Positions 1 through 64,000 of a DNA stretch of 64,000 nucleotides are shown piece after piece. Numbering within the stretch: position 1 is the first letter of the stretch; each line of letters opens with the position of its first letter. Source of the DNA: Marsupella aquatica (Eukaryota > Plantae > Marchantiophyta); assembly GCA_973895155.1 (NCBI GenBank), contig OZ316892.1, positions 3,537,223 through 3,601,222 on the forward strand, in the 5' to 3' direction. The position numbers were made by a program, and so were the translations under genes. The notes beneath the pieces are model-generated. The model was not told the DNA's origin and did not search any database. It worked only from the letters and a program-made list of their open reading frames with translations.

Positions 1-2
1 AT

Positions 3-399
3 TGCCCATTATGCCATACCAAGGTTTCTCTCATGGACGGTAAGGTGGTGGTTTGGTGTCCCAAAGATGGTCCACTTCAATGGATCGTGGGCTCTTTGAA
101 AGAGAAAGCTGCACCTGTCCCCGCAAAGGTATGAATTTTTCTGTCGAATGGTATTCTTTAATGCTGTAATGTGAGACAGGTCTGTATGAGACAGAATACT
201 TCTAAAGGTTTCAATCCTCCCTTGTTAGAACTATGAATGGTTTGTCGAACTTGAACGATTCCAGTTTAGAGCTTTGGACGATCAAGTCTTCAATGGTCTA
301 AGGATGATGACTTTCTTGCAGGTCTATCAAACTCGTCAATCCAACTCAGGGCGAATATATGTGAAGTTTATGAGTATGACTGATCTCAGAATTCCCTGA
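3..399 (+). CDS. 3' end (last two exons, 3-128 and 322-399) of a Rieske [2Fe-2S]/ferredoxin-like domain protein; 5' part lies outside the window
   Basis: Phase-0 GT-AG intron 129-321 joins CPLCHTKVSLMDGKVVVWCPKDGPLQWIVGSLKEKAAPVPAK to VYQTRQSNSGRIYVKFMSMTDLRIP* (TGA 397-399). The CPxxxTxxxLxxGxVxxWCP...LGSLK...IYVKF pattern resembles the C-terminal half of green-lineage Rieske-domain proteins. Confidence 0.65.
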
Positions 400-3300
400 T
401 TAAGAATCTGAGTAAATTGTTTCCTTCATCGGTAATAGAGGAACGAAAGTTTCTAAGGTCAGGGCCTGTAGGTGGTGTGCGATTTGCATTCTTAGATATA
501 CCCTGATGGTGGGGATTCAGTCGGGTCGTAAATTGCACAGTAAGACCAGGGTTGCAAGTATGGGTCCCTTGGGATCTCACCGAAATACGTTTGGTAGGTC
601 GTGAAATTCATCCTGTAAAAGAGAACGAAAACGACAATAAATTTGTCTCAGATGAAGTCTCGCAATGCGATCTGAAGTCCTTGACATGCGACTGGAATTG
701 TCTACCTTGTAGAAAATAAGCCGGATGACTGAAAAATTATTCTCTGGCGATATTTGTTGGACCTCAGTCCATATTTCTACACAAAGCCTTGATACATTCT
801 TTTCATTGCTTGAGACCGTTAGACCCAAGACTGCGCAGGTTATCGACGCTCACTAACGAATTCAATCTAACACAGGCACAATTCTGAGGATGCTTTCACT
901 ACATACAGCTCTCCCAAATGGAACTAGGACAGCCAGTAAAAGTGCCATAAGCGACATACAGCTCCCCAAAATGGAACAAGGACATCCGGTAACAGTGCCA
1001 CAAGCGTACAATGGACGATCACCATATACCCACTTCATTTCATTTTCGCTGTAAGCTTCTCCAAGAAGAGGCAGTCTGGAGTCCAAGCATCATCAGATCG
1101 GATTCTCAGCTGGCGAGTGTTCGCATTGCCGAAAGCGAAACTTGGCGTATCATGCTGCTCCTTGTCTTGTGGGTCACTGTTTTATGTCGGACAATTAATC
1201 ATGGTCGCAATCTACTTTTTGAACGTGGACACAAATAGACTTCAACTACTGTACATTGATAGCGTTCCGTGCCACTCCTGCAGCCTTTTGTAGCACATAC
1301 CTTGCGGATTGAGCAGATCCTTCGGCTGAAATAGACATTGCTCCAGAAATATCTAAACAATGTTCACAAAAGCTAGTTCAGGACAGACTGACCGAGTGCA
1401 AAGCGTTGGTGGTCAGCAGGCCAGAATCATATAAGCATATTACGCGCAGTAATCACATAAAATTTTATTTCGTAAACTTCCACGAAAACCAAAATGTCGT
1501 GAATGGTGTTCATGGAAATTTAAGACCTTCCAAAGTGAGACAAAAGCAGAGGTTGCAGAAGCCAAAGCGGAACCGGCAAGGAAGAAGGAAGAATCGCTGC
1601 AATCAAGGTGCACAATCGTTGAGATTGACCAATCAAATAGCACCCGTCCCGGACGCGTCGTTGTTTGAATTGTTGACCAAAAGAAGGCGATGCAGCGACT
1701 CAGAAGATCAGCGGAGACTGAGGCTTTAAGACAACAGTAGACCCAGAGGCACGTCAGGCATAGAGTCAATGCAGTGGTATACAGATGACAGAAATTGTCA
1801 GATCCAATGCAGGCGGAAGCCGATGCTGCTCTGTATCTGACGAGCAACCAAACGGAGAAGGTCTGATGACAAGTAAATCTTATCACAGATTTCTGGTACC
1901 CAGAAATGAAACATGGAATCAGCAGTGTGCCGCTGAAGTAGGCATTTGATTCCAGGCATGATTTCAGTGTCTCTCCGCAGACCATGAAGGTATTTCCTCA
2001 GACCATGCTCTCTGTAAGCTTTTCCCTCGTCGTAGTTCTCTTGTACTCCAGAAGTACGAGTTTGTAGTGCTGACTCTCGCTCGGCCTGTGGGACGTGTTC
2101 TCTCTCACATTGTGTCACATTACTATTTCTCTCTTTTGCCACATATTCTCTTGCCCAAAACATTGCAACTGGTTCAAGGATCAGTATTCACTACTTGGGT
2201 AGCGCTCAAGGCAGCGATGAATGGATTGAGTTTCACGAGACAAATGTGAAAGAAACCAAAATATTTCGGCCGTTGCTCTCTCGTTTGAGCCATCGGGGAA
2301 GAAATCAGCTCGACTGACCAATGAGGTCCTTGAAGTTGAACCCAGAGAATTGACCTCCCTGATCATGAGGAGAATTGTACCCTACCTTCCGTTTCCTCCA
2401 TCCTAATGCCCAGCACGTTGACTGGCCGCGTAGACCAAGGAACTCTCCATGTCTTCAGCCATTGCGATCAAACGATGTACAGTGCCAATCCCGCTGGAAA
2501 TCCCGTTGGAAATCGATGACGACAGGAAAGCAGACATAGTAAACAAGGGGCATAACGACATTATTCTTCTGCAGCCAGCGTGAATGTCGACACAGTGTTC
2601 CCATTCTGTACTCACTATAGGCCTTGTGGCCGTCGATCCTTCATCGATGGCGTCCTGTGGGGACCGTTTCATTTCTCGCTTTTTTAATCACCCAGCACCG
2701 GATTACCATCTCGTACTGGAATAAAGAAGTTCTCTCAATCATTGATTTGGTCCCGGGAAATAAGGAGACAGCAGATCCTTCGAATCGTACTTCTGTTCCT
2801 GTTCCTTTTGTGTGAACACTTTGTTGTCATTTGTGGTCATGGTAGCTACGCATAGAGCATGTCTTTGCACTCTAGAAATCAATAAGAGTGTCGCTTGCAC
2901 TGGCCTGCATTGTCTACGGTGCGCTTTTGTAGAGACTGATATCGTTGAAGGCTAGAGACGGAGCTGCAGTGGTGTACTTCTAATTCCTGTGACGTTAATT
3001 GTCCATTTGTAACTACCACCGTTCGTCCAGAAGGGCAGCGATCATCCTCCTCGGTGAAATTTAAGCGAGATTTTGGTATCGATGAATTGAAGTGGCTTCC
3101 AATGAAATTTTGGGCGCAAGTCTTATTGTCACAGTTGCGAGTTTTCTCTATGTCAATTACAAACCGATAGTGTCAGCTGGAGATCGATCTCGACTATGGT
3201 CTGCAACTCTTGGTTTGTAATAGACGAGGAGAAAACCTTCATATGGCTTTTGCGAGTTATCGTAGCTCATTGATTGATGGAACAGGGAGGTTATCAACAT

Positions 3301-5360
3301 TGTTTTAGCTCATCGGCTGCCCCCAGATTTTCCTGGATTGGAGTAGTCGTCTATATTTGCGAAGTTGGATATATGTACTAGTCAGTAAATCCCAAGGAAA
3401 GTGTAGTTGAATTGCAGGTACTGCGGCGGTTTATGCGTCCTGTTTGAGCTGAATATGACGCGGAGCACCTCATTGGGAGTGTTTCCGCGTAAAGGAACTT
3501 TCGTCAGTGCCGTAGCTAGAACGACTGCTTCGTAAGGAAATGTCTGAGAACACGCAGGGTAAGGATAATGGTGTCAAGAGAGGCTTACTTCAATGGCAAG
3601 ACTACTTAACTGAGCTTGCAGAACTGCACCGAATCCCAGTTTTAATTTCCCCGGACAAATCTGGACATTTCATCGAACGAATAATTTATTATATCCTGCG
3701 GTTTGCATGCGTAACGATTATACGAGTGATTGACACATGTAGAACTGCATAGCTAGAGAGATTGATCGAGTCCCAATTTTCTGTTGAAACTTAACTGATT
3801 AATCATTTAGTCCATTGATCCAGAGATCAAGCATAGGTACATCGTAGGTATCGCCTTGAGCTCTAAATTAGGAGACAAACAAGGTCTGAGATCAGAGGAC
3901 ATATCTGATCCAAAGGGAAGCTCCATAGGAAGCTCATCGGAAATGGGACCCGCACTATATGTGAAGGACAGAGAGGCGTAGACTTATGGAAGAGCTCAGG
4001 AAACCCAACCTACTGTGTTGCCTCCCATCACCGTCTCAAGAGGGAGCTAGGTGTGAAAGTGTCGTCTTGGAGTGCGTTGATCAATCAGCGAAGGCTTGGC
4101 AGGGAGCAACAGACGGATACACAGAGCCATCAATCGCTTCTGACATTAAAGCGAATCATAGCTGGGCCAGATCTGAAGCGAAATGTCCATGAAACAATTT
4201 AAACGCGGGGCAGTCTTTCTTCCCCTCACGGTTACTCCATGGTCTTTTATTTTGCGTCCTACGATACTCCCCGTCATCATTGTCGTCTGTCCCCTTCGTT
4301 GAACACTCTCTCGCACGCGTTAGTTACCTTCCTGGCTCCGCGCACATTGTTTCTCCGAAGCTTGACGACACCGCGAGGATTGTCTTCGCCAAGACGTTTT
4401 AGGTGCGCTCGAATTTCCAAATCAACTCGACACAGTACAGTTGAATTGCTGCTTGGATCAATCACCGGGAAGGTTTTGCGCGGATAGAGATGAATCGCAA
4501 TCGAGCAAGTAGTTCACACAGAGGCTTCGGGATATGGCGAGGGTTTCTCATGTTCCCACATCAAGCAAATCTTGCTACGATTCTTGCGTTATGTCAGCCA
4601 CACGCGTAACTAGAATTCCGGCTGTGTAATTAGGAGGGAAGTGTTCTCCTACCACACGCGTCTTTGTCGCACGCGGTCGTGGGGGCAAGGCCACCAGCGA
4701 TTCCCCAAGCAAACGAACTAGGGACTTCACTGGCATGCGGAGTATATAGTGACCTTCGTGGGACGTATGAGGAAACACCCCTGGTAAACACAAATCACAG
4801 AAAGAGATCGATCTGAACAATTATCAGATTCAATTTCATCGCTCATAGACTCTCATCATCTGCAGCTGTCTTCGCATCTGAGATCTGAAGCTGCCTGTCT
4901 GCTTGCAATCGTAATTGTCACATCTCTGGTGAAATTTGGAGGAGTCGGTCCGTGAAATTTGAGCTAGTATCTATTTCTGGAGGCTGGTTGCTTTCGAGCC
5001 CGGAGTCACCGACTACTCAATCTCCAGTTGGAGGAGTGCATTAGCCCATATTGCTCTGCTGTGCAAGAACTGGCCCTCAACTGAACAGGCAAAACAACTC
5101 CTTTTAGACAATAGAATCCAGATTTCTGAGAAACAATCGAGCCGGTTGGATCGATCTCGATTGTTGTGTTTCATTAAAACTGCTTGGCACGCAGTATTAT
5201 AGAAGCTGAGGTGCTAAAGCCTAAATAAAAAGGGAGAACTTCTCTAGCAATAACTTGCCACGACAGCTATACTAATATCTCGATACTACAGTCTGATTTT
5301 TGGTGTAGGTTCAAGCGACTGTCGGGTTAAGGTTTTGCACAAATTTCCTGAGTCGGAGTT

Positions 5361-5480
5361 ATTATTCTGATTTTCAAAGTGGTCGAGGTCTTGAATTGCG
5401 GATTAGCCAAATTTCAATTATATATTCTGATTTTCAAAGTGGTCGAGGTCTTAAATTGCGGATTAGTCTGATTTCAGTGA
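5361..5480. repeat. 60-bp tandem duplication just upstream of the CML gene
   Basis: TATTCTGATTTTCAAAGTGGTCGAGGTCTT(G/A)AATTGCGGATTAG occurs twice with a 60-nt period. Confidence 0.9.
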
Positions 5481-5565
5481 GAGCTGTACGTAGGGAAGCG
5501 AACTCTTCTGTTAGCGCACATTAATCTGGTAAAAATCATTACCCGGGGTCTTTTTTTCGACTAAG

Positions 5566-6315
5566 ATGGCAGCAGTTTCGGTGAGCGTAGAGGGTGTTTC
5601 CCTGGACGATTCGATATTCTCACTGCTAGATTACTCGTGGTATTCGCAATCTATCATAAAGCATTCCTGTACAGCATCTGAAGTGCCGGAAACCTCCAGC
5701 ACCCAGTCGAGCATCTCTCTTGGAGGGGAATCGGATCGACAATCGGAAGAACATAGCGCAGGCAGAACTTCGTCCGCTTCTGACGACGATTATAGGCATC
5801 GGAGAATGAGTAGCAGTGGGAACGAACTGGGACGGCAATCCATGGACGAGTCCGAGATGCGGAGAGTGTTCGATAGGATTGATCGTAATGGAGACGGGTT
5901 GATATCCGGGGAGGAGCTCCACCGGTCCCTGAAGTGCTGCGGGACAGACGTGTCCGATGCAGAAGCCAAGTCGATGATCTCCTGTGTGGACCTCAACAAC
6001 GACGGAAGCGTAGATTTTGAAGAGTTTCTCGTGCTGTACGACACTCATTGCTCCGAGGATCCTTCCGAAGAAGATGCCGAGAGATCTCGCGAGGACGAAG
6101 AACTACGTTTGTTGGACGTGTTCCATGTCTTTGACAGAGACGACGATGGATTTATCTCTGCGCAAGAATTGCAAGCCGTTTTACTTAACCTCGGTATGCC
6201 CGAAGGCAAGAGTCTGAGCAGTTGCGAAGCAATGATCCGTGTTGTTGATCGGGATGGCGACGGACAGTGTGACATACGAGAATTCCAGGAAATGATGTCT
6301 GGCCAGTCTTTCTAA
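5566..6315 (+). CDS. Calmodulin-like (CML) EF-hand calcium-binding protein, intronless, 249 aa, with a Ser-rich N-terminal extension
   Basis: Four canonical EF-hand loops: DRNGDGLISGEE, DLNNDGSVDFEE, DRDDDGFISAQE, DRDGDGQCDIRE. The ELQAVLLNLGMPEGK...CEAMIRVVD segment is typical of plant CMLs. Confidence 0.93.
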   Translation: MAAVSVSVEGVSLDDSIFSLLDYSWYSQSIIKHSCTASEVPETSSTQSSISLGGESDRQSEEHSAGRTSSASDDDYRHRRMSSSGNELGRQSMDESEMRRVFDRIDRNGDGLISGEELHRSLKCCGTDVSDAEAKSMISCVDLNNDGSVDFEEFLVLYDTHCSEDPSEEDAERSREDEELRLLDVFHVFDRDDDGFISAQELQAVLLNLGMPEGKSLSSCEAMIRVVDRDGDGQCDIREFQEMMSGQSF

Positions 6316-7299
6316 CATCACTCAATGGTACCAAACCCAACGTCAAAGGAGCCAAGTTAACTTGCGGACGATCGGTTCATCCTGTCAAGGCATGACAGCT
6401 ACAGGAAATTCATGCACAGAGAGCAAAAGAGAGCAAACTGTGCATGAATTTCCTGCAAACTTGCAATGTCAGTGTCATATTGAACTGAATCGATGCCTCT
6501 GACGAATTGGTACACATAGTTGCTCTGATTGAGTTGGACAGCTGAAATTGTCCGTCGGTGCACCTGTATGTTAAATGAGTACAGGCATACGCATGACGAA
6601 ACCAAATGTCATCGAAACATTAGTGTCGGCTTCCTTCGCGTATTATAATGGAAACCTTCTTCAGTTTGGCGTTGGTCCCCGATGGACCACTTACAAATCG
6701 TCCACGTTGCATCCATTTGTAGCTAGCTGTGCATAGAAAGCTGGCTCAATTGGCACAAGAAACAGAATCTCAGAGCAGAAAAACTTAGGAGAATGACAGA
6801 TACTCTCAAATTTAAAGCAAATCTTCTTCGAGGCGTCGTTCACCTTATTTTTATACTCAAACTTACGTCTCCGGTCAGGAGAGAGTAGTGAAACGACAGG
6901 CACAATAAGTCCTCTCAGATTGTAGAAGCTCAATTCGAGGCTTCATATATTGTACATTGGTCTGAAAGATAGCTGGAAAGGCACAACGCCCTCATCTGAT
7001 CTTTTCCATCTAATACTGAACTCACTTCAGAAAGCTTGAACTTTCACTTTTCGTGCATTACACATGCAAATTACAAGTTAACTCGCTACTGATGCTAGAA
7101 TGATGGTCGAGGACGTGAAGTCATGTTCATCTGCTCCATACTTCCTTGTAACGAATGTAGTTGAAGCCGATTAAGAGGTGTGCGTAATGGATGAAATCAA
7201 TTTTTGAAGCACTTGGATTTTCACCTATTAGAACTGCCTTTACGTAGGTCCATAGGATTTCAGTAGGATTTCGTATCAGCTGCGAGGCTAGGCGAAGTC

Positions 7300-10200
7300 C
7301 TACGAGTCTGAAGGATTATGTGGAGACTCACTGAGCATATTCTGCCCGTGCTGGTCATCTTTTTGTTGTGGCGGACCTTCGGATTCACTGCTGATAGGCC
7401 CCCGAGTGACCATGTATTCGTACCGCAGAGCGCAAAAGATGAAGAACAACAAATTTATGAAGCTCAAGATGGCCAGAAGCCAGTAGAATAGATCAATTCG
7501 ACCTTGGTTCAAATTGTCGGCAACCCAACCAGGTTTTCCACCTCGTGTTGTGATGTGGCGCACAATTGTGAGCAGCAACGTGCTGACGAAGTAGCCAATC
7601 GCCCAAGCCAACAATGCGATAGAAGACCCCACGCTGCGAATGGCGTCTGGAGCTTGGTCATAGAAGAATTCCATCAATCCTATATACGTGAACACCTCTG
7701 ATGCCCCCATGACAAAGTACTGTGGAACTTCCCAAAACACACTCAAGGGAACTGGGGTATCTTGGTTATCAACAAGCCCATGTTCACGGACGGTGTGAAG
7801 CCGTTGAATTTCCACAATTGCAGCAAATGCCATCGAAAGTATGGAGAGAGCTAAGCCAACGCCAATGCGCTGCAACTCTGAGATACCCCGTTGGTTCCCA
7901 GTGCGCTTGCGTAAGAAAGGGACCAGCAGTTGGTCCCAGACCACCACCCAGAAGAGAACGCTAATGCTTTCAAAAACACCCAGAGAAGCTGCTGGGATCA
8001 AAAAGGAACCCAAATTGCGGTCCATGGTGTAGCCTTGCTCTATAAACAGAGTTGTAAGTTGGCTGTAGCAAACCGTGTAGATAATACCGGTGAGAAAGAT
8101 GGGCACTACGCGGAGCACGAATTTTACCTCTTCAACCTGCGTGACTGTACACAAGTGCCAGGGATTGAGTACAGCCCCTTTCTCCTTTTCTTTTTCAGTT
8201 AAAATTGCGGCCTTGTCCAAAAATCTGAAATGGCATTGCACAGAACAACGCACACAGACAATCTCTGTCAGTTCACAATTCGCTCTTTCTGTAGACCCCT
8301 TTGAATATATAGAACACGAGTTGACTTCATTGACGAATGATGCTACGACTTCAACTATCACTTTAGAAATGCCAAATCGAAAAGTGCAGGAAATGCTCGA
8401 AAATTACCCACCGGAACCTACTGCTGTGCTGAATTCTTCGGCTGCCCTTGATTACGGAATGTGCATCGTCAACTTCATAGAGGTCATCGACATTGGCGAC
8501 CTTCATTTGCCTCTTCCTTGAAGTAGCTGTAACTACTTGAGCGATTCGGACGAATGGGTTCCCCCCAGGATTGTGATAGCGGTATCGACGCACTCCCACC
8601 ACCAAGATGATTGTGCCCACGATTTGAAACGCAAGAGCTATGCCCCATCCCACCCCAAAACTCACATTCTCTTGAAGATATACGAAAAATGTGCCCGTTA
8701 TGAAAGATCCTATTAGGTTGGTTTGGTACGCCCAATTGAAGAAAGAGCTTTTCTGGAGCTTCTCCTTGTCATCCTCTTCATCAAACTGATCTGCTCCAAA
8801 CGGTACTACAGTGCCTTGAACGCCTCCGGCTCCTATAACCATAACGTATAAAGAGGTATAGAGAAATCCAGCTTGGCTCGACGAGGCATGCTGACAAGTG
8901 ATATCCATGCTGGCGCATTGAGGAGGACGCAAAGATTTCACACTGCCTGCTACCGTGAGCATCGCTAATCCCTGCAAAAGAAACGTGAAAAATTGAGGGG
9001 TTAATTAACAAGACGAGATGCAAGTCTTTCTTGCTCTCCAAAGATTGACGAATGCAAACACATTTTTGTTTCCCTGGTTCAGCTACTGGAGGCGAGATCA
9101 GACAGCCCAGCCGAAATAAGTACAAAATTGCAGCACTGACCAACAATTTTCTGTGAGCGACCTTTCTAAATCGTTCCGAATGGATCCCCTCAGTTTTGTC
9201 TCCTTTCCGGAGACTCGCAATGGTTTCAGCCTTAGGTCTTATCATCCTTCAATAGCTTATCCATCGTTACTTGACCTTGACTTGAATTTCATGGGGCGAT
9301 GATCAGGTAAAGGTTTTGCGAGACGGGAACCTGGGTCAGATTTGATTTTCAATCAACTGCTGGTCCGTATCAGTGATTTGTTCAGCTTCTGGACATACGA
9401 GCACACACGGGGGAAAAAAGGAATCAAATCCAGAAGGTAAGACGGTGGACAGCAGATTCTCACCACAGTGTAGGTCGCCCCAAAAAGTATCGCTCCCAGG
9501 AATCGGCCGCAGTATGAATCCGCAATCAAGGCTGCTATGAGTGGAGCAATATAGCCAACCCCATTCCAGTTATTTACATTGTTCGCTGCTGTATTATTGT
9601 TCTCGTGCATTATGGTGGTCAGATAGATGACCAAGTTGGAGGCAACTCCATACCAAGCTGTGTTTGCCCCCACCTGTTCCCCTGACAGGTTTCCAAAGAG
9701 CATCCCACGCATTGTGAGAAAGTCAGTGGCAGCTTGTTGATTTCCAACCAGCGCCAATTGCAACGAAGAGAAACGACGGAAACTAATAAGCATCCAAATA
9801 TGTAAAGAAATGCTCTCACCCACTGCTCAGGAAGCCGATTGGCAAAATGATTTAAACAGAGGATACTAGAGGCATGACATGAAATGACAAAACGGAATTG
9901 TGGGGAGCAATGGGAAGAACGCAAGACACTGATATACAGTGGGATCACATAAAACTATTTAGCTCAGTAAAGTCCCCCTGGTCTACTGTTTAAACGAGCA
10001 TGAGTCCAGAATGGATGCCTGAACAGAATTTCAGACAGTGAAAGTTTCTATAAGCCTATTAGTACTCTTTGGAGCATTGTCATGTTACCGAGAGCCTCAA
10101 ACTGAGCGAAATTGAAGGCAAGTGCTGAAAGATAAGTAAACTTCACTTGTGGCCATTCACGCCATTGCATTCAGGCATGATTAATTTTTTGCGAGTTGCA

Positions 10201-10498
10201 GTAAAAGCCGAGAGCGCGGATAGGGAATGCAGGAGGAGAACGACGGGGGTCTGGGATGGAAACGAAAGGACAAACAGAAGATTGTGACAAGGAGAAAGCT
10301 GTGCATACCTAAGACAAACAGGGCGCCTTTCCAGCCCCCTGTCCGGCGTTTGGATGCTGGTCGGCCATGTACATCCACAGTTCCGTCTTGTGTCAAGTCG
10401 CTGCTGCTGGTGCTACTGCTTCTCCCATCCTCGATGCGATCTCCATCGAGTGGTCTTCTGTTCCGGACAAAGCTTAGTGACAGTGGGCGAAACCTCAT
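7300..10498 (-). CDS. NRT1/PTR family (NPF) MFS transporter, ~630 aa, exons 10498-10309, 9681-9464, 8971-8412, 8224-7300
   Basis: Three GT-AG introns in phases 1, 0, 2 give one 1893-nt frame. Family motifs: DGTVDVHGRPA...TGGWK, IADSYCGRF, FGADQFDE, FRFLDKAA, LCTVTQVEEVK, LQRIGVGL, EFFYDQAPD, NLNQGRIDLFYWLLA. Confidence 0.93.
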
Positions 10499-12419
10499 TT
10501 TTCCGAATCTTACACAAGACACGACTGGTCTCGGCTACTTCCCGCTGGTGAAGTACTACTGTTCTGTCGTCATACAGTTCACGAGGAATTCGCTGTGGAA
10601 GGATGAGCAGAGCTGTGGTCTTTCAGTTACCTCCGTCCTGTTTTCATCCTGTCTCCTGAGTAAATTCAACAAATTGAAAACGTAATTTGTCGAAGGACTA
10701 CGATGTAGCAAATCAGAACCAATTTGTGCTGCAGTTTTGTAGGGGCTGAACAAAGCCAACAATGGACTTGATAGCCATGGCCTACCCAATGTGTTTAAAA
10801 GATGACAACGAATGACATTCTGGAAACTGCCGAGTGCACGAACCAGAAATATAGATGTCCGATTGTGGAGTTGACAATGCGCATCCTCTGTCCAGCAATG
10901 GGAGATCTTCTTGCCAAACTGACTGCGGAAAAACTATGGTCAGTGACATTCAATTGGCGTTCTCTTTTAAACCTCATGGCACAGACTGGAAGGTCTGCAT
11001 AACAGGGCTGCAGTTGGGCCCCTCCTTGGCTCTACCTGAGCCATTCCTGATCCAAGATTTCTAACTAATGGGAGGTCTAAACTGATGTAGTGGAGCATTA
11101 GGCACAGCTGGGGCAGAATGCTCCTGAGTGGACCCGTAAAGTACGAATCTCTTCAGACGCCTACCGAAGCGTTCGGTAAATCCTTACCGAAGGCTTTGTG
11201 ATGCCCTTGAATCTGATGACGAATCCACCTTTCCGTCCTGCTTTGCTCACCCTGACGTACAGCAGATTCCGAAGAAGCCACAAAAGCGACCTACGTAATG
11301 ACTAACATTGACCGAGTTCTGCTGCGAGTGACTTGGAAAGGAAGGTCGTATTCGACCCGGTTGACGCAATTGACTTCCCCAATTTTAAGGGAAGTGACGG
11401 ACGAGACCTAACGACTGAATTGCGTCATTTTTCTGACCCTTTGCGTCGCCCTGCCCAAACGGAAACACTGCCACCTGAAGGAGGCACGAGACGAGCATTC
11501 AAGCAGCGCCCTCAAGCGGCCTTTCAATCCACATCTATACTGGAGTAGGCGCTACACCTACCGTAGTCTCCCAAAAGCTGATTTCGTGTGCGCATTTATC
11601 GGTCCAGGTGCCAAAGCGGTCGACCGGTTGAGCGGGTCCCTTGTCAAAGTAAAGTGATTAGTCTGGTGAGTCGTAACTACTCGATACCGAGCTCATTTCC
11701 CAGACATCCTCTGCTAGCTAACCCGGAGCGGAGCATCGACAGTTTCACCCTAAACTGGCATCGCGACCACTGTAACAGACGATTCCAATGGCCAGTGCCC
11801 GTTCGAAACTCATCAATTCGGTAAACGAGAAGAATGTAGAGAAGTTTCAGCAGAGGGCACAGCGTTCCTCACAATTCACTGACGACTCTCGTCCATTATC
11901 AATAATATGACATTCTCCTAGTTCTGCATCGCCTGATCACTAATTACTCCATCATCAAAACAGAATTGAATTCCTTGGTGCAGTCTAATTCAGTACATGA
12001 ACGACAAGCTGCGATCGTTTCTTCCTACTGCGTTATCCATCGCAATTCATACAACTTTTTCTGTTGGTACACAGGCTCTGGGCTTCACTCACTGCTCAAC
12101 GTATCTCGACTGTAGCTCGGGCTGGAGGCGCACTCCCGCCATGCTTTGCGACAAAAATCGTGGCGCTGCTGACGAAATTGGTTAGGACAGGGGCAGTTGC
12201 GACCGGCGACTCGGCGAGGCCTGGGTCTCACTTTACACGAACCTCACTCGCGGGCTCGCGAGAGAAGTTTCACATGGGCAGGAAAACTGATGATTGTAAC
12301 GAATCGTTGTTAGGAGGGCGGAAAAAGGACGGCGCTTGAGGCTTGACTCAATTCAACATCTCTCCGCTACTGTTTTTCCCTTTTCTACCAGAATTCGGGA
12401 TACAAGAACTAGAGCTCGC

Positions 12420-12975
12420 ATTGGCCTCCACGTGTATTAGTCCACAGCCTTTAAGAACATAGCGGTCTGGTAAGTGCACATCAAAATATGATACATAGGG
12501 GTGTATTGGCCTCCACGTGTATTAGTCCACAGCCTTTAAGAACATTGGGGTCTCGGTAACTGCACATAAAAATATGATATATAGGGGTGCATGACATCCC
12601 TCCATACCATGATAATTTTTCTTAATTTCTTTAGAGGACATCCCTCCATACCATGATAATTTTTCTTAATTTCTTTACATCAATTAGTGCCAGTGTATTA
12701 CATAAATTTCCTTATTTTCCTTAAATCAATTAGTGCCAGTGTATTACATCCCTCCTTACCATGACCAAAATATGATATATACAGGTGTATGACATCCCTC
12801 CATACCATGATGAACCTCATCATTTTCTTTAAATCAACTAGTGCCCTTGTGAGTATCACATCCCTCCATACCATGCCAAACCTTGTTATTTTCTTTAAAT
12901 CGACTAGTGCCCGTGTACGTATCACATCAATCCATACCATGCCAAACCTTGTTATTTTCTTTAAATCAATTAGTG
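12420..12975. repeat. Compound tandem repeat: two 85-bp units followed by degenerate 44-66 bp units sharing ACATCCCTCCATACCATG
   Basis: ATTGGCCTCCACGTGTATTAGTCCACAGCC at 12420 and 12505. The ACATCCCTCCATACCATG core recurs at about 12594, 12638, 12746, 12792, 12858 and 12924. Confidence 0.85.
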
Positions 12976-15900
12976 CACACCACTTATTACACATTTGATG
13001 TGTGATTACCTGTAGGGACAACATTGCCACTAAAGATTCTAATTTACAATAGAGTGTACAGTGGATAAGTGTAGCATGTATAACTGCATGGTAGTTGTGT
13101 AGTTCCTCAATAACACAGCAAATTCCTTTGTAAATGTACCAAAAATGCACCGTCTGTAAGTGCAGGCTGCCCGACATTAAACAACAAATATACAAGGCCA
13201 TTTGGTCTATAAGAGTACAGATGCATTAATCAATGATTCCAAGACATATATTAGAAACATTTATTGAAAGGTGTAGCAGACAACTATACATTGCAGTTTC
13301 ATGCACTTATCCAGTTGAATCATGCACTACGAGGGTTCTGGGTATGAGAAATCTATGTGTATGACCTGACAACACATTTGTGGAAATGCATGTTATTACA
13401 CTTGTTAAATATATACTTATCAATGGGTGACGGGCAACCTACACGTATGGAACTATAGGGGGTTTTTAATTCCAAATTTAGGACTATTCCTAGAATATTC
13501 CATAAAGTTAGGGGGTTAAAAAATACTTTGTTTTCTCAAGTTTTAGGGTGTTTATTACTTGAAAACTTTGTGCGTGATATGGGATATGGGACCTCCCTTG
13601 GAGTGAGGTCCCCGAGCCAAAATATGGTCCACAAGTAAGAGCTCTCTGTCCAACGTGGTGGTCCATCTAGGCTTCACTTTCCCCATAATCTTACTAGTAA
13701 AGTACAATCAAACCGTATTGTTTAGGGTTAAGGTCTAGAGTAAAGCCTCTACACCGTGACTCTAAGGTGTAACTAAAAACTGGGGTGGGGTGGAAAATGA
13801 CCAGGAGGCAATGGACTGAGTATGCACAATTACTAGTCAGAGATGACTAGAGATTTAATGCAAGTCTCTAAACTAGCTGGATTAGATGCAAGTAGCAGGG
13901 CAAGTAGCTAACCGGCACCCAGTTGGTATTGACATTCAAACCAAGGCATTGAGGAGTAGCTAGTGCTAGGGAGTTGGTGATGGCGATGGAAACCTGGGGA
14001 ATGCATGTGAGATGCACTTTTCTGTACTCACCTCTCTCCATGTTCAAAGAACAAGTATTCACACTAGTTGCATATCAAAATGTACCTGCCATGTCACTCC
14101 ATATCATAATAAACTCTAATATTTTGTTTAAATCATTGAGTGTTATGAAGGTTTGTGATATGCAATTTGGGGATGCCATTGAGATCACTCCCTCTTAGAG
14201 CCCTGCCAAATCGGGAGTAGCAAGCTGGTGAGGCACCTGCGTACCGGGCTGCGTACCTAGCTGGGTTTATGCGGGGGTTTACGAAGAGTGCAACCAGATG
14301 TCCCGGACCACTTGTCCCACCTTTCACACTCACTAAAAATTGTCGGTCATGAGTGTGTCAAGTGCACTCGCCAATGCATTTGTCCCATTGAATAAGAGAG
14401 GGCCAATAGCAAACATCAATTGATCTTGGCAGCCTTTGTCACACTCTGTGGTCTTGGACCCTAGGATTGTCAGTCTCCAAAAAGCATTGAAAAGGTCAGG
14501 CTGGAATATTGCGATGCACAGACCATGACAAAGTGGGGCTCAAAAATTGGGCCTGTGGGCTCATCCCAGGATACTTGCTCCTAAGTTGCCCCACCAATGG
14601 GAGTATATATTAATTTTTTGTACTTGCGGGGGTCACTATATGGAGGGCCATACATTGTGTGGGACATTGTAGGATTTGACCAACTTATGAGTAAAAAACC
14701 AGATTTGTAACACCCTTTTTTTCTTTAAATTTTGCCATTTTTTACTTTAAACCCCTAAAACCTTTAAAGAAAGAATTTTTTATAATTAAATAGGCCTATT
14801 TGTTCTTAAAAGCCGTTCAATCAATAAAAAATGTCATATTAATTCTTCCACAAACTTTGGAAGTATTATGCCTCACCCATTTAAATGGCCCTAAACTTCA
14901 TTGCATGTGATGGGCCACTTCTGTAGAAGTGACCCCCCCCAAAGTCTTTGGTCAAGGTCAACAACAGACGGACCAAAAATCTCAGTGTTCGATAAGGAAA
15001 AGTGGACAAAATCTCAATGTCCAAAAGGGAGAAGTGTCAGTCATGCCAAGTCTCCAAAGACTAAGTTCTTATCTCCCAACTCACAGGCTCTATAACAATG
15101 AGCTAAATTCCTCTAACTTGCTAGCTAACTCTTGCTGATGAACATAGTACTAGCACATCCAATTATATCCTGGAAGCACTTGAATCTTGTTCAACTAACT
15201 ACAACTACATAGTAACTCTAGACCTAGAAGTAAATGTCTAACAGTTTATTTAAAGAATGTTTTAGCGCAAATTGGACCATTTGATGATATGTTAATAAGG
15301 GCTCACAAAAGTTAGCCAAAGTGTGTTACCATCCAAAATACTGGAGAATGCTAAATGATAGTAGACAAGCAAAACCTCTGAAATGATGAAAAAGCTGGTG
15401 CAATGTGTGCAGTTAAAAGGAGAGGCTAGGATGCAACAAAGAGTCTAGCTCAAAAAGTCACAAGCACAACAAGCAACAAAACTGAGCAAACACCACTAAA
15501 TAATAGGCATTGTGGATGATGGGAGTGTTTTCCATTGAACACTGCAAAATATAGTAGCAAAGATGTCCTACCAAACCCTGAGCATAAGATATTCTAATGC
15601 CTAATTGCATTCACTTTATTAGTAATGGCATTCATAGCAATGTTGGTAGAGTGCATAAAATATAAGTTTTTTAAATAGGTCTGTGTTGAAACCCTTTGCC
15701 CACAACTGACCAAACCAGATCACACACCTGTTGTAATTGTTAAAGGCGGGGTTAAAGGAGAAAGATGACATCCATATAGCATGCTAAGTCCATCAAAGCA
15801 AAACAATATGGGCATGATCTAGAGACTGCAATATGTACCCCCTCCCTACACTCCTTCCTATTATTCCTACATGGTCCTAAATTGTCCTTTAATTCCCAGC

Positions 15901-17136
15901 TGCTGATCTTGGACTGAGGCTTTGAATTGGTCTAGGGAATATTAAGTTGTGTTCATAAACTTTGCTCTATATAGATTTAAGGGGGGGTTTAAGTTGTCGT
16001 GCGCATACACATGACTACACAACATACATCGCTTGTCACACACATCCAAACACATCCACAATGCAGCATCACAAACACAAGATAATGGAATACAAATGGA
16101 ACTCATGTCCACACATGTCCAAAACCCACAATAATCTTCACAACAATCGGCACAACGATCCCGGTCAACAATATCCCATCAATCCCGCACCGATCCAATC
16201 ACACACGTATGTCAAGCCAACGCACCTTGCACTACTCAAGGAATCCACGTTGCCCAAGCGGAGCTCACAGGCACCATAGCCACACTCGAGCTCCTCTCTC
16301 TCCAAGGCCCTCACAAGGGAGAACTACTCTTCGACACAAACCTAATGGAACCCTATCGACTCCAATAGCACACATAAAAAATGTACGTACTCAACTAGCA
16401 CTATATACTACAACAACATCTAGAATGGTGTGACAAAGTGCATGGTCACCTATAAGGAACACCATCACATGTTGTTGCTCTGCTGCAACATGGTATCTGG
16501 AGTCTCGGGAAATTGCTGCAACCATAGTCAGCATGTATGTCATGGTGTGCCGAGATGGTGTGTTCCTGTCCTCTCTGGATCTCTCTCTCTTTGCTGACCA
16601 CACTTAGGTATATGAACTCCTCCTAGGTCCAACCACTTGTGTTTGTGGGGCATCTTTGAGCCCTGAGGGAGTTCATGTTCCATGGAACCCTTTACCTAAG
16701 TGTGGTCACCAGAGTGGTTGGACCTAGGAGGAGACCAAGTCAAAGCACATGGATGTGGTAAAGATCTGAAAAACAACTCAAATGGAAGGGGCCTGAAATG
16801 AACCTCGAAATGAACGTCTAGCAAAGTTTAGCTAGGCATCAGTACAAGATTGTAAAACTAGTCCGGATCTAGTCCAATGGTGTACTTGACAGGATGCTGG
16901 GTAGGGTGTCATGGTGCATGCATGCAATCAAAAATTCCTTTCTGAACTCAGTCGAGAGAATCCCAAACCTCCTCAATAGCCAGAGAGGGCAAGATGGACA
17001 TGGCACTCCTGGGATTTACTCTACCCATTTGCATACAGGTGTTTGGAACTCTTCACAAAATATCTTTGACTATTTCCTATGGCATGTGCAAGCTTTTGTA
17101 TACAACCAAGTCCTTATCCTCTTATTTATGTCTTCA

Positions 17137-18540
17137 CTAGCTCAATACCCTGTGCGTTGCACAAAAGACGTCGTGCAGAAAAAAATGTTGTGTTGCCCAA
17201 GATGTTGTTAAAACACATGTCGTGGCACCCAAGATGTCACTAAGAAAAAAAGTGTTGTGGCGCCCAAGATGTCGTTAGGAGAAAAGATGTTGTGTTTCCC
17301 AATATGTTGTTATGTGAACAATGTCCTGAAGTAAATGGATGTCATTTTGCCTAAGATGTTGTCAAGTAAATAGATGTTGTGTCACCAGTAATGTCATTAT
17401 GCCAAAGATGTCATTAAGTACAAAGATGTTGTTAGGTACAAAATGGTCAATAAGTAAAGTATGTTATTAGTCAAAGATGTTGTTAAGTACATCTTGGGCC
17501 CGATACCTGTGCATTGCACAAAAGATGTTGAGGTGAGAAAAGATGTCAAGGTGAAAAAAGATATCAATGAGAGAAAAATATGTACTGGTGAGAAAAGTAT
17601 GTCAAGGAGAGAAAAGATGGTGAGGTGAGAAAACGACGTCAAGATGAGGGAAAGATGTAGAGGAGAGAAAGAATGTCAAAGTTGAGGGAAAGTTGTCATG
17701 GTGAGATAAAGATGGCAACGTGAAACAAGATGACAAAATGACAATATATATGATGAGATGACAATATATATGTCGAGATGAGAAAAGATCTTGAGGTGAG
17801 AAAAGATCTCAAGATGAGGAAAAGTTGTCAAGATGAGGAAAAGATTTTGAAGTGAGAAAAAATGTCTTGGTGAAGTGAAGATGTCAATGTAGGAAAAAGA
17901 TGGTGAAATGAGAAAAAGATGTCAAGGCAAGGAAAAAATGTTGAGTTTGAGATCTACATGTAAAGATTAGAAAATATATCTTGTGAACGTGAGAAAAGAT
18001 GTCAAGGCATGGCAAAAAATAATAAACGTTGTGATGTTGAGGCATGTTATGTGTGATCCTGGCCATACAATAGTTGTGGTCGTGTTAACCCGTGCGTTGC
18101 ATATAGAAATTGGAGACGCGAGATAACGACCACCATATCATAGAGGCCAAGCATAATTGAGTGACAGGAAACTCTGTGTTTTTAAAAAAAATTAGAACAA
18201 ATACTTTCAATATATTTTATTTATAATCAAAATTATTTCAAAATTTTTAGAATTATTTATATATGAATAAACTGAATTAGTATTTAATTAAGTTTCTCAT
18301 TGTAACAGGTATGGGAAGGCCAAAGGGTAGCTTGGGCAGGAACTTGTTTTAGAAGGGGTGTATGGATACATTTGATGGTGTAGAGAAATTAATATTTTGA
18401 TGAACGGTCAAGATTCACTTTTTTTTAATTTGTAAAGGGACTGGATACCTATTATAGTGGTACATAGTAAAGGGAGGACGTCTCCTTGATCCTGGTGCCG
18501 CATTGCTAGAGCGTCTCTCCATTTACTTTGTATAATTAGA
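17137..18540 (-). mobile_element. Probable non-autonomous Helitron filled with degenerate AAAGATGT tandem repeats
   Basis: Minus strand begins A|TCTAATTATACAAAG (18540) and ends with hairpin TGTGC-AAC-GCACA (17163-17151) then CTAG|T (17140-17137). A|T target, no TSD. Extra hairpin-like copies at ~17505 and ~18090. Confidence 0.55.
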
Positions 18541-21500
18541 TTCCTTTTTGCTTGGAAATAGTGCACTCCATTTTCATTCACATTATATTCATTTTCCTTT
18601 TTGTTTTATTTCTTCTTGTTGGTTAGATTCTTTCCTGTTTTTTGGGGGGAGCACTGCAAATTTGAAAGACGACCACGCTATAAAAAGGCACAACCTTTTA
18701 TTATAGCTTTCAATTGCCTCCTTTAGCCAAGGGTCAGGGATTTCTAGGGGATTTCTACAAGAAGTAATAAAAACAAAATCTGAGTTTTGCAGAAAATGGC
18801 ACGAACTGACACTTATAGTAGCCATATGGATGTATCTGACAAACATAAGAAGGGATTTTCCGTACGCAAGGTGGGATACAAACACTGAAATACAAGTAGC
18901 CATGCTGCAACAACAATCACTGGGACTTGGCTCAAAGGAGGAGGCATATGCTGCTCACCACCATGGAGATTGGTTACGGACCCCACTAGAGGTTCCTTCC
19001 AAAATTCCTGGCACCACAGAGTGCCACGTCAGCAACAACCGCAACAAACAAGAATGGTCATGTTTGCGCAACGAATAAACTCCTCTCCATCTTGTTTACG
19101 TCGCTTTTCGTGTAATTTTATGGACGCCATGCCGTCAAAACATAATGTAAAAGTAATTAAAAGTTCATCCAAATCTATTGATACAAAGGGCGAGATTAAA
19201 AACATTCACCCATATTCTCTTTACTTAAATTTATAAATGTTTTTTTATAAAAGTAAATAGTGTTCAACGTAAACAGTAACCGTATTCCTGTGTAACTGCC
19301 GAAATAAAACCGTCAGAACAAAAGAAGCACATCAACATTTCGAAAGGGAGGAAGGCTTTTGATGAAAGTAATGAAAAGAGGAAAGCTCGAAAGGAGTTTC
19401 GCCTCTTGAAGTGCAAAGTAAAGAGGAATGTTGGAGAAACAAAATCAAAAAAGATCAGAAGCCGAATGAAGAAAGGAAAAATGAGAACTGATCGAGGACA
19501 GAAAAGAGGCGCAGCACATCTTAATCAGAAACAAATAGATCGAGCAGAAAGAAGGAGAAGCAAAGAGAATCGATAAGGACATTGACAAGATCGATAAGGA
19601 CTGATCGACCTCAACTACTCTAGCAGATCACTGAAGCTCAACGTAGTAGTCCACTAATCGAATAAAAACAGGTGGGGGTCCACGAACTAATTTTAATTAC
19701 CCACTTTCTTTGGAGGTGGCTCCCCATCCAACTCTACACCCTATCTTGGACCATTTTTGGTAAGCATGTGTGATCTTTGGTGTAGAGACGAGGCTCTATC
19801 CCCCAATTATAGTACTTTGTCATTGCCTTCTTCTATTCAGGAGTGTCTGTCCTTCCAGAGGGCTCAGGTATCCACCCTTATTTGGAGGGCCGAGGTTACT
19901 CTAGTGGTTTTAGGATTCCCAGACAAATTCTTCTTCATGTCCTTCTGCAGTTTGCTTGGAAGCTTTACTACTGTGGGGCTTCTGAGCTCTTTGGTCTTCA
20001 TGAGGTTTTCCCTGTTTTCTATTTTTTATTGGGTCTCCTGCCTGGTGATTTCTTTGGTAGTGTGATGTATATGGTTTCTTAATATGGTACCCATGTTGTG
20101 TTCTCAGGTAATGCAGCCATTAGCACATCTAGAAAACATTCAACAGATTCACTCTAAGACATGCTTGGCACTGTCTTCCGAGTGGAAGGATAATTTGAAG
20201 GGTCTACTCACTAAAAGGTATGATTGTGGTGGCCTCAGTCCCTCGGCTCAATTGTACAGGTCACCTTTGCCCCATCCTATCCCCACACTCACAACAAATG
20301 CTATTCCATTTTTGTGGTGCAGATTGGTGAAATTTGGAACAAACAATTTGCAAGAAAGTGCTTGGCTTCTTATATTCGAAGCTTTGTAGCACACAAGAAT
20401 GACTCGCAATGTGAAGTTTACACAATCATACTCCTGGTGTTCCAATGTTGTAGACCAGAGCAGAGTGCTTGGTTACTTTCTTTATATTGCAATTGCTGCC
20501 CAATGTCCATCGAGATGGTGACTGAGGCTCTGCTCTTCCTATGGTTTCTGTATGAGATGATGGATTTCATCGGTTAAAACATGCCTCAGCCGCCGGAGAA
20601 ACGACCGTAGAGATTCACGAGTGCCCATCTATGACTCAAATACTGCAGTCGATCTCACGATAATCTTAACAGACAACTATTTGTGGCAGGCAGAGATCAA
20701 TAGTTCCAAATTATCTCAACCAAGGAACTGGAAGGATTCTGTCACCATTTGGCATCTGGTCAAGTAGCTAACTAGCAATTTACATGTGTTTTCCTACCTT
20801 CACATAGACCACCTTAAAATTTCAGCTTCCAGTTCTCTGCGTCCAAATGGCATGTATGGTAGGTGACAATCTCTTCGACGAGATTGATCTAACTTAGATT
20901 TCAATGACACCTCAAGAGCACTAAAAGTGACTTATTCCCCTTGGGTGTGATCGGGTGACATTGCATGAAGATGAAAATACGAAAAGCATTCACGGAAAAA
21001 AAATAAGGTGAAGATGGCATGGCAGGATTGCTTAGAGGGGCACTGGATGTGTGATCTAGCAAATTGACATTGCAAAAGCAAGAAATTAAAAACAAAAGCT
21101 GAAGGATTCAAGCAAGGAATTGAGCAGGTTGGTAAGAGTTTGGAAGTTGGGAATTCCTCTGCCTAAAAGAAGTAAATGTCTGGACGCCTCGATCCGCCGT
21201 GCAACATGAAGCCATGAAATTCAGAAATGATTTACTTAGGAAGTTCCATGCTAATGGCATGTGATAAGAGTCCTTGAAGCACTTTGATGTGTTTGCGAAA
21301 TGGAGCTGTGACAGACAGAACAGAACAAAGCAAGCACTCCTCTCGACCGTTGTTGAACTCGAACTCCGCGTACAGAGTCAATCCGACATGTTACCAAAAT
21401 CTGAATATAAGCAACCTTCAAGCCCGTCCGTTTCACATCTTGAAACTTTCAGTCCTCTGGGCAATGTAATCAATGCATAAACCTAAATGAAGTCAATGCT

Positions 21501-22094
21501 CCTTTGTCAGTAGAAGTTGCATGTAGAGTGACAGTAGAAACAATTTTTCTCTCACAATCAAATGAATCAATTCATCCACTATAATTGCCAAATGAATGAG
21601 AATCTTGAAGGAAGTTACACTTATGCAACAACCTCACGGGAAACTGCAGATATGAGAATCATCAGTTGTATGGTCAACAGCCGGGATTCGATCTAGTTAG
21701 TACAAATAGTGCTTTTACTCACATAATTATGCTGTTTTTCTCCTTGTTAAATCTTACTGAGAGTGTGAAAGGAAAGGTGTTCAAGGTCCAGCATTAATTA
21801 CGACCTCACTCGGACTCTCGGTACCTCAAAAGCAGCGATCAAGGGACTGTATCCTCTGTATCAGTCGAGGGCGGGTTGTAGTGCTGACAGGATTGACATC
21901 TCAAACTCCCCAAATCTCATCGTTTGCTGCTGAATAGATTCAGCAGAGAGTTGTTCTGGTTAATTGCCATCGTCAAGAGTGCAGCAACGTCGTTTGTATT
22001 CGATATGAAGGCAAAAGTTGGTCTGAGCTCTCCTCGATATGTTGCAAAAGGCGCCATTGGTGACCTTTACGGTGGATGAGCCTCAGCAAAATTA

Positions 22095-22896
22095 ATGAAG
22101 TCCGTGAAATGGCACGGCAAGGAGGACATTCGGATGAACTCCAAGAGGCTAGTGCCTATAATCACAGACCCAGCCGACATCATTGTGAAAGTCACGAGCA
22201 CTTGCAGCTGTGGCTCGGCCCTATTGTATCTCGCAATATGCCCCGAATGGTGATTAGAGATATCCTCGGGCATGAGTTTCATGGGGAAATTGAGGATCAC
22301 AGACGACGTCGGGCCGAACGTGGAAAATTTGAAAAAGCGTGAAAGGGAGAGGGAGAAGGGTAAGGAAGAACTATACGGCGCTCGAACTGCAGGATTGTTG
22401 CTACTCTCATGTCAGTGGCAGGGAGGGTATCCTTGAGGGCAGTGGGAATACTTGTGTGTCCGTCCCGCTTGCTGATTTCAACACGTTACAAATTGAAGCC
22501 AGCACCATTCCAGACCGTCATTCTCTTCGCGGACATTGTGCCTAAAGCTCGGCACACCTGTGAGCCCGGGGAAGTCCATGACGGGGATAGAGTGGCTAAG
22601 GAAGTCAGTTTGAACTAACGAAGCAGGTTTGATCGACGAGTTTGACTCTCGGTAGTCCCACGCCAAGAAGACTCTTCCCTCCATCTCAATTTCAAGCTGG
22701 AGGGGGTCTCAGAAAGTTCTTCCCCGACTCCACAACAGTGAGTATTGATGAAGTTGGCATGTCCAACGCCACGTCTCTGATCCACAAGGGTCAAACCGCA
22801 CCGAAACTACTCCTGAGATTGTGTTGGGTGGGAGAATCTCGATCCATTGTGTTGGAGGGGAGAATCTCGATCTCGGTGCGTACGCAAGCGTGGGCA
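22095..22896 (+). pseudogene. Frameshifted zinc-dependent MDR (glutathione-independent formaldehyde dehydrogenase-like / YbdR-type) pseudogene
   Basis: Fragments across frames: MKSVKWHGKEDIRM...DPADIIVKVTSTCSCGS, NMPRM...DILGHEF, VPLADFNTL, VILFADIVP...GEVHDGDRVA, SIDEVG...SLIHK, GRISI. Multiple frameshifts and deletions; no introns evident. Confidence 0.8.
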
Positions 22897-24257
22897 AGAG
22901 GACGTGTTAAAAGTATTTTATGGCGAGGATTTAAATCGCCACTAGCTACAGGGTAGTGTCAATACTTTTACCTTTGTTTTCTTCAGCTACATTACCACGC
23001 TACATTACCACTAAAGATGTACAATAGTGTCACTATTTTTGTAGTATTTATAAAATGCAACAGTAGATGGTTACCTTGGTAAATTTGTCATCCATATACA
23101 ATCCATATACAACACTGTGACATTTTTATAAATACAGGAAAACAATGATAGTATTATGAATTAAAATATTTTAGTAACAAAGTAATTAATTAATTTTTTC
23201 TTTCCTGGAATTGTTCTTCTCTCCCCTTCCATATTGCTCCACATATTCACTGAAACTATATTATTTATGGTAAAACCTGGTGGTTTGCGTCATGGCTAGT
23301 GGTGGGTTAAGGAGTTCTGGGCTATCTAAATACCCATAAGAATCTTTAAGTCTAACAAATTTCCACCCATAATAATTTGCTTAGGGGAGAATTTTGACGT
23401 GCCCTAATGGCACAGATTGGGGGCTTTAAGGGAGAAGCCTTTGACTATGCGCTGTGGACAAATGCCGGTCCAAATGTATCGGCATTTGGTATGATCTTCC
23501 AGCAAGGTATTGGGGTGACTTTACAATACTGTCCTGGTACTTGTGACTTTTTCATCTTGCATGTAAGTAATCGGCCCTTTCTTTTGCAGCCTGACTTCTC
23601 CCTAGTTTTCACCAGCTCCAGATTTAGTGGGCCGGCCTCATTTTGTTTTCATTAGAGCATCCGCACTGGTCCGCCATACAAGGTGGCCGGTAGCGTAAAT
23701 GCAGGGTTTCGCCAGGGAATCTGTTTTTGGCCTCCCCACCGAGCGACAATAGGGTTCCGCCAAATGGCAGGGACGGGATAAACAAATTCCCCCTGTTAAG
23801 TATCGACGATGATCGCAACGGCAAGCACAACTAGATTTTGTTGTGTCAGATGCAAACAATACCTCCTCATAATCGTCGTTAATATAATTAACGACTTCCA
23901 TGACTACGTTTATAACTACGTCCGACGTAACGGCGACGTCGGAGAAATCTAAGCGCCGATTGCCCCCATTTTAACGTCGCTGGAAACACATTAAAATTAA
24001 CGTCTCTGGATGAGCTGTCCTAAACGTCGTTTTGGTCGTCGTTCAATATTAACGACGTATTAGAGGACGTAATGTGTTTAGGGTATAACGACGTCAATGT
24101 TTACGTCGTGGAGGGAGACGTACGTAAAAGTGGTAACGTTGCTCTGTAGGACGTTCCGATTGAATCAAGCCATGTTAGACGTTGAGTACATCGGTGTGGA
24201 CGACTTGAATGAGGAGTAGTCCATGCTGACTCGAGTATAGCTTGGGTTTTCTACAGG

Positions 24258-24936
24258 AGGATTTTGGTTTAAGAGTGCTGAGACCAAAGTAGGCTTGCAT
24301 TTGTGATTTTTGGAGAATGCACTCTTCCTGAGTACAGAGAAATTGCAGCGTGGGATCTAGACTCAGTGTTCAGTCATGGTGCGCAAGTTCTTCAAAGATG
24401 TGCATTGTTGCTTCCTTCCACTTGGTGAAGAGGACAAGACTATACGTGGGTTCTTTTGTCGGGGAGGTGTTATTGAGAAGTTGTGTACCTCGGAAACAGA
24501 CTACTTGCTGGCCTATACGTGGAAAGAAGTTGTTGAGCACTTCAGTGACTACCATGGATTGATCGAGCACTTTGCAGAGACAGTTCATTTCATTTCTATC
24601 CGTTGGGTAGAGTGCTCAATTCTGGCCAACAAACAGTTGGATCCAGGAGACTTCCTGCTGCATCCAGGTGATGATCAGATGTTGGATGAGGCGCCCAACC
24701 CAGATGATGGGGAGGCATATCCACCTACATTGCCCAAATGTGAGCTGTCTCCGACTGAGCTTCACATTGTCTTGTATGATTACAAGGAAAGTTGTGCAGT
24801 TGAGGTTGAGGCTGAAAGGCTAAAGGCTGGGGAAGAGGTCGTCCGGAAGAAATGGAACCAGAGGCAGAGGCGTGATTCTTACAAAAGAAGGAAGGCAGAT
24901 GAGGAGTACTACTGGTCTGGTGAAGGAACTCCTTAA
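24258..24936 (+). pseudogene. CACTA-internal ORF weakly resembling the C-terminal DUF4216-like region of TnpD
   Basis: 186-aa ORF 24376-24936, extended upstream in frame through two stops to an acceptor at ~24257 (GFWFKSAE...TQCSVMVRK...GGVIEKL...FISIRW...LDPGDF). Similarity judged by eye only. Confidence 0.4.
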
Positions 24937-25399
24937 GTAGCAACAATCTGGATGTCAATGGATGAGGCAGTTTAGTGATTCGGCTAGGTTATAGTCGCTT
25001 TGTGGTGGACATGCAATGTGCTTTGTAGGACCTTTGTATCTCTATATCATACTGAAACTGAATAAAGACTCCCTCATGTTTTTCATTTTGAATGCATGTG
25101 CCAATTAATGTCACCACTGTCATTAACGTCGCGCGGATATAGTAACATTGCAATACACGACGTCTTTGGTTTAATACGTACCCTAAAACGACGTAAGTTA
25201 GTTTAACATCGTTTTAAGTGGAGAATCAACGTCGTGTGGAGTAACGTAAACGGGGTCGTGGCTAAATTAACGTCGTTGAAGGCTCAATAAAATGACGTTA
25301 ATTGGAATTAACGTCTGCCTGATACGACGTAGTTTGAAGATACATTGGTCTACCGAACGTAATAGTCATACAACGACGTTACCCACAGATGCTACAAAC

Positions 25400-26896
25400 C
25401 CACATGAAGGTGGCCATAACGAATATATACATGCACTGAATACATTTATGGTCATGGAGCGTGACTCTGGTCATGGAACTCGTGCCACTCAGCATTTGGC
25501 CTAAACCCTGAACGCCGAGAACCAATAGTGCTATTGATGTAACCCGCCAAGTTCCCCGTGCGAGGTGGGTAACCATCAATCTGAGCATACCTAGGATCCA
25601 ACTTTAGTGACATGCCATATCGACTAAAGGTTGGGCACTGTCGGGACAAGATGCGCCATCTTGCCGCCGAATACTTGGGCCCATAGAATGGAAACAACTA
25701 AGGCAAATCATCGGGTGCACAACCGGTAGGGACCACGATATCCACAAGAGCAAATACTCCAAGTCCTACATGAGTCCCCAATGTGGAGGGGAGGATGACC
25801 CATGGGCGGTCCCAAACTATAATAGGCTCCCGAAGCGGGAGGTCCATAGGGAGTCCAAACTCGGCTGGGAAGGAGTCCTTTAAGATGTCCAAGGCTCTCC
25901 CTCGCAACTGTCTCGGTGCCCGGGACACCGATGCATCAAGAAAAGGGCATCAGGGCGGAACAATCCTAGGTGGACGGGACTCAATCGATCGGGGTCTAGT
26001 GGTCATCACTACTCCCCTTTCAATAGGGTGCATCCTAAACACTCTCCTCCTCCTCCGAAATACACGGTCTATCTCCCTCAATATGGCTGGCAAATCGGAT
26101 GGATGGACGAATGGTGCGAGTGCACGATATGCAATGTCTCTCAAGCGGTCCACAGGCGAAGATCGCACTACAACAGGAATCTGTTCCACATGTTCACCAA
26201 AACAAGTTCAGAATATGACAATCAAAAAACAATTCAAGGAAGGAGATGTTATCATAATTGCAATACCCAACAAAATTGTATTACCTCTCGGGTCGGGGGG
26301 GTGTAACGACCATGGATCCCTAAATGGCTAAGGACAGTGGTCCTCTCATGTAAGACAACACCCTTGCATCGTCTGCAAGGGCAAGGCATCTTGCGAATTG
26401 GCCCAATCCCCTGAAGAGCAGCCATGGCCTCTCCAAATCCATCAGCATGATGGGGGCTCCGGCCTCTCCTACCGTCGGAACCATGTCTGCATCGACGATG
26501 CCTGGATCGGTGATGCCTAGATCGATCATACATGTCTGGTGAGTAATCTCTCTCCCGGTCCGACAGGTCGTCCCTCCCCCTATGATGATGGTCATCTCTG
26601 CATCGGGTGTAAGTACCCCCACCATGGTCCTCATAGGATGAGTCATCCCTCCTCCTCCCTCCCTCGTCATCCCTCCTCCTCTGCCGCTCGTCATTGCTCC
26701 TATAGCCCGATGAAGCTGAACTCCCCCTATGCCGATGATGGTGTCTATGTCGGTGAGAACTACCGCCATGCTCATCGTCATCGTCACACGAGTCATCCCT
26801 TCGCCTATCCGACTCATCATACGTCCCCCTATGATGATGATGGTATCTGTGCCGATGATGCCTGCCCCCATCATGGTCCGATGCATAGGTTGCCAT
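25400..26896 (-). pseudogene. CACTA-encoded spliced gene: His/Arg/Asp-rich N-terminus + transposase-associated Zn-finger + SET-like domain (premature stops)
   Basis: Exon 26896-26285, then a phase-0 GT-AG intron 26284-26181, then exon 26180 onward in one frame with stops at 25950, 25698 and 25452. Motifs CPCRRCK...TVLSHLGIHG, STLGTHVGLGVFALVDI, FPFYG, IDG...GNLAGYINST...PNAEW. Confidence 0.7.
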
Positions 26897-27311
26897 GTCC
26901 CCTGTGATCAAATTTACAAAGGCCCCCACAACATATTAAACCCCAAGCATAAACGTATCCCGCTACGTTAACCAAACTAACGTCCATCCACACGACGTTC
27001 CCCTAAAATTAACGTCGTTTTTTAGGTTGTGGGGAGGTTGCCGAATTTAGTTTACGTAATAATGTACGACGTACTTAATAAGTTAACGTCGTTAGGTATG
27101 ACGTAATTATATGTAACGTCGTCGCTAAACCCTACACTCCTGGTTAACGTTGTGATTAATGACGTTAAATTAGGGTAACGGCGGGTCTCCAAGGTTCGTG
27201 GGCTACGGCTGTTTTCCTTTAACAAAACATCGGGAAGTGACTTGAATGTGACTCACATTCAACATTCAACACTTCCCCTCTCCCCCTCTCGACCTCCTAT
27301 CTTAACAGTGA

Positions 27312-29222
27312 ATGACTATGGCTCATCCAGGCTATCTCCCTTCCAGTGGAGATTTTGATGCAGACTTGGTGGCTATGGATGATCCAGGGGAGTTAGAAAA
27401 GGTGCGTAAAGCTATGCAATCGACACATTCGCTGATACATGCTTTCAACCAGAGTTGGAAGTTCTTGGGAGGAAAAGGAAGCAAGGAGTCTCAGTTTCTG
27501 GAGTACCTGGAAAATATAGAGGCCAATGCTCCTACCCTCGATGATTATGTGGAAACTGAGAATGCAACGCTCTTGGGGGAGGATGGGGGGCCTTCGATCG
27601 ATGCTCTGAACTCCTTCCCGTCCCTACTAGATGATGGGTGGGACGATCCTGCCTTCAATGGAATGCAGCCTGATTCTCAGGCACCTAGTGGGACCCCAAT
27701 CAAGAGTGTGGTCCGGGTAGCACATGAAAGATTCCAGCCTGATCAGGATCGGGACTCTCGCAGGCGGAGGAGGCATCGTGATAGAACACACAACAGCAAT
27801 AGCAGCCTTGATGAGAGAAGACGGAAGGGGAAAGGGAAGGAGTATAGAGATGCAGATCCACACAGTAGAGGTACATACAAAAGAAGAAGAACAGAGGGAG
27901 ATGCAAGGGCAGACAGAAGAGAGAGGTACTCACCTCAGCGTGAACGTCACTCCCACAAGAAGCGACAACCTTCTCTTGCGCGACCGGTAACTACTACTGT
28001 GAGTCGAGACAAACTCCCAACCATCACCTTGGATGCGTTTGATGCTAGGCCGGATGTTCTGGATGAGAAGGCCCTCACAAATCGAGTGCAGACGTGTTGT
28101 GCCAAGCACTATCCTGGTTGGACAACTTGGAAGGATCTCGCGCAGAACCCAAAGAAGTTTCAGCTCCTCCTGAACGATGTGCAAGCTGGGTTTAAGAACG
28201 GCCATGAAATAGACTATAGGCACATCAGACAAAAGATCGTAGGCTACCTTGCAGATCGGAGGTTTAGATGGAGAAACAAGGTTCAAAAAATGAGATGCCC
28301 AAGGACAGAGCAATACCTGAAACCAGAAGGAATGAGCGACGCCGACTTCAAGTTGATCGTGGCTGAGTTGGAAGCAGCACCTGACACCCCAGTAGGCAAG
28401 CGAGTGCACATGGGGGACAAAGCTGCTGCAGCCCGCAAATCAAATGGCCGCCTGCGTGTGACCAATTTCTGGGGCCAGGGAGGATGGCGAGGCTTCCTTG
28501 CAACCTATGTAAGTCCCCCACCCTCTTCAAAGCACAACTTGTTCATGCTTCGGCCGCTGCGGTGAGAACATTGAATTAACATCGTTTTTCTCCTTAACGT
28601 CGCAAGTTCTAAATTTAACGTCTAGACCCCCTACGTTCATCCTACCTAACGTCGTCTCTCGCGACGTTACATTCAATTAACATCTTTTCTACATCGTTAA
28701 TATTGAAGTTTCACTATATACCTTGTCTTGGACGACGTTAATTATAAAACGTCGTTAGGTACATTGTAGTTAACGACGATGGTGACGATGTTCTCCAATT
28801 TCCTGTAGAAACGCAAGTTTGGAGCTAACGCCGAGCCAAGTGAGTAGGAGCGGCTCTATTCAAAACGCTATGGCCCGACGGCCCTATGGGCTAAGCTGGA
28901 CTCAGTCCCGGAGGACCACCCAGTGGTAAGTTACATAGTCAGGTTAGGTTCCTTCTATACTAGGTTTTGCATCCACTATTTGCAGGAGGTAAACTGATCC
29001 CTTATGTCATATCCAGGAGGATTGGAGTCCTCCAGAGGGGTTAGTGGCACGACCCATTGCGGAAGATGAGGAGGCAGATCATGGAGGGGAGGAGCCTGAT
29101 ACGCAGGAGGAGGCCTTAGTAGACTGTGGGCAGGAGGGCAGTTTAGGTACACAGGGCCGGTCATCTTCTAACCTCTCCCCTCCAGTGGAGACTGATAGGG
29201 GTCATACCAGCCATAGACGACG

Positions 29223-29258
<36 letters not shown>

Positions 29259-29524
29259 AGAGAGAGGGGGGGAGGGAGAGACATAGAGAGAGGAAGAGGA
29301 GCCGTGTCGAGAGGGATACCACTAGGGGACATAGTGGCACAGTTAGAGATGTAGTCCCTAGGAGTAGAGGCAAGGGAGCTGTGGAGTTGGTGTCTGGTAG
29401 CAGTAGTTCAGACGAGGATCCACTTCGGTACGAGTTGCGGCCCCGAGGCAAACAGTCGGAGGCACCGTCACGTATTTCTGTTCGCAGGTCTGGACGTGAT
29501 AGGAGCCGCTCTCAGCGGCATTAG
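27312..29524 (+). CDS. CACTA TnpA-like (Ptta/En/Spm, Transposase_24-like) gene, spliced, partly degenerate
   Basis: 417-aa ORF with TWKDL...F...I...RRFRWR...KPEGMSDADFKLIV...AARKSN...NFWGQGGW pattern. Donor GTAAGT at 28509; in-phase exon 28809-28925 (one stop); final exon ~29017-29524, R/E/S-rich. Confidence 0.55.
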
Positions 29525-30650
29525 GGTATACCATGCATGACTAGGTGGACGTCCACCTGCATTTTGTACATTTTTGGCACAAACTTTTGACGCCACCCAT
29601 TTATAGTGGCATTCCGGACTTCATATGTCTATTTTATGTGTATTCCGTGTGTATATGAACCTAAACCTAAAGCCCACCCAACTAAGGTAGCCTGGAAGGA
29701 TGTTCCATACAAGATTAATGTTTACCACAAATGGCACTCCATTCACGTCTCTCCATTCTTGGTACTATTTTCAAACGTTCTCGTTAACACCATTTTTACC
29801 AAGCCTCACACGACTAACTACTCATACGTCCTAGACAGACTCATCATTAACAAAGTCACAAACTACGTAATCTGAAATTAACGTCATTTTAAACGATGTT
29901 ATCAGCTGATTTCCCTGTTCAATCTGCGTCCAGAATAACGTCTTTATTTACGACGTTAATATGTAACATAGTATGGACTGACGTATGTAACGTAGTTTTG
30001 GACGATGTAAACTATAACCTTTGTTACTTCGTACAAAACGTGCCGTCATTCACGTCGAGTATGTCGCCTTTCTTTAGCAGCAAGGAGACGTCGGGCTTAA
30101 CGTCTTCATGTAACACGTAAAAAGTCCTGATAATGTAGTTGTGAAGCCCATGAATCATCCAACGCACAATAGTCGACACAGAGAGATACGTGGTTCACCT
30201 CCTCATGAGGCTACATCCACGGGAACACACAAGAGCTTTACTGCACTCTAGGCCGACCGGCCATACCAAGCATCCACAGCACAAGCTCTCTCTATCTCTC
30301 AACTAGCTCCGTAAGAATGAGCCTGAGTTCCATCTCTCCAAGCAAACACTGTTTGCTTATAGAGTGTGCACAGCATGACTAACCTAACCATGTCAGCGAC
30401 TAAGGTTAGCCTTAACTATGGTACAGTCGTAACTCTAGACCTAAGATTAAATCCTAACAATCTCCCCCTTGAATCTAGTCTAGGGGAGGGTAAAGACTGC
30501 TACCAATATGATTGCTCAGCGGGAAGTTCTGGAAAGAAAAACCAAACCGGTTTTTCCCTCTTTATACGAGAGTAGACCAAAACTAAGCCATAGCCTACAC
30601 AAGGAATGAGCAAGAGCATATCTCAGTATCTACACAAATGTTAAGTAACC

Positions 30651-31244
30651 CTACTTGTGAAGCAATTGCAAAACCTGCAACGCATCACGGTGTCTAGAAA
30701 AACTCTCCAAAGGAATCACTTTGGTAAATGCGTCAGTCGAGTTGAATTTACCGTCAATCTTGACTAGCTCAAACTGATTGTCAGACACAGCCTGCCTGAT
30801 AAAATGGTACCTGACGTCGATGTGCTTCACTCTGCTGTCCATCACCTGGTTCACAGCAAGGTGGAGTGCACTCTGACTATCACAATAGAGCTTCACATTC
30901 CCCTGTGACAATCCCATCTCAGTGATAAGTCTATCCAACCAAATCGCTTCCTTTGATGCTTCCTCCCCTGCAACATACTCCGCTTCTGTAGTAGACTGGG
31001 CAATACACTTCTGTAGAGTAGATCTCCAACTTATGCATCCACCTCCTAGTGTGAACACATAACCTGTTGTTGACCTCCTCCGATCCAGATCCTGTGCATA
31101 GTCAGCATCTACATAGCCCATCAATGATCTAGCATTATCAGTGCATCAAACAATAGACCATGATCCACGGTACCCTTCAAGTACCGAATAATCCACTTCA
31201 CTGTTTCCCAGTGTACCTTCCGTAGATTCGACATGTACCTACTC
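30651..31244 (-). pseudogene. Copia B pol 3' part (end of RT and RNase H)
   Basis: RYMSN...[60 protein letters not shown]. Continues the frame broken at 39554. Confidence 0.92.
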
Positions 31245-31589
31245 TGTTAGGTATTTACTCAAGGTCTAGGATTACGACATATTAACCATAGTTAGATTAA
31301 CCGTAGTCGGAGACGTGGTTAGGTTAACTAGGATGCACACTATATGCCAAGCGGTGTTTGCTTGGATAAGTGGAACTTAGGCTCATTGTTATGGGGCCAC
31401 TTGAGAGATGAGGAGAGCTTACACTGTGGAGACTTGGTATAGCCGACGGGCTTAGAGTTCAGTAAAGCTCTCTTTGTGTTCCCATGGACGTAGCCTCAAG
31501 GAGGTGAACCACGTATCTCTTGTGTCGACTACTTGCGCGTTGGATGTGTCATGTGCTTATCGTTACGAGTGTCGTCTATGCTCAACAAT

Positions 31590-31601
31590 TGGTATCAGAG
31601 C
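31590..31601 (+). promoter_or_regulatory. Primer-binding site for initiator tRNA-Met (Copia A)
   Basis: TGGTATCAGAGC two nt after the 5' LTR CA end. Confidence 0.95.
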
Positions 31602-32982
31602 ATGCCTGGGAGGTGACGTGTGTTCGTGATAGGATTTCGTGACGGTTTTTCCAGCGTTGAGTGTCGGTGGATTTCTCGGAGTTCCGTCGCATGGAACTTG
31701 GAGTTTATGGGCTCAACGGATAGATCGGGGCAAGAGCTTTCTAACGGTGTGAAGAAATAGGTGAACGGAGCTCGTGGTGCGGAGAGATCTAAGTTTTTGT
31801 CGTTCTAGATTTTGTGAAGAAAGTCAGCAACATTCGCGTTCGACGGTTTTTTGGAGGAGGGACCAGAGTTTATTTTCTCGACAGTGTGAGCTCTACGGCG
31901 AAGGAGGCATCGCATGCTGTAGCTCTGCTTGTAGATCGAGACGAGCTATTTGTTTTGGTAGCTGATTTGTTACCAAGTGAGTACCGTGTGCGACGGGACG
32001 AGCAAAAGAAGCATTCTGATTTTCTGACCGACTATGGAGTCCTCTTTTGCCTGAGAGGGGTTTCCTGTCGTGGCAATCGACTCGGAGAGAGAAGCGTCAA
32101 GTGTTTTGACTCAACGAAGAGATTGAGGCAAGACAATTGTTTTGAGTCCGGGATTGGCTCTTTGATGCGAAAAGGAAGGCTAAGCGAAATCAATTACCTT
32201 GTTGGACTTGGTGACGGCACCAAGTGCAATTCATCAACATTCATTGTTGACAAGGTACCATTTTTTCTCTTTGAAAAACTGATTCGAAATTGGCTATGGC
32301 AATTGAGAAAAATCTGTCATCTTTACCAATTTTTGTCTCCCTCGTTCTTTCCTCGTTTTGGGTGCTTCTTATATTGATCTTCACCGCCTCGGAGTCTAGT
32401 TTCCAAATCTGAAATCAGATCTTGATTTCGTCAAAACCCGAGTGAGATATGTTGCGTTTGGTGTCAAGGGGTACATTCTGCCGTGTGTATTTTCTGCGAG
32501 CGCGACCAGATTTCGATGACGAAGGGTGGTAGGGGGTTTTGGGGGTTCGAGGACACGTGTTAGCCCCTCGATTGTTCTTGAAAAATTCCCATAGGGCCTG
32601 TACAAGGGTCATAAAATATTCCAAAAAACCAGAGAGCTATTTTTTGTCCGTCCGTCAAAGATTTCGTCCGCCGAAAGGTAACTTGTTGTTCGTCTTCGGC
32701 AAGTTGCTAGCCATCGGAGTTGGCAACGCGGTGCATAAATTGAATTGCATTTCCGACGTCGGGTACTAGTTCACATTTTGGTTATTCCCCGAGGTGGTCA
32801 AAACGGGGGAGAATTCCAAGTTTTACCCACTCGACCAAAAAGTGAATAACTTTTACATCAGAGTTCGGTTTTGATTTTTGGTTTTCAGCATTGGAAAGTT
32901 AGGCTCGTGGATTACATGGCGGTGATAACTTTTGAGTTTTTTGAGAAGTTGAGAAAAACGTCATTTTTTCTTGATTTCTCAC

Positions 32983-35900
32983 ATGAGTGACTTGGAGGAG
33001 GGTTCTGTTGAGTCACCGGAGAGAACAGAGGAGGAAGCGGAAGATCTAGCAGAATTGTGGTCACTAGTATTACGGCGAGTGACAAGAAAAAGGATGGGGA
33101 CAATCAAGCTTGGAGGTCCTAAGTTTGAGGTTATGAAATACGATGACCGCACAGACACTTGTTGTGGGAGCGACAAGTGAAGGGGGTACTCCATGCAACC
33201 GGGCTTGGGAAATTGCTGAAGGACCAGCCAAATGATGTCGACAATGATGACTGGCAGGACATGCAGGAGCAGGCTGTGAGCACCATGATGCTCTATCTTC
33301 AGCCTAATGTCATCAAGCAGTTGGCAGACCATGTCGATTGTGCATCATTGTTTGTCGCGTTGGAGCAAAAGTACCATCAAAAGGAGCTATCGAATCGGCT
33401 CTACACATCTTTGAAGCTTATGAGCTTCAAGATGAAGGAGGGAAGTGCAAAGATTCAAGACCATATCGATGGTTTCAACGACCTGGTCGTTGATTTGCAA
33501 AATCTGGGGAAGGATTTGAGTGATGAGCAGCAGGCTCTTCACTTGCTTAGCTTTTTACCCTCATTGTATCAGTCATTGTCACGAGTGTTGCTTTATCGTG
33601 ACAGGAAGACTATCACTTACAATGAAGTTGTAAGTGCTCTGTTGACTGATGACTTGCAACAGAAATTGACCATGCCCTCTGAGCCATCATCATCGTCTGG
33701 TGCTGCCTTGAATGTGAATCGTGGGAGGTCACAAAAGCGTCAAGAGCAGCGCACGCAGGGCATGGGAAGAAGTAAATCTAGGACAAGATTTGCTTCAAGG
33801 GGGAAGTCCCAGGAGAGAAAGCCAGTCTTCTGCTGGAAGTGTCACAAGATTGGTCACGTTAAGAGGGATTGTAAGGGTAAGGCAGCTGAATCTTCATCAG
33901 CCAATGTGGCTAGTGCTGATGGAGAAGTTGATTTACTCAATGATGAGTATGTTTTATGAAGTCAGGAGTGTGCCCTGTGCACATCATCTAGGAGAGAAAA
34001 TGATGTATGGATTCTTGATTGTGCTTGCACCTTTCACATTTGTTACATTCATGAGTATTTCAATTCTTATTCTATGTCAAACGGTTCAGTTTTGATGGGA
34101 AATGATCACTCCTATCGAGTTGAGGGTATTGGGTCTGTAAAGATTTAAATGTTTGATGGCATTGTGCGCACAGTGTCTGGAGTCAGGTTTGTACCTGGCA
34201 TGCGTAAGAATTTGATTTCACTCGGTGTGTTGGATACAAATGGTCATCAATGGCGAGTAATTGATGGTGAACTTCAAGTCATGTCGGGAGAGATAATGAT
34301 TTTGAAGGGGAGCAGACAGAAGAATTTGTATGTGCTGCAGGGCAATACAATATGTGGAGAGGCCAATGTAACCAAGTCTCACGAGGAAATGACTCAACTG
34401 TGGCATTCACGGCTAGGCCACATGAGTGAGAAGGGATTGGCTATCTTGCGGAAGAATGGGCTCATTTCTGATTTGCAGTCTTGTAAATTGGATTTCTGTG
34501 AGCATTGCATTTTTGGAAAGCAGCATCGTTGTGCTTTCGGTGTTGGAACTCATCGTTCCAAAGCGGTTCTTGAGTACATACATAGTGACGTGTGGGGTCC
34601 ATCCCCGACTCCCTCACACTCTGGAAAATTGTACTATGTATCATTTATTGACGATTACTCAAGATTTGTATGGATTATTTCATGACGCATAAGTCTGATG
34701 TCTTGTCCATTTTTACGAAGTGGAAGGCCCAAGTGGAGAATCAGATAGGAAACACGGTTAAGTGTTTGGATACAAGGGTGAAGAGTCTGAGGTCAGACAA
34801 CGGTGGGGAGTATACTTCAATAGAATTTGAAGAGTACTATGCAGAATAGGGGATAACTCGCCATCTCACCACAGTTTATACTCCGCAACAGAATGGTGTC
34901 GCTGAGAGGCTCAATCGAACACTGTTGGAGCGGTCACGGAGTACGTTGAGCCAATCAAGTTTACCACATAAATTTTGGGCAGAAGCTGTCAATACTGCAG
35001 CTTATTTGGTAAATCTTTCTCCTTCTAGTGCAATCAATTTCAAAACGCCGTTTGAAATGCGTTATAAGCGGCAAGCAGACTATCATGGCTTGGTAGTTTT
35101 TGGAATTGATGCATATGCTCTTACACCGAAGCAGAATAGGACCAAGTTGGATCCTACGTGCAAGAAATGTATTTTTCTTGGGTATCAGAGTGGTGTGAAG
35201 GCCTACAGGCTATGGGATCCTATTGCTTGTAAGCTCGTTGTTAGTAGGGATGTTTCCTTCAATGAATCCAGATTATTGAAGGAGGGGGAGAATACTCAGA
35301 TCTCCCGTACTGACAAAGGAAAATCTCCTATCCCAGATCTCGTTGAGGGGGAGATTGATCATGAGGTACATGATCGACGAGAAGGAGGTGCTCCAAGCAT
35401 GGAGCTCGTTCCTGTGCCAGGGGAACAAGAGGAGTTTGTTGATGCTGATGAGCAGCAAGTGGATGCTGCTGAGCTTCAAATTGTACCAGTAGATGCAATT
35501 CAACCGGAGTCATCGACTAGAAGAACATCTGGTCGCACTGTACGCGCTCCTCCTAGGTATGAACAGTGGGTTGATTCATCTCAATTGCAAGAGGACGATT
35601 TTGCAGCTGATGATGAGGGTGATGCGTTGGTTTTGGAAGAAGGGGAACCTTCTTCATTTCATGAGGCAAGTGCTTCAAAGGAGAAGCAGGAGTGGACTGT
35701 AGCAATGCAAACGGAGATGCAATCACTGAAGGACAACAAAACTTGGGAGCTTGTTAAGCTGCCTAAGGGTCAGCAAGTGGTGGACAGCAAGTGGATTTAC
35801 AAGCTGAAGGATAATTCCACAGGAAATGGATCGAAGGTCTACAAGGCTAGGTTGGTAGCAAAGGGATTCACACAAGAGAAAGGTGTGGATTACAATGAGG

Positions 35901-38900
35901 TCTTCTCACCAGTTGCTAAGTACTCAACAATACGGCTATTGTGTGTGCTTGTTGTAATGTTTGGTCTACTGCTAGATCAGATGGATGTTGTCACAGCTTT
36001 CCTCTATGGCACTATCGTAAGCCGTAAGAACACAAAAGTAACAAAATATGTTTATAAACTCGAAATTCAATCCCTTTAGGAACAGAATTGGAATAGATTG
36101 AATGATATAGTAATTTTGAGAGGTTTAGAGCCTCTTACTCTATATAGCTCAAGTTTTCCTTATAGGAGAATTAAATAAACTAACAAAATACAAGCAAGGG
36201 AAATCTTCTGAGTTATGAATAAAGGTAAGTTTCAATTGAGTGAGATAATTATCAATTTGATATTGCCACTCCTTCAAAAAGGACTATGGTCTTATTGTAT
36301 ACAAACAAAATCTCTCTAAACTCATCTGAACTTTTCTTAAATCCATAACAATACTGATTGAAAGATTTATGCTCACCAAACCCAAAGTAGTTTTCTGATT
36401 ACAGGTACTAAGATATGGATCCACTATTATGCCGTCAACATGGATTGATTATTAGCGATGAGCAATTTCAATCAATCACTAGTGGATATACCAGAGTACA
36501 TGAATGATACTAGCTACTATAAAAATGGAATTTTTGCTTCTCTCAATCCAGCATTGATTCTCAAATTGGCTAGCAAATCTCATCTGAGCAAGTCTAGAAG
36601 TGAATTCGACATGAATCTCAAAAGACTGTGATTGTAATTCAGTCACAGAGGGCATCTACTCAATTCATTCACACAACACATAACATATATTTTACAAGTT
36701 CCATACAAGTCTCTCTTGTTACAATGGAAGGAGGGAACCCATCCAGAATTCTGATATCTGAATAAAATTGTGCCCCCCAGAAATGAGTAAACCATGAGGT
36801 TTTATAGGTAAAGGTTTCTAGTTGAAAAGGCATGACCTTTCAAACCTCAAATATCTAAAAGATAATCCTAGAAAAGATGGAAAAAGTAAAGTGTGGGAAA
36901 TGCAGTGGACGCTTCAGAAAGCGTCAAGGTTTGAGTGAAGGTTCGTCGGTGTTTTATGGTAAAACTAATAAACAGTAATCTTAATCTAATTTTAACTTCT
37001 AAACTAAAAGTCGGAATGAGTTGAAACTTTTCTAGGGTACTCTACTACATAAAATCTCTATGCTGCCAAAGTTTCAGACTTTTCTAAGATCTTTAAGTGC
37101 CTCAAATAAATTGGTAAAAGTGGCAGTGTTATAAAAGTGCGAAAACTGAAAACTTTTCTAAGTGTCGGGAACATAATGGACGCTTCAGAAAGCGTCCAAA
37201 ACTACAAAGGACTTTTGTCGACGCTTCAGAAAGCGTCGACTGAATTTTGAGGTTTTGGTCGCAGCGTTCGTCTTCTGGTCTTCGGGGGACGTTTCGTGGG
37301 CGTTGTAGTGTCGATATCGCCTTTGGGGTAGCGGACGCCTCAGAAAACGTCGCTCCTCATGTGGACACTTCAGAAAGCATCATGGTGTCGGGTGGATCGT
37401 AGAGCGTCAGAGTACAGCTGGTTGGATGGCGGACACTTCAGAAAGCGTCGTCACTTAGCGGTTGTATTTCAAAGCGTCGCTACCTTCACTCTTCCGAGTC
37501 CGTATAGTTACTTCTTCACCAACGGACGCTTCAGAATTTGGTGTCGCGTTTGGAGGCGTCGCGTCTGGCTGGCTAGCGTCACATATGGATGCCTCAGCTG
37601 TATTGGGCTTTCTTTCGCTTTGGACTGGGGACGCTTCCGAAAGCGTCCCTGTAGAACAAATGGACAGACTTGAATTAAGCGTCATATTGGAGAAGACGCT
37701 TTAGAAAGTGTCGTCTTTCACCCAAAAAGGTTTGAAAAATTCCGAATTCGCTCTTATTGACATATTTCAACAAAAGTCCCTTTTCTACAAGCACCTTGGA
37801 AGAGGTAATCTTCATGAGACAGCCGCTAGGTTTTGTGAAGAGAGGACAAGAGGAACTGGTTTGCAGATTGTTGAAATCCTTGTATGGGTTGAAGCAGTCA
37901 CCAAGACAGTGGAACAAGCGGTTTGACGATTGGATTCGGTCACAAGGTTTTCACAGGAGTGTGTTTGACCCTTGTGTATATTTGAAACCGGTAAAAAATA
38001 TTGTCTTTGGGTTCATTGTTTTAGTACTTTATGTGGATGACATACTTATTGCGGCCAAGGATAGGTCTGAGATTGTTAAGCTCAAGGCACTGCTAAGTGC
38101 AGAGTTTAAGATGAAGGACTTAGGGCCAGCTAAGAGGATTTTGGGTATGGAGATCACTAGGGACTTGGAGGCTGGTAAGCTATGGTTGACACAGAGCAGT
38201 TATGCAAGGAAGGTAATTGTCAGGTTCAACATGGGGGATAGTAAGCCAGTAAGTACCCCTTTGGCTGCACACTTCAAATTATCATCAACTTTTTGTCCCA
38301 CAGATGCAACAGAGAAGGGGCTGATGTCAAAGGTTCCTTATGATAAGGCAGTGGGAAGTCTCATGTATTTGATGACTTGCACTAGACCTGATCTTGCCAT
38401 GGCTATGGGCAAGGTAAGCAGGTACATGTCAAATCCAGGGAAGGTACATTGGGAAGCAGTGAAGTGGATTATCAGGTACTTGAAGGGTACCGTGAATCAT
38501 GGTCTTTTATTTTGATGCAAATGCAAATAATGCAAGATCATTGATTGGCTATGTAGATTCTGACTATGGACAAGATCTGGACCGAAGGAGATCAACAATA
38601 GGGTACGTGTTCACACTTGGCGGTGGATGCATAAGTTGGAGGTCTACTTTGCAGAAGTGTATTGCTCAGTCTACTATAGAAGCAGAGTATGTTGCAGCAG
38701 CGGAAGCAACGAAGGAAGCAATTTGGTTGGATAGACTTATCACTAAAATAGGATTGCCACAGGGGAATGTGAAGCTCCATTGTGATAGTCAGAGTGCGCT
38801 CCACCTTGCTGTGAACCAGGTGATGGACAGTAGAGTGAAGCACATAGACGTCAGGTACCATTTTATCAGGCAGGTTGTGTTTGATAATTTGTTTGAGCTA

Positions 38901-39014
38901 GTCAAGATAGACGGTAAACTCAACCCAGCTCACGCATTTACCAAAGTGATTCATTTGGAAAGTTTCTCTAGACATCGTGATGTGTTGCAGGTTTTGCAAT
39001 TGCGTCACAAGTAA
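32983..39014 (+). pseudogene. Copia A gag-pol polyprotein (frameshifts, stops, solo-LTR insertion)
   Basis: gag with CWKCHKIGHVKRDC knuckle; protease WILDCACTFHI; GAG-pre-integrase WHSRLGH...CEHC; integrase HSDVWG/RSDNGGE/NGVAER; RT LYVDDILI; RNase H GYVDSD. Confidence 0.93.
36013..37789. mobile_element. 1.78-kb solo LTR (family X) inserted in the Copia A RT
   Basis: Interrupts AFLYGT|LEEVIFMRQP. TSD GGCAC/AGCAC (36008-36012, 37790-37794). Ends TA(TG-derived)...CTACA. About ten copies of the palindrome GACGCTT-CAGA-AAGCGTC. Confidence 0.8.
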
Positions 39015-39554
39015 GGGTTTTTCTTAACATTCGTTGTAATTACTGATATATGCTCTTCTTCACTCCTAGTAATAGGCTACGGCTTAGTTCTGGTTTGCTC
39101 TAGTTAGAGAGGGGAAACCATGTTGGTTTCCATCCAGAACTTCCCGCTGAGGAATCATATAGGTTAGCAGTATTATCCTCCCCTAGACCAGAGTCAAGGG
39201 GGAGATTGTTAGGTATTTACTCAAGGTCTAGGGTTACGACATATAACCATAGTTAGACTAACCATAGTCGGAGACGTGGTTAGGTTAACTAGGATGCATA
39301 CTATATGCCAAGCGGTGTTTGCTTGGATAAGTGGAACTTAGGCTCATTGTTATGGGGCCACTTGAGAGATGAGGAGAGCTTACACTGTGGAGACTTGGTA
39401 TAGCCGACGGACTTAGAGTTCAGTAAAGCTCTCTTGTGTGTTCCCGTGGACGTAGCCTCAAGGAAGTGAACCACGTATCTCTTGTGTCAACTACTTGCGC
39501 GTTGGATGTGTCATGTGCTTATCGTTACGAGTGTCGTCTATGCTCAACATACTC

Positions 39555-42500
39555 ACCTTGCCCATAACCATGGCAAGATCAGGTCTAGTGCAGGTCATCA
39601 AATACATGAGACTCCCCACTGCCTTGTCATAAGGAACCTTTGACATCAGCCCCTTCTCTGTCTCATCCGTAGGACAGAATGCTGATGACAACTTGAAGTG
39701 TGGAGCCAACGGGGTACTTACTGGCTTGCTATCCCCCATGTTGAACCTTGCAATTACCTTCATCGCATAACTGCTCTGCGTCAACCATAGCTTGCCAGCC
39801 TCCAAGTCCCTAGTGATCTCCATACCCAAAATCCTCTTAGCTGGCCCTAAGTCCTTCATCTTAAACTCTGCACTTAGCAATGCCTTGAGCTTAACAATCT
39901 CAGACATGTCCTTGGCCGCAATAAGCATGTCATCCACATAAAGTACTAAAACAATGAACCCAAAGACAACATTCTTCACCGGTTTAAGATACACACATGG
40001 GTCAAACACACTCCTGTGAAAGCCTTGTGCACGAATCCAATCATCAAACCGCTTATTCCACTGTCTTGGTGACTGCTTCAACCCATACAAGGATCTCAGC
40101 AATCTGTAAACCAAATCCTCTTGCCCTCTCTTCACAAAACCTAGCGGCTGTCTCATGAAGATCACCTCTTCTAAGGTGCCATAGAGGAAGGCTGTGACAA
40201 CATCCATCTGATCTAGGAGCAGATCAAACATTACAACAAGCACACACAATAGCCGTATTGTTGAGTACTTAGCAACTGGTGAGAAGACCTCATTGTAATC
40301 AACATCTTTTTCCTGTGTGAATCCCTTGGCTACCAACCTAGTCTTGTAGACCTTCGATCCACCTCCCGTGGATTGATCCTTCAACTTGTATATCCACTTG
40401 CTCTCCACCACTTGCTGTCCCTCAGACAAGCTCCCAAGTTTTGTTGTCCTTCAGTGACTGCATCTCCGTTTGAATTGCTGCAGTCCACTCCTGCTTCTCC
40501 TCAGAAGCACTTGCCTCATGAAATGAAGAAGGTTCCCCTTCTTCCAAAATCAACGCATCACCCTCATTGTCAGTAATAAAATCCTCCTCTTGCAACTGAG
40601 ATGAATCAACCCACTATCCATACCTTGGTGGAGCGCGTACAGTGCGACCAGATGTTCTTCTAGCCGATGACTCTGGTTGATCTGTGTGTGTTGGTACAAT
40701 CTGTAGCTCAGCAGCATCCACTTGCTGCTCACCAGCATCAACAAACTCCTCTTGTTCCTCTGCCATAGGAACCAACTCCATATTTGGAGCAACTCCTTCT
40801 CTCCGGTCATGGACCTCATGACCAATCTCCCCCTCAACAAGATCCAGGATAGGAGATTTTCCTTTGTCAGTACGGGAGACTTGAGTACTCTCCCCCTCCT
40901 TCAATAATCTGGATTCATTGAAGGAAACATCCCTATTGACAACGAGCTTACAGGCAATAGGATCCCATAGCCTATAGGCTTTCACACCACTCTGGTACCC
41001 AAGAAAAATACATTTCTTGGAGGTAGGCTAGGATCTAACTTGATCCTATTCTGGTTTGGTGTGAGAGCATATGCATCACTTCCAAAACCTACCAAGCCAT
41101 GATAGTCTGCTTGCCACTTATAGCGCATCTCAAACGGCGTTTTGAAATTGATAGCACTAGAAGAAGAAAGATTTACCAAATAAGCTGCGGTATTGACAGC
41201 TTTTGCCCAAAATTCCTATGGTAAACCTGATTGGCTCAACATACTCCGTGATCGCTCCAATAGTGTTCGATTGAGCCTCTCAGCGATACCATTCTGTTGT
41301 GGAGTATAAATTGTGGTGAGATGGCGAGTTATCCCCTGTTCTGAAGAATACTCCCCGCCGTTGTCTGGCCTCAGACTCTTCACCCTTGTATCCAAACACT
41401 TAACCGTGTTTCCAGTCTGATTCTCCACCTGGACCTTCCACTTCTTAAAAGTGGATAAGACATCAGACTTATGCGTCATGAAATAAATCCACACAAATCT
41501 TGAGTAATCGTCAATAAATGATACATAGTACAACTTTCCAGAGTGTGAGGGAGTCGGGGATGGACCCCACACGTCACTATGTATGTACTCAATAACCACC
41601 TTGGAACTGTGTGTTCCAACACCGAAAGCACGACGATGCTGCTTTCCAAGAATGCAATGCTCACAGAACTCTAATTTATAAGATTGTAAATTAGAAATGA
41701 GTCCATTCTTTCGTAAGATAGCCAATCCCTTCTCACTCATGTGGCCTAGACGTGAATGCCACAGATGAGTCATCTCCTCATGAGACTTGGTTACATTGGC
41801 CTCTCCACATACAGTATTGCCCTGTAACACATACAAATTCTTCTGTCTGCTCCCCTTCAAGATCACTGTCTCTCCCGACCTGACTTGAAGTTCACCATCA
41901 ATAACGCTCAATTGATGACCATTTGAATCCAACACACCCAGTGAAATCAGATTCTTACGCATGCCAGGTACATACTTGACTCCGGAAAATGTGCGCATAG
42001 TGCCATCAAACATTTGAATTTTCACAGACCCAATATCCTCAATTTGACATGAGTGATAATTTCTCATCAGAACTAAACCGTTTGAAACAGAGTAAGAACT
42101 GAAAAACTCTCGAATGTAACAAATGTGAAAAGAGCAAGCACAATCAAGAATCCACACATCATCTGCTCTCCTAGATGATGTGCACAGGGCATATCCCTGG
42201 CTTCATAATACATACTCATCATTGAGTAAATCAGCATCTCCATCAGCCCTAGCCACATTTGCCGATGAAGATTCAGCTGCCTTTCCCTTACAGTCTCGCT
42301 TGAAGTGTCCAACCTGGTTGCACTTCCAACATGTCACTTGCCTTCTCTGAGGGGATTTACCTCTGGACTTAGATCTGGATTTAGATCTAAACTAGGTTCT
42401 ACGCTCCCCAATTGGTCGCTGCATACTCCTCCCACGGTTAACAGTAAGGGCAGCACTAGAGGATGAAGGTTGTGACATGATATGCATCTTCTGCTGAAGA

Positions 42501-43246
42501 TCATCACTAAGCAGAGAACTTACCACGTCATTGTATGAAATGGTATCCCTATCATGATGCAACAACACCCATGATAGAGATTGGTAAGATGGAGGCAATG
42601 AACTGAGAAGCTGCAAAGCCTTCGTCTCATCATTCAAAGTCTCCCCACGGTTTTCCAAGTCAAGGACCATGTCGTTGAAAGCATCCACATAGTCTTGCAA
42701 CTTCGTACCGGATTCCTTCATCCTGAAACTCATCAGTTTGTAGGAAGTATAGAGTCAGTTCGACAACTCCTTGCGGTGATACTTGCTTTGCAATTCCGCA
42801 AATAAGGACATGCAGTCCTTATGTGCACCCAACTGCTTGATGATGGGAGGCATGAGATAGAGTGTAACACGTGTACCACACTCCCTACTCCTGCATGCGG
42901 TCCCATTGTCTCTCATCAACATCATCTTCACGAGGGCTCAGCAGTTGGCCCATCCCTGACGCATAGAGCACTCCCTTCACCTGCTTCTCCCAAAGCAAGT
43001 AGTCAGAGCGCCCATCATACTTTGTCACTTCATACTTGGGTCCCCCAAGCTTGAACGTACCCATCTTCTTCTTTGGGACTATCGTGAGCTCCGGTAGAAG
43101 AACTGCTTCCTCCACCACTCGTCGCACCGGTGATGGTACCGGTGTCACGTGCTCTTCCTCTTGCTCCTCTCTCTCCACCACAAACCGCTATGGTGATCCT
43201 CGTGCTTCAAGTTCCACGTCTTCAAAATCTCCTTCGAATCACTCAT
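39555..43246 (-). pseudogene. Copia B gag-PR-INT-RT (5' part)
   Basis: gag with CWKCNQVGHFKRDC; WILDCACSFHI; HSDVWG...DNGGE...NGIAER; LYVDDMLI. Several frameshifts and stops. Confidence 0.92.
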
Positions 43247-43732
43247 ATGAGAAAATCACAAAAAAATAACATTTTTCACAACTTCTCAAAAAACTCAAAA
43301 CTAATCACCGTCGCGTAGCCCACGAGGCTAGGAGTCCAAAATTGAAAACCAAAATCAAAAACAAACTTTGACAAAAAAGTTATACAAATTTTGGTCGCCC
43401 TTGGAGCGAGGCTCCCTTTGGTCACTCCGGGTTGCCCTTGGAGCGAGGCTCCCCCTAGTCACTTCGGGTCGCTCTTGGAGCAAGGCGCCCTCGGGTCGCC
43501 CTTGGAGCGAGGCACCCTCTGGTCACTCCAGGTCTCCCTAGAAACCTTGTTGCTACGAAAATCCTGCCGCAATTCTCGGACAAAGTTACTGTTCACTAAC
43601 TTTGTCTTTTCCTTGTGTCCTAGGTCGCCGCCGCACCTCACCTCTCCGTGGTGCGCTAAGTTTTTGTAGGAAACACAATTTGCCAACATCCAACGTTGCT
43701 TGCTGCCGCCAACATCCAACGTTGCTTGCCGC

Positions 43733-46183
43733 CATACATCTTGGGCAAGCTCCTGCGGTTTCCTCTAGTTTAGAACTTAATTTCCTAGCGATTCTGCCTA
43801 TCTGGAATGCTATCGCAACCGGGTACTCATTTTGATTCCAATGACACCATTCTAAGAGTTTTCTAAGGTCCTCCTTTCTCTTGGGTAGGCGGTACTGCGT
43901 GTAGCCTTGAGGTAATCGATCACTTGGTGGCATGGTCGCTGCTATAAACGCTGCTCCGAACAGAGGATTGCAAATGAATTGCTCGCCTCCTCATGTTCCA
44001 GGTTCCTCCATGCGCTTCTCGAAGTACCAACTCTGTGTGTGTGGACGTGGTGTAAGCAATTATCATAACATCGCCTTCTCGTGCCCTACTTCTCCCGCTG
44101 GCTAGTATCGAGTGCTCTTTCTCGTTCAGTGTTGCTATGATTGCTGCTTCGACATCCTTCTCAAAATAGAACATCGTCTAGAACTCCTTCGGCGAGTTCA
44201 TGTCACCCGTTCGCCTTTCTGGATTTGCGCGTTTCTCTCTTGGTTCGGACTGCTGGTCGTAGCAGTTGCTCCTCTTTCGGAACCCTCAACGAGGCGTTCC
44301 CCAGTATGGTCGCCAAAAATGTTAAACGCCAACTTCGACCTTGCAATTAATGGCCGTTTAACTACCTTCTCCTCAGTAATCTTGTTTAAACGATTAACCG
44401 ACCTTTGAGAGGCGGCACTCCTTCTATCTCGACATAGTCCCCGTAAGTGAATCCGACCAAGTGCTCTTGAATGTCGAGTTCCGTCTTCCACTTCTTAGGC
44501 ACTTCAGCCTCGGCCAACACTAACCCCTCTCTATACACAATCTCAATGAACTCACACCACTCGCGGTAAGTGATCAAGCAAATCGGAATGTTCTCGTATA
44601 GTAACTGACGGGAAATAAGATGGGTGCCGATAGAACAGATCCACAGTTCCAGTGATCTTAAGGTAATCAAGGAGCAAGACTTGTCGTCACTGCTGTCTGC
44701 GTTCATGGTTTTTAGTAGCCGTGACCTGATTAAGTCCGGCTGTCCTTTGAATCAGCCTGCCTGGCAATTGATTTCTGGATTGTGTGGGTGACTATGACAG
44801 GGTTACCCTAAGCAAGTACCCCAGTATCACATTTACCCTTGTATGATGGAGGTGTATGACGCCCAGTGTATCGCCTTCAAAACACACTATCTCCAACTAG
44901 ACACCGCTTCTCACTAGCTGTCTGTTCAACCTATACCTTGAGGCACTGGCCCGTAAGGTTCTGGTTCGCAATGAGACGATATTCATTCATCGTTGCGATT
45001 AACGAGTAACGACTTGCTGCATAAGGCAAATTCCTTCTCTCTCTCTCTCTCTAATTCGACGTTCTCATTCACTACTCAAGTGCGGACTTCACTCTGTTGC
45101 ATTCATTCCAAACTCTCTCTTTATACTCAAAGACTACTCAACTGAGTAGGGACACTATTACAAAATTGCTGGCATTCCTAAGGTGAGCGGAGCCCTACCT
45201 TGCCCCAGACTTCTAGCAAAAAGTGACACCGTGACTAGTACTTCAAAGCCCCTAAATACCTTTACCCCGCGTCTATCTTCGCCCGAGGCCTCTACTACTT
45301 CTTTGGGTGCGCCGATTACAGTTGGGCGACTCGTGCCTCCTCTTTGGTCTCCTCCGCTCATTCACCAAGAACGCTAACTAATGCCTACCAAAACGATGAG
45401 TGGAAGCCAAGAACTGCTGATTACTATGTCAAGAAGTTCTGTCTTCCTGGTTACTGAACTGTGCAACGGCCTCCTCGATTCCCTTCGGTTGCGCCTGATC
45501 CGGAAGCTTCCGGACTCCCAATTGTTAATCTTGCCATATGTGCCTCGACCTCCTGACTTCTGTCATCTTCCTTGGGGTTACTCGGTTTGCCGGCCACGAT
45601 TACTTGTTCGGCGGTGATTAATCGCCACGTAATCCGCTGATCGTGGCTGTTCTCCCATCTTAGCAGCGGATTCCATTTCTTCCGCATGACCTTTCTGCAG
45701 AGTTCCTCGATGGCCTCGCCGGTGGTGAATTGTTGGCGGAACTCTTCGCCCTTCATTCCGAACAATTGTTGCCCAGCCGCATCCCATACACGACAACTTC
45801 TTTCTTTGATCCGAATAGTGAACATGAACATAGGCACTCCTTCGCCTAGCGACTTACACTCATGAGCTAACCGATTCCTGCTAACGGGGGTTCCTATATC
45901 CGCCCCCCCTTGCCTTTTTTGTCGAGCTCTTGTGCCTAAGGCACATACTCTGCCATCTGCTAGTAGGCCATCGCAGCCTTCATAGCAGAACTCAACTCCT
46001 ACACGACCGTTAATCGAGATGATCGTCGCCTCCCCTACTTCCAGCCTTTCTGTCATCTCAACAAAAGGAATAACCGCTGGTCCTTGCTTACTACTTCCTA
46101 AATACTCTTGGTTGACCTCTAGTTGACACTTCTAAACCTAAAAAAAAACTATAATATCGCCGGTGTAATTTTTATCGTTTACA
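43733..46183 (-). repeat. Gypsy 3' LTR (probably truncated at 43733)
   Basis: About 97-98% identical to 55234-57684 (16 differences in ~680 nt counted, all transitions). TATAAAGAGAG at ~45125 on the minus strand. Confidence 0.85.
45451..46056 (-). CDS. LTR-encoded 201-aa protein resembling the RPA1/RPA70 C-terminal OB fold with Zn ribbon
   Basis: ATIISI...FCYEGC-x9-C...HEC...PMFMFTIRIKE...VWDAAGQQLFGMKGEEF...EELCRKVMRKKW...DQRITWRLITAEQV lines up in order with plant RPA1 ATISFI...FCYTAC-x8-C...CDRC...YRYLLQVQIQD...AFQETGEEIMG...EQRVKMTVVKVDKV. Confidence 0.7.
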   Translation of the reverse strand: MTERLEVGEATIISINGRVGVEFCYEGCDGLLADGRVCALGTRARQKRQGGADIGTPVSRNRLAHECKSLGEGVPMFMFTIRIKERSCRVWDAAGQQLFGMKGEEFRQQFTTGEAIEELCRKVMRKKWNPLLRWENSHDQRITWRLITAEQVIVAGKPSNPKEDDRSQEVEAHMARLTIGSPEASGSGATEGNRGGRCTVQ

Positions 46184-46260
46184 TTCTCCTTTGCTTACCT
46201 ACAGATTCGTCCTCGATATCCGTTATGCTTGGTACACGTTGGGGACAAGTCGTCACCGGT

Positions 46261-49200
46261 CTACTTCACTCCCCTACCCTCGCTAACATTGGTCGTCCTG
46301 GTTGGAGTTATCGGAACTCTGCTCTGTGCCTTCAGCTTCCTCACTTCGGATTTTAAATCCAAAATTGATCGTTCCCTATCTTCCAGTTCTTGCAAAAGCT
46401 GATCGTTCTCTGCCCTCAACTGCTTGAGTTCCTTGGTATGTTCAGTGATACTCTCCTCTCCAGTGCCCTGTAGCTTCACAGTGGCTTCTAAGTCAGCAAT
46501 TTTCCGCTTATAGTCGTCTTCTGTGATTCTCCAACTCTCTGATACTTCATAGTGTTTTCGTCTGAGCTTCCCCAATTGCTCCTCCAGTAGGGCTTGTTTG
46601 TTCAGATCCTCCGTGGGGTCCCCTTTGGAATCCTTGACTGCGGTGGTTTGCTGGATTTGGGTTTCCAGACCCTGGAGCTTTTTTCCTTCACCCTCTGGCG
46701 TTCCACTGCCCATTCCCTGGCTGTTCTGCGTTGCTTTGCTGCTTCATCCTTGAGTTGCGATTGCAATTCTTCTATTTCCTTGAGTTTCTCGTTATCCTCC
46801 CTTAGCTGTGAATTGATCTTTTGGCTATCTGCTTTGATTGTGGCTATGGCTGCTCCGATGGCCGTGACAACCTCCTGGTAATTTGTCGTTAGTCCCCCTG
46901 GACGTAACCCTTCTATCCCTAAGTAATCAGCCAATTCCTGCGTGGCTGCCTCCTCATGCCTCCAGCCTCTTCCTATGGTTGTCAGTCGATCCCTATCTGC
47001 TATTAGCTCTTTGTTACGATTTAGTAACTCCTTGATGGTCTCCTCGGCCTCCACTGCCCATTTATCTGCCTCCTCCTTCCCGGCTAAGTCCTCGGCGATT
47101 TCTTCTTCTCGCTTGTTCCACTCCAAGTGTACTAGCACACTTGTTATTCCCTGATAAATGGCTAATTGACTGGCGATTTGTCCGATCATGACTGTAAAGA
47201 TGCTATCTTTTTGCACTGTGCTGATCTTCTCTTTCAATACTTCGATCCCCAGCTTCTCCCGTAATTGTTCTTCATCACCTTCTTTTACAGTTGAGAGGGC
47301 GTACTTGAGGTCGTCGTCATCAATGGGCGCTGTCCTATAAGCCTTGGTTTCTGCTCGCATTTTGTCTTCCTCTGCTGGTTCCTGACCCTTTGATTCTAAC
47401 TCCTTCTTGGTCGGTGTTGGATTGGTTTCTTTCCTCCTGGTGGTGCGCACTGGTGATGCGTCCCCCTCTTGCTCTTTGTTGGTTGCTTCCTCTTCTGGCA
47501 GGGTGCCCTTCTGCTTCTTGGCTCCCTCACTCCTCGTTGGTTGGTAAATGGTAGCTGCTGATTCTATTTTTCCCCCGTCTTCCCCTGTAAGCTGACTCCC
47601 GATTAGCACTTGGAGATGTGACTCGATCTCTACTGGCAGGTTGCTTTTACTGCTGATTAATCGTTTAGCTCGCTTGATGGCTGCATGGAACCCTTCGTGG
47701 AAAAAGGCCGACCAATCCTTTTGCTTCCCGTCTCCCTCCTCTACAATTTTAATCATAAATCAAGGATATTCTGATCTGGGCCTCTTCCAATGTAATGCAT
47801 GGGTTACAAATTCGAGCCTTTCCTTGATTTTCTCATCCGTGCAATGCTTGGTCGGATAGCCCCTGTTGTCGTCTACGTCCTTGTGTGTGGAAATGTGGCA
47901 GGTTGCCAAGTTTTCCCCATCCGTTTCTTGATCTCCGCTCCTTGCTTTGGCAGTTTGAAAAGCTCCTGAAGCTTCCGAGGATTCGTCTTAATGACTTGGC
48001 CCCTACATATTCCCTGATTTTCGGTGGGTTTCCACGTGGTGATGAACTCGCTGTAGTCCTCTGCTTGTAGCTTCGTGGTTTGATTCCACTTTAGTTTCAC
48101 GAATTTCTCCAATCCTTGTGTCTGTAGAAATTTCCTGTGTGCTTGTCCGCGCATAGTTTGCAATATCTGTGGCCCCATTCTCTCAAATTTCAAAACATGA
48201 CTTGTTTCCCCTGGACTCGCCTTTGCGGCGCGCGTCGACTTCCCGGTCCTACTTTTTGCTTCTTCTGCTGGTTCTTCTTCTTCTTCACTGTCGGATTCTT
48301 CCGGTTCTTCCTCCTCGGATTTGACTATTTTGATCTTTCCCCTTACGGATCGCACCTCCCTCATCGTTGGCGGCTCAAGTTTAATCGTTTTGGCTGTCCC
48401 CTTGCGGTTCCTCTTGGTCCTAGAAGGAGTTGTTTCCTCAAATATCGCTGTGGTGACTGCCGTGATCGCTTTCGTGGGATCCGGGTTGGCTAACAATTCT
48501 GCCATGGTCAGCTTCCGCCTCCCTTCTCGTTGAAGTTTGTTGAGTTGGTTTCCCCGTTGTTCTTCTGTCTGCTCGGCCGCTTGCTCCGTTGGTGCCTTGA
48601 TTACTGATTCGGTTTGTGTCTCTAGGGTTGGCTCCTCGGCGGGCCCCTGCCCTTCCCTTTTGGCTGTAGTTTCCGAGAGATGGTCAGCCGCTGAAGGTCC
48701 CTGACTCACGATCTCTTGATCATCTTCGGGGTTGCTCCTTTCCCTTTCCGCTGACTCGGAAACTTCCAGCTCCATGCCCTCTGCTGTTGTCGGCCCTTCT
48801 CCCTCTGTGTGCGTGGGGGCTGGTGTCTCCTCCATCATCGGGGTTTCGAGTAGTTCGTTGATAGTAACGCGCTTCCTCGGTTTATCGTCCTCAAACTCGT
48901 TTGATCGTTTCAGCTTCAAAGTCTTCATGCCCACCGGTAATGTGTAATGCCTATTACCGACCCTCGACCATTCGAATTTCACCTCGCGCTGATAGCCACT
49001 CCACTCGAGGTTCTCTCGTAATCTCCTTGCCAGTCAGAAATAGGGTTTTTGGTTTAACAATTCTTTTGTGGATGATGGTGCTCGCCCTTTGGATTCTAAT
49101 GTATCCTGGACTTCTAGTATAACATGTAATTTTCCCGTGGAGTTCTCAATACAGGGTATCGAGTTGGGTCCTATCAAAATCCGATCTGCAATCCATGTGG

Positions 49201-49759
49201 AAAAGGGTCCGTGTGTACATCCTACGATTACTACTCTATAAGGAAACCTTCTCCTCCTCTCTTCCTGGCCTTTGGGTAATTTGTGCTTCCAATCGTGGAT
49301 CTGAAAGATTTCAGATAGGTCCTCCACCGCTAGAACCACTGACTTGATTTGACCTGATTCCGTTGGTTTGTTTGATGGGATGGTTCCGTTCACGTAATCC
49401 TCTAATGGGTACCCCTTGATCGTTAGTTCTCGTCCTTGTTCATTGGTGCTTTCTTCTCGTCATAGTGTGTCACGTGTGGTGGTCGCGACTAGCTTCTTTG
49501 CATGTGCTAAGGGTCGTTCCTTGTTCTTGGCGGTGAGTGCCCCTCCGGTGGCTTCCATAGATGCTTGATCGGGGGTCACGCCAATACAGGCTACCATTCT
49601 AGTGGGTAGCTCGTACCCTTCTCCATCCGCTTGATTCTCGTTAGGTGGTGCTGTCGGCAGTTGATAGCTGTCGTCGTCCTCGTTGAGCGCCGGTACCGTA
49701 TCGGACTCGTTGCCGACTTCGCTTTCCCCTGGGTAGTCGTTAATCGTATCCTCTACTTC
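46261..49759 (-). pseudogene. Large extra ORF 3' of integrase (Athila-ORF1/Transposase_32-like segment, acidic region and C-terminal coiled coil)
   Basis: In frame with integrase through TGA stops at 49760, ~49460 and 49034. GLEKFVKLKW...SEFITTW...RGQVIKTNPRKLQELFKLP...ERLEF...DWSAFFHEGF, then a long E/K/L heptad-rich region. Two frameshifts. Confidence 0.6.
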
Positions 49760-52700
49760 TCATAAGTACACGTCGTTCCTTACGTGGTACGACTTCATCT
49801 TATTCCCATTCACCCGCCGTTGCTCGCTCCCATCCTGGCTGGTAATTTTGAAGGTTCCGTTTCCCCACGCCTTGAGGACGGTAAAGGATCCTTCCCATTT
49901 AAGTCTCAACTTTCCTTTTTTTATTCGTGCCCGCTTTTGGCACCACAGTACTAATTCCCCTTCCGTGAACGTGGTTACCTCCCGTTGATCGTCTATTCGT
50001 CGCTTGCGTTGTCCTTGTACATACTCTAATCGCTCTTCGGCCCTTCTCCGGGTTTCGGTAACCTCCAATAGTGCTTTTAACCGTCTAGTTAAACACGGGT
50101 TCTGATTTATGTCGTATCCCGCTGCGATTTGCAAACTAGGTAATTCGTAGTCTGTCGGCATACGGGCCTCAACTCCAAACATTAATTGAAAAGGGGTGTG
50201 GCCCGTGGTTACCTTATATGCCGTGCGGAATGCCCATACTGCCGCCGGCAGCTAAACGTCCCAATCGTTTTGCTGTTCGTTAACCACTTTCCGTAAAACA
50301 TTGAGTAAGACTTTGTTTGTTGACTCCGCTTGCCCGTTACACTGAGGGTAATAGGGAGTCGAAAACCGATGGCTTATATGGTAATTATCCGTCAGTTCCT
50401 GGATAACCTTGTTCAGAAAATATGAACCTTGATCGCTCACTAGCTCACCTGGTAATCCGTATCTCATGATGATGTTCTGGTACAAGAACTTGGCTGTTAC
50501 TCGGGCAGTGTTCTCCCGAGTTGCGACTGCTTCCACCCATTTTGTGGTATATTCTGTTGTTGCTAAAATATACTGGTTCTGACTATATCTGGAAGATGGA
50601 GTGATGGGTCCTATGAAATCTAGTCCCCATTTCTGAAAAATATAAGGGGCGATTATAGGCCTGAACTCCATGTTTTCCTTTATAGGTCCTGTACGCTGAC
50701 ACAGGTCGCAAGTTTTTACAAACTCCCGAGTCTCTTTATGGACAGTTGCCCACCAACGTCCTTGCTGAAGAATCTTCCTCAGGGTGATCTCGGTGCCGAA
50801 ATGTCCCCCTCCTAGTCCTTCATGTGTCGTGATTAAGGCTTCTGGCCGTTCTTCCTCCGGAACTACTCTACGTAGTATGTCATCGGGCCCCTGGTAATAA
50901 AGCACGTGGTTGATCAAGGTGTAGGGCCTTGCCTTATAGGCGTAGACCTTCCTTTCCTTACTGGACAACCCCTCGGGGAATACCGCTGTGCATAAATACC
51001 TTTCTAATGCTGGTTCGTCATCCAAGGTCACTAGATTTACAGGATGCCTTTCCTTGGCGTCTTGAAATAGCTCCATATCCGGTAATTGATCGTCTTCTTC
51101 CTTGCCTGTCTCTCCTGATTCGAGTCTACTCAAATAATCGGGTATGACAAGGGTTTTCCCGGGTTTATAAATGATGGTGTAATCAAACTCAGCTAATAAC
51201 AAAATCCATCTTGCAATTCGGCCCGACAGCTGTGGTTTGTTTACTAAGTTGACCAAGGCATTATGATCTACATAGAATATGAATCGATTCCCAAGTAAAT
51301 AATGCCTAAATTTCTTTACTGCAAATATCATGGCTAATGCTTCCCTCTCAGTCGTGGTGTAGTTCCTTTCATGCACGTTTAACAGTATACTGGTAAATCG
51401 ATACCTTGTTCTCCCTTCTGTGCTAACACTGCCCCCACCGCCACCAGAGAAGCATCTGTATGTAGATGGAACTCCCTCTTCCAATTTGGCTCCTTGAGTA
51501 TGGGTGCATGGCACAACCGGTTTTTGATTTCTTCAAACGCGTTCTGACAGTCGTCGTCCCAAGTGAATGTTTGATGGTTACCCGTTAATCGTGCCAACGG
51601 GGCATTGATTTGGGAGTACCCCTTGATGTAACGACGGTAAAAACCTCCACTTCCCAGGAACCTTCTGACTTGGGTTGCACTATTGGGAACTGGCATCTCT
51701 TTAATGATTTTTATCTTATCTGGGTCTACTAACAAGCCCTGTTTACAAACTATGTGTCCTAATATCCTGCCCGATGGTACAAAGAAGGTGCACTTATCAG
51801 GGTTCAGGCTGACTCCCCCTTCCCTACATCTTAAGAGGCATAATCTGAGATGACCTATATGTTGCTCTTCCTCTCCGTATATGGTGAAGTCATCTAGGAA
51901 GATTTGCATAAACTAATTCAAATACTCATGAAATAACATCATCATTAATCACTGGAATGTACTAGGCCCATTGCATAATCCAAAGGGTAATACGAGACAC
52001 TGGAAAGCGCCCCATTCCGTAATGAAAGTGGTCAGCTCCCTTGCTTCTGTTGCTAACCGGACCTGACTGTACCCGCTGTACCCATCTAAAAATGAATAAG
52101 CTGACTTTCCTGCTACCACATCCAGAATTGCTTCTAGAAAGGGTACCGGGAAAGGGTCTTTTATGGTCGCTGCGTTTAATTTTCTGAAATCAATGCAGAC
52201 TCTTAACTTCCCATTTTTCTTAGGTACTACGACTAGCTATCGGGGATAGACACGTATAACGCTTAACAGGTTCAATGAATTTGGCATCAAGGAGTCTTTG
52301 GATTTCTTCTTTTACCTTTTCCACATAGTTGGGGTTCATCCTATATCGTTGTGTCTGCACCGGTACTGATCCTGGTACGAGTCGGATTCGATGTACGCCA
52401 ATTGACTCTGGAACTCCCTTTAACTCCGTGTAATCCCAGGCAAAAACATCTCGGAATTCGGCGAGTAGGGTAACAAGTTCCTCTTTGAGCTCGGGGGAAA
52501 GGTGTTTCCCTATCTTTACTTCTCGTGGTCATTCAGTGTCACTCAAATCAACCTTCTGAATGTGCTCTTCCTCGGTGGCACTCCATCCCACCACTTTCTC
52601 TGCTAGATCCTGCAAGGTGGTCTGTGCTTCTTCCTCCTTTAATGAGCACTCCTGAATGCCTTGCGGGTCTATGTGTTTAAACAGATCGTTTCGTAGATCA

Positions 52701-53890
52701 TGATCCATTTTTTCTTTGGTCATTCCTTGCATCTCGTCGAGCTTGACTATTTCCATATCTGAAATTGGGACTAAGTCTGGACGGCATTTTAAATAGGTCT
52801 CTTCTTCATCCTCATTCAACCCCTCTGCCCAGTTCAAGGTACAGACTCTGGCCATAGGTGGTACACCGTCCTCGATAGCCTTGGTTCTGATCTTGACGGT
52901 CTCTCCTCCGTGTTCTATTTGTATATAATCCTTCTCTTCCCCCCAGTGTTGTTTTACTTTGGCCTGTCTTAGCCAAGGTCGTCCTAACAACATGGGTTGT
53001 CCTCGGGTGGAATCTGCTTCTCTCAAAACTACCACTCCTAAATTGTACTTGATGCCTGAAATCAGCATTGGTAAGTCTGGCACGTAACCCAGTGGGTGAC
53101 AACTGCTTTGATCGGCCATTATTAAATTAAAAGGGGCTGGTAAGAGTTTGACTCTGCCTAGCAGTCTGTAGGTCTGCTCACTCATGAGGTTTACAGCTGA
53201 CCCTCCATCCAGCAATACGTTCTTTAGTTTGATGCCCCTTACGCTGATCTGTACTACGGCTCCTTTGTCGATTAGGGGAATCTTCCCAGCTTGGTACAGT
53301 GGTACTCCGGGTAATGTGGTAGGACTAATTCTGCCTCCCAATCGTTTCATTACTGCTTCATTGCACTGTGGTGCTAACTGGAACAGTTCCTCGACAGTGA
53401 TGTCGACTCTGGTCTTCGCGATGAGTTGCACTAGCTTATCCACTATTCGCTGGTTCGCTTCGGCAAGGTTATTCGGTGGTTCTTCGTCTCGTGGGAGTTG
53501 TCCCGTTTCTTGATCGAATCCCCCCATCGTCACTCCCTCCTCTAGAATTTCCGTATCTGTCTCTGCGTAAGGTTCTGAACGCATTAATCGTTCAGGTCGT
53601 GGCAAGGTCTCGTTCCGCTGTTTGTGGCGAATTTCATCCGCCATTTCTTGGGTGGTTGCATCCATTTGGCTCCAATCGAATCCTCCCTCAGTCTCTGGGG
53701 AATTGGTTTGGGTTGAGTTCTCTGGCTGCCCTTGAGATCTTGTCACCACGTATGTTGACACCTGCACAGTATTCACAGGTGCTGGGACTTTCCCCGCTAT
53801 TTCTTCTTTTTCTTTCATGTGCTTCATCCATAATTCACAATCGGGCCCCTTGATGTGGCCAGTTAGTCGACAATAATAGCAAATCGATGG
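49760..53890 (-). pseudogene. Gypsy pol: knuckle, protease, RT, RNase H, integrase
   Basis: CYYCRLTGHIKGPDC; LLDGGSAVNLM; RVCIDFRKLN/FLDGYSGY/PFGLCN/IFLDDF; HTDAS...TEREALA...YVDH; HEGLGGGHFG...CDLCQ, WGLDF, SDQG, NGQAE; KLRLKWEGSF. No chromodomain or archaeal-type RNase H seen. Confidence 0.93.
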
Positions 53891-54897
53891 GTATTTAGTA
53901 CCACCATCCTTATAGGCCTTCGGTTTGCATTACGATCCGGATTGTAATATCCCTGACTACTCTCCATCCTATCCCCATCTTGTTTGCTTGTTCCTACCTG
54001 ATTTACACCTAGGCTAGGTTTCTTTTTAAAAGGATTCTGGTTGCATTCCTGAGTAGTATGTCCAAGCCTCATATGTATTTCACAGAATTTACGAGTACTA
54101 AGCTCGCCTCGCTCTCGGTTTTCCTTGACTTCTACCTTAGAAGGTTCTGTTTTCCGGTTAACCCTCTCTTCATCCTTACTGCTCTCGTTCTTTTCCTGGT
54201 TAAGCATCTGAGTAATGCCTTCTAGCCGTATTAATCTTTTCTCGTATTCGTCAGCATTAGAAGTGGGATTTTGTTCTCCCACTGTGACTAGACTTCCCTT
54301 CACAGCCTTTCTCATCCAGCTAATTCGTTGCCCATCGGACGGTTTGTTAGTTAATCGCCTCATTGTTACCTTTAACCGTCCAATATAGTTCTGTACTGGT
54401 TCTCCTTTCTTCTGAGTCATGTTTTGCAGAATGCTATACAAATCAGATTCTTCCTTAGCCCTTCTGTAATGATCTAAGAATTCTTTTGAAAACTCAGGCC
54501 AAGTTTTGAAATGGTCAGCTGGGTATTGAGTGTACCATACAAAAGCCTCCTTGTCCAGTGAGCTGGGAAACAGCTCTAATCGAGCTGTGTCATTCTGTTC
54601 GTGGTTAGCTCTAAGCATTTCTTCGAAACGTGCTAAGTGGGTATCGGCATCTTCATCAGGTGCTCCCTTGAACATGGGTATTTTAACCCTTCTGGTAGGA
54701 GCCGATCTCGAACTAATGCCAGCTCCTTGGTGGGTTTTAAGTCGTTCCATGGCTTCTTCCAGGGGTTCTTCGACCTTATCTTGAGCCCTTGAAGTCTCGA
54801 TTCGTTCTTCGACCTCAAGTCTGAGTCTGCTTCCTTGGAAAGGTTCGAACTCCTCTGCCATTTCCCCTTCGTTGGGATTGATGGGCGTCTTGCCCAT
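53863..54897 (-). CDS. Gypsy gag (retrotransposon gag domain)
   Basis: IPMFKG...DADTHLARFE...LFPSSL...AFVWY...TWPEFSKEFL...QKKGEPVQNYIGRL; knuckle FCEIHMRLGHTTQEC. Confidence 0.9.
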   Translation of the reverse strand: MGKTPINPNEGEMAEEFEPFQGSRLRLEVEERIETSRAQDKVEEPLEEAMERLKTHQGAGISSRSAPTRRVKIPMFKGAPDEDADTHLARFEEMLRANHEQNDTARLELFPSSLDKEAFVWYTQYPADHFKTWPEFSKEFLDHYRRAKEESDLYSILQNMTQKKGEPVQNYIGRLKVTMRRLTNKPSDGQRISWMRKAVKGSLVTVGEQNPTSNADEYEKRLIRLEGITQMLNQEKNESSKDEERVNRKTEPSKVEVKENRERGELSTRKFCEIHMRLGHTTQECNQNPFKKKPSLGVNQVGTSKQDGDRMESSQGYYNPDRNANRRPIRMVVLNTHRFAIIVD

Positions 54898-55233
54898 TTA
54901 TCTTTTGGGTTAGCAAAGCCTTTTCTCTGCCTTCAAGAAATATACTCAACGATCAGGTCTTTCTTTACAAGGGTGATGTCAAGATCTTATTACTCGTTAC
55001 TTTTCACAAAAACGGAGACCGTCTACTGTCTCCTTTACTTGACTAATGCTATAACTTCTGTTAATCAGTTCCTCTCTCTCCTTTGCTCAACTGCGGCTAT
55101 GCCCTCTGCGAAATGACTCCTATTCACTTAAACTAGGAGTGCAGGCTTCTGGAGCCATGAGTTCCTCGTTAAAGCACATCGTTAATAACTGGTTTAACAT
55201 AGAAAACTCAAAACTGTCATGTTGACTCCACAT

Positions 55234-57684
55234 CATACATCTTGGGCAAGCTCCTGCGGTTTCCTCTAGTTTAGAACTTAATTTCCTAGCGATTCTGCCT
55301 ATCTGGAATGCTATCGCAACCGGGTACTCATTTCGATTCCAATGACACCATTCTAAGAGTTTTCTAAGGTCCTCCTTTCTCTTGGGTAGGCGGTACTGCG
55401 TGTAGCCTTGAGGTAATCGATCACTTGGTGGCATGGTCGCTGCTGTAAACGCTACTCCGAACAGAGGATTGCAAATGAATTGCTCGCCTCCTCACGTTCC
55501 AGGTTCCTCCATGCGCTTCTCGAAGTACCAACTCTGTGTGTGTGGGCGTGGTGTAAGCAATTATCATAACATCGCCTTCTCATGCCCTACTTCTCCCGTT
55601 GGCTAGTATCGAGTGCTCTTTCTCGTTCAGTGTTGCTATGATTGCTGCTTCGACATCCTTCTCAAAATAGAACATCGTCCAGAACTCCTTCGACGAGTTC
55701 ATGTCACCCGTTCGCCTTTCTGGATTTGCACGTTTCTCTCTTGGTTTGGACTGCTGGTCGTAGCAGTTGCTCCTCTTTCGGAACCCTCAACGAGGCGTTC
55801 CCCAGTATGGTCGCCAAAAATGTTAAACGCCAACTTCGACCTTGCGATTAATGGTCGTTTAACTACCTTCTCCTCAGTAATCTCATTTAAACGATTAACC
55901 GACCTTCGAGAGGCGGCACTCCTTCTATCTCGACATAGTCCCCGTAAGTGAATCCGACCAAGTGCTCTTGAATGTCGAGTTCCGTCTTCCACTTCTTAGG
56001 CACTTCAGCCTCGGCCAACACTAACCCCTCTCTATACACAATCTCAATGAACCCACACCACTCGCGGTAAGTGATCAAGCAAATCGGAATGTTCTCGTAT
56101 AGTAACTAACGGGAAATAAGATGGGTGCCGATAGAACAGATCCACAGTTCCAGTGATCTTAAGGTAATCAAGGAGCAAGACTTGTCGTCACTGCTGTCTG
56201 CGTTCATGGTTTTTAGTAGCCGTGACCTGATTAAGTCCGGCTGTCCTTTGAATCAGCCTGCCTGGCAATTGATTTCCGGATTGTGTGGGTGACTATGACA
56301 GGGTTACCCTAAGCAAGTACCCCAGTATCACGTTTACCCTTGTATGATGGAGGTGTATGACGACCAGTGTATCGCCTTCAAAACACAGTATCTCCAACCA
56401 GACACCGCTTCTCACTAGCTATCTGTTCAACCTATACCTTGAGGCGCTGGCCCGTAAGGTTCTGGTTCGCAATGAGACGATATTCATTCATCGTTGCGAT
56501 TAACGAGTAACGACTTGCTGCATAAGGCAAATTCCTTCTCTCTCTCTCTCTCTCTGATTCGACGTTCTCATTCACTGCTCAAGTGCGGACTTCACTCTGT
56601 TGCATTCATTCCAAACTCTCTCTTTATACTCAAAGACTACTCAACTGAGTAGGGACACTATTACAAAATTGCTGGCATTCCTAAGGTGAGCGGAGCCCTA
56701 TCTTGCCCAGACTTCTAGCAAAAAGTGACACCGTGACTAGTACTTCAAAGCCCCTAAATACCTTTACCCCGCGTCTATCTTCGCCCGAGGCCTCTACTAC
56801 TTCTTTGGGTGCGCCGATTACAGTTGGGCGACTCACGCCTCCTCTTTGGTCTCCTCCGCTCATTCACCAAGAACGCTAACTAATGCCTACCAGAACGATG
56901 AGTGGAAGCCAAGAACTGTTGATTACTATGTCAAGAAGTTCTGTCTTCCTGGTTACTGAACTATGCAACGGCCTCCTCGATTCCCTTCGGTTGCGCCTGA
57001 TCCGGAAGCTTTCGGACTCCCGATTGTTAATCTTGCCATATGTGCCTCGACCTCCTGACTTCTGTCATCTTCCTTGGGGTTGCTCGGTTCGCCGGCCACG
57101 ATTACTTGTTCGGCGGTGATTAATCGCCACGTAATCCGCTGATCGTGGCTGTTCTCCCGTCTTAGCAGCAGATTCCATTTCTTCCGCATGACCTTTCTGC
57201 AGAGTTCCTCGATGGCCTCGCCGGTGGTGAATTGTTGGCGGAACTCTTCGCCCTTCATTCCGAACAATTGTTGCCCAGCCGCATCCCATACACGACAGCT
57301 TCCTTCTTTGATCCGAATAGTGAACATGAACATAGGCACTCCTTCGCCTAGCGACTTACACTCATGAGCTAACCGATTCCTGCTAACGGGGGTTCCTATA
57401 TCCGCCCCCCCTTGCCTTTTCTGTCAAGCTCTTGTGCCTAAGGCACATACTCTGCCATCTGCTAGTAGGCCATCGCAGCCTTCATAGCAGAACTCGACTC
57501 CTACACGACCATTAATTGAGATGATCGTCACCTCCCCTACTTCCAGCCTTTCTGTCATCTCAACAAAATGAATAACCGCTGGTCCTTGCTTACTACTTCC
57601 TAAATACTCTTGGTTGACCTCTAGTTGACACTTCTAAACCTAAAAAAAACTATAATATCGCCGGTGTAATTTTTATCGTTTACA
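55234..57684 (-). repeat. Gypsy 5' LTR (inner boundary uncertain); its RPA-like ORF copy (57558-56953) has a nonsense codon
   Basis: Copy of 43733-46183. GCT CGA CAA reads GCT TGA CAG at ~57425. Confidence 0.85.
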
Positions 57685-58608
57685 AGGTGCAGGGCAGATA
57701 AACGCAGCATTTTGGGATCGTGTAGCTGCTCACTACAACCACCATCGACCAAAATGGGCTCAAGAGAGGGGAGCAAGATCGTTGGAAAGCAAGTGGCAAG
57801 ACCTAAAGCATGACGTTGCAAAATTTTGTGGAGTATATGGTGCAGTAGAAGACCTGAGGTTGTCGGGAGTAAATCAGGAAGATACTTTCCAAAAAGCACG
57901 TGAATTGTACCAGCAGAAGAATGCAAAAGGGAAAGAGTTGCATAATTCGTAGACTGTTGGTATATGCTCAAAGACTACCCACAATTTTCACAGGCAGTGG
58001 AGGATATGGCATCAAAGATGAAGGGAAAATCTCAGTGCAAGGGGAAGGGTGGACCACCAGACAAAGAGAATGTGCCTCCAACACCAAATTTGCCAACATA
58101 AATCATTAACCAACATGGTGGAGGTCACTCAGGTATAGATGGAGTTGAATATAGCTCAAACTCACAGCAAAGGCCAATTGGTAACAAGTCAGCCAAAAAG
58201 CTTAAGTCCGAGGAGTGTTCTTTTCGCATTGCAGCATATGCACAGCGGGATATGGCAACTGCCAACGCCAAATAGATGAAGATCTTGAAAGATCAAAGCC
58301 TACACAACTTGTTTAGCATGAGGGCTGCAGATGTGGATGATGAATGCAGAGAATTTTTTTGAGCTTGCAGAGCCCGAGAGCTTACCAAATTTGCACAAAG
58401 AATTGAGCAAGAAGAGGTTGAGGCTACTAGAGCCTCTAGACTTACAAGTACCACACCTCAGGTGCCAATTAGCAATGACATTGAGGAACCTAGTGTTCCA
58501 GAATCAGCCCAGACTCCAAAAGTCTCTAGCCCTGACGAGAATGAGAATTATTTCATGGGCGATTTGGCAGGGGGGCTGGGAATAGGAAGGAGCAGTCCAA
58601 TTGAGTAG
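57685..58608 (+). pseudogene. Harbinger Myb/SANT-like (NAM-associated) gene, 5'-truncated at the Gypsy end
   Basis: GQINAAFWDRVAAHYN...RGARSLESKWQDLKHDVAKFCG...SGVNQED...ARELY...CWYMLKDYPQF...RPIGNKSAKK. Frameshift and stops; convergent with the transposase. Confidence 0.85.
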
Positions 58609-59090
58609 GGTGGTGGATGCTTGCGCAGTCCAATTGAGTAGTAGACCGTGGACATTTTGTAGCCCACATTCCTGGTTTTTGTAGCTATGTCACTTCCATG
58701 GTCTTGCATTTGGCTGAAGACCCATGGCAAATTTTCAATTGTATGTATTTCTCGAGAATGTTAATTCTATTTGAGCAGATTCCAGAATTCTCAATGTGCA
58801 TGCTCAGATGAGACAAAATTGGGACAGCTACATGGGCAAATGTGTAATTCTAATAAACAAAATCCCTACACTTGACCAACATAATCAAATCTATGATCTT
58901 TTCCTTTGAGAGCCCACAAATGCTCAACTAGATCATTTCACAGCATGTATTGAGTCTCTGAATCCTCAATGACTCGAGTGGCAGCCAAGTATTCTTTCCA
59001 GTCACTCGCTTCTTTCTCCTTGCCTAGTCTGTCCTTGATGTTGTTCCCATTCTTGAGGTAAATTCTCCAATCTCTCATCTTCTATTATCA

Positions 59091-61316
59091 TCTTACTATA
59101 AAAGCGTCAACTGAAGTTTGCTGTGAAGAACCTTGGTCTAGAGTGAAGCCTCTAGACCGTAACTCTATGGTCATCATGTGTATGTGAAAAACTCATATGG
59201 ATGTGCGTACAAAAAGAGTATTATGCACATAAAGAAGAATGGTATATTATATATTACTATTAAAATGATAGTTTTTTAAAAAATAGTATGTAGTATTGCA
59301 CTAAGGACATAAATCAACATTTAATGTCCAAAACTCGGTATTCGATCCCATGGAAGAACAAGAAAGGAATGATTTTCTATCATTTAACATTTATGAATGA
59401 CTAAGGTAACAAAAACACAGGTTTGAGCCTTTTATTATGATTGCTCAGCAAGGCATAGATTTGAAAGTTGCTTAACATTGTAAATGCAATTAATAAAATG
59501 AAAACAAATAACAAAACACAATGAAATCTTGAGGTATGATGAGGGAGTCTAGAAAACACCAAGGTAACTTCTCAACAACACTTCATTTGACGTGATTTGG
59601 GTGGTACATCCGTAAGAACATTTTTGTAATGGTTTACTGTACTAGGATGATTACTAAAATGCCGTCAACACGTCTCAACTTTTCCTTCCAAAGGTACTCA
59701 GAAGAAACTAGTAATCAATCACTTTGATATCCAGTCGGTACTTTGCATCACGAATCATAAACATCATCATGATCAAATTGAAGTCATAGGTAATTGGTGA
59801 GTAATAATCTTTGCATCCCGTGCACAAGCAATGACACGCCAAAAACTATGCATCAAGAACTCAAGAAGATGGGTTGTCACCACTTAAGGAATCTATTCCC
59901 TCATACTTCTGAGATTCAACTTCATACAAATAATTTTACTTCAATGATCTAAACTCTCAATCATTCAAACCAAGGAAGGGAGAAGAATTCCTTTGCATTT
60001 GCAAGCTCCATACAAAAACAACATGAAAGCTTTACTTTGCAAAGGTGATTCAATGCTGCAACACATGCCACAAGCACTACTTTATTTCTTCACACTCGAG
60101 AATGACACAAATTCTACTTCATATAGGCTAGCAGGAACCCAAGGAGACTGAGATACTGAAAGGACATGCCCTTTCATATCTAAAGGGTCTTGAATAAACT
60201 TAATGACGGTAATCCTTGAAAAGTGAATGGACACTATTGAAAGTGTCAAAAATGCAGGGGACGCTTCTCAAAGCATCGAGGTTTGAGCGGACGCTTTGCA
60301 AAGCGTCGGTTTTTGCGGTAAAACTAATAAATAGTGATTTTGTCAGAATTGTAACTTTTAAACTAAGAGTCGGAATGAGTTGAAACTTTTCTAGGGTACT
60401 CTACTACATATAATCTCTATGTAGACAAAGTTTCAAACTTTTCTGAGACCTCTAAGTGTCTCAAATAAATTGGTAAAAGTGGTGCGGTGTTATAAAAGTG
60501 CAAAAATTGAAATTTTTTCTAAGTGTCGGGAACATAGTGGACGCTTCAGTCAGGCGTCAATACTTGGCGAACGCTTTCGAAAGCGTCACTTCTCATGTAG
60601 ACGCTTCTCAAAGCGTAGTGGTCTTGGGTGGACGCTTCAGAAAACGTCCAAAAATACAAGGGACGCTTTACAAAGCGTCGACGAAGTTGCAGTTGTGCAA
60701 AAAAAAAAGCAAAACTAAATTAATTCTAACTTTCAAACCACAAGTTGGTTTGAGCTAAAACTTTTAGGATGATTCTACTACGCAACTACTACCTCCTGAA
60801 AAAGTATGAGACTTTTCTGATCATGATAACTATTTAATTAAAATAGCAGAGATCGGTTGATCATGATAATTGCACACAGAGCTCATTCTTGCTGAAGAAG
60901 TGTTTTGGAGTCCGGTTCTTGAATCTTCTAGTCTGCATTGCTTCTTGTCCAATATAGGTAATAGCCTTCGATGAAGCATAACATTAGATAAAGTGTTCAG
61001 TTGATCTAAATTGCTACAATAGGTAACTAGACTACACCTTTGAATTAGAAAAAGTTCAAAATTTATAAAATTTCCATCATTTCTAACTAATGTACTGTAT
61101 TACAATTTTATTAACCTTCAAAGAATATGGCCATCATGTGAAAAACTCATTTGGATGTGCATACAAAAAGAATGATGTGCACATAAAGGAGAAAGATATA
61201 TTATATATGATTATTAAAATGATGGATTTTTTATATATGAATAGAGAATATATTTTAATGACATTTTTATTGTCCTCTCCGCTATTCATGTTCAAAAAAC
61301 GGGTAGTCGGGGCTAG
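59091..61316 (+). mobile_element. Non-autonomous Helitron
   Basis: Starts TCTTACTATAAAAG, ends with an imperfect hairpin (61279-61302) + 10 nt + CTAG. Sits between A59090 and T61317 with no TSD. Its removal restores the transposase codons CAT AAC A|TG ATA. Confidence 0.88.
59289..61018. mobile_element. Second, diverged family-X solo LTR inside the Helitron
   Basis: TGTAGT...CTACA. Block 60321-60558 is clearly homologous to 36962-37196 and carries the same GACGCTT...AAGCGTC palindromes. TSD not clean. Confidence 0.6.
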
Positions 61317-62633
61317 TGTTATGTACAATGATACAAGAAAGAACGATGTCTTTGATCACAACTTGGTTGTGGATCCAAACAGGATTTTGAATAATGCTAA
61401 AATGAGCTTGTAGCACACCAAAAGCTCTCTCAACATCTTTTCATGCACCTTCGTGGCATTTGGCAAACCACTTCCTTGCTTCACCCTGTGGCAGTGCTAT
61501 AGTTTGAACAAAGATGGACCAATCTGGATAGATACCATCACTGAGGAGGTAATATCTGTCGTATTGTGATGCATTCACAATAAATTTCAAGTCATGAGCC
61601 TCACTTCTCAAAAGATTGTTCACCAGTGGGGACCTGTCCAAAACGTTCAAATCATTGTTGCGTCCAAGGAGGCCAAAATACGCATGCCAGATCCAGAGGG
61701 ACTGGTCTGCAATTGCTTCTAACACAATTGATTTTTGTTTGTCCTTGTTTGTGAAGAGCCCTTGCCATGGAACAGGGCAATTTTTCCAGACATCATGCAT
61801 GCAATCTAATAAGCAAACATACCAGGAAATCCTCTCCCTTCATTGATTTCCAGTTGTCTCTCCATGTCTTCCTTGGTTGGTTGCCTCAAGTAATGCCCCT
61901 AAAAAACTCCACGAACAGCTCTGCAAAATTTCTTCAAAGAATCCATAGCTGTTGCCTCTCCAATCCGGCAATACTCGTCCATGGCATCTGCTGAAACTCC
62001 AAGCGAAAGTTGTCTCAATGCTGCTGTCATTTTCTGTATTGAGGACAGACCATCCACTCTAGCAGCATCCTGTTTTTGGAGGAAATAATTGTCAGCTTCA
62101 CACACTGAATCATGGATTTTCCAAAAGAGATGTCTTCTCATTCTATAGCGCCTCCTAAATTGGGCATCAGTGTACATTGGATTCTCTAAAAAATAGTCTT
62201 TCCATATTCTCTCATGCCCAAGCTCTCTTTCCCGATCAATGTTCTTGCTTTTTCCAGGCAAAGATCCACCTCATTTCTTGCTTCTGTGTTGTTTGTAGAA
62301 CTCCATGAGAGCCAGGGGTGCAGAAACTGTTGTGTGCTCCCACCAGGTCTGCTCTTGTTCCAGTTCTTTCAATTCATCTTGAATCTTTTGATTCAATTGA
62401 GTCCGCCATTGACCATGAGAGGTCATCGCGAAATAATAGCATGCAACGACCGCAATTGATTGACAAAAATTGATCACCAAATAGAACAGGAATTGTTGCT
62501 CCAAATGCGAATTTCAATCCCATCCCTAATTAAACTTTGGTCCCTGTGATCATTGAAGCTATGGATGACGTGAAATTGCGTCGAAGATTTCCAGCTATGG
62601 TGGCCAGGTATTGATCGAAGCTGTGGCGCTATG

Positions 62634-62978
62634 TGTTGAGCATAGACGACAATCGCAACGGCAAGCCCATGAACCATCCAACGCACAAGAGTCAACACAG
62701 AGAGATACATGGTTCACCTCCACATGAGGCTACGTCCACAGGAACACACAAGAGCTTTACTGCACTCTAGGCCGACCGGCCATACCAAGCATCCACAGCG
62801 CAAGCTCTCTCTATCTCTCAACTAGCTCCGTAACAATAAGCCTAAGTTCTCACTCTCCAAGCAAACACCACTTGGTTATAGAGTGTGCACAACATGACTA
62901 ACCTAACCTAGTCTGCGACTAAGGTTAGCCTTAACTACGGTACAATTGTAACTCTAGACCTAAGAGTAAATCATAACA
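62634..62978 (-). mobile_element. Copia solo LTR (same family as the Copia B LTR)
   Basis: TG...CA, 345 bp, perfect TSD CTATG (62629-62633, 62979-62983). Near-identical to 23794-23825 + 30147-30459. Confidence 0.93.
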
Positions 62979-63354
62979 CTATGGAGTCGATTAAGCTTTG
63001 CAACTATGGTGGCCGGGCCTCCTCGAGCATCAAGCAGCAGCCATGCTCGACGTTTTGTGTGGGGTACGTCAACAATGGAGTTGGACAGGAGCAAGGTGTT
63101 TCGAACTCGGGTCAAAAAATAGCGGAGGGATTTAGCAGGATGGGTGGGGAACCCTACCCACTGCAATTAGTGCCCGGACCGGCAAGTGCCATTTGGCCTC
63201 AGCACTTTGGCTTATATGGACCAGTATGGTCCGCATGGGTGCGGATGCTCTTAGATCTGATAGGTAAGGAACTCAAGCCTTGGGGCCATTGCCCTTGGTT
63301 CCCCACTATATGTCAAGCTTGAGGCATAAATTTTCAGTCAGTCTTTGAATGTCA

Positions 63355-64000
63355 TCTTACTAATAAGGGGGATGGAAACCTGCGTTTCAGGTTCCTGTTT
63401 AGAGTGAAGCATCTACAGTAGGCAGTGATTCTAAGGGAATAACTTAAATGCATACAGAAAGAGGGATGAGAGCAAAGACAAACTGGAAATAATAAAGAAA
63501 AAGGAATTTTGCAAGATTTTGTCTCATCTCTATCTACGTTCAACTGTTCACGTAAATATTAGGTAATATGGATAGGGTTGGAAAACTAGGGTCTATCCAT
63601 GCACGTTGAGTCTTAGAGTGAGGCTGACTTTACAAGACCTCATGGGCATCTCGTGGGCATTGGTGACTCACCAAAGACCTGGGCACTTGTACTTTTTTTA
63701 ATCAAAGACTTGGAGGGGCATTTTGAGACCAAAAGATAGACTTATGGTCAAAGACATGGGCACTTGTGACTTTTTTTCACTAGAGAATTGAAGGGGCCAC
63801 TTCTCTTTCTACCGACAGACTACACGAAAGAATTGGACGCCACTTCTCTTTCTAAAGATAGACTACACTTCCTTTCACCAAAGAACTGGAAGGCCACTTC
63901 TCGTGCTGAAGATATATTCGAGACAGAACTCTTGTAAAATAAAATTCAACAATTACAAATTGCTTGAATGAAAGAGCCAAAAAATTTAATGGTAAGTGTT
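63355..64000 (+). mobile_element. Possible Helitron 5' end with internal tandem repeats, running out of the window
   Basis: A|TCTTACTAATAAG resembles the 5' end at 59091. Degenerate repeats CAAAGAC.TGGGCACTTGT and GAATTG..GGCCACTTCTC at ~63630-63905. Confidence 0.4.

Follow-up and report, generated by a model that had tools for sequence, protein, structure and literature searches.

A DNA transposon in the genome of Marsupella aquatica raises the question of what arrays of a short CG-containing motif are for when they occupy not only the two ends of an element but also its internal non-coding DNA. The sequence-only reading of the window (the whole stretch of DNA analyzed, 64 kb) had suggested that such arrays, together with a SET-like gene, could form an anti-silencing or self-marking system of a CACTA element. 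The boundaries of the element are as follows.

23826..30143, no strand: whole element, 6318 bp, CACTA-type, non-autonomous
23823..23825, plus strand: target-site duplication AAG, left copy, read from sequence
30144..30146, plus strand: target-site duplication AAG, right copy, read from sequence
23826..23837, plus strand: left terminal inverted repeat CACAACTAGATT, with 11 of 12 bases equal to the right end
30132..30143, minus strand: right terminal inverted repeat, reading inward CACAACTACATT, read from sequence
24376..24936, plus strand: 186-codon open frame, covered by contigs of all four runs (X1-X4)

The element carries three features of the CACTA / En-Spm superfamily. First, its terminal inverted repeats of 12 bp start with CACAA, and such ends agree with the CAC..GTG rule quoted in PMC12730594. 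Second, a 3-bp duplication of the target site (AAG) is found on both sides. Third, a subterminal motif is repeated in both orientations at the two ends (blocks 1 and 5 below). The superfamily named earlier stands; the ends read CACAA, not CACTA. No frame for the DDE transposase TnpD was found between the element ends, where the transposase-associated finger PF13963 is the only such feature, and this copy is thus non-autonomous. The 186-codon frame has no match in Pfam or NCBIfam. The host sequence is a Copia LTR, with the insertion point 32 bp inside it; the flanks, once joined, match an intact Copia LTR copy at 62634, and the empty-site joint 23822>30144 is present in one contig each in runs X1 and X2 (two of the four runs). 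A PIF/Harbinger identity was rejected, as the Harbinger end found at 23656 is part of a surrounding element whose other end is at 63250.

The motif is gathered in five blocks.

23870..24210, no strand: block 1, left subterminal, upstream of the 186-codon frame, 6 paired sites
25115..25385, no strand: block 2, internal, where two 3′ ends converge, with 2 paired sites
26950..27185, no strand: block 3, internal, in the divergent promoter region, with a near-regular chain of 4 paired sites
28570-28795, no strand: block 4, inside intron 1 of the TnpA-like gene, 3 paired sites
29680..30125, no strand: block 5, right subterminal, 6 paired sites including a degenerate one

With at most one mismatch, the half-site TAACGTCGT occurs 33 times in the 2596 nt of non-coding DNA of the element and not once in its coding DNA (3722 nt; binomial p 2e-13). 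In these counts, 29017-29524 was taken as coding, though support covers 29017-29286 only, and no site lies there either way. The five long non-coding segments, each only partly filled by its array, hold 6, 7, 7, 7, and 6 matches, compared to means of 0.26-0.43 and maxima of 2-3 in 100 dinucleotide shuffles of the same segments and to 4 matches in the remaining 57.7 kb of the window, which served as the background. In a held-out test, the top five 7-mers, trained on the two terminal segments only, were counted 50 times in the internal long non-coding DNA (1231 nt), never in coding DNA (3723 nt), and 17 times in the 57.7 kb outside the element. These results agree with the earlier description of five blocks in both orientations, of a motif scarce in exons and not limited to the element ends (the three internal long segments hold seven matches each), with one block between the divergent SET-like and TnpA-like genes (block 3) and another that is intronic (block 4). 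The statement that every non-coding segment carries the motif holds for the five long segments but not for the two short introns (104 and 91 nt), which have no site where 2.7 were expected (P about 0.07). Block 3 lies 56 and 128 nt from the two start codons and is the densest and most regular chain of the five. Block 2 lies between two 3′ ends and not at a promoter, which counts against the main reading set out below.

The motif described earlier is present, but it is only one half of the actual unit, an inverted pair TAACGTC-N9-GACGTTA with fixed spacing, of which 21 sites are distributed over all five blocks and none was found in the other 57.7 kb of the window. Forward-reverse pairs exactly 15 bp apart number 12 (random placement, mean 0.74, maximum 6 in 5000), and the top count at any distance in random placements is at most 8. 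Reverse-forward gaps of 14-17 give a period near 31 bp. The core ACGT-N11-ACGT occurs 14 times in the element (2, 2, 6, 2, and 2 in blocks 1-5) and 0 times in the other 57.7 kb. A profile trained on the 12 pairs recovered the 21 sites at spacing 15, including 9 absent from the training set, compared to at most 4 at any of 14 other spacings, and all 21 lie outside coding DNA. No helical phasing was seen at 9-13 bp, the signal being the 15/16-bp spacing. The blocks hold one short tandem repeat in total (32 bp, 1.9 copies), and homology between blocks beyond the motif is not significant in nine of ten pairs (p 0.01 in the other). The 9-bp spacers are unrelated (median of 4/9 positions alike), and departures from the consensus are one-sided in 57 cases and compensated on the other half in 3 (3.8 expected by chance); this argues for reading by a protein rather than for hairpins or recent duplication. 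A dimeric protein very probably reads the paired site, as judged from its geometry. Maize TnpA may prefer tail-to-tail motif pairs, a preference that a literature search did not turn up and that is not used as evidence here.

A candidate for this reader is encoded in the element itself, by a gene with the following features.

27312..28508, plus strand: TnpA-like exon 1, an open frame with a conserved N-terminal helical stretch, a basic linker, and a helical domain
28509..28808, plus strand: TnpA-like intron 1, which holds block 4, from the spliced Calypogeia fissa model P0029
28809..28925, plus strand: TnpA-like exon 2, with an in-frame TAG at 28845, from the P0029 alignment
28926..29016, plus strand: TnpA-like short intron 2, without the motif, from the P0029 alignment
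29017..29286, plus strand: TnpA-like exon 3, acidic and then a GA repeat, with an uncertain 3′ end, from the P0029 alignment

The Calypogeia fissa model covers 28221-28508, 28809-28925, and 29020-29091 in an alignment that has no gap at either join, and splicing and expression of the element genes are predicted from homology. For the TAG at 28845, no alternative base is listed at 85% share, and close copies may share this stop. Word-index searches with the TnpA-like frame gave no match, and a full HMMER search gave 21 matches among 1.84 billion representatives; the fold was built from 12 of these and alignment A4 from 20, with P0027, a long repeat protein, excluded from both alignments as spurious. 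The TnpA-like protein matches no family in Pfam, and the plant TnpA family is matched neither by the window frames nor by any of the 21 HMMER matches; the C-terminal stretch presumably resembles the plant TnpA family, as judged by eye. The predicted model (173 residues, pLDDT 82, compared to a poor 51 for the single-sequence fold) has six helices, with a long basic helix in the helical domain. TnpA proteins are marked by two tandem three-helix HTH motifs; in the fold search with the predicted model, the best Z was 5.2 and several Myb, BEN, and homeodomain rows scored Z 3.8-4.7, all below noise level, and such matches exclude no family for the protein. The TnpA-like protein is probably the reader of the paired site.

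The second gene, on the opposite side of block 3, combines a zinc finger with a SET domain.

26285..26896, minus strand: first exon, with a low-complexity His/Arg/Asp stretch and a transposase-associated zinc finger (PF13963, E 5e-5, below the curated cut-off)
26181..26284, minus strand: short predicted intron without the motif, GT-AG, phase 0
25452..26180, minus strand: SET-family exon, 10 homologues, 43-61% identical

The SET-like gene noted earlier is real, as PF00856 is matched by all ten homologues of the exon (E 1e-5 to 0.04, two of ten above the curated cut-off); the shortened exon of the element itself has no PF00856 match. Other runs read G at the positions of its two in-frame stops, 25700 and 25952, so that both stops are changes of this copy. 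At 25457 the last ~30 codons are missing, including the C-terminal motif with the catalytic tyrosine that is present in 10/10 homologues; loose ends occur at 25457 in runs X1-X4, and the sequences suggest that other copies keep a complete SET C-terminus. The family keeps the GxGxF, INS, and final tyrosine positions, and searches of solved structures with the family gave nothing meaningful. The finger-SET product may add a histone mark, and the sequence data hold no tie between this product and the arrays.

Scans for related loci gave one of 93 candidates in metagenome contigs (L001), 0 of 20 in viral and 0 of 47 in prokaryotic sequences, and L001 is the only distant locus that could be read (2.2 kb). 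Its SET protein is 44% identical to the SET query of the element and its zinc finger 55% identical; the finger-intron-SET layout is common to both, with the intron after the same zinc-finger codons. After its SET exon, an in-frame acceptor is followed by an acidic exon that has no Pfam match and that, from its resemblance, may be the transposase. Upstream of the same gene, L001 carries an array of a variant half-site, TACG[TA]CCT, found five times (shuffles, 0.01), and TAACGTCG is absent. The profile of the element finds 3 pairs at spacing 15 on L001, one of them degenerate, and 0 at 14 other spacings. The comparison relies on this profile scan; two circular analyses were set aside, namely a permutation test of sites chosen by hand (p 1e-4) and a post-hoc pattern (3 pairs, spacer 9 only). 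The alignment of the L001 array to block 3 is weak, and an internal position of the array in its element is not provable.

If arrays are protected from methylation, CpG decay should be lower in them. Observed/expected CpG is 2.13 in the blocks, compared to 0.40 in other non-coding and 0.58 in coding DNA, although this excess is partly circular, with 100 of 121 CpGs in ACG/CGT context; the decay products CA/TG stand at 0.72 in the blocks, compared to 1.35 and 1.15. Lower decay in the blocks, a proposed check on the earlier idea, was not seen in the private changes of this copy: internal blocks lost 2 of 134 cytosines and other parts 4 of 260 (Fisher p 0.67, low power; 3 of 26 rows dropped, one run <75%). 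Two further motif CpG losses are at 28789 and 29968. Such losses indicate that the arrays in this copy have been methylated, which would be expected of a silent copy; protection is not seen.

Known systems offer two models. According to bioRxiv 10.64898/2026.08.24.746577, TnpA binds clustered CG-containing motifs, leading to hypomethylation and activation, with binding and hypomethylation in Arabidopsis confined to the termini; dimerisation of TnpA is predicted, TnpA-like proteins are described as restricted to flowering plants, and the non-autonomous elements Spm1, 1A, and 4 keep a TnpA-like gene and have lost the transposase. Sequence-specific anti-silencing in the CACTA superfamily is already known from flowering plants, where TnpA in maize and Arabidopsis acts at the element ends only. 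Arabidopsis Spm1/Spm3 (the same preprint) and maize En/Spm TnpA (PMC10398659, PMC2613891) share with the element the superfamily, a family-specific clustered CG-containing motif, and the non-autonomous state with a TnpA-like gene. The present element differs in the internal position of three of its five arrays, in its bryophyte host, in its fixed inverted-pair site, and in its SET gene, and its TnpA-like protein has no detectable sequence match to the TnpA family.

The second model is VANC, which binds motif arrays in introns and in intergenic and terminal DNA (PMC5735166). The element has this layout, with a dense short motif in introns and in intergenic and terminal non-coding DNA that is absent from exons and varies between families (PMC5735166, PMC10398659). 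However, VANC motifs have one orientation and form tandem repeats, whereas the sites here form inverted pairs, their spacers are unrelated, and tandem repetition is nearly absent; VANDAL is Mutator-like, whereas this element has CACTA-type ends and a 3-bp duplication; and VANC anti-silencing is demonstrated, whereas ours is a sequence-based proposal. Family matching detected no VANC-like protein in the element.

SET-cargo transposons have been described in red algae (Plavaka PAG2; bioRxiv 10.1101/2025.02.11.637652) and Phytophthora (proto-Helentron; PMC4067079), in addition to HarbingerS and Phytophthora MuDR (cited in PMC12730594). They are likewise DNA transposons with a SET-domain gene proposed to act on chromatin, and Plavaka, of the same superfamily, also has inverted-repeat arrays beside its accessory gene; hosts and proteins differ, and here the SET exon follows a transposase-associated zinc finger. 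The literature searched (few subscription journals, without Repbase Reports or preprint supplements) showed no paper describing motif arrays inside CACTA elements or a SET gene carried by a bryophyte CACTA.

On this basis, there is an even chance that the five blocks are binding arrays for a TnpA-like dimer, serving transposition at the ends and shielding internal promoters and the long intron from methylation. The dimer would bind chains of the inverted, fixed-spacing site; the arrays at the two ends would serve transposition; and bound internal arrays would prevent DNA methylation from closing the internal promoters and the long intron. By analogy with VANDAL, activation of the TnpA type would have been extended to internal promoters and an intron, and internal arrays would have arisen because several genes in this lineage have internal promoters beyond the reach of terminal arrays. 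That the internal arrays act in trans-activation or anti-silencing, and not only in transposition or repression, is slightly favored. The anti-silencing idea thus keeps its single element, its SET gene, and its VANC-like layout, but CpG decay in the internal blocks of this copy is no rarer.

The same dimer could occupy all blocks with the internal arrays serving transposition, by coating and looping the element, or self-repression, a reading that appears rather doubtful. In maize, excision requires TnpA, which also blocks read-through transcription and is both a positive and a negative regulator (PMC2613891); block 2 between converging 3′ ends and block 4 in an intron are possible roadblocks, and this copy shows no CpG protection. 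However, known transposition arrays are subterminal only, the densest chain is at the divergent promoter, and the L001 array is upstream of the same gene. It is also unlikely, if conceivable, that the TnpA-like dimer at every promoter, long intron, and end recruits the finger-SET enzyme, made from the transposase gene by alternative splicing, to write a shielding histone mark, with reader and site co-evolving between families.

Quite unlikely is a reader formed by the transposase-associated zinc finger (of the SET product or of a transposase in trans), by which the element would methylate its own chromatin at the arrays. The finger-intron-SET layout shared with L001, an array directly upstream of this gene in both families, the kept SET positions, and close copies that read through the stops are consistent with it. 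But an 8-bp half-site is large for one finger of 40 residues, the arrays are still present in this copy although its SET gene is broken, no solved relative of the SET family was found, and known CACTA elements use TnpA as their motif reader.

It is improbable that the arrays are enhancers through which a dimeric host factor of the bZIP, NAC, or MYB type, with an ACGT core, drives the element genes in some cell type. ACGT cores are common plant transcription-factor sites, the arrays flank promoters, and the spacing is conserved between two distant families, as would be needed for a conserved host factor. However, the other 57.7 kb contain no paired site, half-sites differ between families, as expected from co-evolution with an element protein, and both subterminal regions are filled with the same paired site. 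In the palindromic NAC site, about 11 bp separate the cores, and only 1 pair in the element shows this distance.

Far less probable still, internal blocks could be ends of nested derivative elements or duplicated subterminal DNA, since CACAAC stands just before blocks 3 and 4 (26927, 28533) and one of ten block pairs aligns above controls (p 0.01). None of the internal blocks is surrounded by a matching inverted end with a 3-bp duplication, the CACAAC before block 4 is a change of this copy, as other runs have G at 28537, block 4 is intronic by the spliced homologue P0029, contigs ~10-15% divergent link blocks to the same neighbours (28413-28678 in X1, 28626-28849 in X3), and the blocks are mutually non-homologous; nesting, which the sequence-only reading had named as fatal to its proposal, is largely refuted, and the assumption of one element stands. 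An equally remote reading, that the pairs act as short hairpins in RNA or single-stranded DNA (each is a 7-8-bp inverted repeat with a 9-nt loop), is rejected, as departures are one-sided, the halves do not co-vary, and no pairing occurs within spacers.

Sequence-specific escape from methylation silencing has so far been worked out in flowering plants only, with VANC and TnpA. The TAACGTC-N9-GACGTTA geometry provides an exact probe for identifying the reader, and the neighbouring SET gene is a candidate element-encoded chromatin writer, a role repeatedly proposed for transposon SET genes and, in the papers cited here, not demonstrated. The reader-writer system, if true, would be a transposon-encoded counterpart of PRDM9 in its way of working, and TnpA-type control would then date back to the base of land plants. 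A bryophyte CACTA element with VANDAL-like internal arrays would mean that a second superfamily evolved the strategy anew, at a far earlier point in plant history.

The real unit of the motif arrays in the CACTA-type element is a paired site, TAACGTC-N9-GACGTTA, of which the sequence-only reading had seen the half-sites only. The arrays lie in five blocks, and the features needed to follow them are these (window positions).

Features of the CACTA-type element
from 23826: left end, starting CACAACTAGATT
to 30143: right end, closing with the inverse of CACAACTACATT
both flanks of 23826-30143: target-site duplication, AAG
24376-24936: intact open frame of 186 codons, conserved across the sequencing runs compared
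about 23870-24210: block 1, subterminal
25115-25385: block 2, internal
26950-27185: block 3, internal, divergent promoter region
28570-28795: block 4, internal, intron 1 of the TnpA-like gene
29680-30125: block 5, subterminal

Distances from one ACGT core to the next concentrate at 15-16 bp. Forward-reverse pairs exactly 15 bp apart number 12, against an expectation of 0.74 and a maximum of 6 in 5000 random placements, while reverse-forward gaps are less strict (14-17) and sites in the same orientation repeat at 29-32. All 14 occurrences of ACGT-N11-ACGT in the window fall inside the element, with each of the five blocks represented. A profile built from the 12 forward-reverse pairs and scanned at spacings of 9 to 23 found 21 sites at spacing 15, including 9 new ones, at most 4 at each other spacing, and none outside the element within the window. 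The 9-bp spacers are unrelated to one another, and the blocks contain hardly any tandem repetition. We infer that a constant distance across a freely varying spacer, built anew in five places, is the trace of selection for a dimeric DNA-binding protein.

The top enriched 7-mer, TAACGTC, was counted 21 times in the element and once in the rest of the window. TAACGTCGT, with at most one mismatch, was found 33 times in 2596 nt of non-coding and 0 times in 3722 nt of coding sequence, in keeping with the scarcity in exons noticed earlier, and 4 times in the other 57.7 kb. Its count in every long non-coding segment exceeds all 100 shuffles of that segment, and the two short introns hold no site; the earlier claim that every non-coding segment carries arrays thus stands for the long segments. 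The k-mer comparison of exons with non-exons gave the same picture, as words learnt from the termini alone occur 50 times in 1231 nt of internal segments and 0 times in 3723 nt of exons.

The element is a CACTA derivative, as had been proposed. Its ends and flanks, read from the sequence, define a single insertion with paired ends and an AAG duplication, set in a Copia LTR broken 32 bp from the LTR end, whose flanks rejoin and match an intact LTR at 62634. The empty-site joint (23822 to 30144) is present in one contig each of X1 and X2, two of the four sequencing-run contig sets compared. Contigs cover 30 of 30 bins of the element in X1-X3 and 26 in X6, at a depth that is no copy number and with no single piece spanning the whole; their likeness ranges from <90% to >99%, and the complete layout is therefore that of a family made up of several subfamilies. 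A transposase frame was absent from 23826-30143, and this copy is therefore non-autonomous. Membership in the VANC family was considered and rejected. Several joints in related contigs (23930-24161, 28589-28780 and nearby) remove parts of blocks 1 and 4; array length may accordingly differ between subfamilies, although low-likeness joints can arise from repeats.

The surrounding DNA has repeats of its own. A PIF/Harbinger element at 23656-63250, with ends GAGCATCCGCAC and a TTA duplication, has Copia, Gypsy and CACTA insertions nested inside it over about 39 kb, and by eye seems to retain remnants of its two genes near 57690-58600 and 61560-62400. Another repeat, present twice (36860-37735 and 60205-60705), carries arrays of the inverted pair GACGCTT..AAGCGTC, with 13 and 9 half-sites, respectively, and 0 in the CACTA element, whose half-site differs by one base. 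Degenerate tandem arrays occupy 17230-18010 (units of about 18-19 bp) and 12570-12990 (44-66 bp).

We judge the chances about even that the arrays are sites for a dimer of the TnpA-like protein, serving transposition at the ends and anti-silencing of the internal promoters and intron. Most likely, they would work like TnpA sites and be distributed as VANC targets are. The TnpA-like gene has three exons, and its protein gave 21 matches in a full HMMER search, zero Pfam family matches, and a predicted six-helix domain (pLDDT 82) for which all fold-search matches fell below noise; by appearance and position it is a candidate TnpA. Its N-terminal stretch of about 75 residues (27330-27540) is separately conserved, being all that 6 of the 21 matches cover, and is a candidate dimerisation or partner domain.

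That the arrays serve transposition or repression only is a somewhat unlikely alternative. CpG content is an indirect guide to methylation. CpG observed/expected is 2.13 in the blocks versus 0.40 in other non-coding and 0.58 in coding sequence, and CpG decay products are scarce in the blocks; most block CpGs are the motif itself, so that site selection and long-term low methylation look alike. A comparison of CpG decay showed no protection of the internal blocks, with copy-private changes, counted over 23 of the 26 rows, at 2 of 134 CpG cytosines there against 4 of 260 outside them; its power was low. This equal decay speaks against anti-silencing of this copy, a broken one that sits deep within nested repeats. 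Copy-private changes at 24900-29020 are strand-biased (14 G-to-A vs 3 C-to-T in 26 rows, p 0.013; 13 vs 3 with rows dropped) and fall in CG, CHG and CHH contexts.

A role of the finger-SET protein as array reader is unlikely. Its minus-strand gene has a first exon ending in a zinc finger and a SET-family exon, separated by an intron of 104 nt. The finger is of the transposase-associated type (PF13963, E 5e-5, under the cut-off), and all 10 SET-family homologues among 1450 candidates match PF00856 (E 1e-5 to 0.04), 2 of them above the cut-off. In this copy, the SET exon has two stops where other runs have G and lacks its last 30 or so codons, final tyrosine motif included; in other runs, by our reading, the contigs' loose ends at position 25457 continue in frame as the homologues do. 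SET cargo is documented, in the available parts of the reports, in Plavaka (bioRxiv 10.1101/2025.02.11.637652), Helentron (PMC4067079), and HarbingerS and MuDR elements (cited in PMC12730594). The 186-codon frame, for which a family match was sought and none found, is a third cargo gene that none of these readings accounts for.

The only related locus found, the distant metagenome locus L001, shares the finger exon and the codon position of the intron that follows, and its SET exon matches the query at 44% identity. The array upstream in L001 has the variant half-site TACG[TA]CCT five times and TAACGTCG 0 times, at a readable length (2.2 kb) too short to prove the array internal. The window's profile picked up three pairs in this upstream region at spacing 15 (one is degenerate), 0 at 14 other spacings, and 0 at spacing 15 in the remaining 1875 nt. 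Between families, the paired-site geometry is thus kept while the half-site drifts. At 850-2195 of L001, the SET exon, with one stop, precedes an acidic exon whose acceptor is in frame; the acidic exon has no Pfam match and shows an apparent likeness to the first part of the TnpD core. The acidic exon may be transposase, and, from the sequence, the zinc-finger exon could be spliced to either it or the SET exon.

A host factor as reader of the arrays is quite unlikely. Nested ends as the source of the internal blocks, which had been named as a threat to the proposal, are highly improbable, as the blocks show no homology beyond the motif and block 4 is an intron on motif-independent evidence, both TnpA-like introns being confirmed by the spliced Calypogeia model P0029. 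Hairpin formation by the inverted pairs is no more probable, because the two halves show no co-variation.

In the portions of the reports available, Arabidopsis TnpA proteins bind clusters of motifs specific to each family, leading to CG hypomethylation and activation at termini only, and TnpA-like proteins are said to be confined to flowering plants (bioRxiv 10.64898/2026.08.24.746577; PMC13547354; bioRxiv 10.1101/2024.04.02.587720); maize TnpA acts likewise (PMC10398659, PMC2613891). In contrast to those terminal effects, the arrays described here are internal as well. VANC targets, as far as the available text goes, are arrays in intron, intergenic and terminal DNA, whose motifs share an orientation and lie within tandem repeats (PMC5735166), whereas this element has inverted pairs that are hardly tandem. 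A literature search returned no report of internal CACTA arrays or of this bryophyte group; preprint supplements could bear on it. The named relatives of both larger element proteins, P0007 (SET-family) and P0029 (TnpA-like), come only from the leafy liverwort Calypogeia fissa. A bryophyte host is therefore likely, which would place the system beyond its known, flowering-plant range, and the exact geometry of the paired site opens the question to direct testing.

Follow-up and report, generated by a model that had tools for sequence, protein, structure and literature searches.

The window analyzed here, a stretch of 64,000 nucleotides from the liverwort Marsupella aquatica, harbors a transposable element with a gene that is predicted to join a transposase-associated zinc finger to a SET domain. 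The reading that we favor, with some reserve, is that this element represents a defective copy, with an internal deletion, of a plant CACTA family whose full form has a SET exon between the finger exon and the body of the transposase TnpD, and that an intact element would splice its finger to SET and thus produce its own protein-lysine methyltransferase, acting on chromatin at its own copies. One part of this reading is much firmer, i.e., the SET exon is very probably native to the element and selected.

The element and its insertion site

The CACTA/EnSpm-type element measures 6,318 bp (23826-30143), has CACAA…TTGTG ends and is flanked by an AAG duplication (Table 1). It starts with CACAACTA at 23826 and ends with TAGTTGTG, finishing at 30143; the terminal bases of the two ends agree at 8 of 8 positions and the first 13 positions at 11. 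Several characters of CACTA transposons are present: short terminal inverted repeats of the form CAC(T/A)A, here in the variant CACAA, a 3-bp target-site duplication (AAG on both flanks) and a subterminal repeated motif, TAACGTC, at both ends. The inverted repeats by themselves are weak evidence for the boundaries because 11 candidate pairs matching at 12-14 out of 20 positions were obtained in the same search. The ends are fixed by an empty site: when joined, the flanks of the element form part of a long terminal repeat (LTR) from a copia-like retroelement, of which a paralogue without the insertion (62634-62720) has one AAG at the corresponding position. The duplication-bounded CACAA element proposed in the earlier note is, therefore, borne out by its ends, its AAG flanks and this empty site. 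In contigs from four public runs, all 30 bins of the element are covered in three runs and 25 of 30 in the fourth, by many divergent pieces. Since these divergent contigs cover it along its length, the element belongs to a multi-copy family, although depth is not equated with copy number here.

Table 1. Coordinates of the features of the element, its insertion site and its predicted genes in the window.
Feature	Position	Strand	Basis
Whole CACTA/EnSpm-type element, internally deleted, without TnpD catalytic core	23826..30143	.	Inverted repeats, 3-bp duplication, empty site, multi-copy cover
Left target-site duplication AAG	23823..23825	+	Flank comparison
Right target-site duplication AAG	30144..30146	+	Flank comparison
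Left terminal inverted repeat, CACAA start	23826..23838	+	11/13 match to right end
Right terminal inverted repeat	30131..30143	-	Comparison with left end
Copia-like retroelement LTR hosting the element	23794..30459 (23794-23825 + 30144-30459)	-	92% to 62663-62962; flank comparison
TAACGTC tract 1, left subterminal, 2 copies	23972..24004	.	
TAACGTC tract 2, internal, 5 copies	25124..25381	.	
TAACGTC tract 3, between two divergent genes, 5 copies	26978..27167	.	
TAACGTC tract 4, predicted intron of plus-strand gene, 5 copies	28595..28740	.	
TAACGTC tract 5, right subterminal, 4 copies	29879..30104	.	
Open frame, 186 codons	24376..24936	+	ORF; cover in other copies, also under a third organism label
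Plus-strand gene, long first exon; further likely exons to ~29524	27312..28508	+	ORF
Exon 1: His/Arg/Asp-rich low-complexity region, then CxCxxC...H transposase-associated zinc-finger motif (~26383-26285)	26285..26896	-	PF13963 E 7e-4, below cut-off; L001 exon-end match
Predicted phase-0 GT..AG intron, 104 nt	26181..26284	-	Sequence; L001 donor position and phase identical
Exon 2: linker and SET domain (core from ~25860), truncated before final ELxxY motif	25457..26180	-	Family HMM 293 bits; 12 homologues; fold of relative P0007
Premature TGA, restricted or nearly restricted to this copy	25950..25952	-	Depth in four runs
Premature TAG, restricted or nearly restricted to this copy	25698..25700	-	Depth in four runs
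Internal deletion junction, 2-base overlap; removes SET end, likely TnpD body too	25457..25458	.	Loose contig ends
Last two codons and stop of downstream acidic-tailed frame, joined in frame by the deletion	25452..25458	-	Hand translation of loose ends

The motif TAACGTC occurs 22 times in the window, and 21 of these sites lie inside the element, against an expectation of 4.4. They are grouped into five tracts of non-coding sequence, a subterminal one at either end of the element and three internal, with an observed/expected ratio of CpG of 2.0-2.4, compared to 0.4-0.7 in the open reading frames. On the plus strand, neither a credible Pfam match nor a homologue was found for the long frame at 27312..28508, the product of which may be TnpA-like, judging by its position and a motif, and a credible Pfam match was likewise not found for the frame at 24376..24936.

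The surroundings are rich in other transposable elements. Several nested copia-like copies, in both orientations and 88-93% alike, lie at 30144-43400. A gypsy-type element (43733-57423) has long LTRs that are 98-99% alike and 11.5 kb apart, with several long open reading frames between pol and LTR (46261-49459), of which one was scanned and gave no Pfam match; a frame repeated with these LTRs (45451-46131 and 56953-57423, minus strand) has no Pfam match at E 1, and its Cys pattern is reminiscent of the C-terminal OB fold of RPA70. A broken PIF/Harbinger-type transposase is present at 61444-62270 (minus strand; PF04827, E 5e-46), and near-palindromic GACGCTTCAGAAAGCGTC arrays at 36889-37700 and 60241-60700, 22.6 kb apart, possibly represent another DNA transposon split by nested retroelements. 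Degenerate tandem arrays with 66-bp, 32-35-bp and 18-19-bp units occur at 12589-12984 and 17179-18007, as do decayed frames at 22000-22650 with a GHEFHG motif that is reminiscent of zinc alcohol dehydrogenases. The host genes are a four-EF-hand calmodulin-like gene (5566-6315, plus strand) and an intron-containing PTR2/NRT1 transporter gene (7300-10534, minus strand).

A finger exon with a predicted splice to a SET exon

The minus-strand gene of the element begins with an exon of 204 codons with the C-terminal end CPCRRC...HLGIHG. A predicted phase-0 intron with GT..AG borders (26284-26181) connects this HRD-rich exon to a frame that starts at 26180 and shows, in this order, the motifs GLGVFA, FPFYG, IDG, GNLAGYINS and PNAEW, as previously noted and as confirmed by the sequence. 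Other copies align on either side of this intron yet skip the intron stretch itself. An exon with the PF13963 finger is the usual start of TnpD. The assignment of the CPCxxC motif to this CACTA transposase-associated domain holds in part: exon 1 does match PF13963 with an E value of 7e-4, but its score of 20.2 bits is under the cut-off of 27.7. The end of exon 1 is also identical at 19 of 33 positions (pairwise E 4e-10) to an exon end in L001, a metagenomic locus discussed below. The region that precedes the finger is of low complexity in both, and its composition differs (His/Arg/Asp in the window, Ser at 322-600 of L001).

The copy in the window cannot be active, since it carries two stops and lacks the final Tyr of the SET domain. 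At the site of the premature TGA (25952-25950) another letter accounts for 280.5/280.5, 4938/5279, 1564/1564 and 67/72 of the summed depth in the four runs, and at that of the premature TAG (25700-25698) other letters account for 523/523, 7933/8146, 1652/1652 and 69/69. Both stops, which had been noticed before, are, therefore, private lesions, because they are absent from all or nearly all of the summed depth. A third lesion lies at the end of exon 2, where loose contig ends occur at 25457 in all four runs and at 25458 in three of the four (among the rows listed; there are 62 further rows). By hand translation, other copies continue past 25457 in frame with R-L-P-V-T-C-T-H-F-I, in the same register as R-M-D-V-R-C-T-H-Y-I of the homologue P0002, and the contigs entering at 25458 do so out of an acidic frame, which stops after two more codons and is likely to be the end of TnpD. 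Since copies depart at 25457 and others enter at 25458, the copy in the window must have undergone an internal deletion. It took away the ELxxY motif with the final Tyr (motif IV), which explains why an ELxxDY motif had not been visible in this copy; the family as a whole retains it. A displaced C-terminal SET exon was sought within the element and not found, and 'SLYDYY' near 25370 was considered as the missing motif and rejected, as other copies continue differently from 25457. No TnpD core was detected in the window, where a tblastn search with four TnpD-bearing gene models of Riccia sorocarpa matched the SET part alone. The copy is thus a non-autonomous deletion derivative with the weak PF13963 exon as its sole TnpD remnant.

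The SET family

For the truncated exon 2 frame of the window neither a Pfam match nor a sequence match in the PDB was obtained. When its translation was read through the stops as X, 12 homologous proteins were found among 716 candidates, with 45-61% identity and E values of 1e-77 to 2e-34. All 12 match PF00856 (E 2e-5 to 5e-3), only three of them above the cut-off. The C-terminal motif T(I)R-x-G(D/E)E-x-x-V-x-Y is complete in 11, and the twelfth differs at Arg only. A profile of these 12 proteins retrieved 126 representatives (50% clustering); in the 100 of 123 new representatives that were scanned at E 0.01, PF00856 was found in 49, PF02992 (TnpD) in 3 and PF13963 in none, fingers being called there by a pattern of our own.

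Searches of solved structures with a single sequence and with the 12-sequence profile gave no match; a 91-sequence profile matches LegAS4 with an E value of 1.7e-8. The homologue P0007 was modeled with a 91-sequence alignment at a pLDDT of 95 and a pTM of 0.89. In a Foldseek search with this model all matches listed are SET proteins, with LegAS4 first (E 3e-7) and SET8 also among them. VIA-align against 48,161 chains gave the highest Z score, 12.6, for SET8 (rmsd 2.4, 125 aligned) and Set1, followed by PRC2 (12.1), SET7/9 (11.9) and PRDM3 and PRDM5 (both 11.4). P0007, a relative rather than the frame of the window itself, is thus confidently modeled with a SET fold, at 14-27% identity to solved SET domains. 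The SET hallmarks recognized in the earlier note, therefore, stand for the family, through this fold and the PF00856 matches of the homologues, but the frame of the window itself does not reach Pfam. The same modeled fold is shared with other minimal SET proteins (LegAS4/RomA, SET8, PRDM-type), from which the family differs by an identity of only ~22-25%, the lack of ankyrin repeats and the presence of extra loops, and their substrates cannot be transferred to it.

Differences between the copies of the element suggest selection on the SET core. They comprise 13 synonymous and 6 replacement differences and 2 at a stop in the core, where 24% synonymous would be expected (p 5e-5), and 5 synonymous, 12 replacement and 1 at a stop in the linker (p 0.46). 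This count used the best 40 by support of ~200 differences, from which one intronic row was dropped to leave 39; its rows are non-independent and transition bias is ignored, and it is to be taken as a pointer, not as dN/dS. With this proviso, and with regard to the comparison of dN/dS proposed earlier, the differences in the SET core lean synonymous.

Linkage to the transposase in other species

PF02992 is joined to a SET domain of the family in four gene models of R. sorocarpa (P0030, P0080, P0104 and P0124). P0080 has a finger, half of a SET domain and TnpD in this order, and in a further protein, P0043, a finger and the whole of SET share a single frame. These Riccia fusions are automatic gene models, mostly of damaged copies, and show the order of the parts, not transcripts. 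In total, finger or TnpD sequence was recognized with our own patterns and Pfam in 14 of 136 family proteins; the remaining 122 are, where the source is given, mostly from short contigs and could include host genes.

Further evidence comes from L001, the sole confirmed locus among 60 metagenome stretches. It consists of a Ser-rich exon ending in a finger, a phase-0 intron with the same donor position and phase as the intron of the window, a SET domain with a terminal stop and, after it, another phase-0 acceptor that opens an acidic frame. Its SET shares 50% identity with a close homologue and has one stop of its own in the linker. The last frame scores 3.4 bits against a profile of the TnpD start, for which shuffled sequences reach up to 8.5, and its likeness to the TnpD start is by eye only. 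Exact TAACGTC is absent from L001, in which three TACGTCC sites lie upstream.

A quick tree was built from 103 of the 138 rows, without the 35 shorter ones. In this tree, the window and L001 fall in one clade (support 98) and the linked members from Riccia in a second (support 97), as two subclades and P0043. The linked members thus occupy four branches, of which three are supported clades and the fourth is P0043 by itself, and these are spread over two well-supported clades; the pairing of finger or TnpD with SET must, therefore, be old. The TnpD linkage in the four Riccia models and the recurrence of the layout in L001 indicate that SET is old cargo of the element and not a recent capture. 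This agrees with the original suggestion that the module is element-borne; its multi-copy state and its linkage to TnpD or the finger in other species show that it is not confined to a single copy.

Among 30 family proteins checked for their source, 9 are labeled with an organism, namely Riccia for five, Calypogeia for three and Ginkgo for one; of the SET relatives with a name, the liverwort Calypogeia fissa has the closest. The Ginkgo biloba gene model (P0119) belongs to the wider SET family and hints at a range beyond bryophytes or at a domesticated copy. An Atlas search with P0005 had as its first match a SET cluster of 50 members, with Streptophyta as its commonest phylum, which may be the family's own cluster. 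Pattern scans of viral contigs (8 matches) and prokaryote genomes (25 matches) left no confirmed case in either; such patterns are blind to distant relatives. No sign of a near-identical host gene was seen among the relatives found.

Possible function of the SET product

In the mechanism that we propose, the finger exon would be spliced alternatively, either to SET or to the TnpD body; this is the simplest reading because SET sits between the two and has its own stop. The finger-SET product, predicted from sequence and model to be a nuclear lysine methyltransferase, would have a histone as its substrate and would be recruited to the TAACGTC tracts by a putative DNA binder encoded by the element, with the net effect that the copies are kept expressible. 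In its full extent, i.e., an old land-plant CACTA lineage that makes a histone methyltransferase by finger-to-SET splicing and marks its own motif-studded copies in cis to escape silencing, this proposal is tentative, and we rather doubt that every part of it holds. The direction of the effect on the copies is its weakest step.

The strongest competitor, itself unlikely, is a SET domain that is real and selected but methylates a non-histone substrate, such as TnpD, the accessory protein encoded on the plus strand or a silencing factor of the host, and so tunes transposition. The SET of the family is minimal, lacking post-SET cysteines and a reader domain, and would share an exon with the transposase under the splicing model. 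SET7/9, which is known for non-histone targets, is among the best structural matches. Against this, most of the top structural matches are histone enzymes, even though this reflects what has been solved.

We consider it slightly less probable again that the SET domain is weak or dead and serves as a binder or decoy of histone tails, or as the part that steers insertion within one long finger-SET-TnpD transposase. In alignment A3, 87 of 91 rows have Ser where the NHS motif has its His, so that the NS for NH seen in the window is a trait of the whole family. Four gene models (P0055, P0076, P0112 and P0113) leave SET at a donor site immediately ahead of the final Tyr and continue in a TnpD exon, and P0104 is modeled as a single SET-TnpD chain. 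However, the donor sites vary among these SET-TnpD gene models, as would be expected of annotation guesses, and in the 12 close homologues and L001 a stop follows soon after the Tyr. The remainder of the active site is well conserved in the alignment, with the GxG glycines of motif I in 65/72 and 72/74 rows (GLG in the window), the Asn of motif III in 81/91, and the Glu and the final Tyr of motif IV in 76/79 and 73/77, respectively. Two places before this Tyr, Val, Ala, Ile, Cys and Thr are the commonest residues. A small residue at this position permits di- or trimethylation under the Tyr/Phe-switch rule, from which we infer that the product may be a di- or trimethylase. Furthermore, LegAS4, which like the family lacks post-SET cysteines, has Phe in place of the NHS His and yet is described as trimethylating H3K14 (PMC10653858, in the part of the article available); by analogy, loss of this His need not abolish activity.

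An active enzyme could also write a silencing mark on histones, by which the element would keep its own copies in check or repress defense genes of the host in the manner of vSET, a viral SET protein that silences host genes, but this we regard as improbable. The fold of P0007 matches enzymes of H3K4, H4K20, H3K27 and H3K36 about equally; because the structural matches are near-tied, it gives no indication of the substrate, and whether the mark is activating or silencing is not readable from it. EZH2 and SUVH structures do match at Z 11-12, and transposable elements of bryophytes carry H3K27me3 according to the accessible part of a preprint (10.1101/2022.10.24.513474). The CpG richness of the TAACGTC tracts, on the other hand, fits unmethylated or binding-selected sites, although it is not independent of the motif itself.

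A recent Pack-type capture of a host SET gene fragment that is carried neutrally is very improbable on the evidence of the copies and relatives compared: CACTA elements do capture host fragments (PMC13317346, available part), the copy in the window is decayed and the wider family includes a Ginkgo gene model, but the finger-intron-SET layout recurs in L001 with a SET this divergent from its close homologue, TnpD is linked in Riccia, the SET core has a synonymous excess and a low identity to solved SETs, and the family is multi-copy with linkage across species.

Known systems and implications

The idea of a transposon that bears a SET domain is less new than assumed in the earlier note, because such cargo has already been described in HarbingerS, MuDR, Helentron and red-algal Plavaka elements. 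The accessory gene PAG2 of Plavaka, a transposon of the wider EnSpm/CMC group that also stably carries SET, combines SET (PF00856) with an N6-adenine methylase, and the source, as far as available, proposes chromatin modulation (10.1101/2025.02.11.637652); a role is thus proposed only, there as well as here. PAG2 is a separate gene, whereas the SET of our family is joined to the TnpD finger exon, ahead of PF02992, without a methylase partner and in land plants. No match to PF01555 (N6-adenine methylase) was obtained in 14 proteins or in 100 representatives of the family. SET methyltransferase genes are also reported, in the text accessible to us, for the DNA transposon families HarbingerS and MuDR of Phytophthora (PMC12730594) and for proto-Helentron-Pi (PMC4067079). 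These belong to other superfamilies and to oomycetes, and the Helentron SET is Clr4-like and free-standing. For land plants, a literature search by title and start of abstract, with Repbase and most subscription journals outside its scope, found no CACTA element with SET, and the whole word 'SET' does not occur in the available part of a 2026 review of gene capture in plants (PMC13317346).

A further parallel is plant En/Spm, which shares the CAC-starting termini, the 3-bp duplication, TnpD (here in the relatives) and a clustered family-specific motif; the element of the window differs by its CACAA termini and by motif tracts that are also internal. According to the available part of one source (10.64898/2026.08.24.746577), Spm makes a transposase and a regulator via alternative splicing, and its TnpA binds clustered motifs. 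Alternative products and element-encoded epigenetic regulation may, by analogy, likewise exist in our family. As far as these sources describe it, TnpA is without enzyme activity and needs host DNA demethylases, whereas the accessory product of our family is modeled with an enzyme fold. In VANDAL elements, as described in the accessible text, VANC motifs cluster in non-coding regions (PMC5735166), i.e., in introns and intergenic and terminal regions, as TAACGTC does here; VANDAL belongs to the Mutator superfamily, however, and VANC is not a SET protein.

The known plant anti-silencing proteins VANC and TnpA, as far as the sources at hand go, bind DNA, and TnpA relies on demethylases of the host. 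To our knowledge, neither has an enzyme activity. If our reading is true, the CACTA family would encode a SET enzyme with which a transposon methylates proteins directly and which, unlike VANC and TnpA, would be a chromatin writer acting in cis. The SET cargo of oomycetes and red algae has been described without a reported test of function in the parts of the sources available. The SET family found here is a small one with many intact relatives, and it occurs in liverworts, for which genetics and chromatin maps are available; this makes the role of a transposon-borne SET directly testable. It also means that some liverwort gene models labeled 'SET domain-containing protein' are parts of transposons and not host genes.

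Follow-up and report, generated by a model that had tools for sequence, protein, structure and literature searches.

The window, by which we mean the whole 64,000-nt stretch of Marsupella aquatica DNA that was analysed, contains an LTR retrotransposon on its minus strand with an open reading frame (ORF) located within U3 of the LTR. The features of the element were assigned as follows:

55821..57684, minus strand: 5' LTR, from self-comparison
56953..57558, minus strand: 5'-LTR copy of the U3 ORF, with a stop at codon 45 (window position 57426)
53863..54897, minus strand: gag (Retrotrans_gag, Ty3_capsid), by Pfam
49760..53929, minus strand: pol, with a protease-like motif, RT, RNase H and integrase in Gypsy order, by ORFs and Pfam
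46261..49459, minus strand: additional 3' ORFs, sense, partly coiled-coil, with no specific Pfam family
46184..46196, minus strand: polypurine tract (PPT) directly before the LTR, read from the sequence
44320..46183, minus strand: inner/3' LTR, 1864 bp, with TG...CA ends (TG at 46183, CA at 44320)
45451..46056, minus strand: U3 ORF, 201 aa, with an RPA70 DBD-C-like OB fold and an NES-like tail (both predicted), by ORF, homologues and model
44386..44706, minus strand: second LTR ORF, 106 aa, downstream of the TATA-like site, with no Pfam family
44298..44315, minus strand: PBS-like 18-mer following the inner LTR, repeated at 55816-55799
43733..44297, minus strand: second copy of the leader, behind the inner LTR, up to the junction with Copia sequence

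Self-comparison of the window revealed a direct repeat of 2453 columns (43733-46183 versus 55234-57684) that is 97.9% identical, and the two LTRs show 41 differences over 1864 positions. The PBS-like 18-mer, which we take to be tRNA-Arg-like, and about 570 bp of leader are common to the 3' flanks of both LTR copies. The LTR from 46183 to 44320, which the earlier note on this sequence had labelled the 3' LTR, is thus the inner LTR of a tandem with PBS and leader behind it. The layout is LTR-internal-LTR-PBS-leader, cut at 43733 by Copia sequence, and no target-site duplication was found around the LTR tandem. With gag, PR-RT-RH-IN, TG...CA LTRs, a PBS and a PPT, the element is a Ty3/Gypsy LTR retrotransposon; no Pfam match to a chromodomain or to a second RNase H was obtained within it. 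The pol of the window copy is disrupted by stops and frameshifts. Between pol and the inner LTR, the additional sense ORFs span 3.2 kb, and the layout of the element fits that of OTA elements, which are described as having a long 3' region with extra ORFs (PMC6317226); a possible place for it is thus the non-chromovirus lineage (Athila, Phygy, Tat without aRH).

The LTR encodes two ORFs. The shorter, of 106 aa, has a stop in the 5' LTR copy and gave no match at E < 0.1 in a PDB search, and a complex prediction pairing it with the U3 ORF (alignment not used) scored 0.00. A diverged contig in the DNA runs described below keeps patches near the TATA-like site and in this 106-aa ORF. For the longer, the earlier note had described an intact 201-aa frame roughly 130 nt into the LTR and upstream of a TATA-like site, with a nonsense codon in the 5'-LTR copy. 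All three observations hold: the U3 ORF starts at the first ATG of the LTR, 127 nt inside, its stop lies ~325 nt ahead of the TATA-like site at 45125, and the 5' copy is interrupted at codon 45. The 5' and inner copies of the U3 ORF differ at 15 positions (7 silent and 8 non-silent). When the LTR was simulated 2000 times with an order-2 Markov model, an ATG-initiated ORF of at least 201 aa appeared in 4 of the simulations.

Conservation of the U3 ORF was examined in a sample of four public DNA runs from two studies, in which the LTR is present at high contig depth. The family majority in these runs differs at several places from the window's intact ORF copy (private substitutions), which therefore represents an aged family member; the codon-45 stop of the 5' copy is not among the family-majority differences listed. 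Run X2 also contained an 828-nt contig from a diverged relative (depth 565 versus 646 for the window's own family) that aligns to the window only over 45448-46050, with 112 differing letters. It is unlike the window beyond both ends of the ORF, the alignment stopping 3 bases past the stop and 6 bases into the start. Codon classification was carried out on the best-supported 50 of the 112 differences. Within codons 1-155, 19 of the 26 listed differences fall at third codon positions (p=4e-5), and among the listed differences 16 codons are changed silently, 7 are changed in residue and none becomes a stop. The tail, with 3 silent and 12 changed codons among the listed differences, departs from the core (Fisher p=0.007). 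Four small indels among those listed form two close pairs, with net lengths of +3 and 0, and both pairs lie in the tail. In other contigs the match is confined to the best-conserved motifs; read by eye, these contigs go on in frame with similar residues. Because the diverged relative aligns only from start to stop and displays third-position bias, sequence comparison indicates that the U3 ORF is a conserved accessory gene under purifying selection.

Homologues of the predicted protein were sought using phmmer against 1.84 billion cluster representatives, which returned 68 matches at E<=0.001. Four of these, P0026, P0029 and P0059 (WD40) and P0031 (SprB), were chance matches and were dropped, leaving 64 true homologues in distinct 50% clusters. 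Among the 30 homologue clusters that were looked up, 8 are species-named (5 Calypogeia fissa and 3 Riccia sorocarpa), all from liverworts. Riccia models were also recovered by profile searches, as 17 of the 20 matches of one search and all 14 matches of another aimed at longer proteins; these 14 have coiled-coil/RING-like parts and none has an RPA Pfam domain. Neither RPA1 nor a Helitron protein appeared among the 7995 candidates scored in the longer-protein search, which is weak evidence, and no Helitron domain (Rep, helicase) was detected in the element or in the longer homologues. The long Riccia gene models fuse the domain to upstream coiled-coil and RING parts. We claim no layout shared between these upstream parts and the 3' ORFs of the element, as their similarity was not significant (best E 0.015 and 3.8). 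Judging by these matches, many of the Riccia gene models annotated as "hypothetical" or "RING-type" would appear to belong to mobile elements. The LTR location of the family gene was seen for the window copy alone. With the ORF itself as query, a word-based protein search found no match and an Atlas search no usable match; a metagenome scan gave 178 pattern matches, 0 of which were confirmed.

Alignment A1 comprised 59 homologues and the ORF, with four long fusions excluded. Conserved positions are Y25, G27, C28, D34, C38, L40, R45, R60, R62, H65, C67, F79, W91, G95, L98, G100 and W128. In 34 of 43 members the first strand is preceded, at a distance of 7-16 residues, by a methionine, and the domain thus begins at an ATG of its own. 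The following protein features were assigned:

45601..46056, minus strand: OB-fold core, codons 1-152, by model (pLDDT mostly 85-97)
45856..45975, minus strand: predicted metal site C28, C38, H65, C67 around a basic Arg-rich loop, by conservation
45520..45549, minus strand: class-1a NES pattern V170-x3-M174-x2-L177-x-I179, a short helix in the low-confidence tail, acidic upstream

A single-sequence model of the ORF was unusable (pLDDT 36), and an AlphaFold2 model built with 60 sequences reached pLDDT 83, with 119 residues above 90. Structure comparison (VIA) was carried out against 48,161 chains, and the top three matches are RPA70 DBD-C, two from human (Z 11.8 and 11.4) and one from U. maydis (Z 11.6). 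The best human match covers residues 458-616 of 8rk2_A (Z 11.8, rmsd 7.3, 140 aligned). Fourth was Tetrahymena Teb1 OB-C (3u50_C; Z 10.7, rmsd 2.8, 121 aligned), which covers model residues 1-152. Lower matches include yeast RPA, Cdc13, CTC1, archaeal RPA and POT1, and plain SSB/PriB folds reached VIA Z <=7.4. Foldseek returned 6 matches at E<=0.001, all of them RPA-containing entries, the E value for the RPA70 DBD-C fold being 1.3e-4, and a viral fold library gave no match at the same threshold. At the level of sequence, identity to the RPA70 DBD-C and Teb1 OB-C matches is 10-16%. A Pfam search of the ORF found 0 families at E<=10, PF08646 included, and a PDB sequence search found no match; comparing the family profile with PDB sequences gave 4 chance matches (E >=0.13). 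Rep_fac-A_C (PF08646) is the only Pfam family matched by more than one aligned member, with weak matches in 3 of 60 (best E 0.024). The match to RPA70 DBD-C that had been read from motif order is thus borne out by structure (VIA and Foldseek) and not by the PF08646 search.

The RPA70 zinc ribbon consists of four cysteines. An RPA70-type zinc site of this kind is not what the family has: the conserved predicted ligands are C28, C38, H65 and C67, intact in 39 of 53 members, and the loop within the predicted metal site is 26 aa long with a median net charge of +4. Position 91, which we assume to align with the RPA70C residue that stacks on bases, is aromatic (W or F) in 77% of members. Residues 152-167 of the model are coil where the C-terminal trimer helix of RPA70 aligns, and the model places a helix at 168-174, in the low-confidence tail. 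The protein is predicted to adopt an RPA70 DBD-C-type OB fold with a metal-ribbon insertion and a helical subdomain. A predicted fold can thereby be assigned to a formerly unannotated family of at least 64 clusters.

The tail was compared with the class-1a NES consensus taken from PMC4168985. The test set consisted of the 50 of 100 family proteins with a near-complete core and a tail of at least 20 aa, which form 15 clusters at 50% core identity, and one representative was used from each. Phi-x3-Phi-x2-Phi-x-Phi occurs in the tails of 8 of the 15 representatives versus 0.9 expected from shuffled tails (P=3e-7); other spacings tried occur in 0-4 of 15, and other helical spacings in 0-2 of 15. 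Of the 7 representatives without the pattern, 6 have tails no longer than 30 aa; one pattern-negative representative has a cluster mate that carries it. The pattern lies 1-61 residues behind the fold and has acidic flanks. In codons 169-180 of the diverged relative, 6 spacer or flank codons are changed among the listed differences, and at each of the four Phi positions the codon is either unlisted, silently changed or one that still encodes a hydrophobic residue. Matches to NES consensus patterns are often non-functional (PMC4596688), and we predict the NES-like helix of the tail as a candidate CRM1-type nuclear export signal. The variable tether of 1-61 residues suits a linear motif and not a rigid RPA trimer core.

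Potential promoter and splice motifs around the ORF are as follows:

46192..46200, minus strand: splice donor AG|GTAAG (GT at 46198), just upstream of the PPT, by motif scan
46132..46148, minus strand: T-tract with two acceptors, AG ending at 46138 and 46132, by motif scan
46150..46156, minus strand: TATA-like TATTATA, inferred as a possible separate promoter of the ORF
45119..45125, minus strand: main TATA-like site (TATAAA at 45125), followed by a GA repeat, by motif scan

Being in U3, the ORF sits upstream of the main start and can be expressed only from a spliced or a separate transcript, as is established for ORFs in U3; in MMTV, a second U3 promoter can drive expression of sag (PMC9412291). 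The donor at 46198 is the only AG|GTAAG in the 14-kb element. A T-rich acceptor with an open frame to the ATG had been noted before and was found again here: the acceptors ending at 46138 and 46132 share the top rank among the 527 YAG sites of the element's minus strand, and the frame is open from 46131 to the ATG of the ORF. If the donor were joined to one or the other acceptor, an intron of 61 or 67 nt would be removed, and with it the PPT and the LTR edge. The length of the T-run at the acceptors varies among family copies, and the diverged relative has no match to the acceptor region at 80%. In-frame fusion of an upstream ORF through the 46198 donor was considered and rejected, since the junction codon is a stop.

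We propose, at a probability of roughly 40%, that the U3 protein acts as a shuttle in the manner of Rev or CERV, exporting the unspliced, intron-retaining genomic RNA of the element through CRM1/XPO1. The protein would be made from its own ATG on a spliced subgenomic mRNA or on a short transcript from a U3-edge promoter. Spliced RNA, being without the PPT, would serve as messenger only, and the full-length RNA would have to retain the PPT-spanning intron for reverse transcription. Such intron-containing genomic RNA would need a dedicated nuclear export route, in which the OB face and the Arg-rich loop may bind the genomic RNA and the NES may recruit XPO1. RNA export is a job that would suit a protein with a fold of the single-strand-binding type, a basic loop and a predicted NES, its gene lying immediately behind an acceptor. 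Counting against it, the NES pattern is missing in 7 of 15 representatives, an NES alone could merely keep the protein cytoplasmic, and RPA folds are known as binders of ssDNA and not of RNA.

The closest solved folds (RPA70C, Teb1, Cdc13, CTC1 and POT1) are indeed ssDNA binders, which together with the aromatic residue at position 91 in 77% of members speaks for a cytoplasmic ssDNA chaperone. Such a protein, retained by its NES, would coat cDNA intermediates in or around the particle and aid strand transfer or hide ssDNA, and host RPA at forks would be left undisturbed. The NES pattern fits this role as well as it fits the RNA shuttle. We consider the chaperone, which takes up the cDNA protection suggested in the earlier note, possible but somewhat less probable than the shuttle: it leaves the strong splice motifs around the PPT unexplained, a single OB domain binds ssDNA weakly, and the cDNA-chaperone job is normally done by the nucleocapsid of Gag.

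A factor that counters silencing or modulates the host would also be permitted by the architecture of a binding domain plus an NES; its target, which it would bind and take out of the nucleus, would be either nucleic acid of the element or a regulator of the host. Additional ORFs of plant Gypsy elements have been linked to host modulation, e.g. an AlkB demethylase in orchid elements (PMC12786077). Nothing in the analysis points to a silencing pathway or partner, and we regard this role as unlikely.

Slightly less likely still is an RPA mimic, which would replace RPA70C in a complex with host RPA2/RPA3 and direct integration, or repair, at forks. Among the solved structures, chains of the RPA trimerisation core match best, aligned to residue 616 of human RPA70; extending the alignment that far, however, requires an rmsd of 6-7 A, and identity to RPA70C is 10-13%. 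The earlier note had suggested engagement of RPA2/3 and replication forks. That suggestion is not supported, as the aligned stretch (residues 152-167) is coil in the model and the sole conserved element of the tail is an NES-like helix at a variable distance from the fold (1-61 residues), with NES spacing in 8 of 15 representatives versus 0-2 of 15 for other helical spacings. For a protein made to be exported, a job between nucleus and cytoplasm is a better fit than one at forks.

Finally, a piece of host RPA1 or of Helitron RPA that was captured and carried along neutrally in the LTR would agree with the occurrence of RPA domains in plant Helitrons (PMC6431247), with the stop in one of the two window copies and with the private substitutions of the intact one, but the neutral decay that the earlier note had allowed for is very improbable given the third-position bias and kept frame in a relative with diverged flanks (among the listed differences), the 64 homologues, the conserved own ATG and NES pattern, and the lack of a Helitron domain in the longer homologues.

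The U3 protein shares with RPA70 DBD-C and Teb1 OB-C the OB fold, the metal-binding insertion and the helical subdomain (here predicted). It differs from RPA70 DBD-C in being a stand-alone domain of ~150 aa with CCHC ligands and a 26-aa basic loop, in apparently lacking an adjoining trimer helix, and in having an NES-like tail and being encoded in an LTR. Unlike host RPA1, it has no F, A, B, C series of OB domains in one chain, and its own Met precedes strand 1 in 34 of 43 members. It descends from RPA1 and is not a member of RPA1. Helitron RPA may be the ancient source of the domain. Plant Helitrons likewise carry an RPA-type domain on a mobile element (PMC6431247), albeit one of another class, and the element and longer homologues described here are without Rep or helicase.

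Conserved extra genes in long elements are known from the plant non-chromovirus Gypsy groups Athila, Tat, Ogre and Retand (PMC7264820, PMC6317226, PMC11963269). In the portions of these papers drawn on here, the additional ORFs lie in the internal region and encode PMD, Transposase_28, Athila ORF-1, env-like or AlkB domains, whereas the ORF described here is LTR-encoded and RPA-derived. The survey in PMC6317226 applied a cut-off of 250 codons, below which the U3 ORF falls at 201 codons, and its supplementary text contains no RPA term, the full domain table of extra ORFs perhaps being placed elsewhere. A U3-encoded RPA-like gene had been thought undescribed, and in full-text searches of literature outside subscription papers we likewise found no description of LTR retrotransposons with a gene of the RPA or OB-fold type, nor of a Rev-like factor in plants. 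According to a 2025 review, the export of LTR-retrotransposon RNA in plants has never been directly studied (PMC12786077, in the part consulted). The family offers a small, foldable candidate export factor with a mutable predicted NES and defined splice motifs. Marchantia is a transformable liverwort model. Whatever the mechanism, a domain of core replication has here taken on a new role, as an accessory gene that lies in an LTR and is under selection.

MMTV sag/naf is likewise an ORF inside U3 (PMC9412291). The sag product, a superantigen of an animal retrovirus, is unrelated to that of the U3 ORF. CERV of the C. elegans Gypsy element Cer1, HIV Rev and MMTV Rem are element-encoded proteins that, themselves made from spliced mRNA, export genomic RNA in unspliced form (PMC10309623, PMC12786077, PMC9412291). 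For CERV, a Cys-rich region and a candidate NES are described, and its domains are H, M and G-protein-like, with no OB fold (PMC10309623, as far as its text was available). The function is established for CERV, Rev and Rem and inferred for the U3 protein, and encoding in U3 is not among the features of the three given in the portions of those papers cited. No homology to Rev, Rem or CERV was seen among the fold or sequence matches. As the fold points towards RPA, a likeness to these three would be convergent. That liverwort Gypsy elements made the RPA70 C-terminal OB fold their own Rev, U3-encoded, expressed from PPT-intron-spliced RNA and exporting through XPO1, is a tentative extension of the shuttle reading to which we assign a lower likelihood. 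If true, this would give plants their first Rev-like system, the third of independent origin after retroviral Rev/Rem and nematode CERV. New and unexpected in this analysis is the conserved class-1a export-signal pattern in the tail of an LTR-encoded, RPA70C-like family.

The LTR of the Ty3/Gypsy element may carry two conserved genes, namely the 201-aa U3 ORF, for which an RPA70 DBD-C-like fold (OB domain) is predicted, and a second, 106-aa ORF. The following features were identified in the element and around it:

44706-44386 and 56207-55887, minus strand: second LTR ORF, 106 aa, in both LTR copies, 3' of the TATA-like site
55433-55120, minus strand: leader ORF of about 104 aa, in the PBS-gag interval
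46261-49459, minus strand: extra sense ORFs, 3.2 kb, upstream of the polypurine tract, with long coiled coils
43733: junction of the Gypsy leader with a Copia leader, where a short motif is duplicated
30144-43700 and 62634-62978: related Copia elements that form a nest and run in either direction; their LTRs are about 345 bp long
12420-12984: degenerate tandem repeat array with 44-85-bp units

A diverged relative, found as a contig in public DNA runs, resembles the region of the 106-aa ORF in patches only, all of which fall within the ORF, and its start and frame are kept there when read by eye. Pfam and PDB searches with this ORF returned no match.

The leader ORF recurs behind the inner LTR, where its second copy ends at the cut at 43733 and has no match in Pfam. 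The Copia unit at this junction lacks an upstream LTR, which suggests a deletion or recombination. The extra ORFs upstream of the polypurine tract are disrupted in this Gypsy copy and were assigned to no specific family.

Elsewhere in the window, an EF-hand calmodulin-like protein (5533-6315, plus strand) and an NRT1/PTR-type transporter (7300-9826, minus strand) are, by eye, presumably encoded by host genes, and ORFs at 24361-28565 and 61441-62270 resemble, by their motifs, remnants of CACTA-type and Harbinger-type transposons, respectively.

Among the homologues of the U3 ORF, many Riccia sorocarpa gene models (P0021, P0024, P0038 and P0093-P0103) are annotated as 'hypothetical' or 'RING-type'. 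These models combine a conserved N-terminal domain, a coiled coil and a RING finger with the OB domain, and are probably mobile-element genes mislabelled as host genes.
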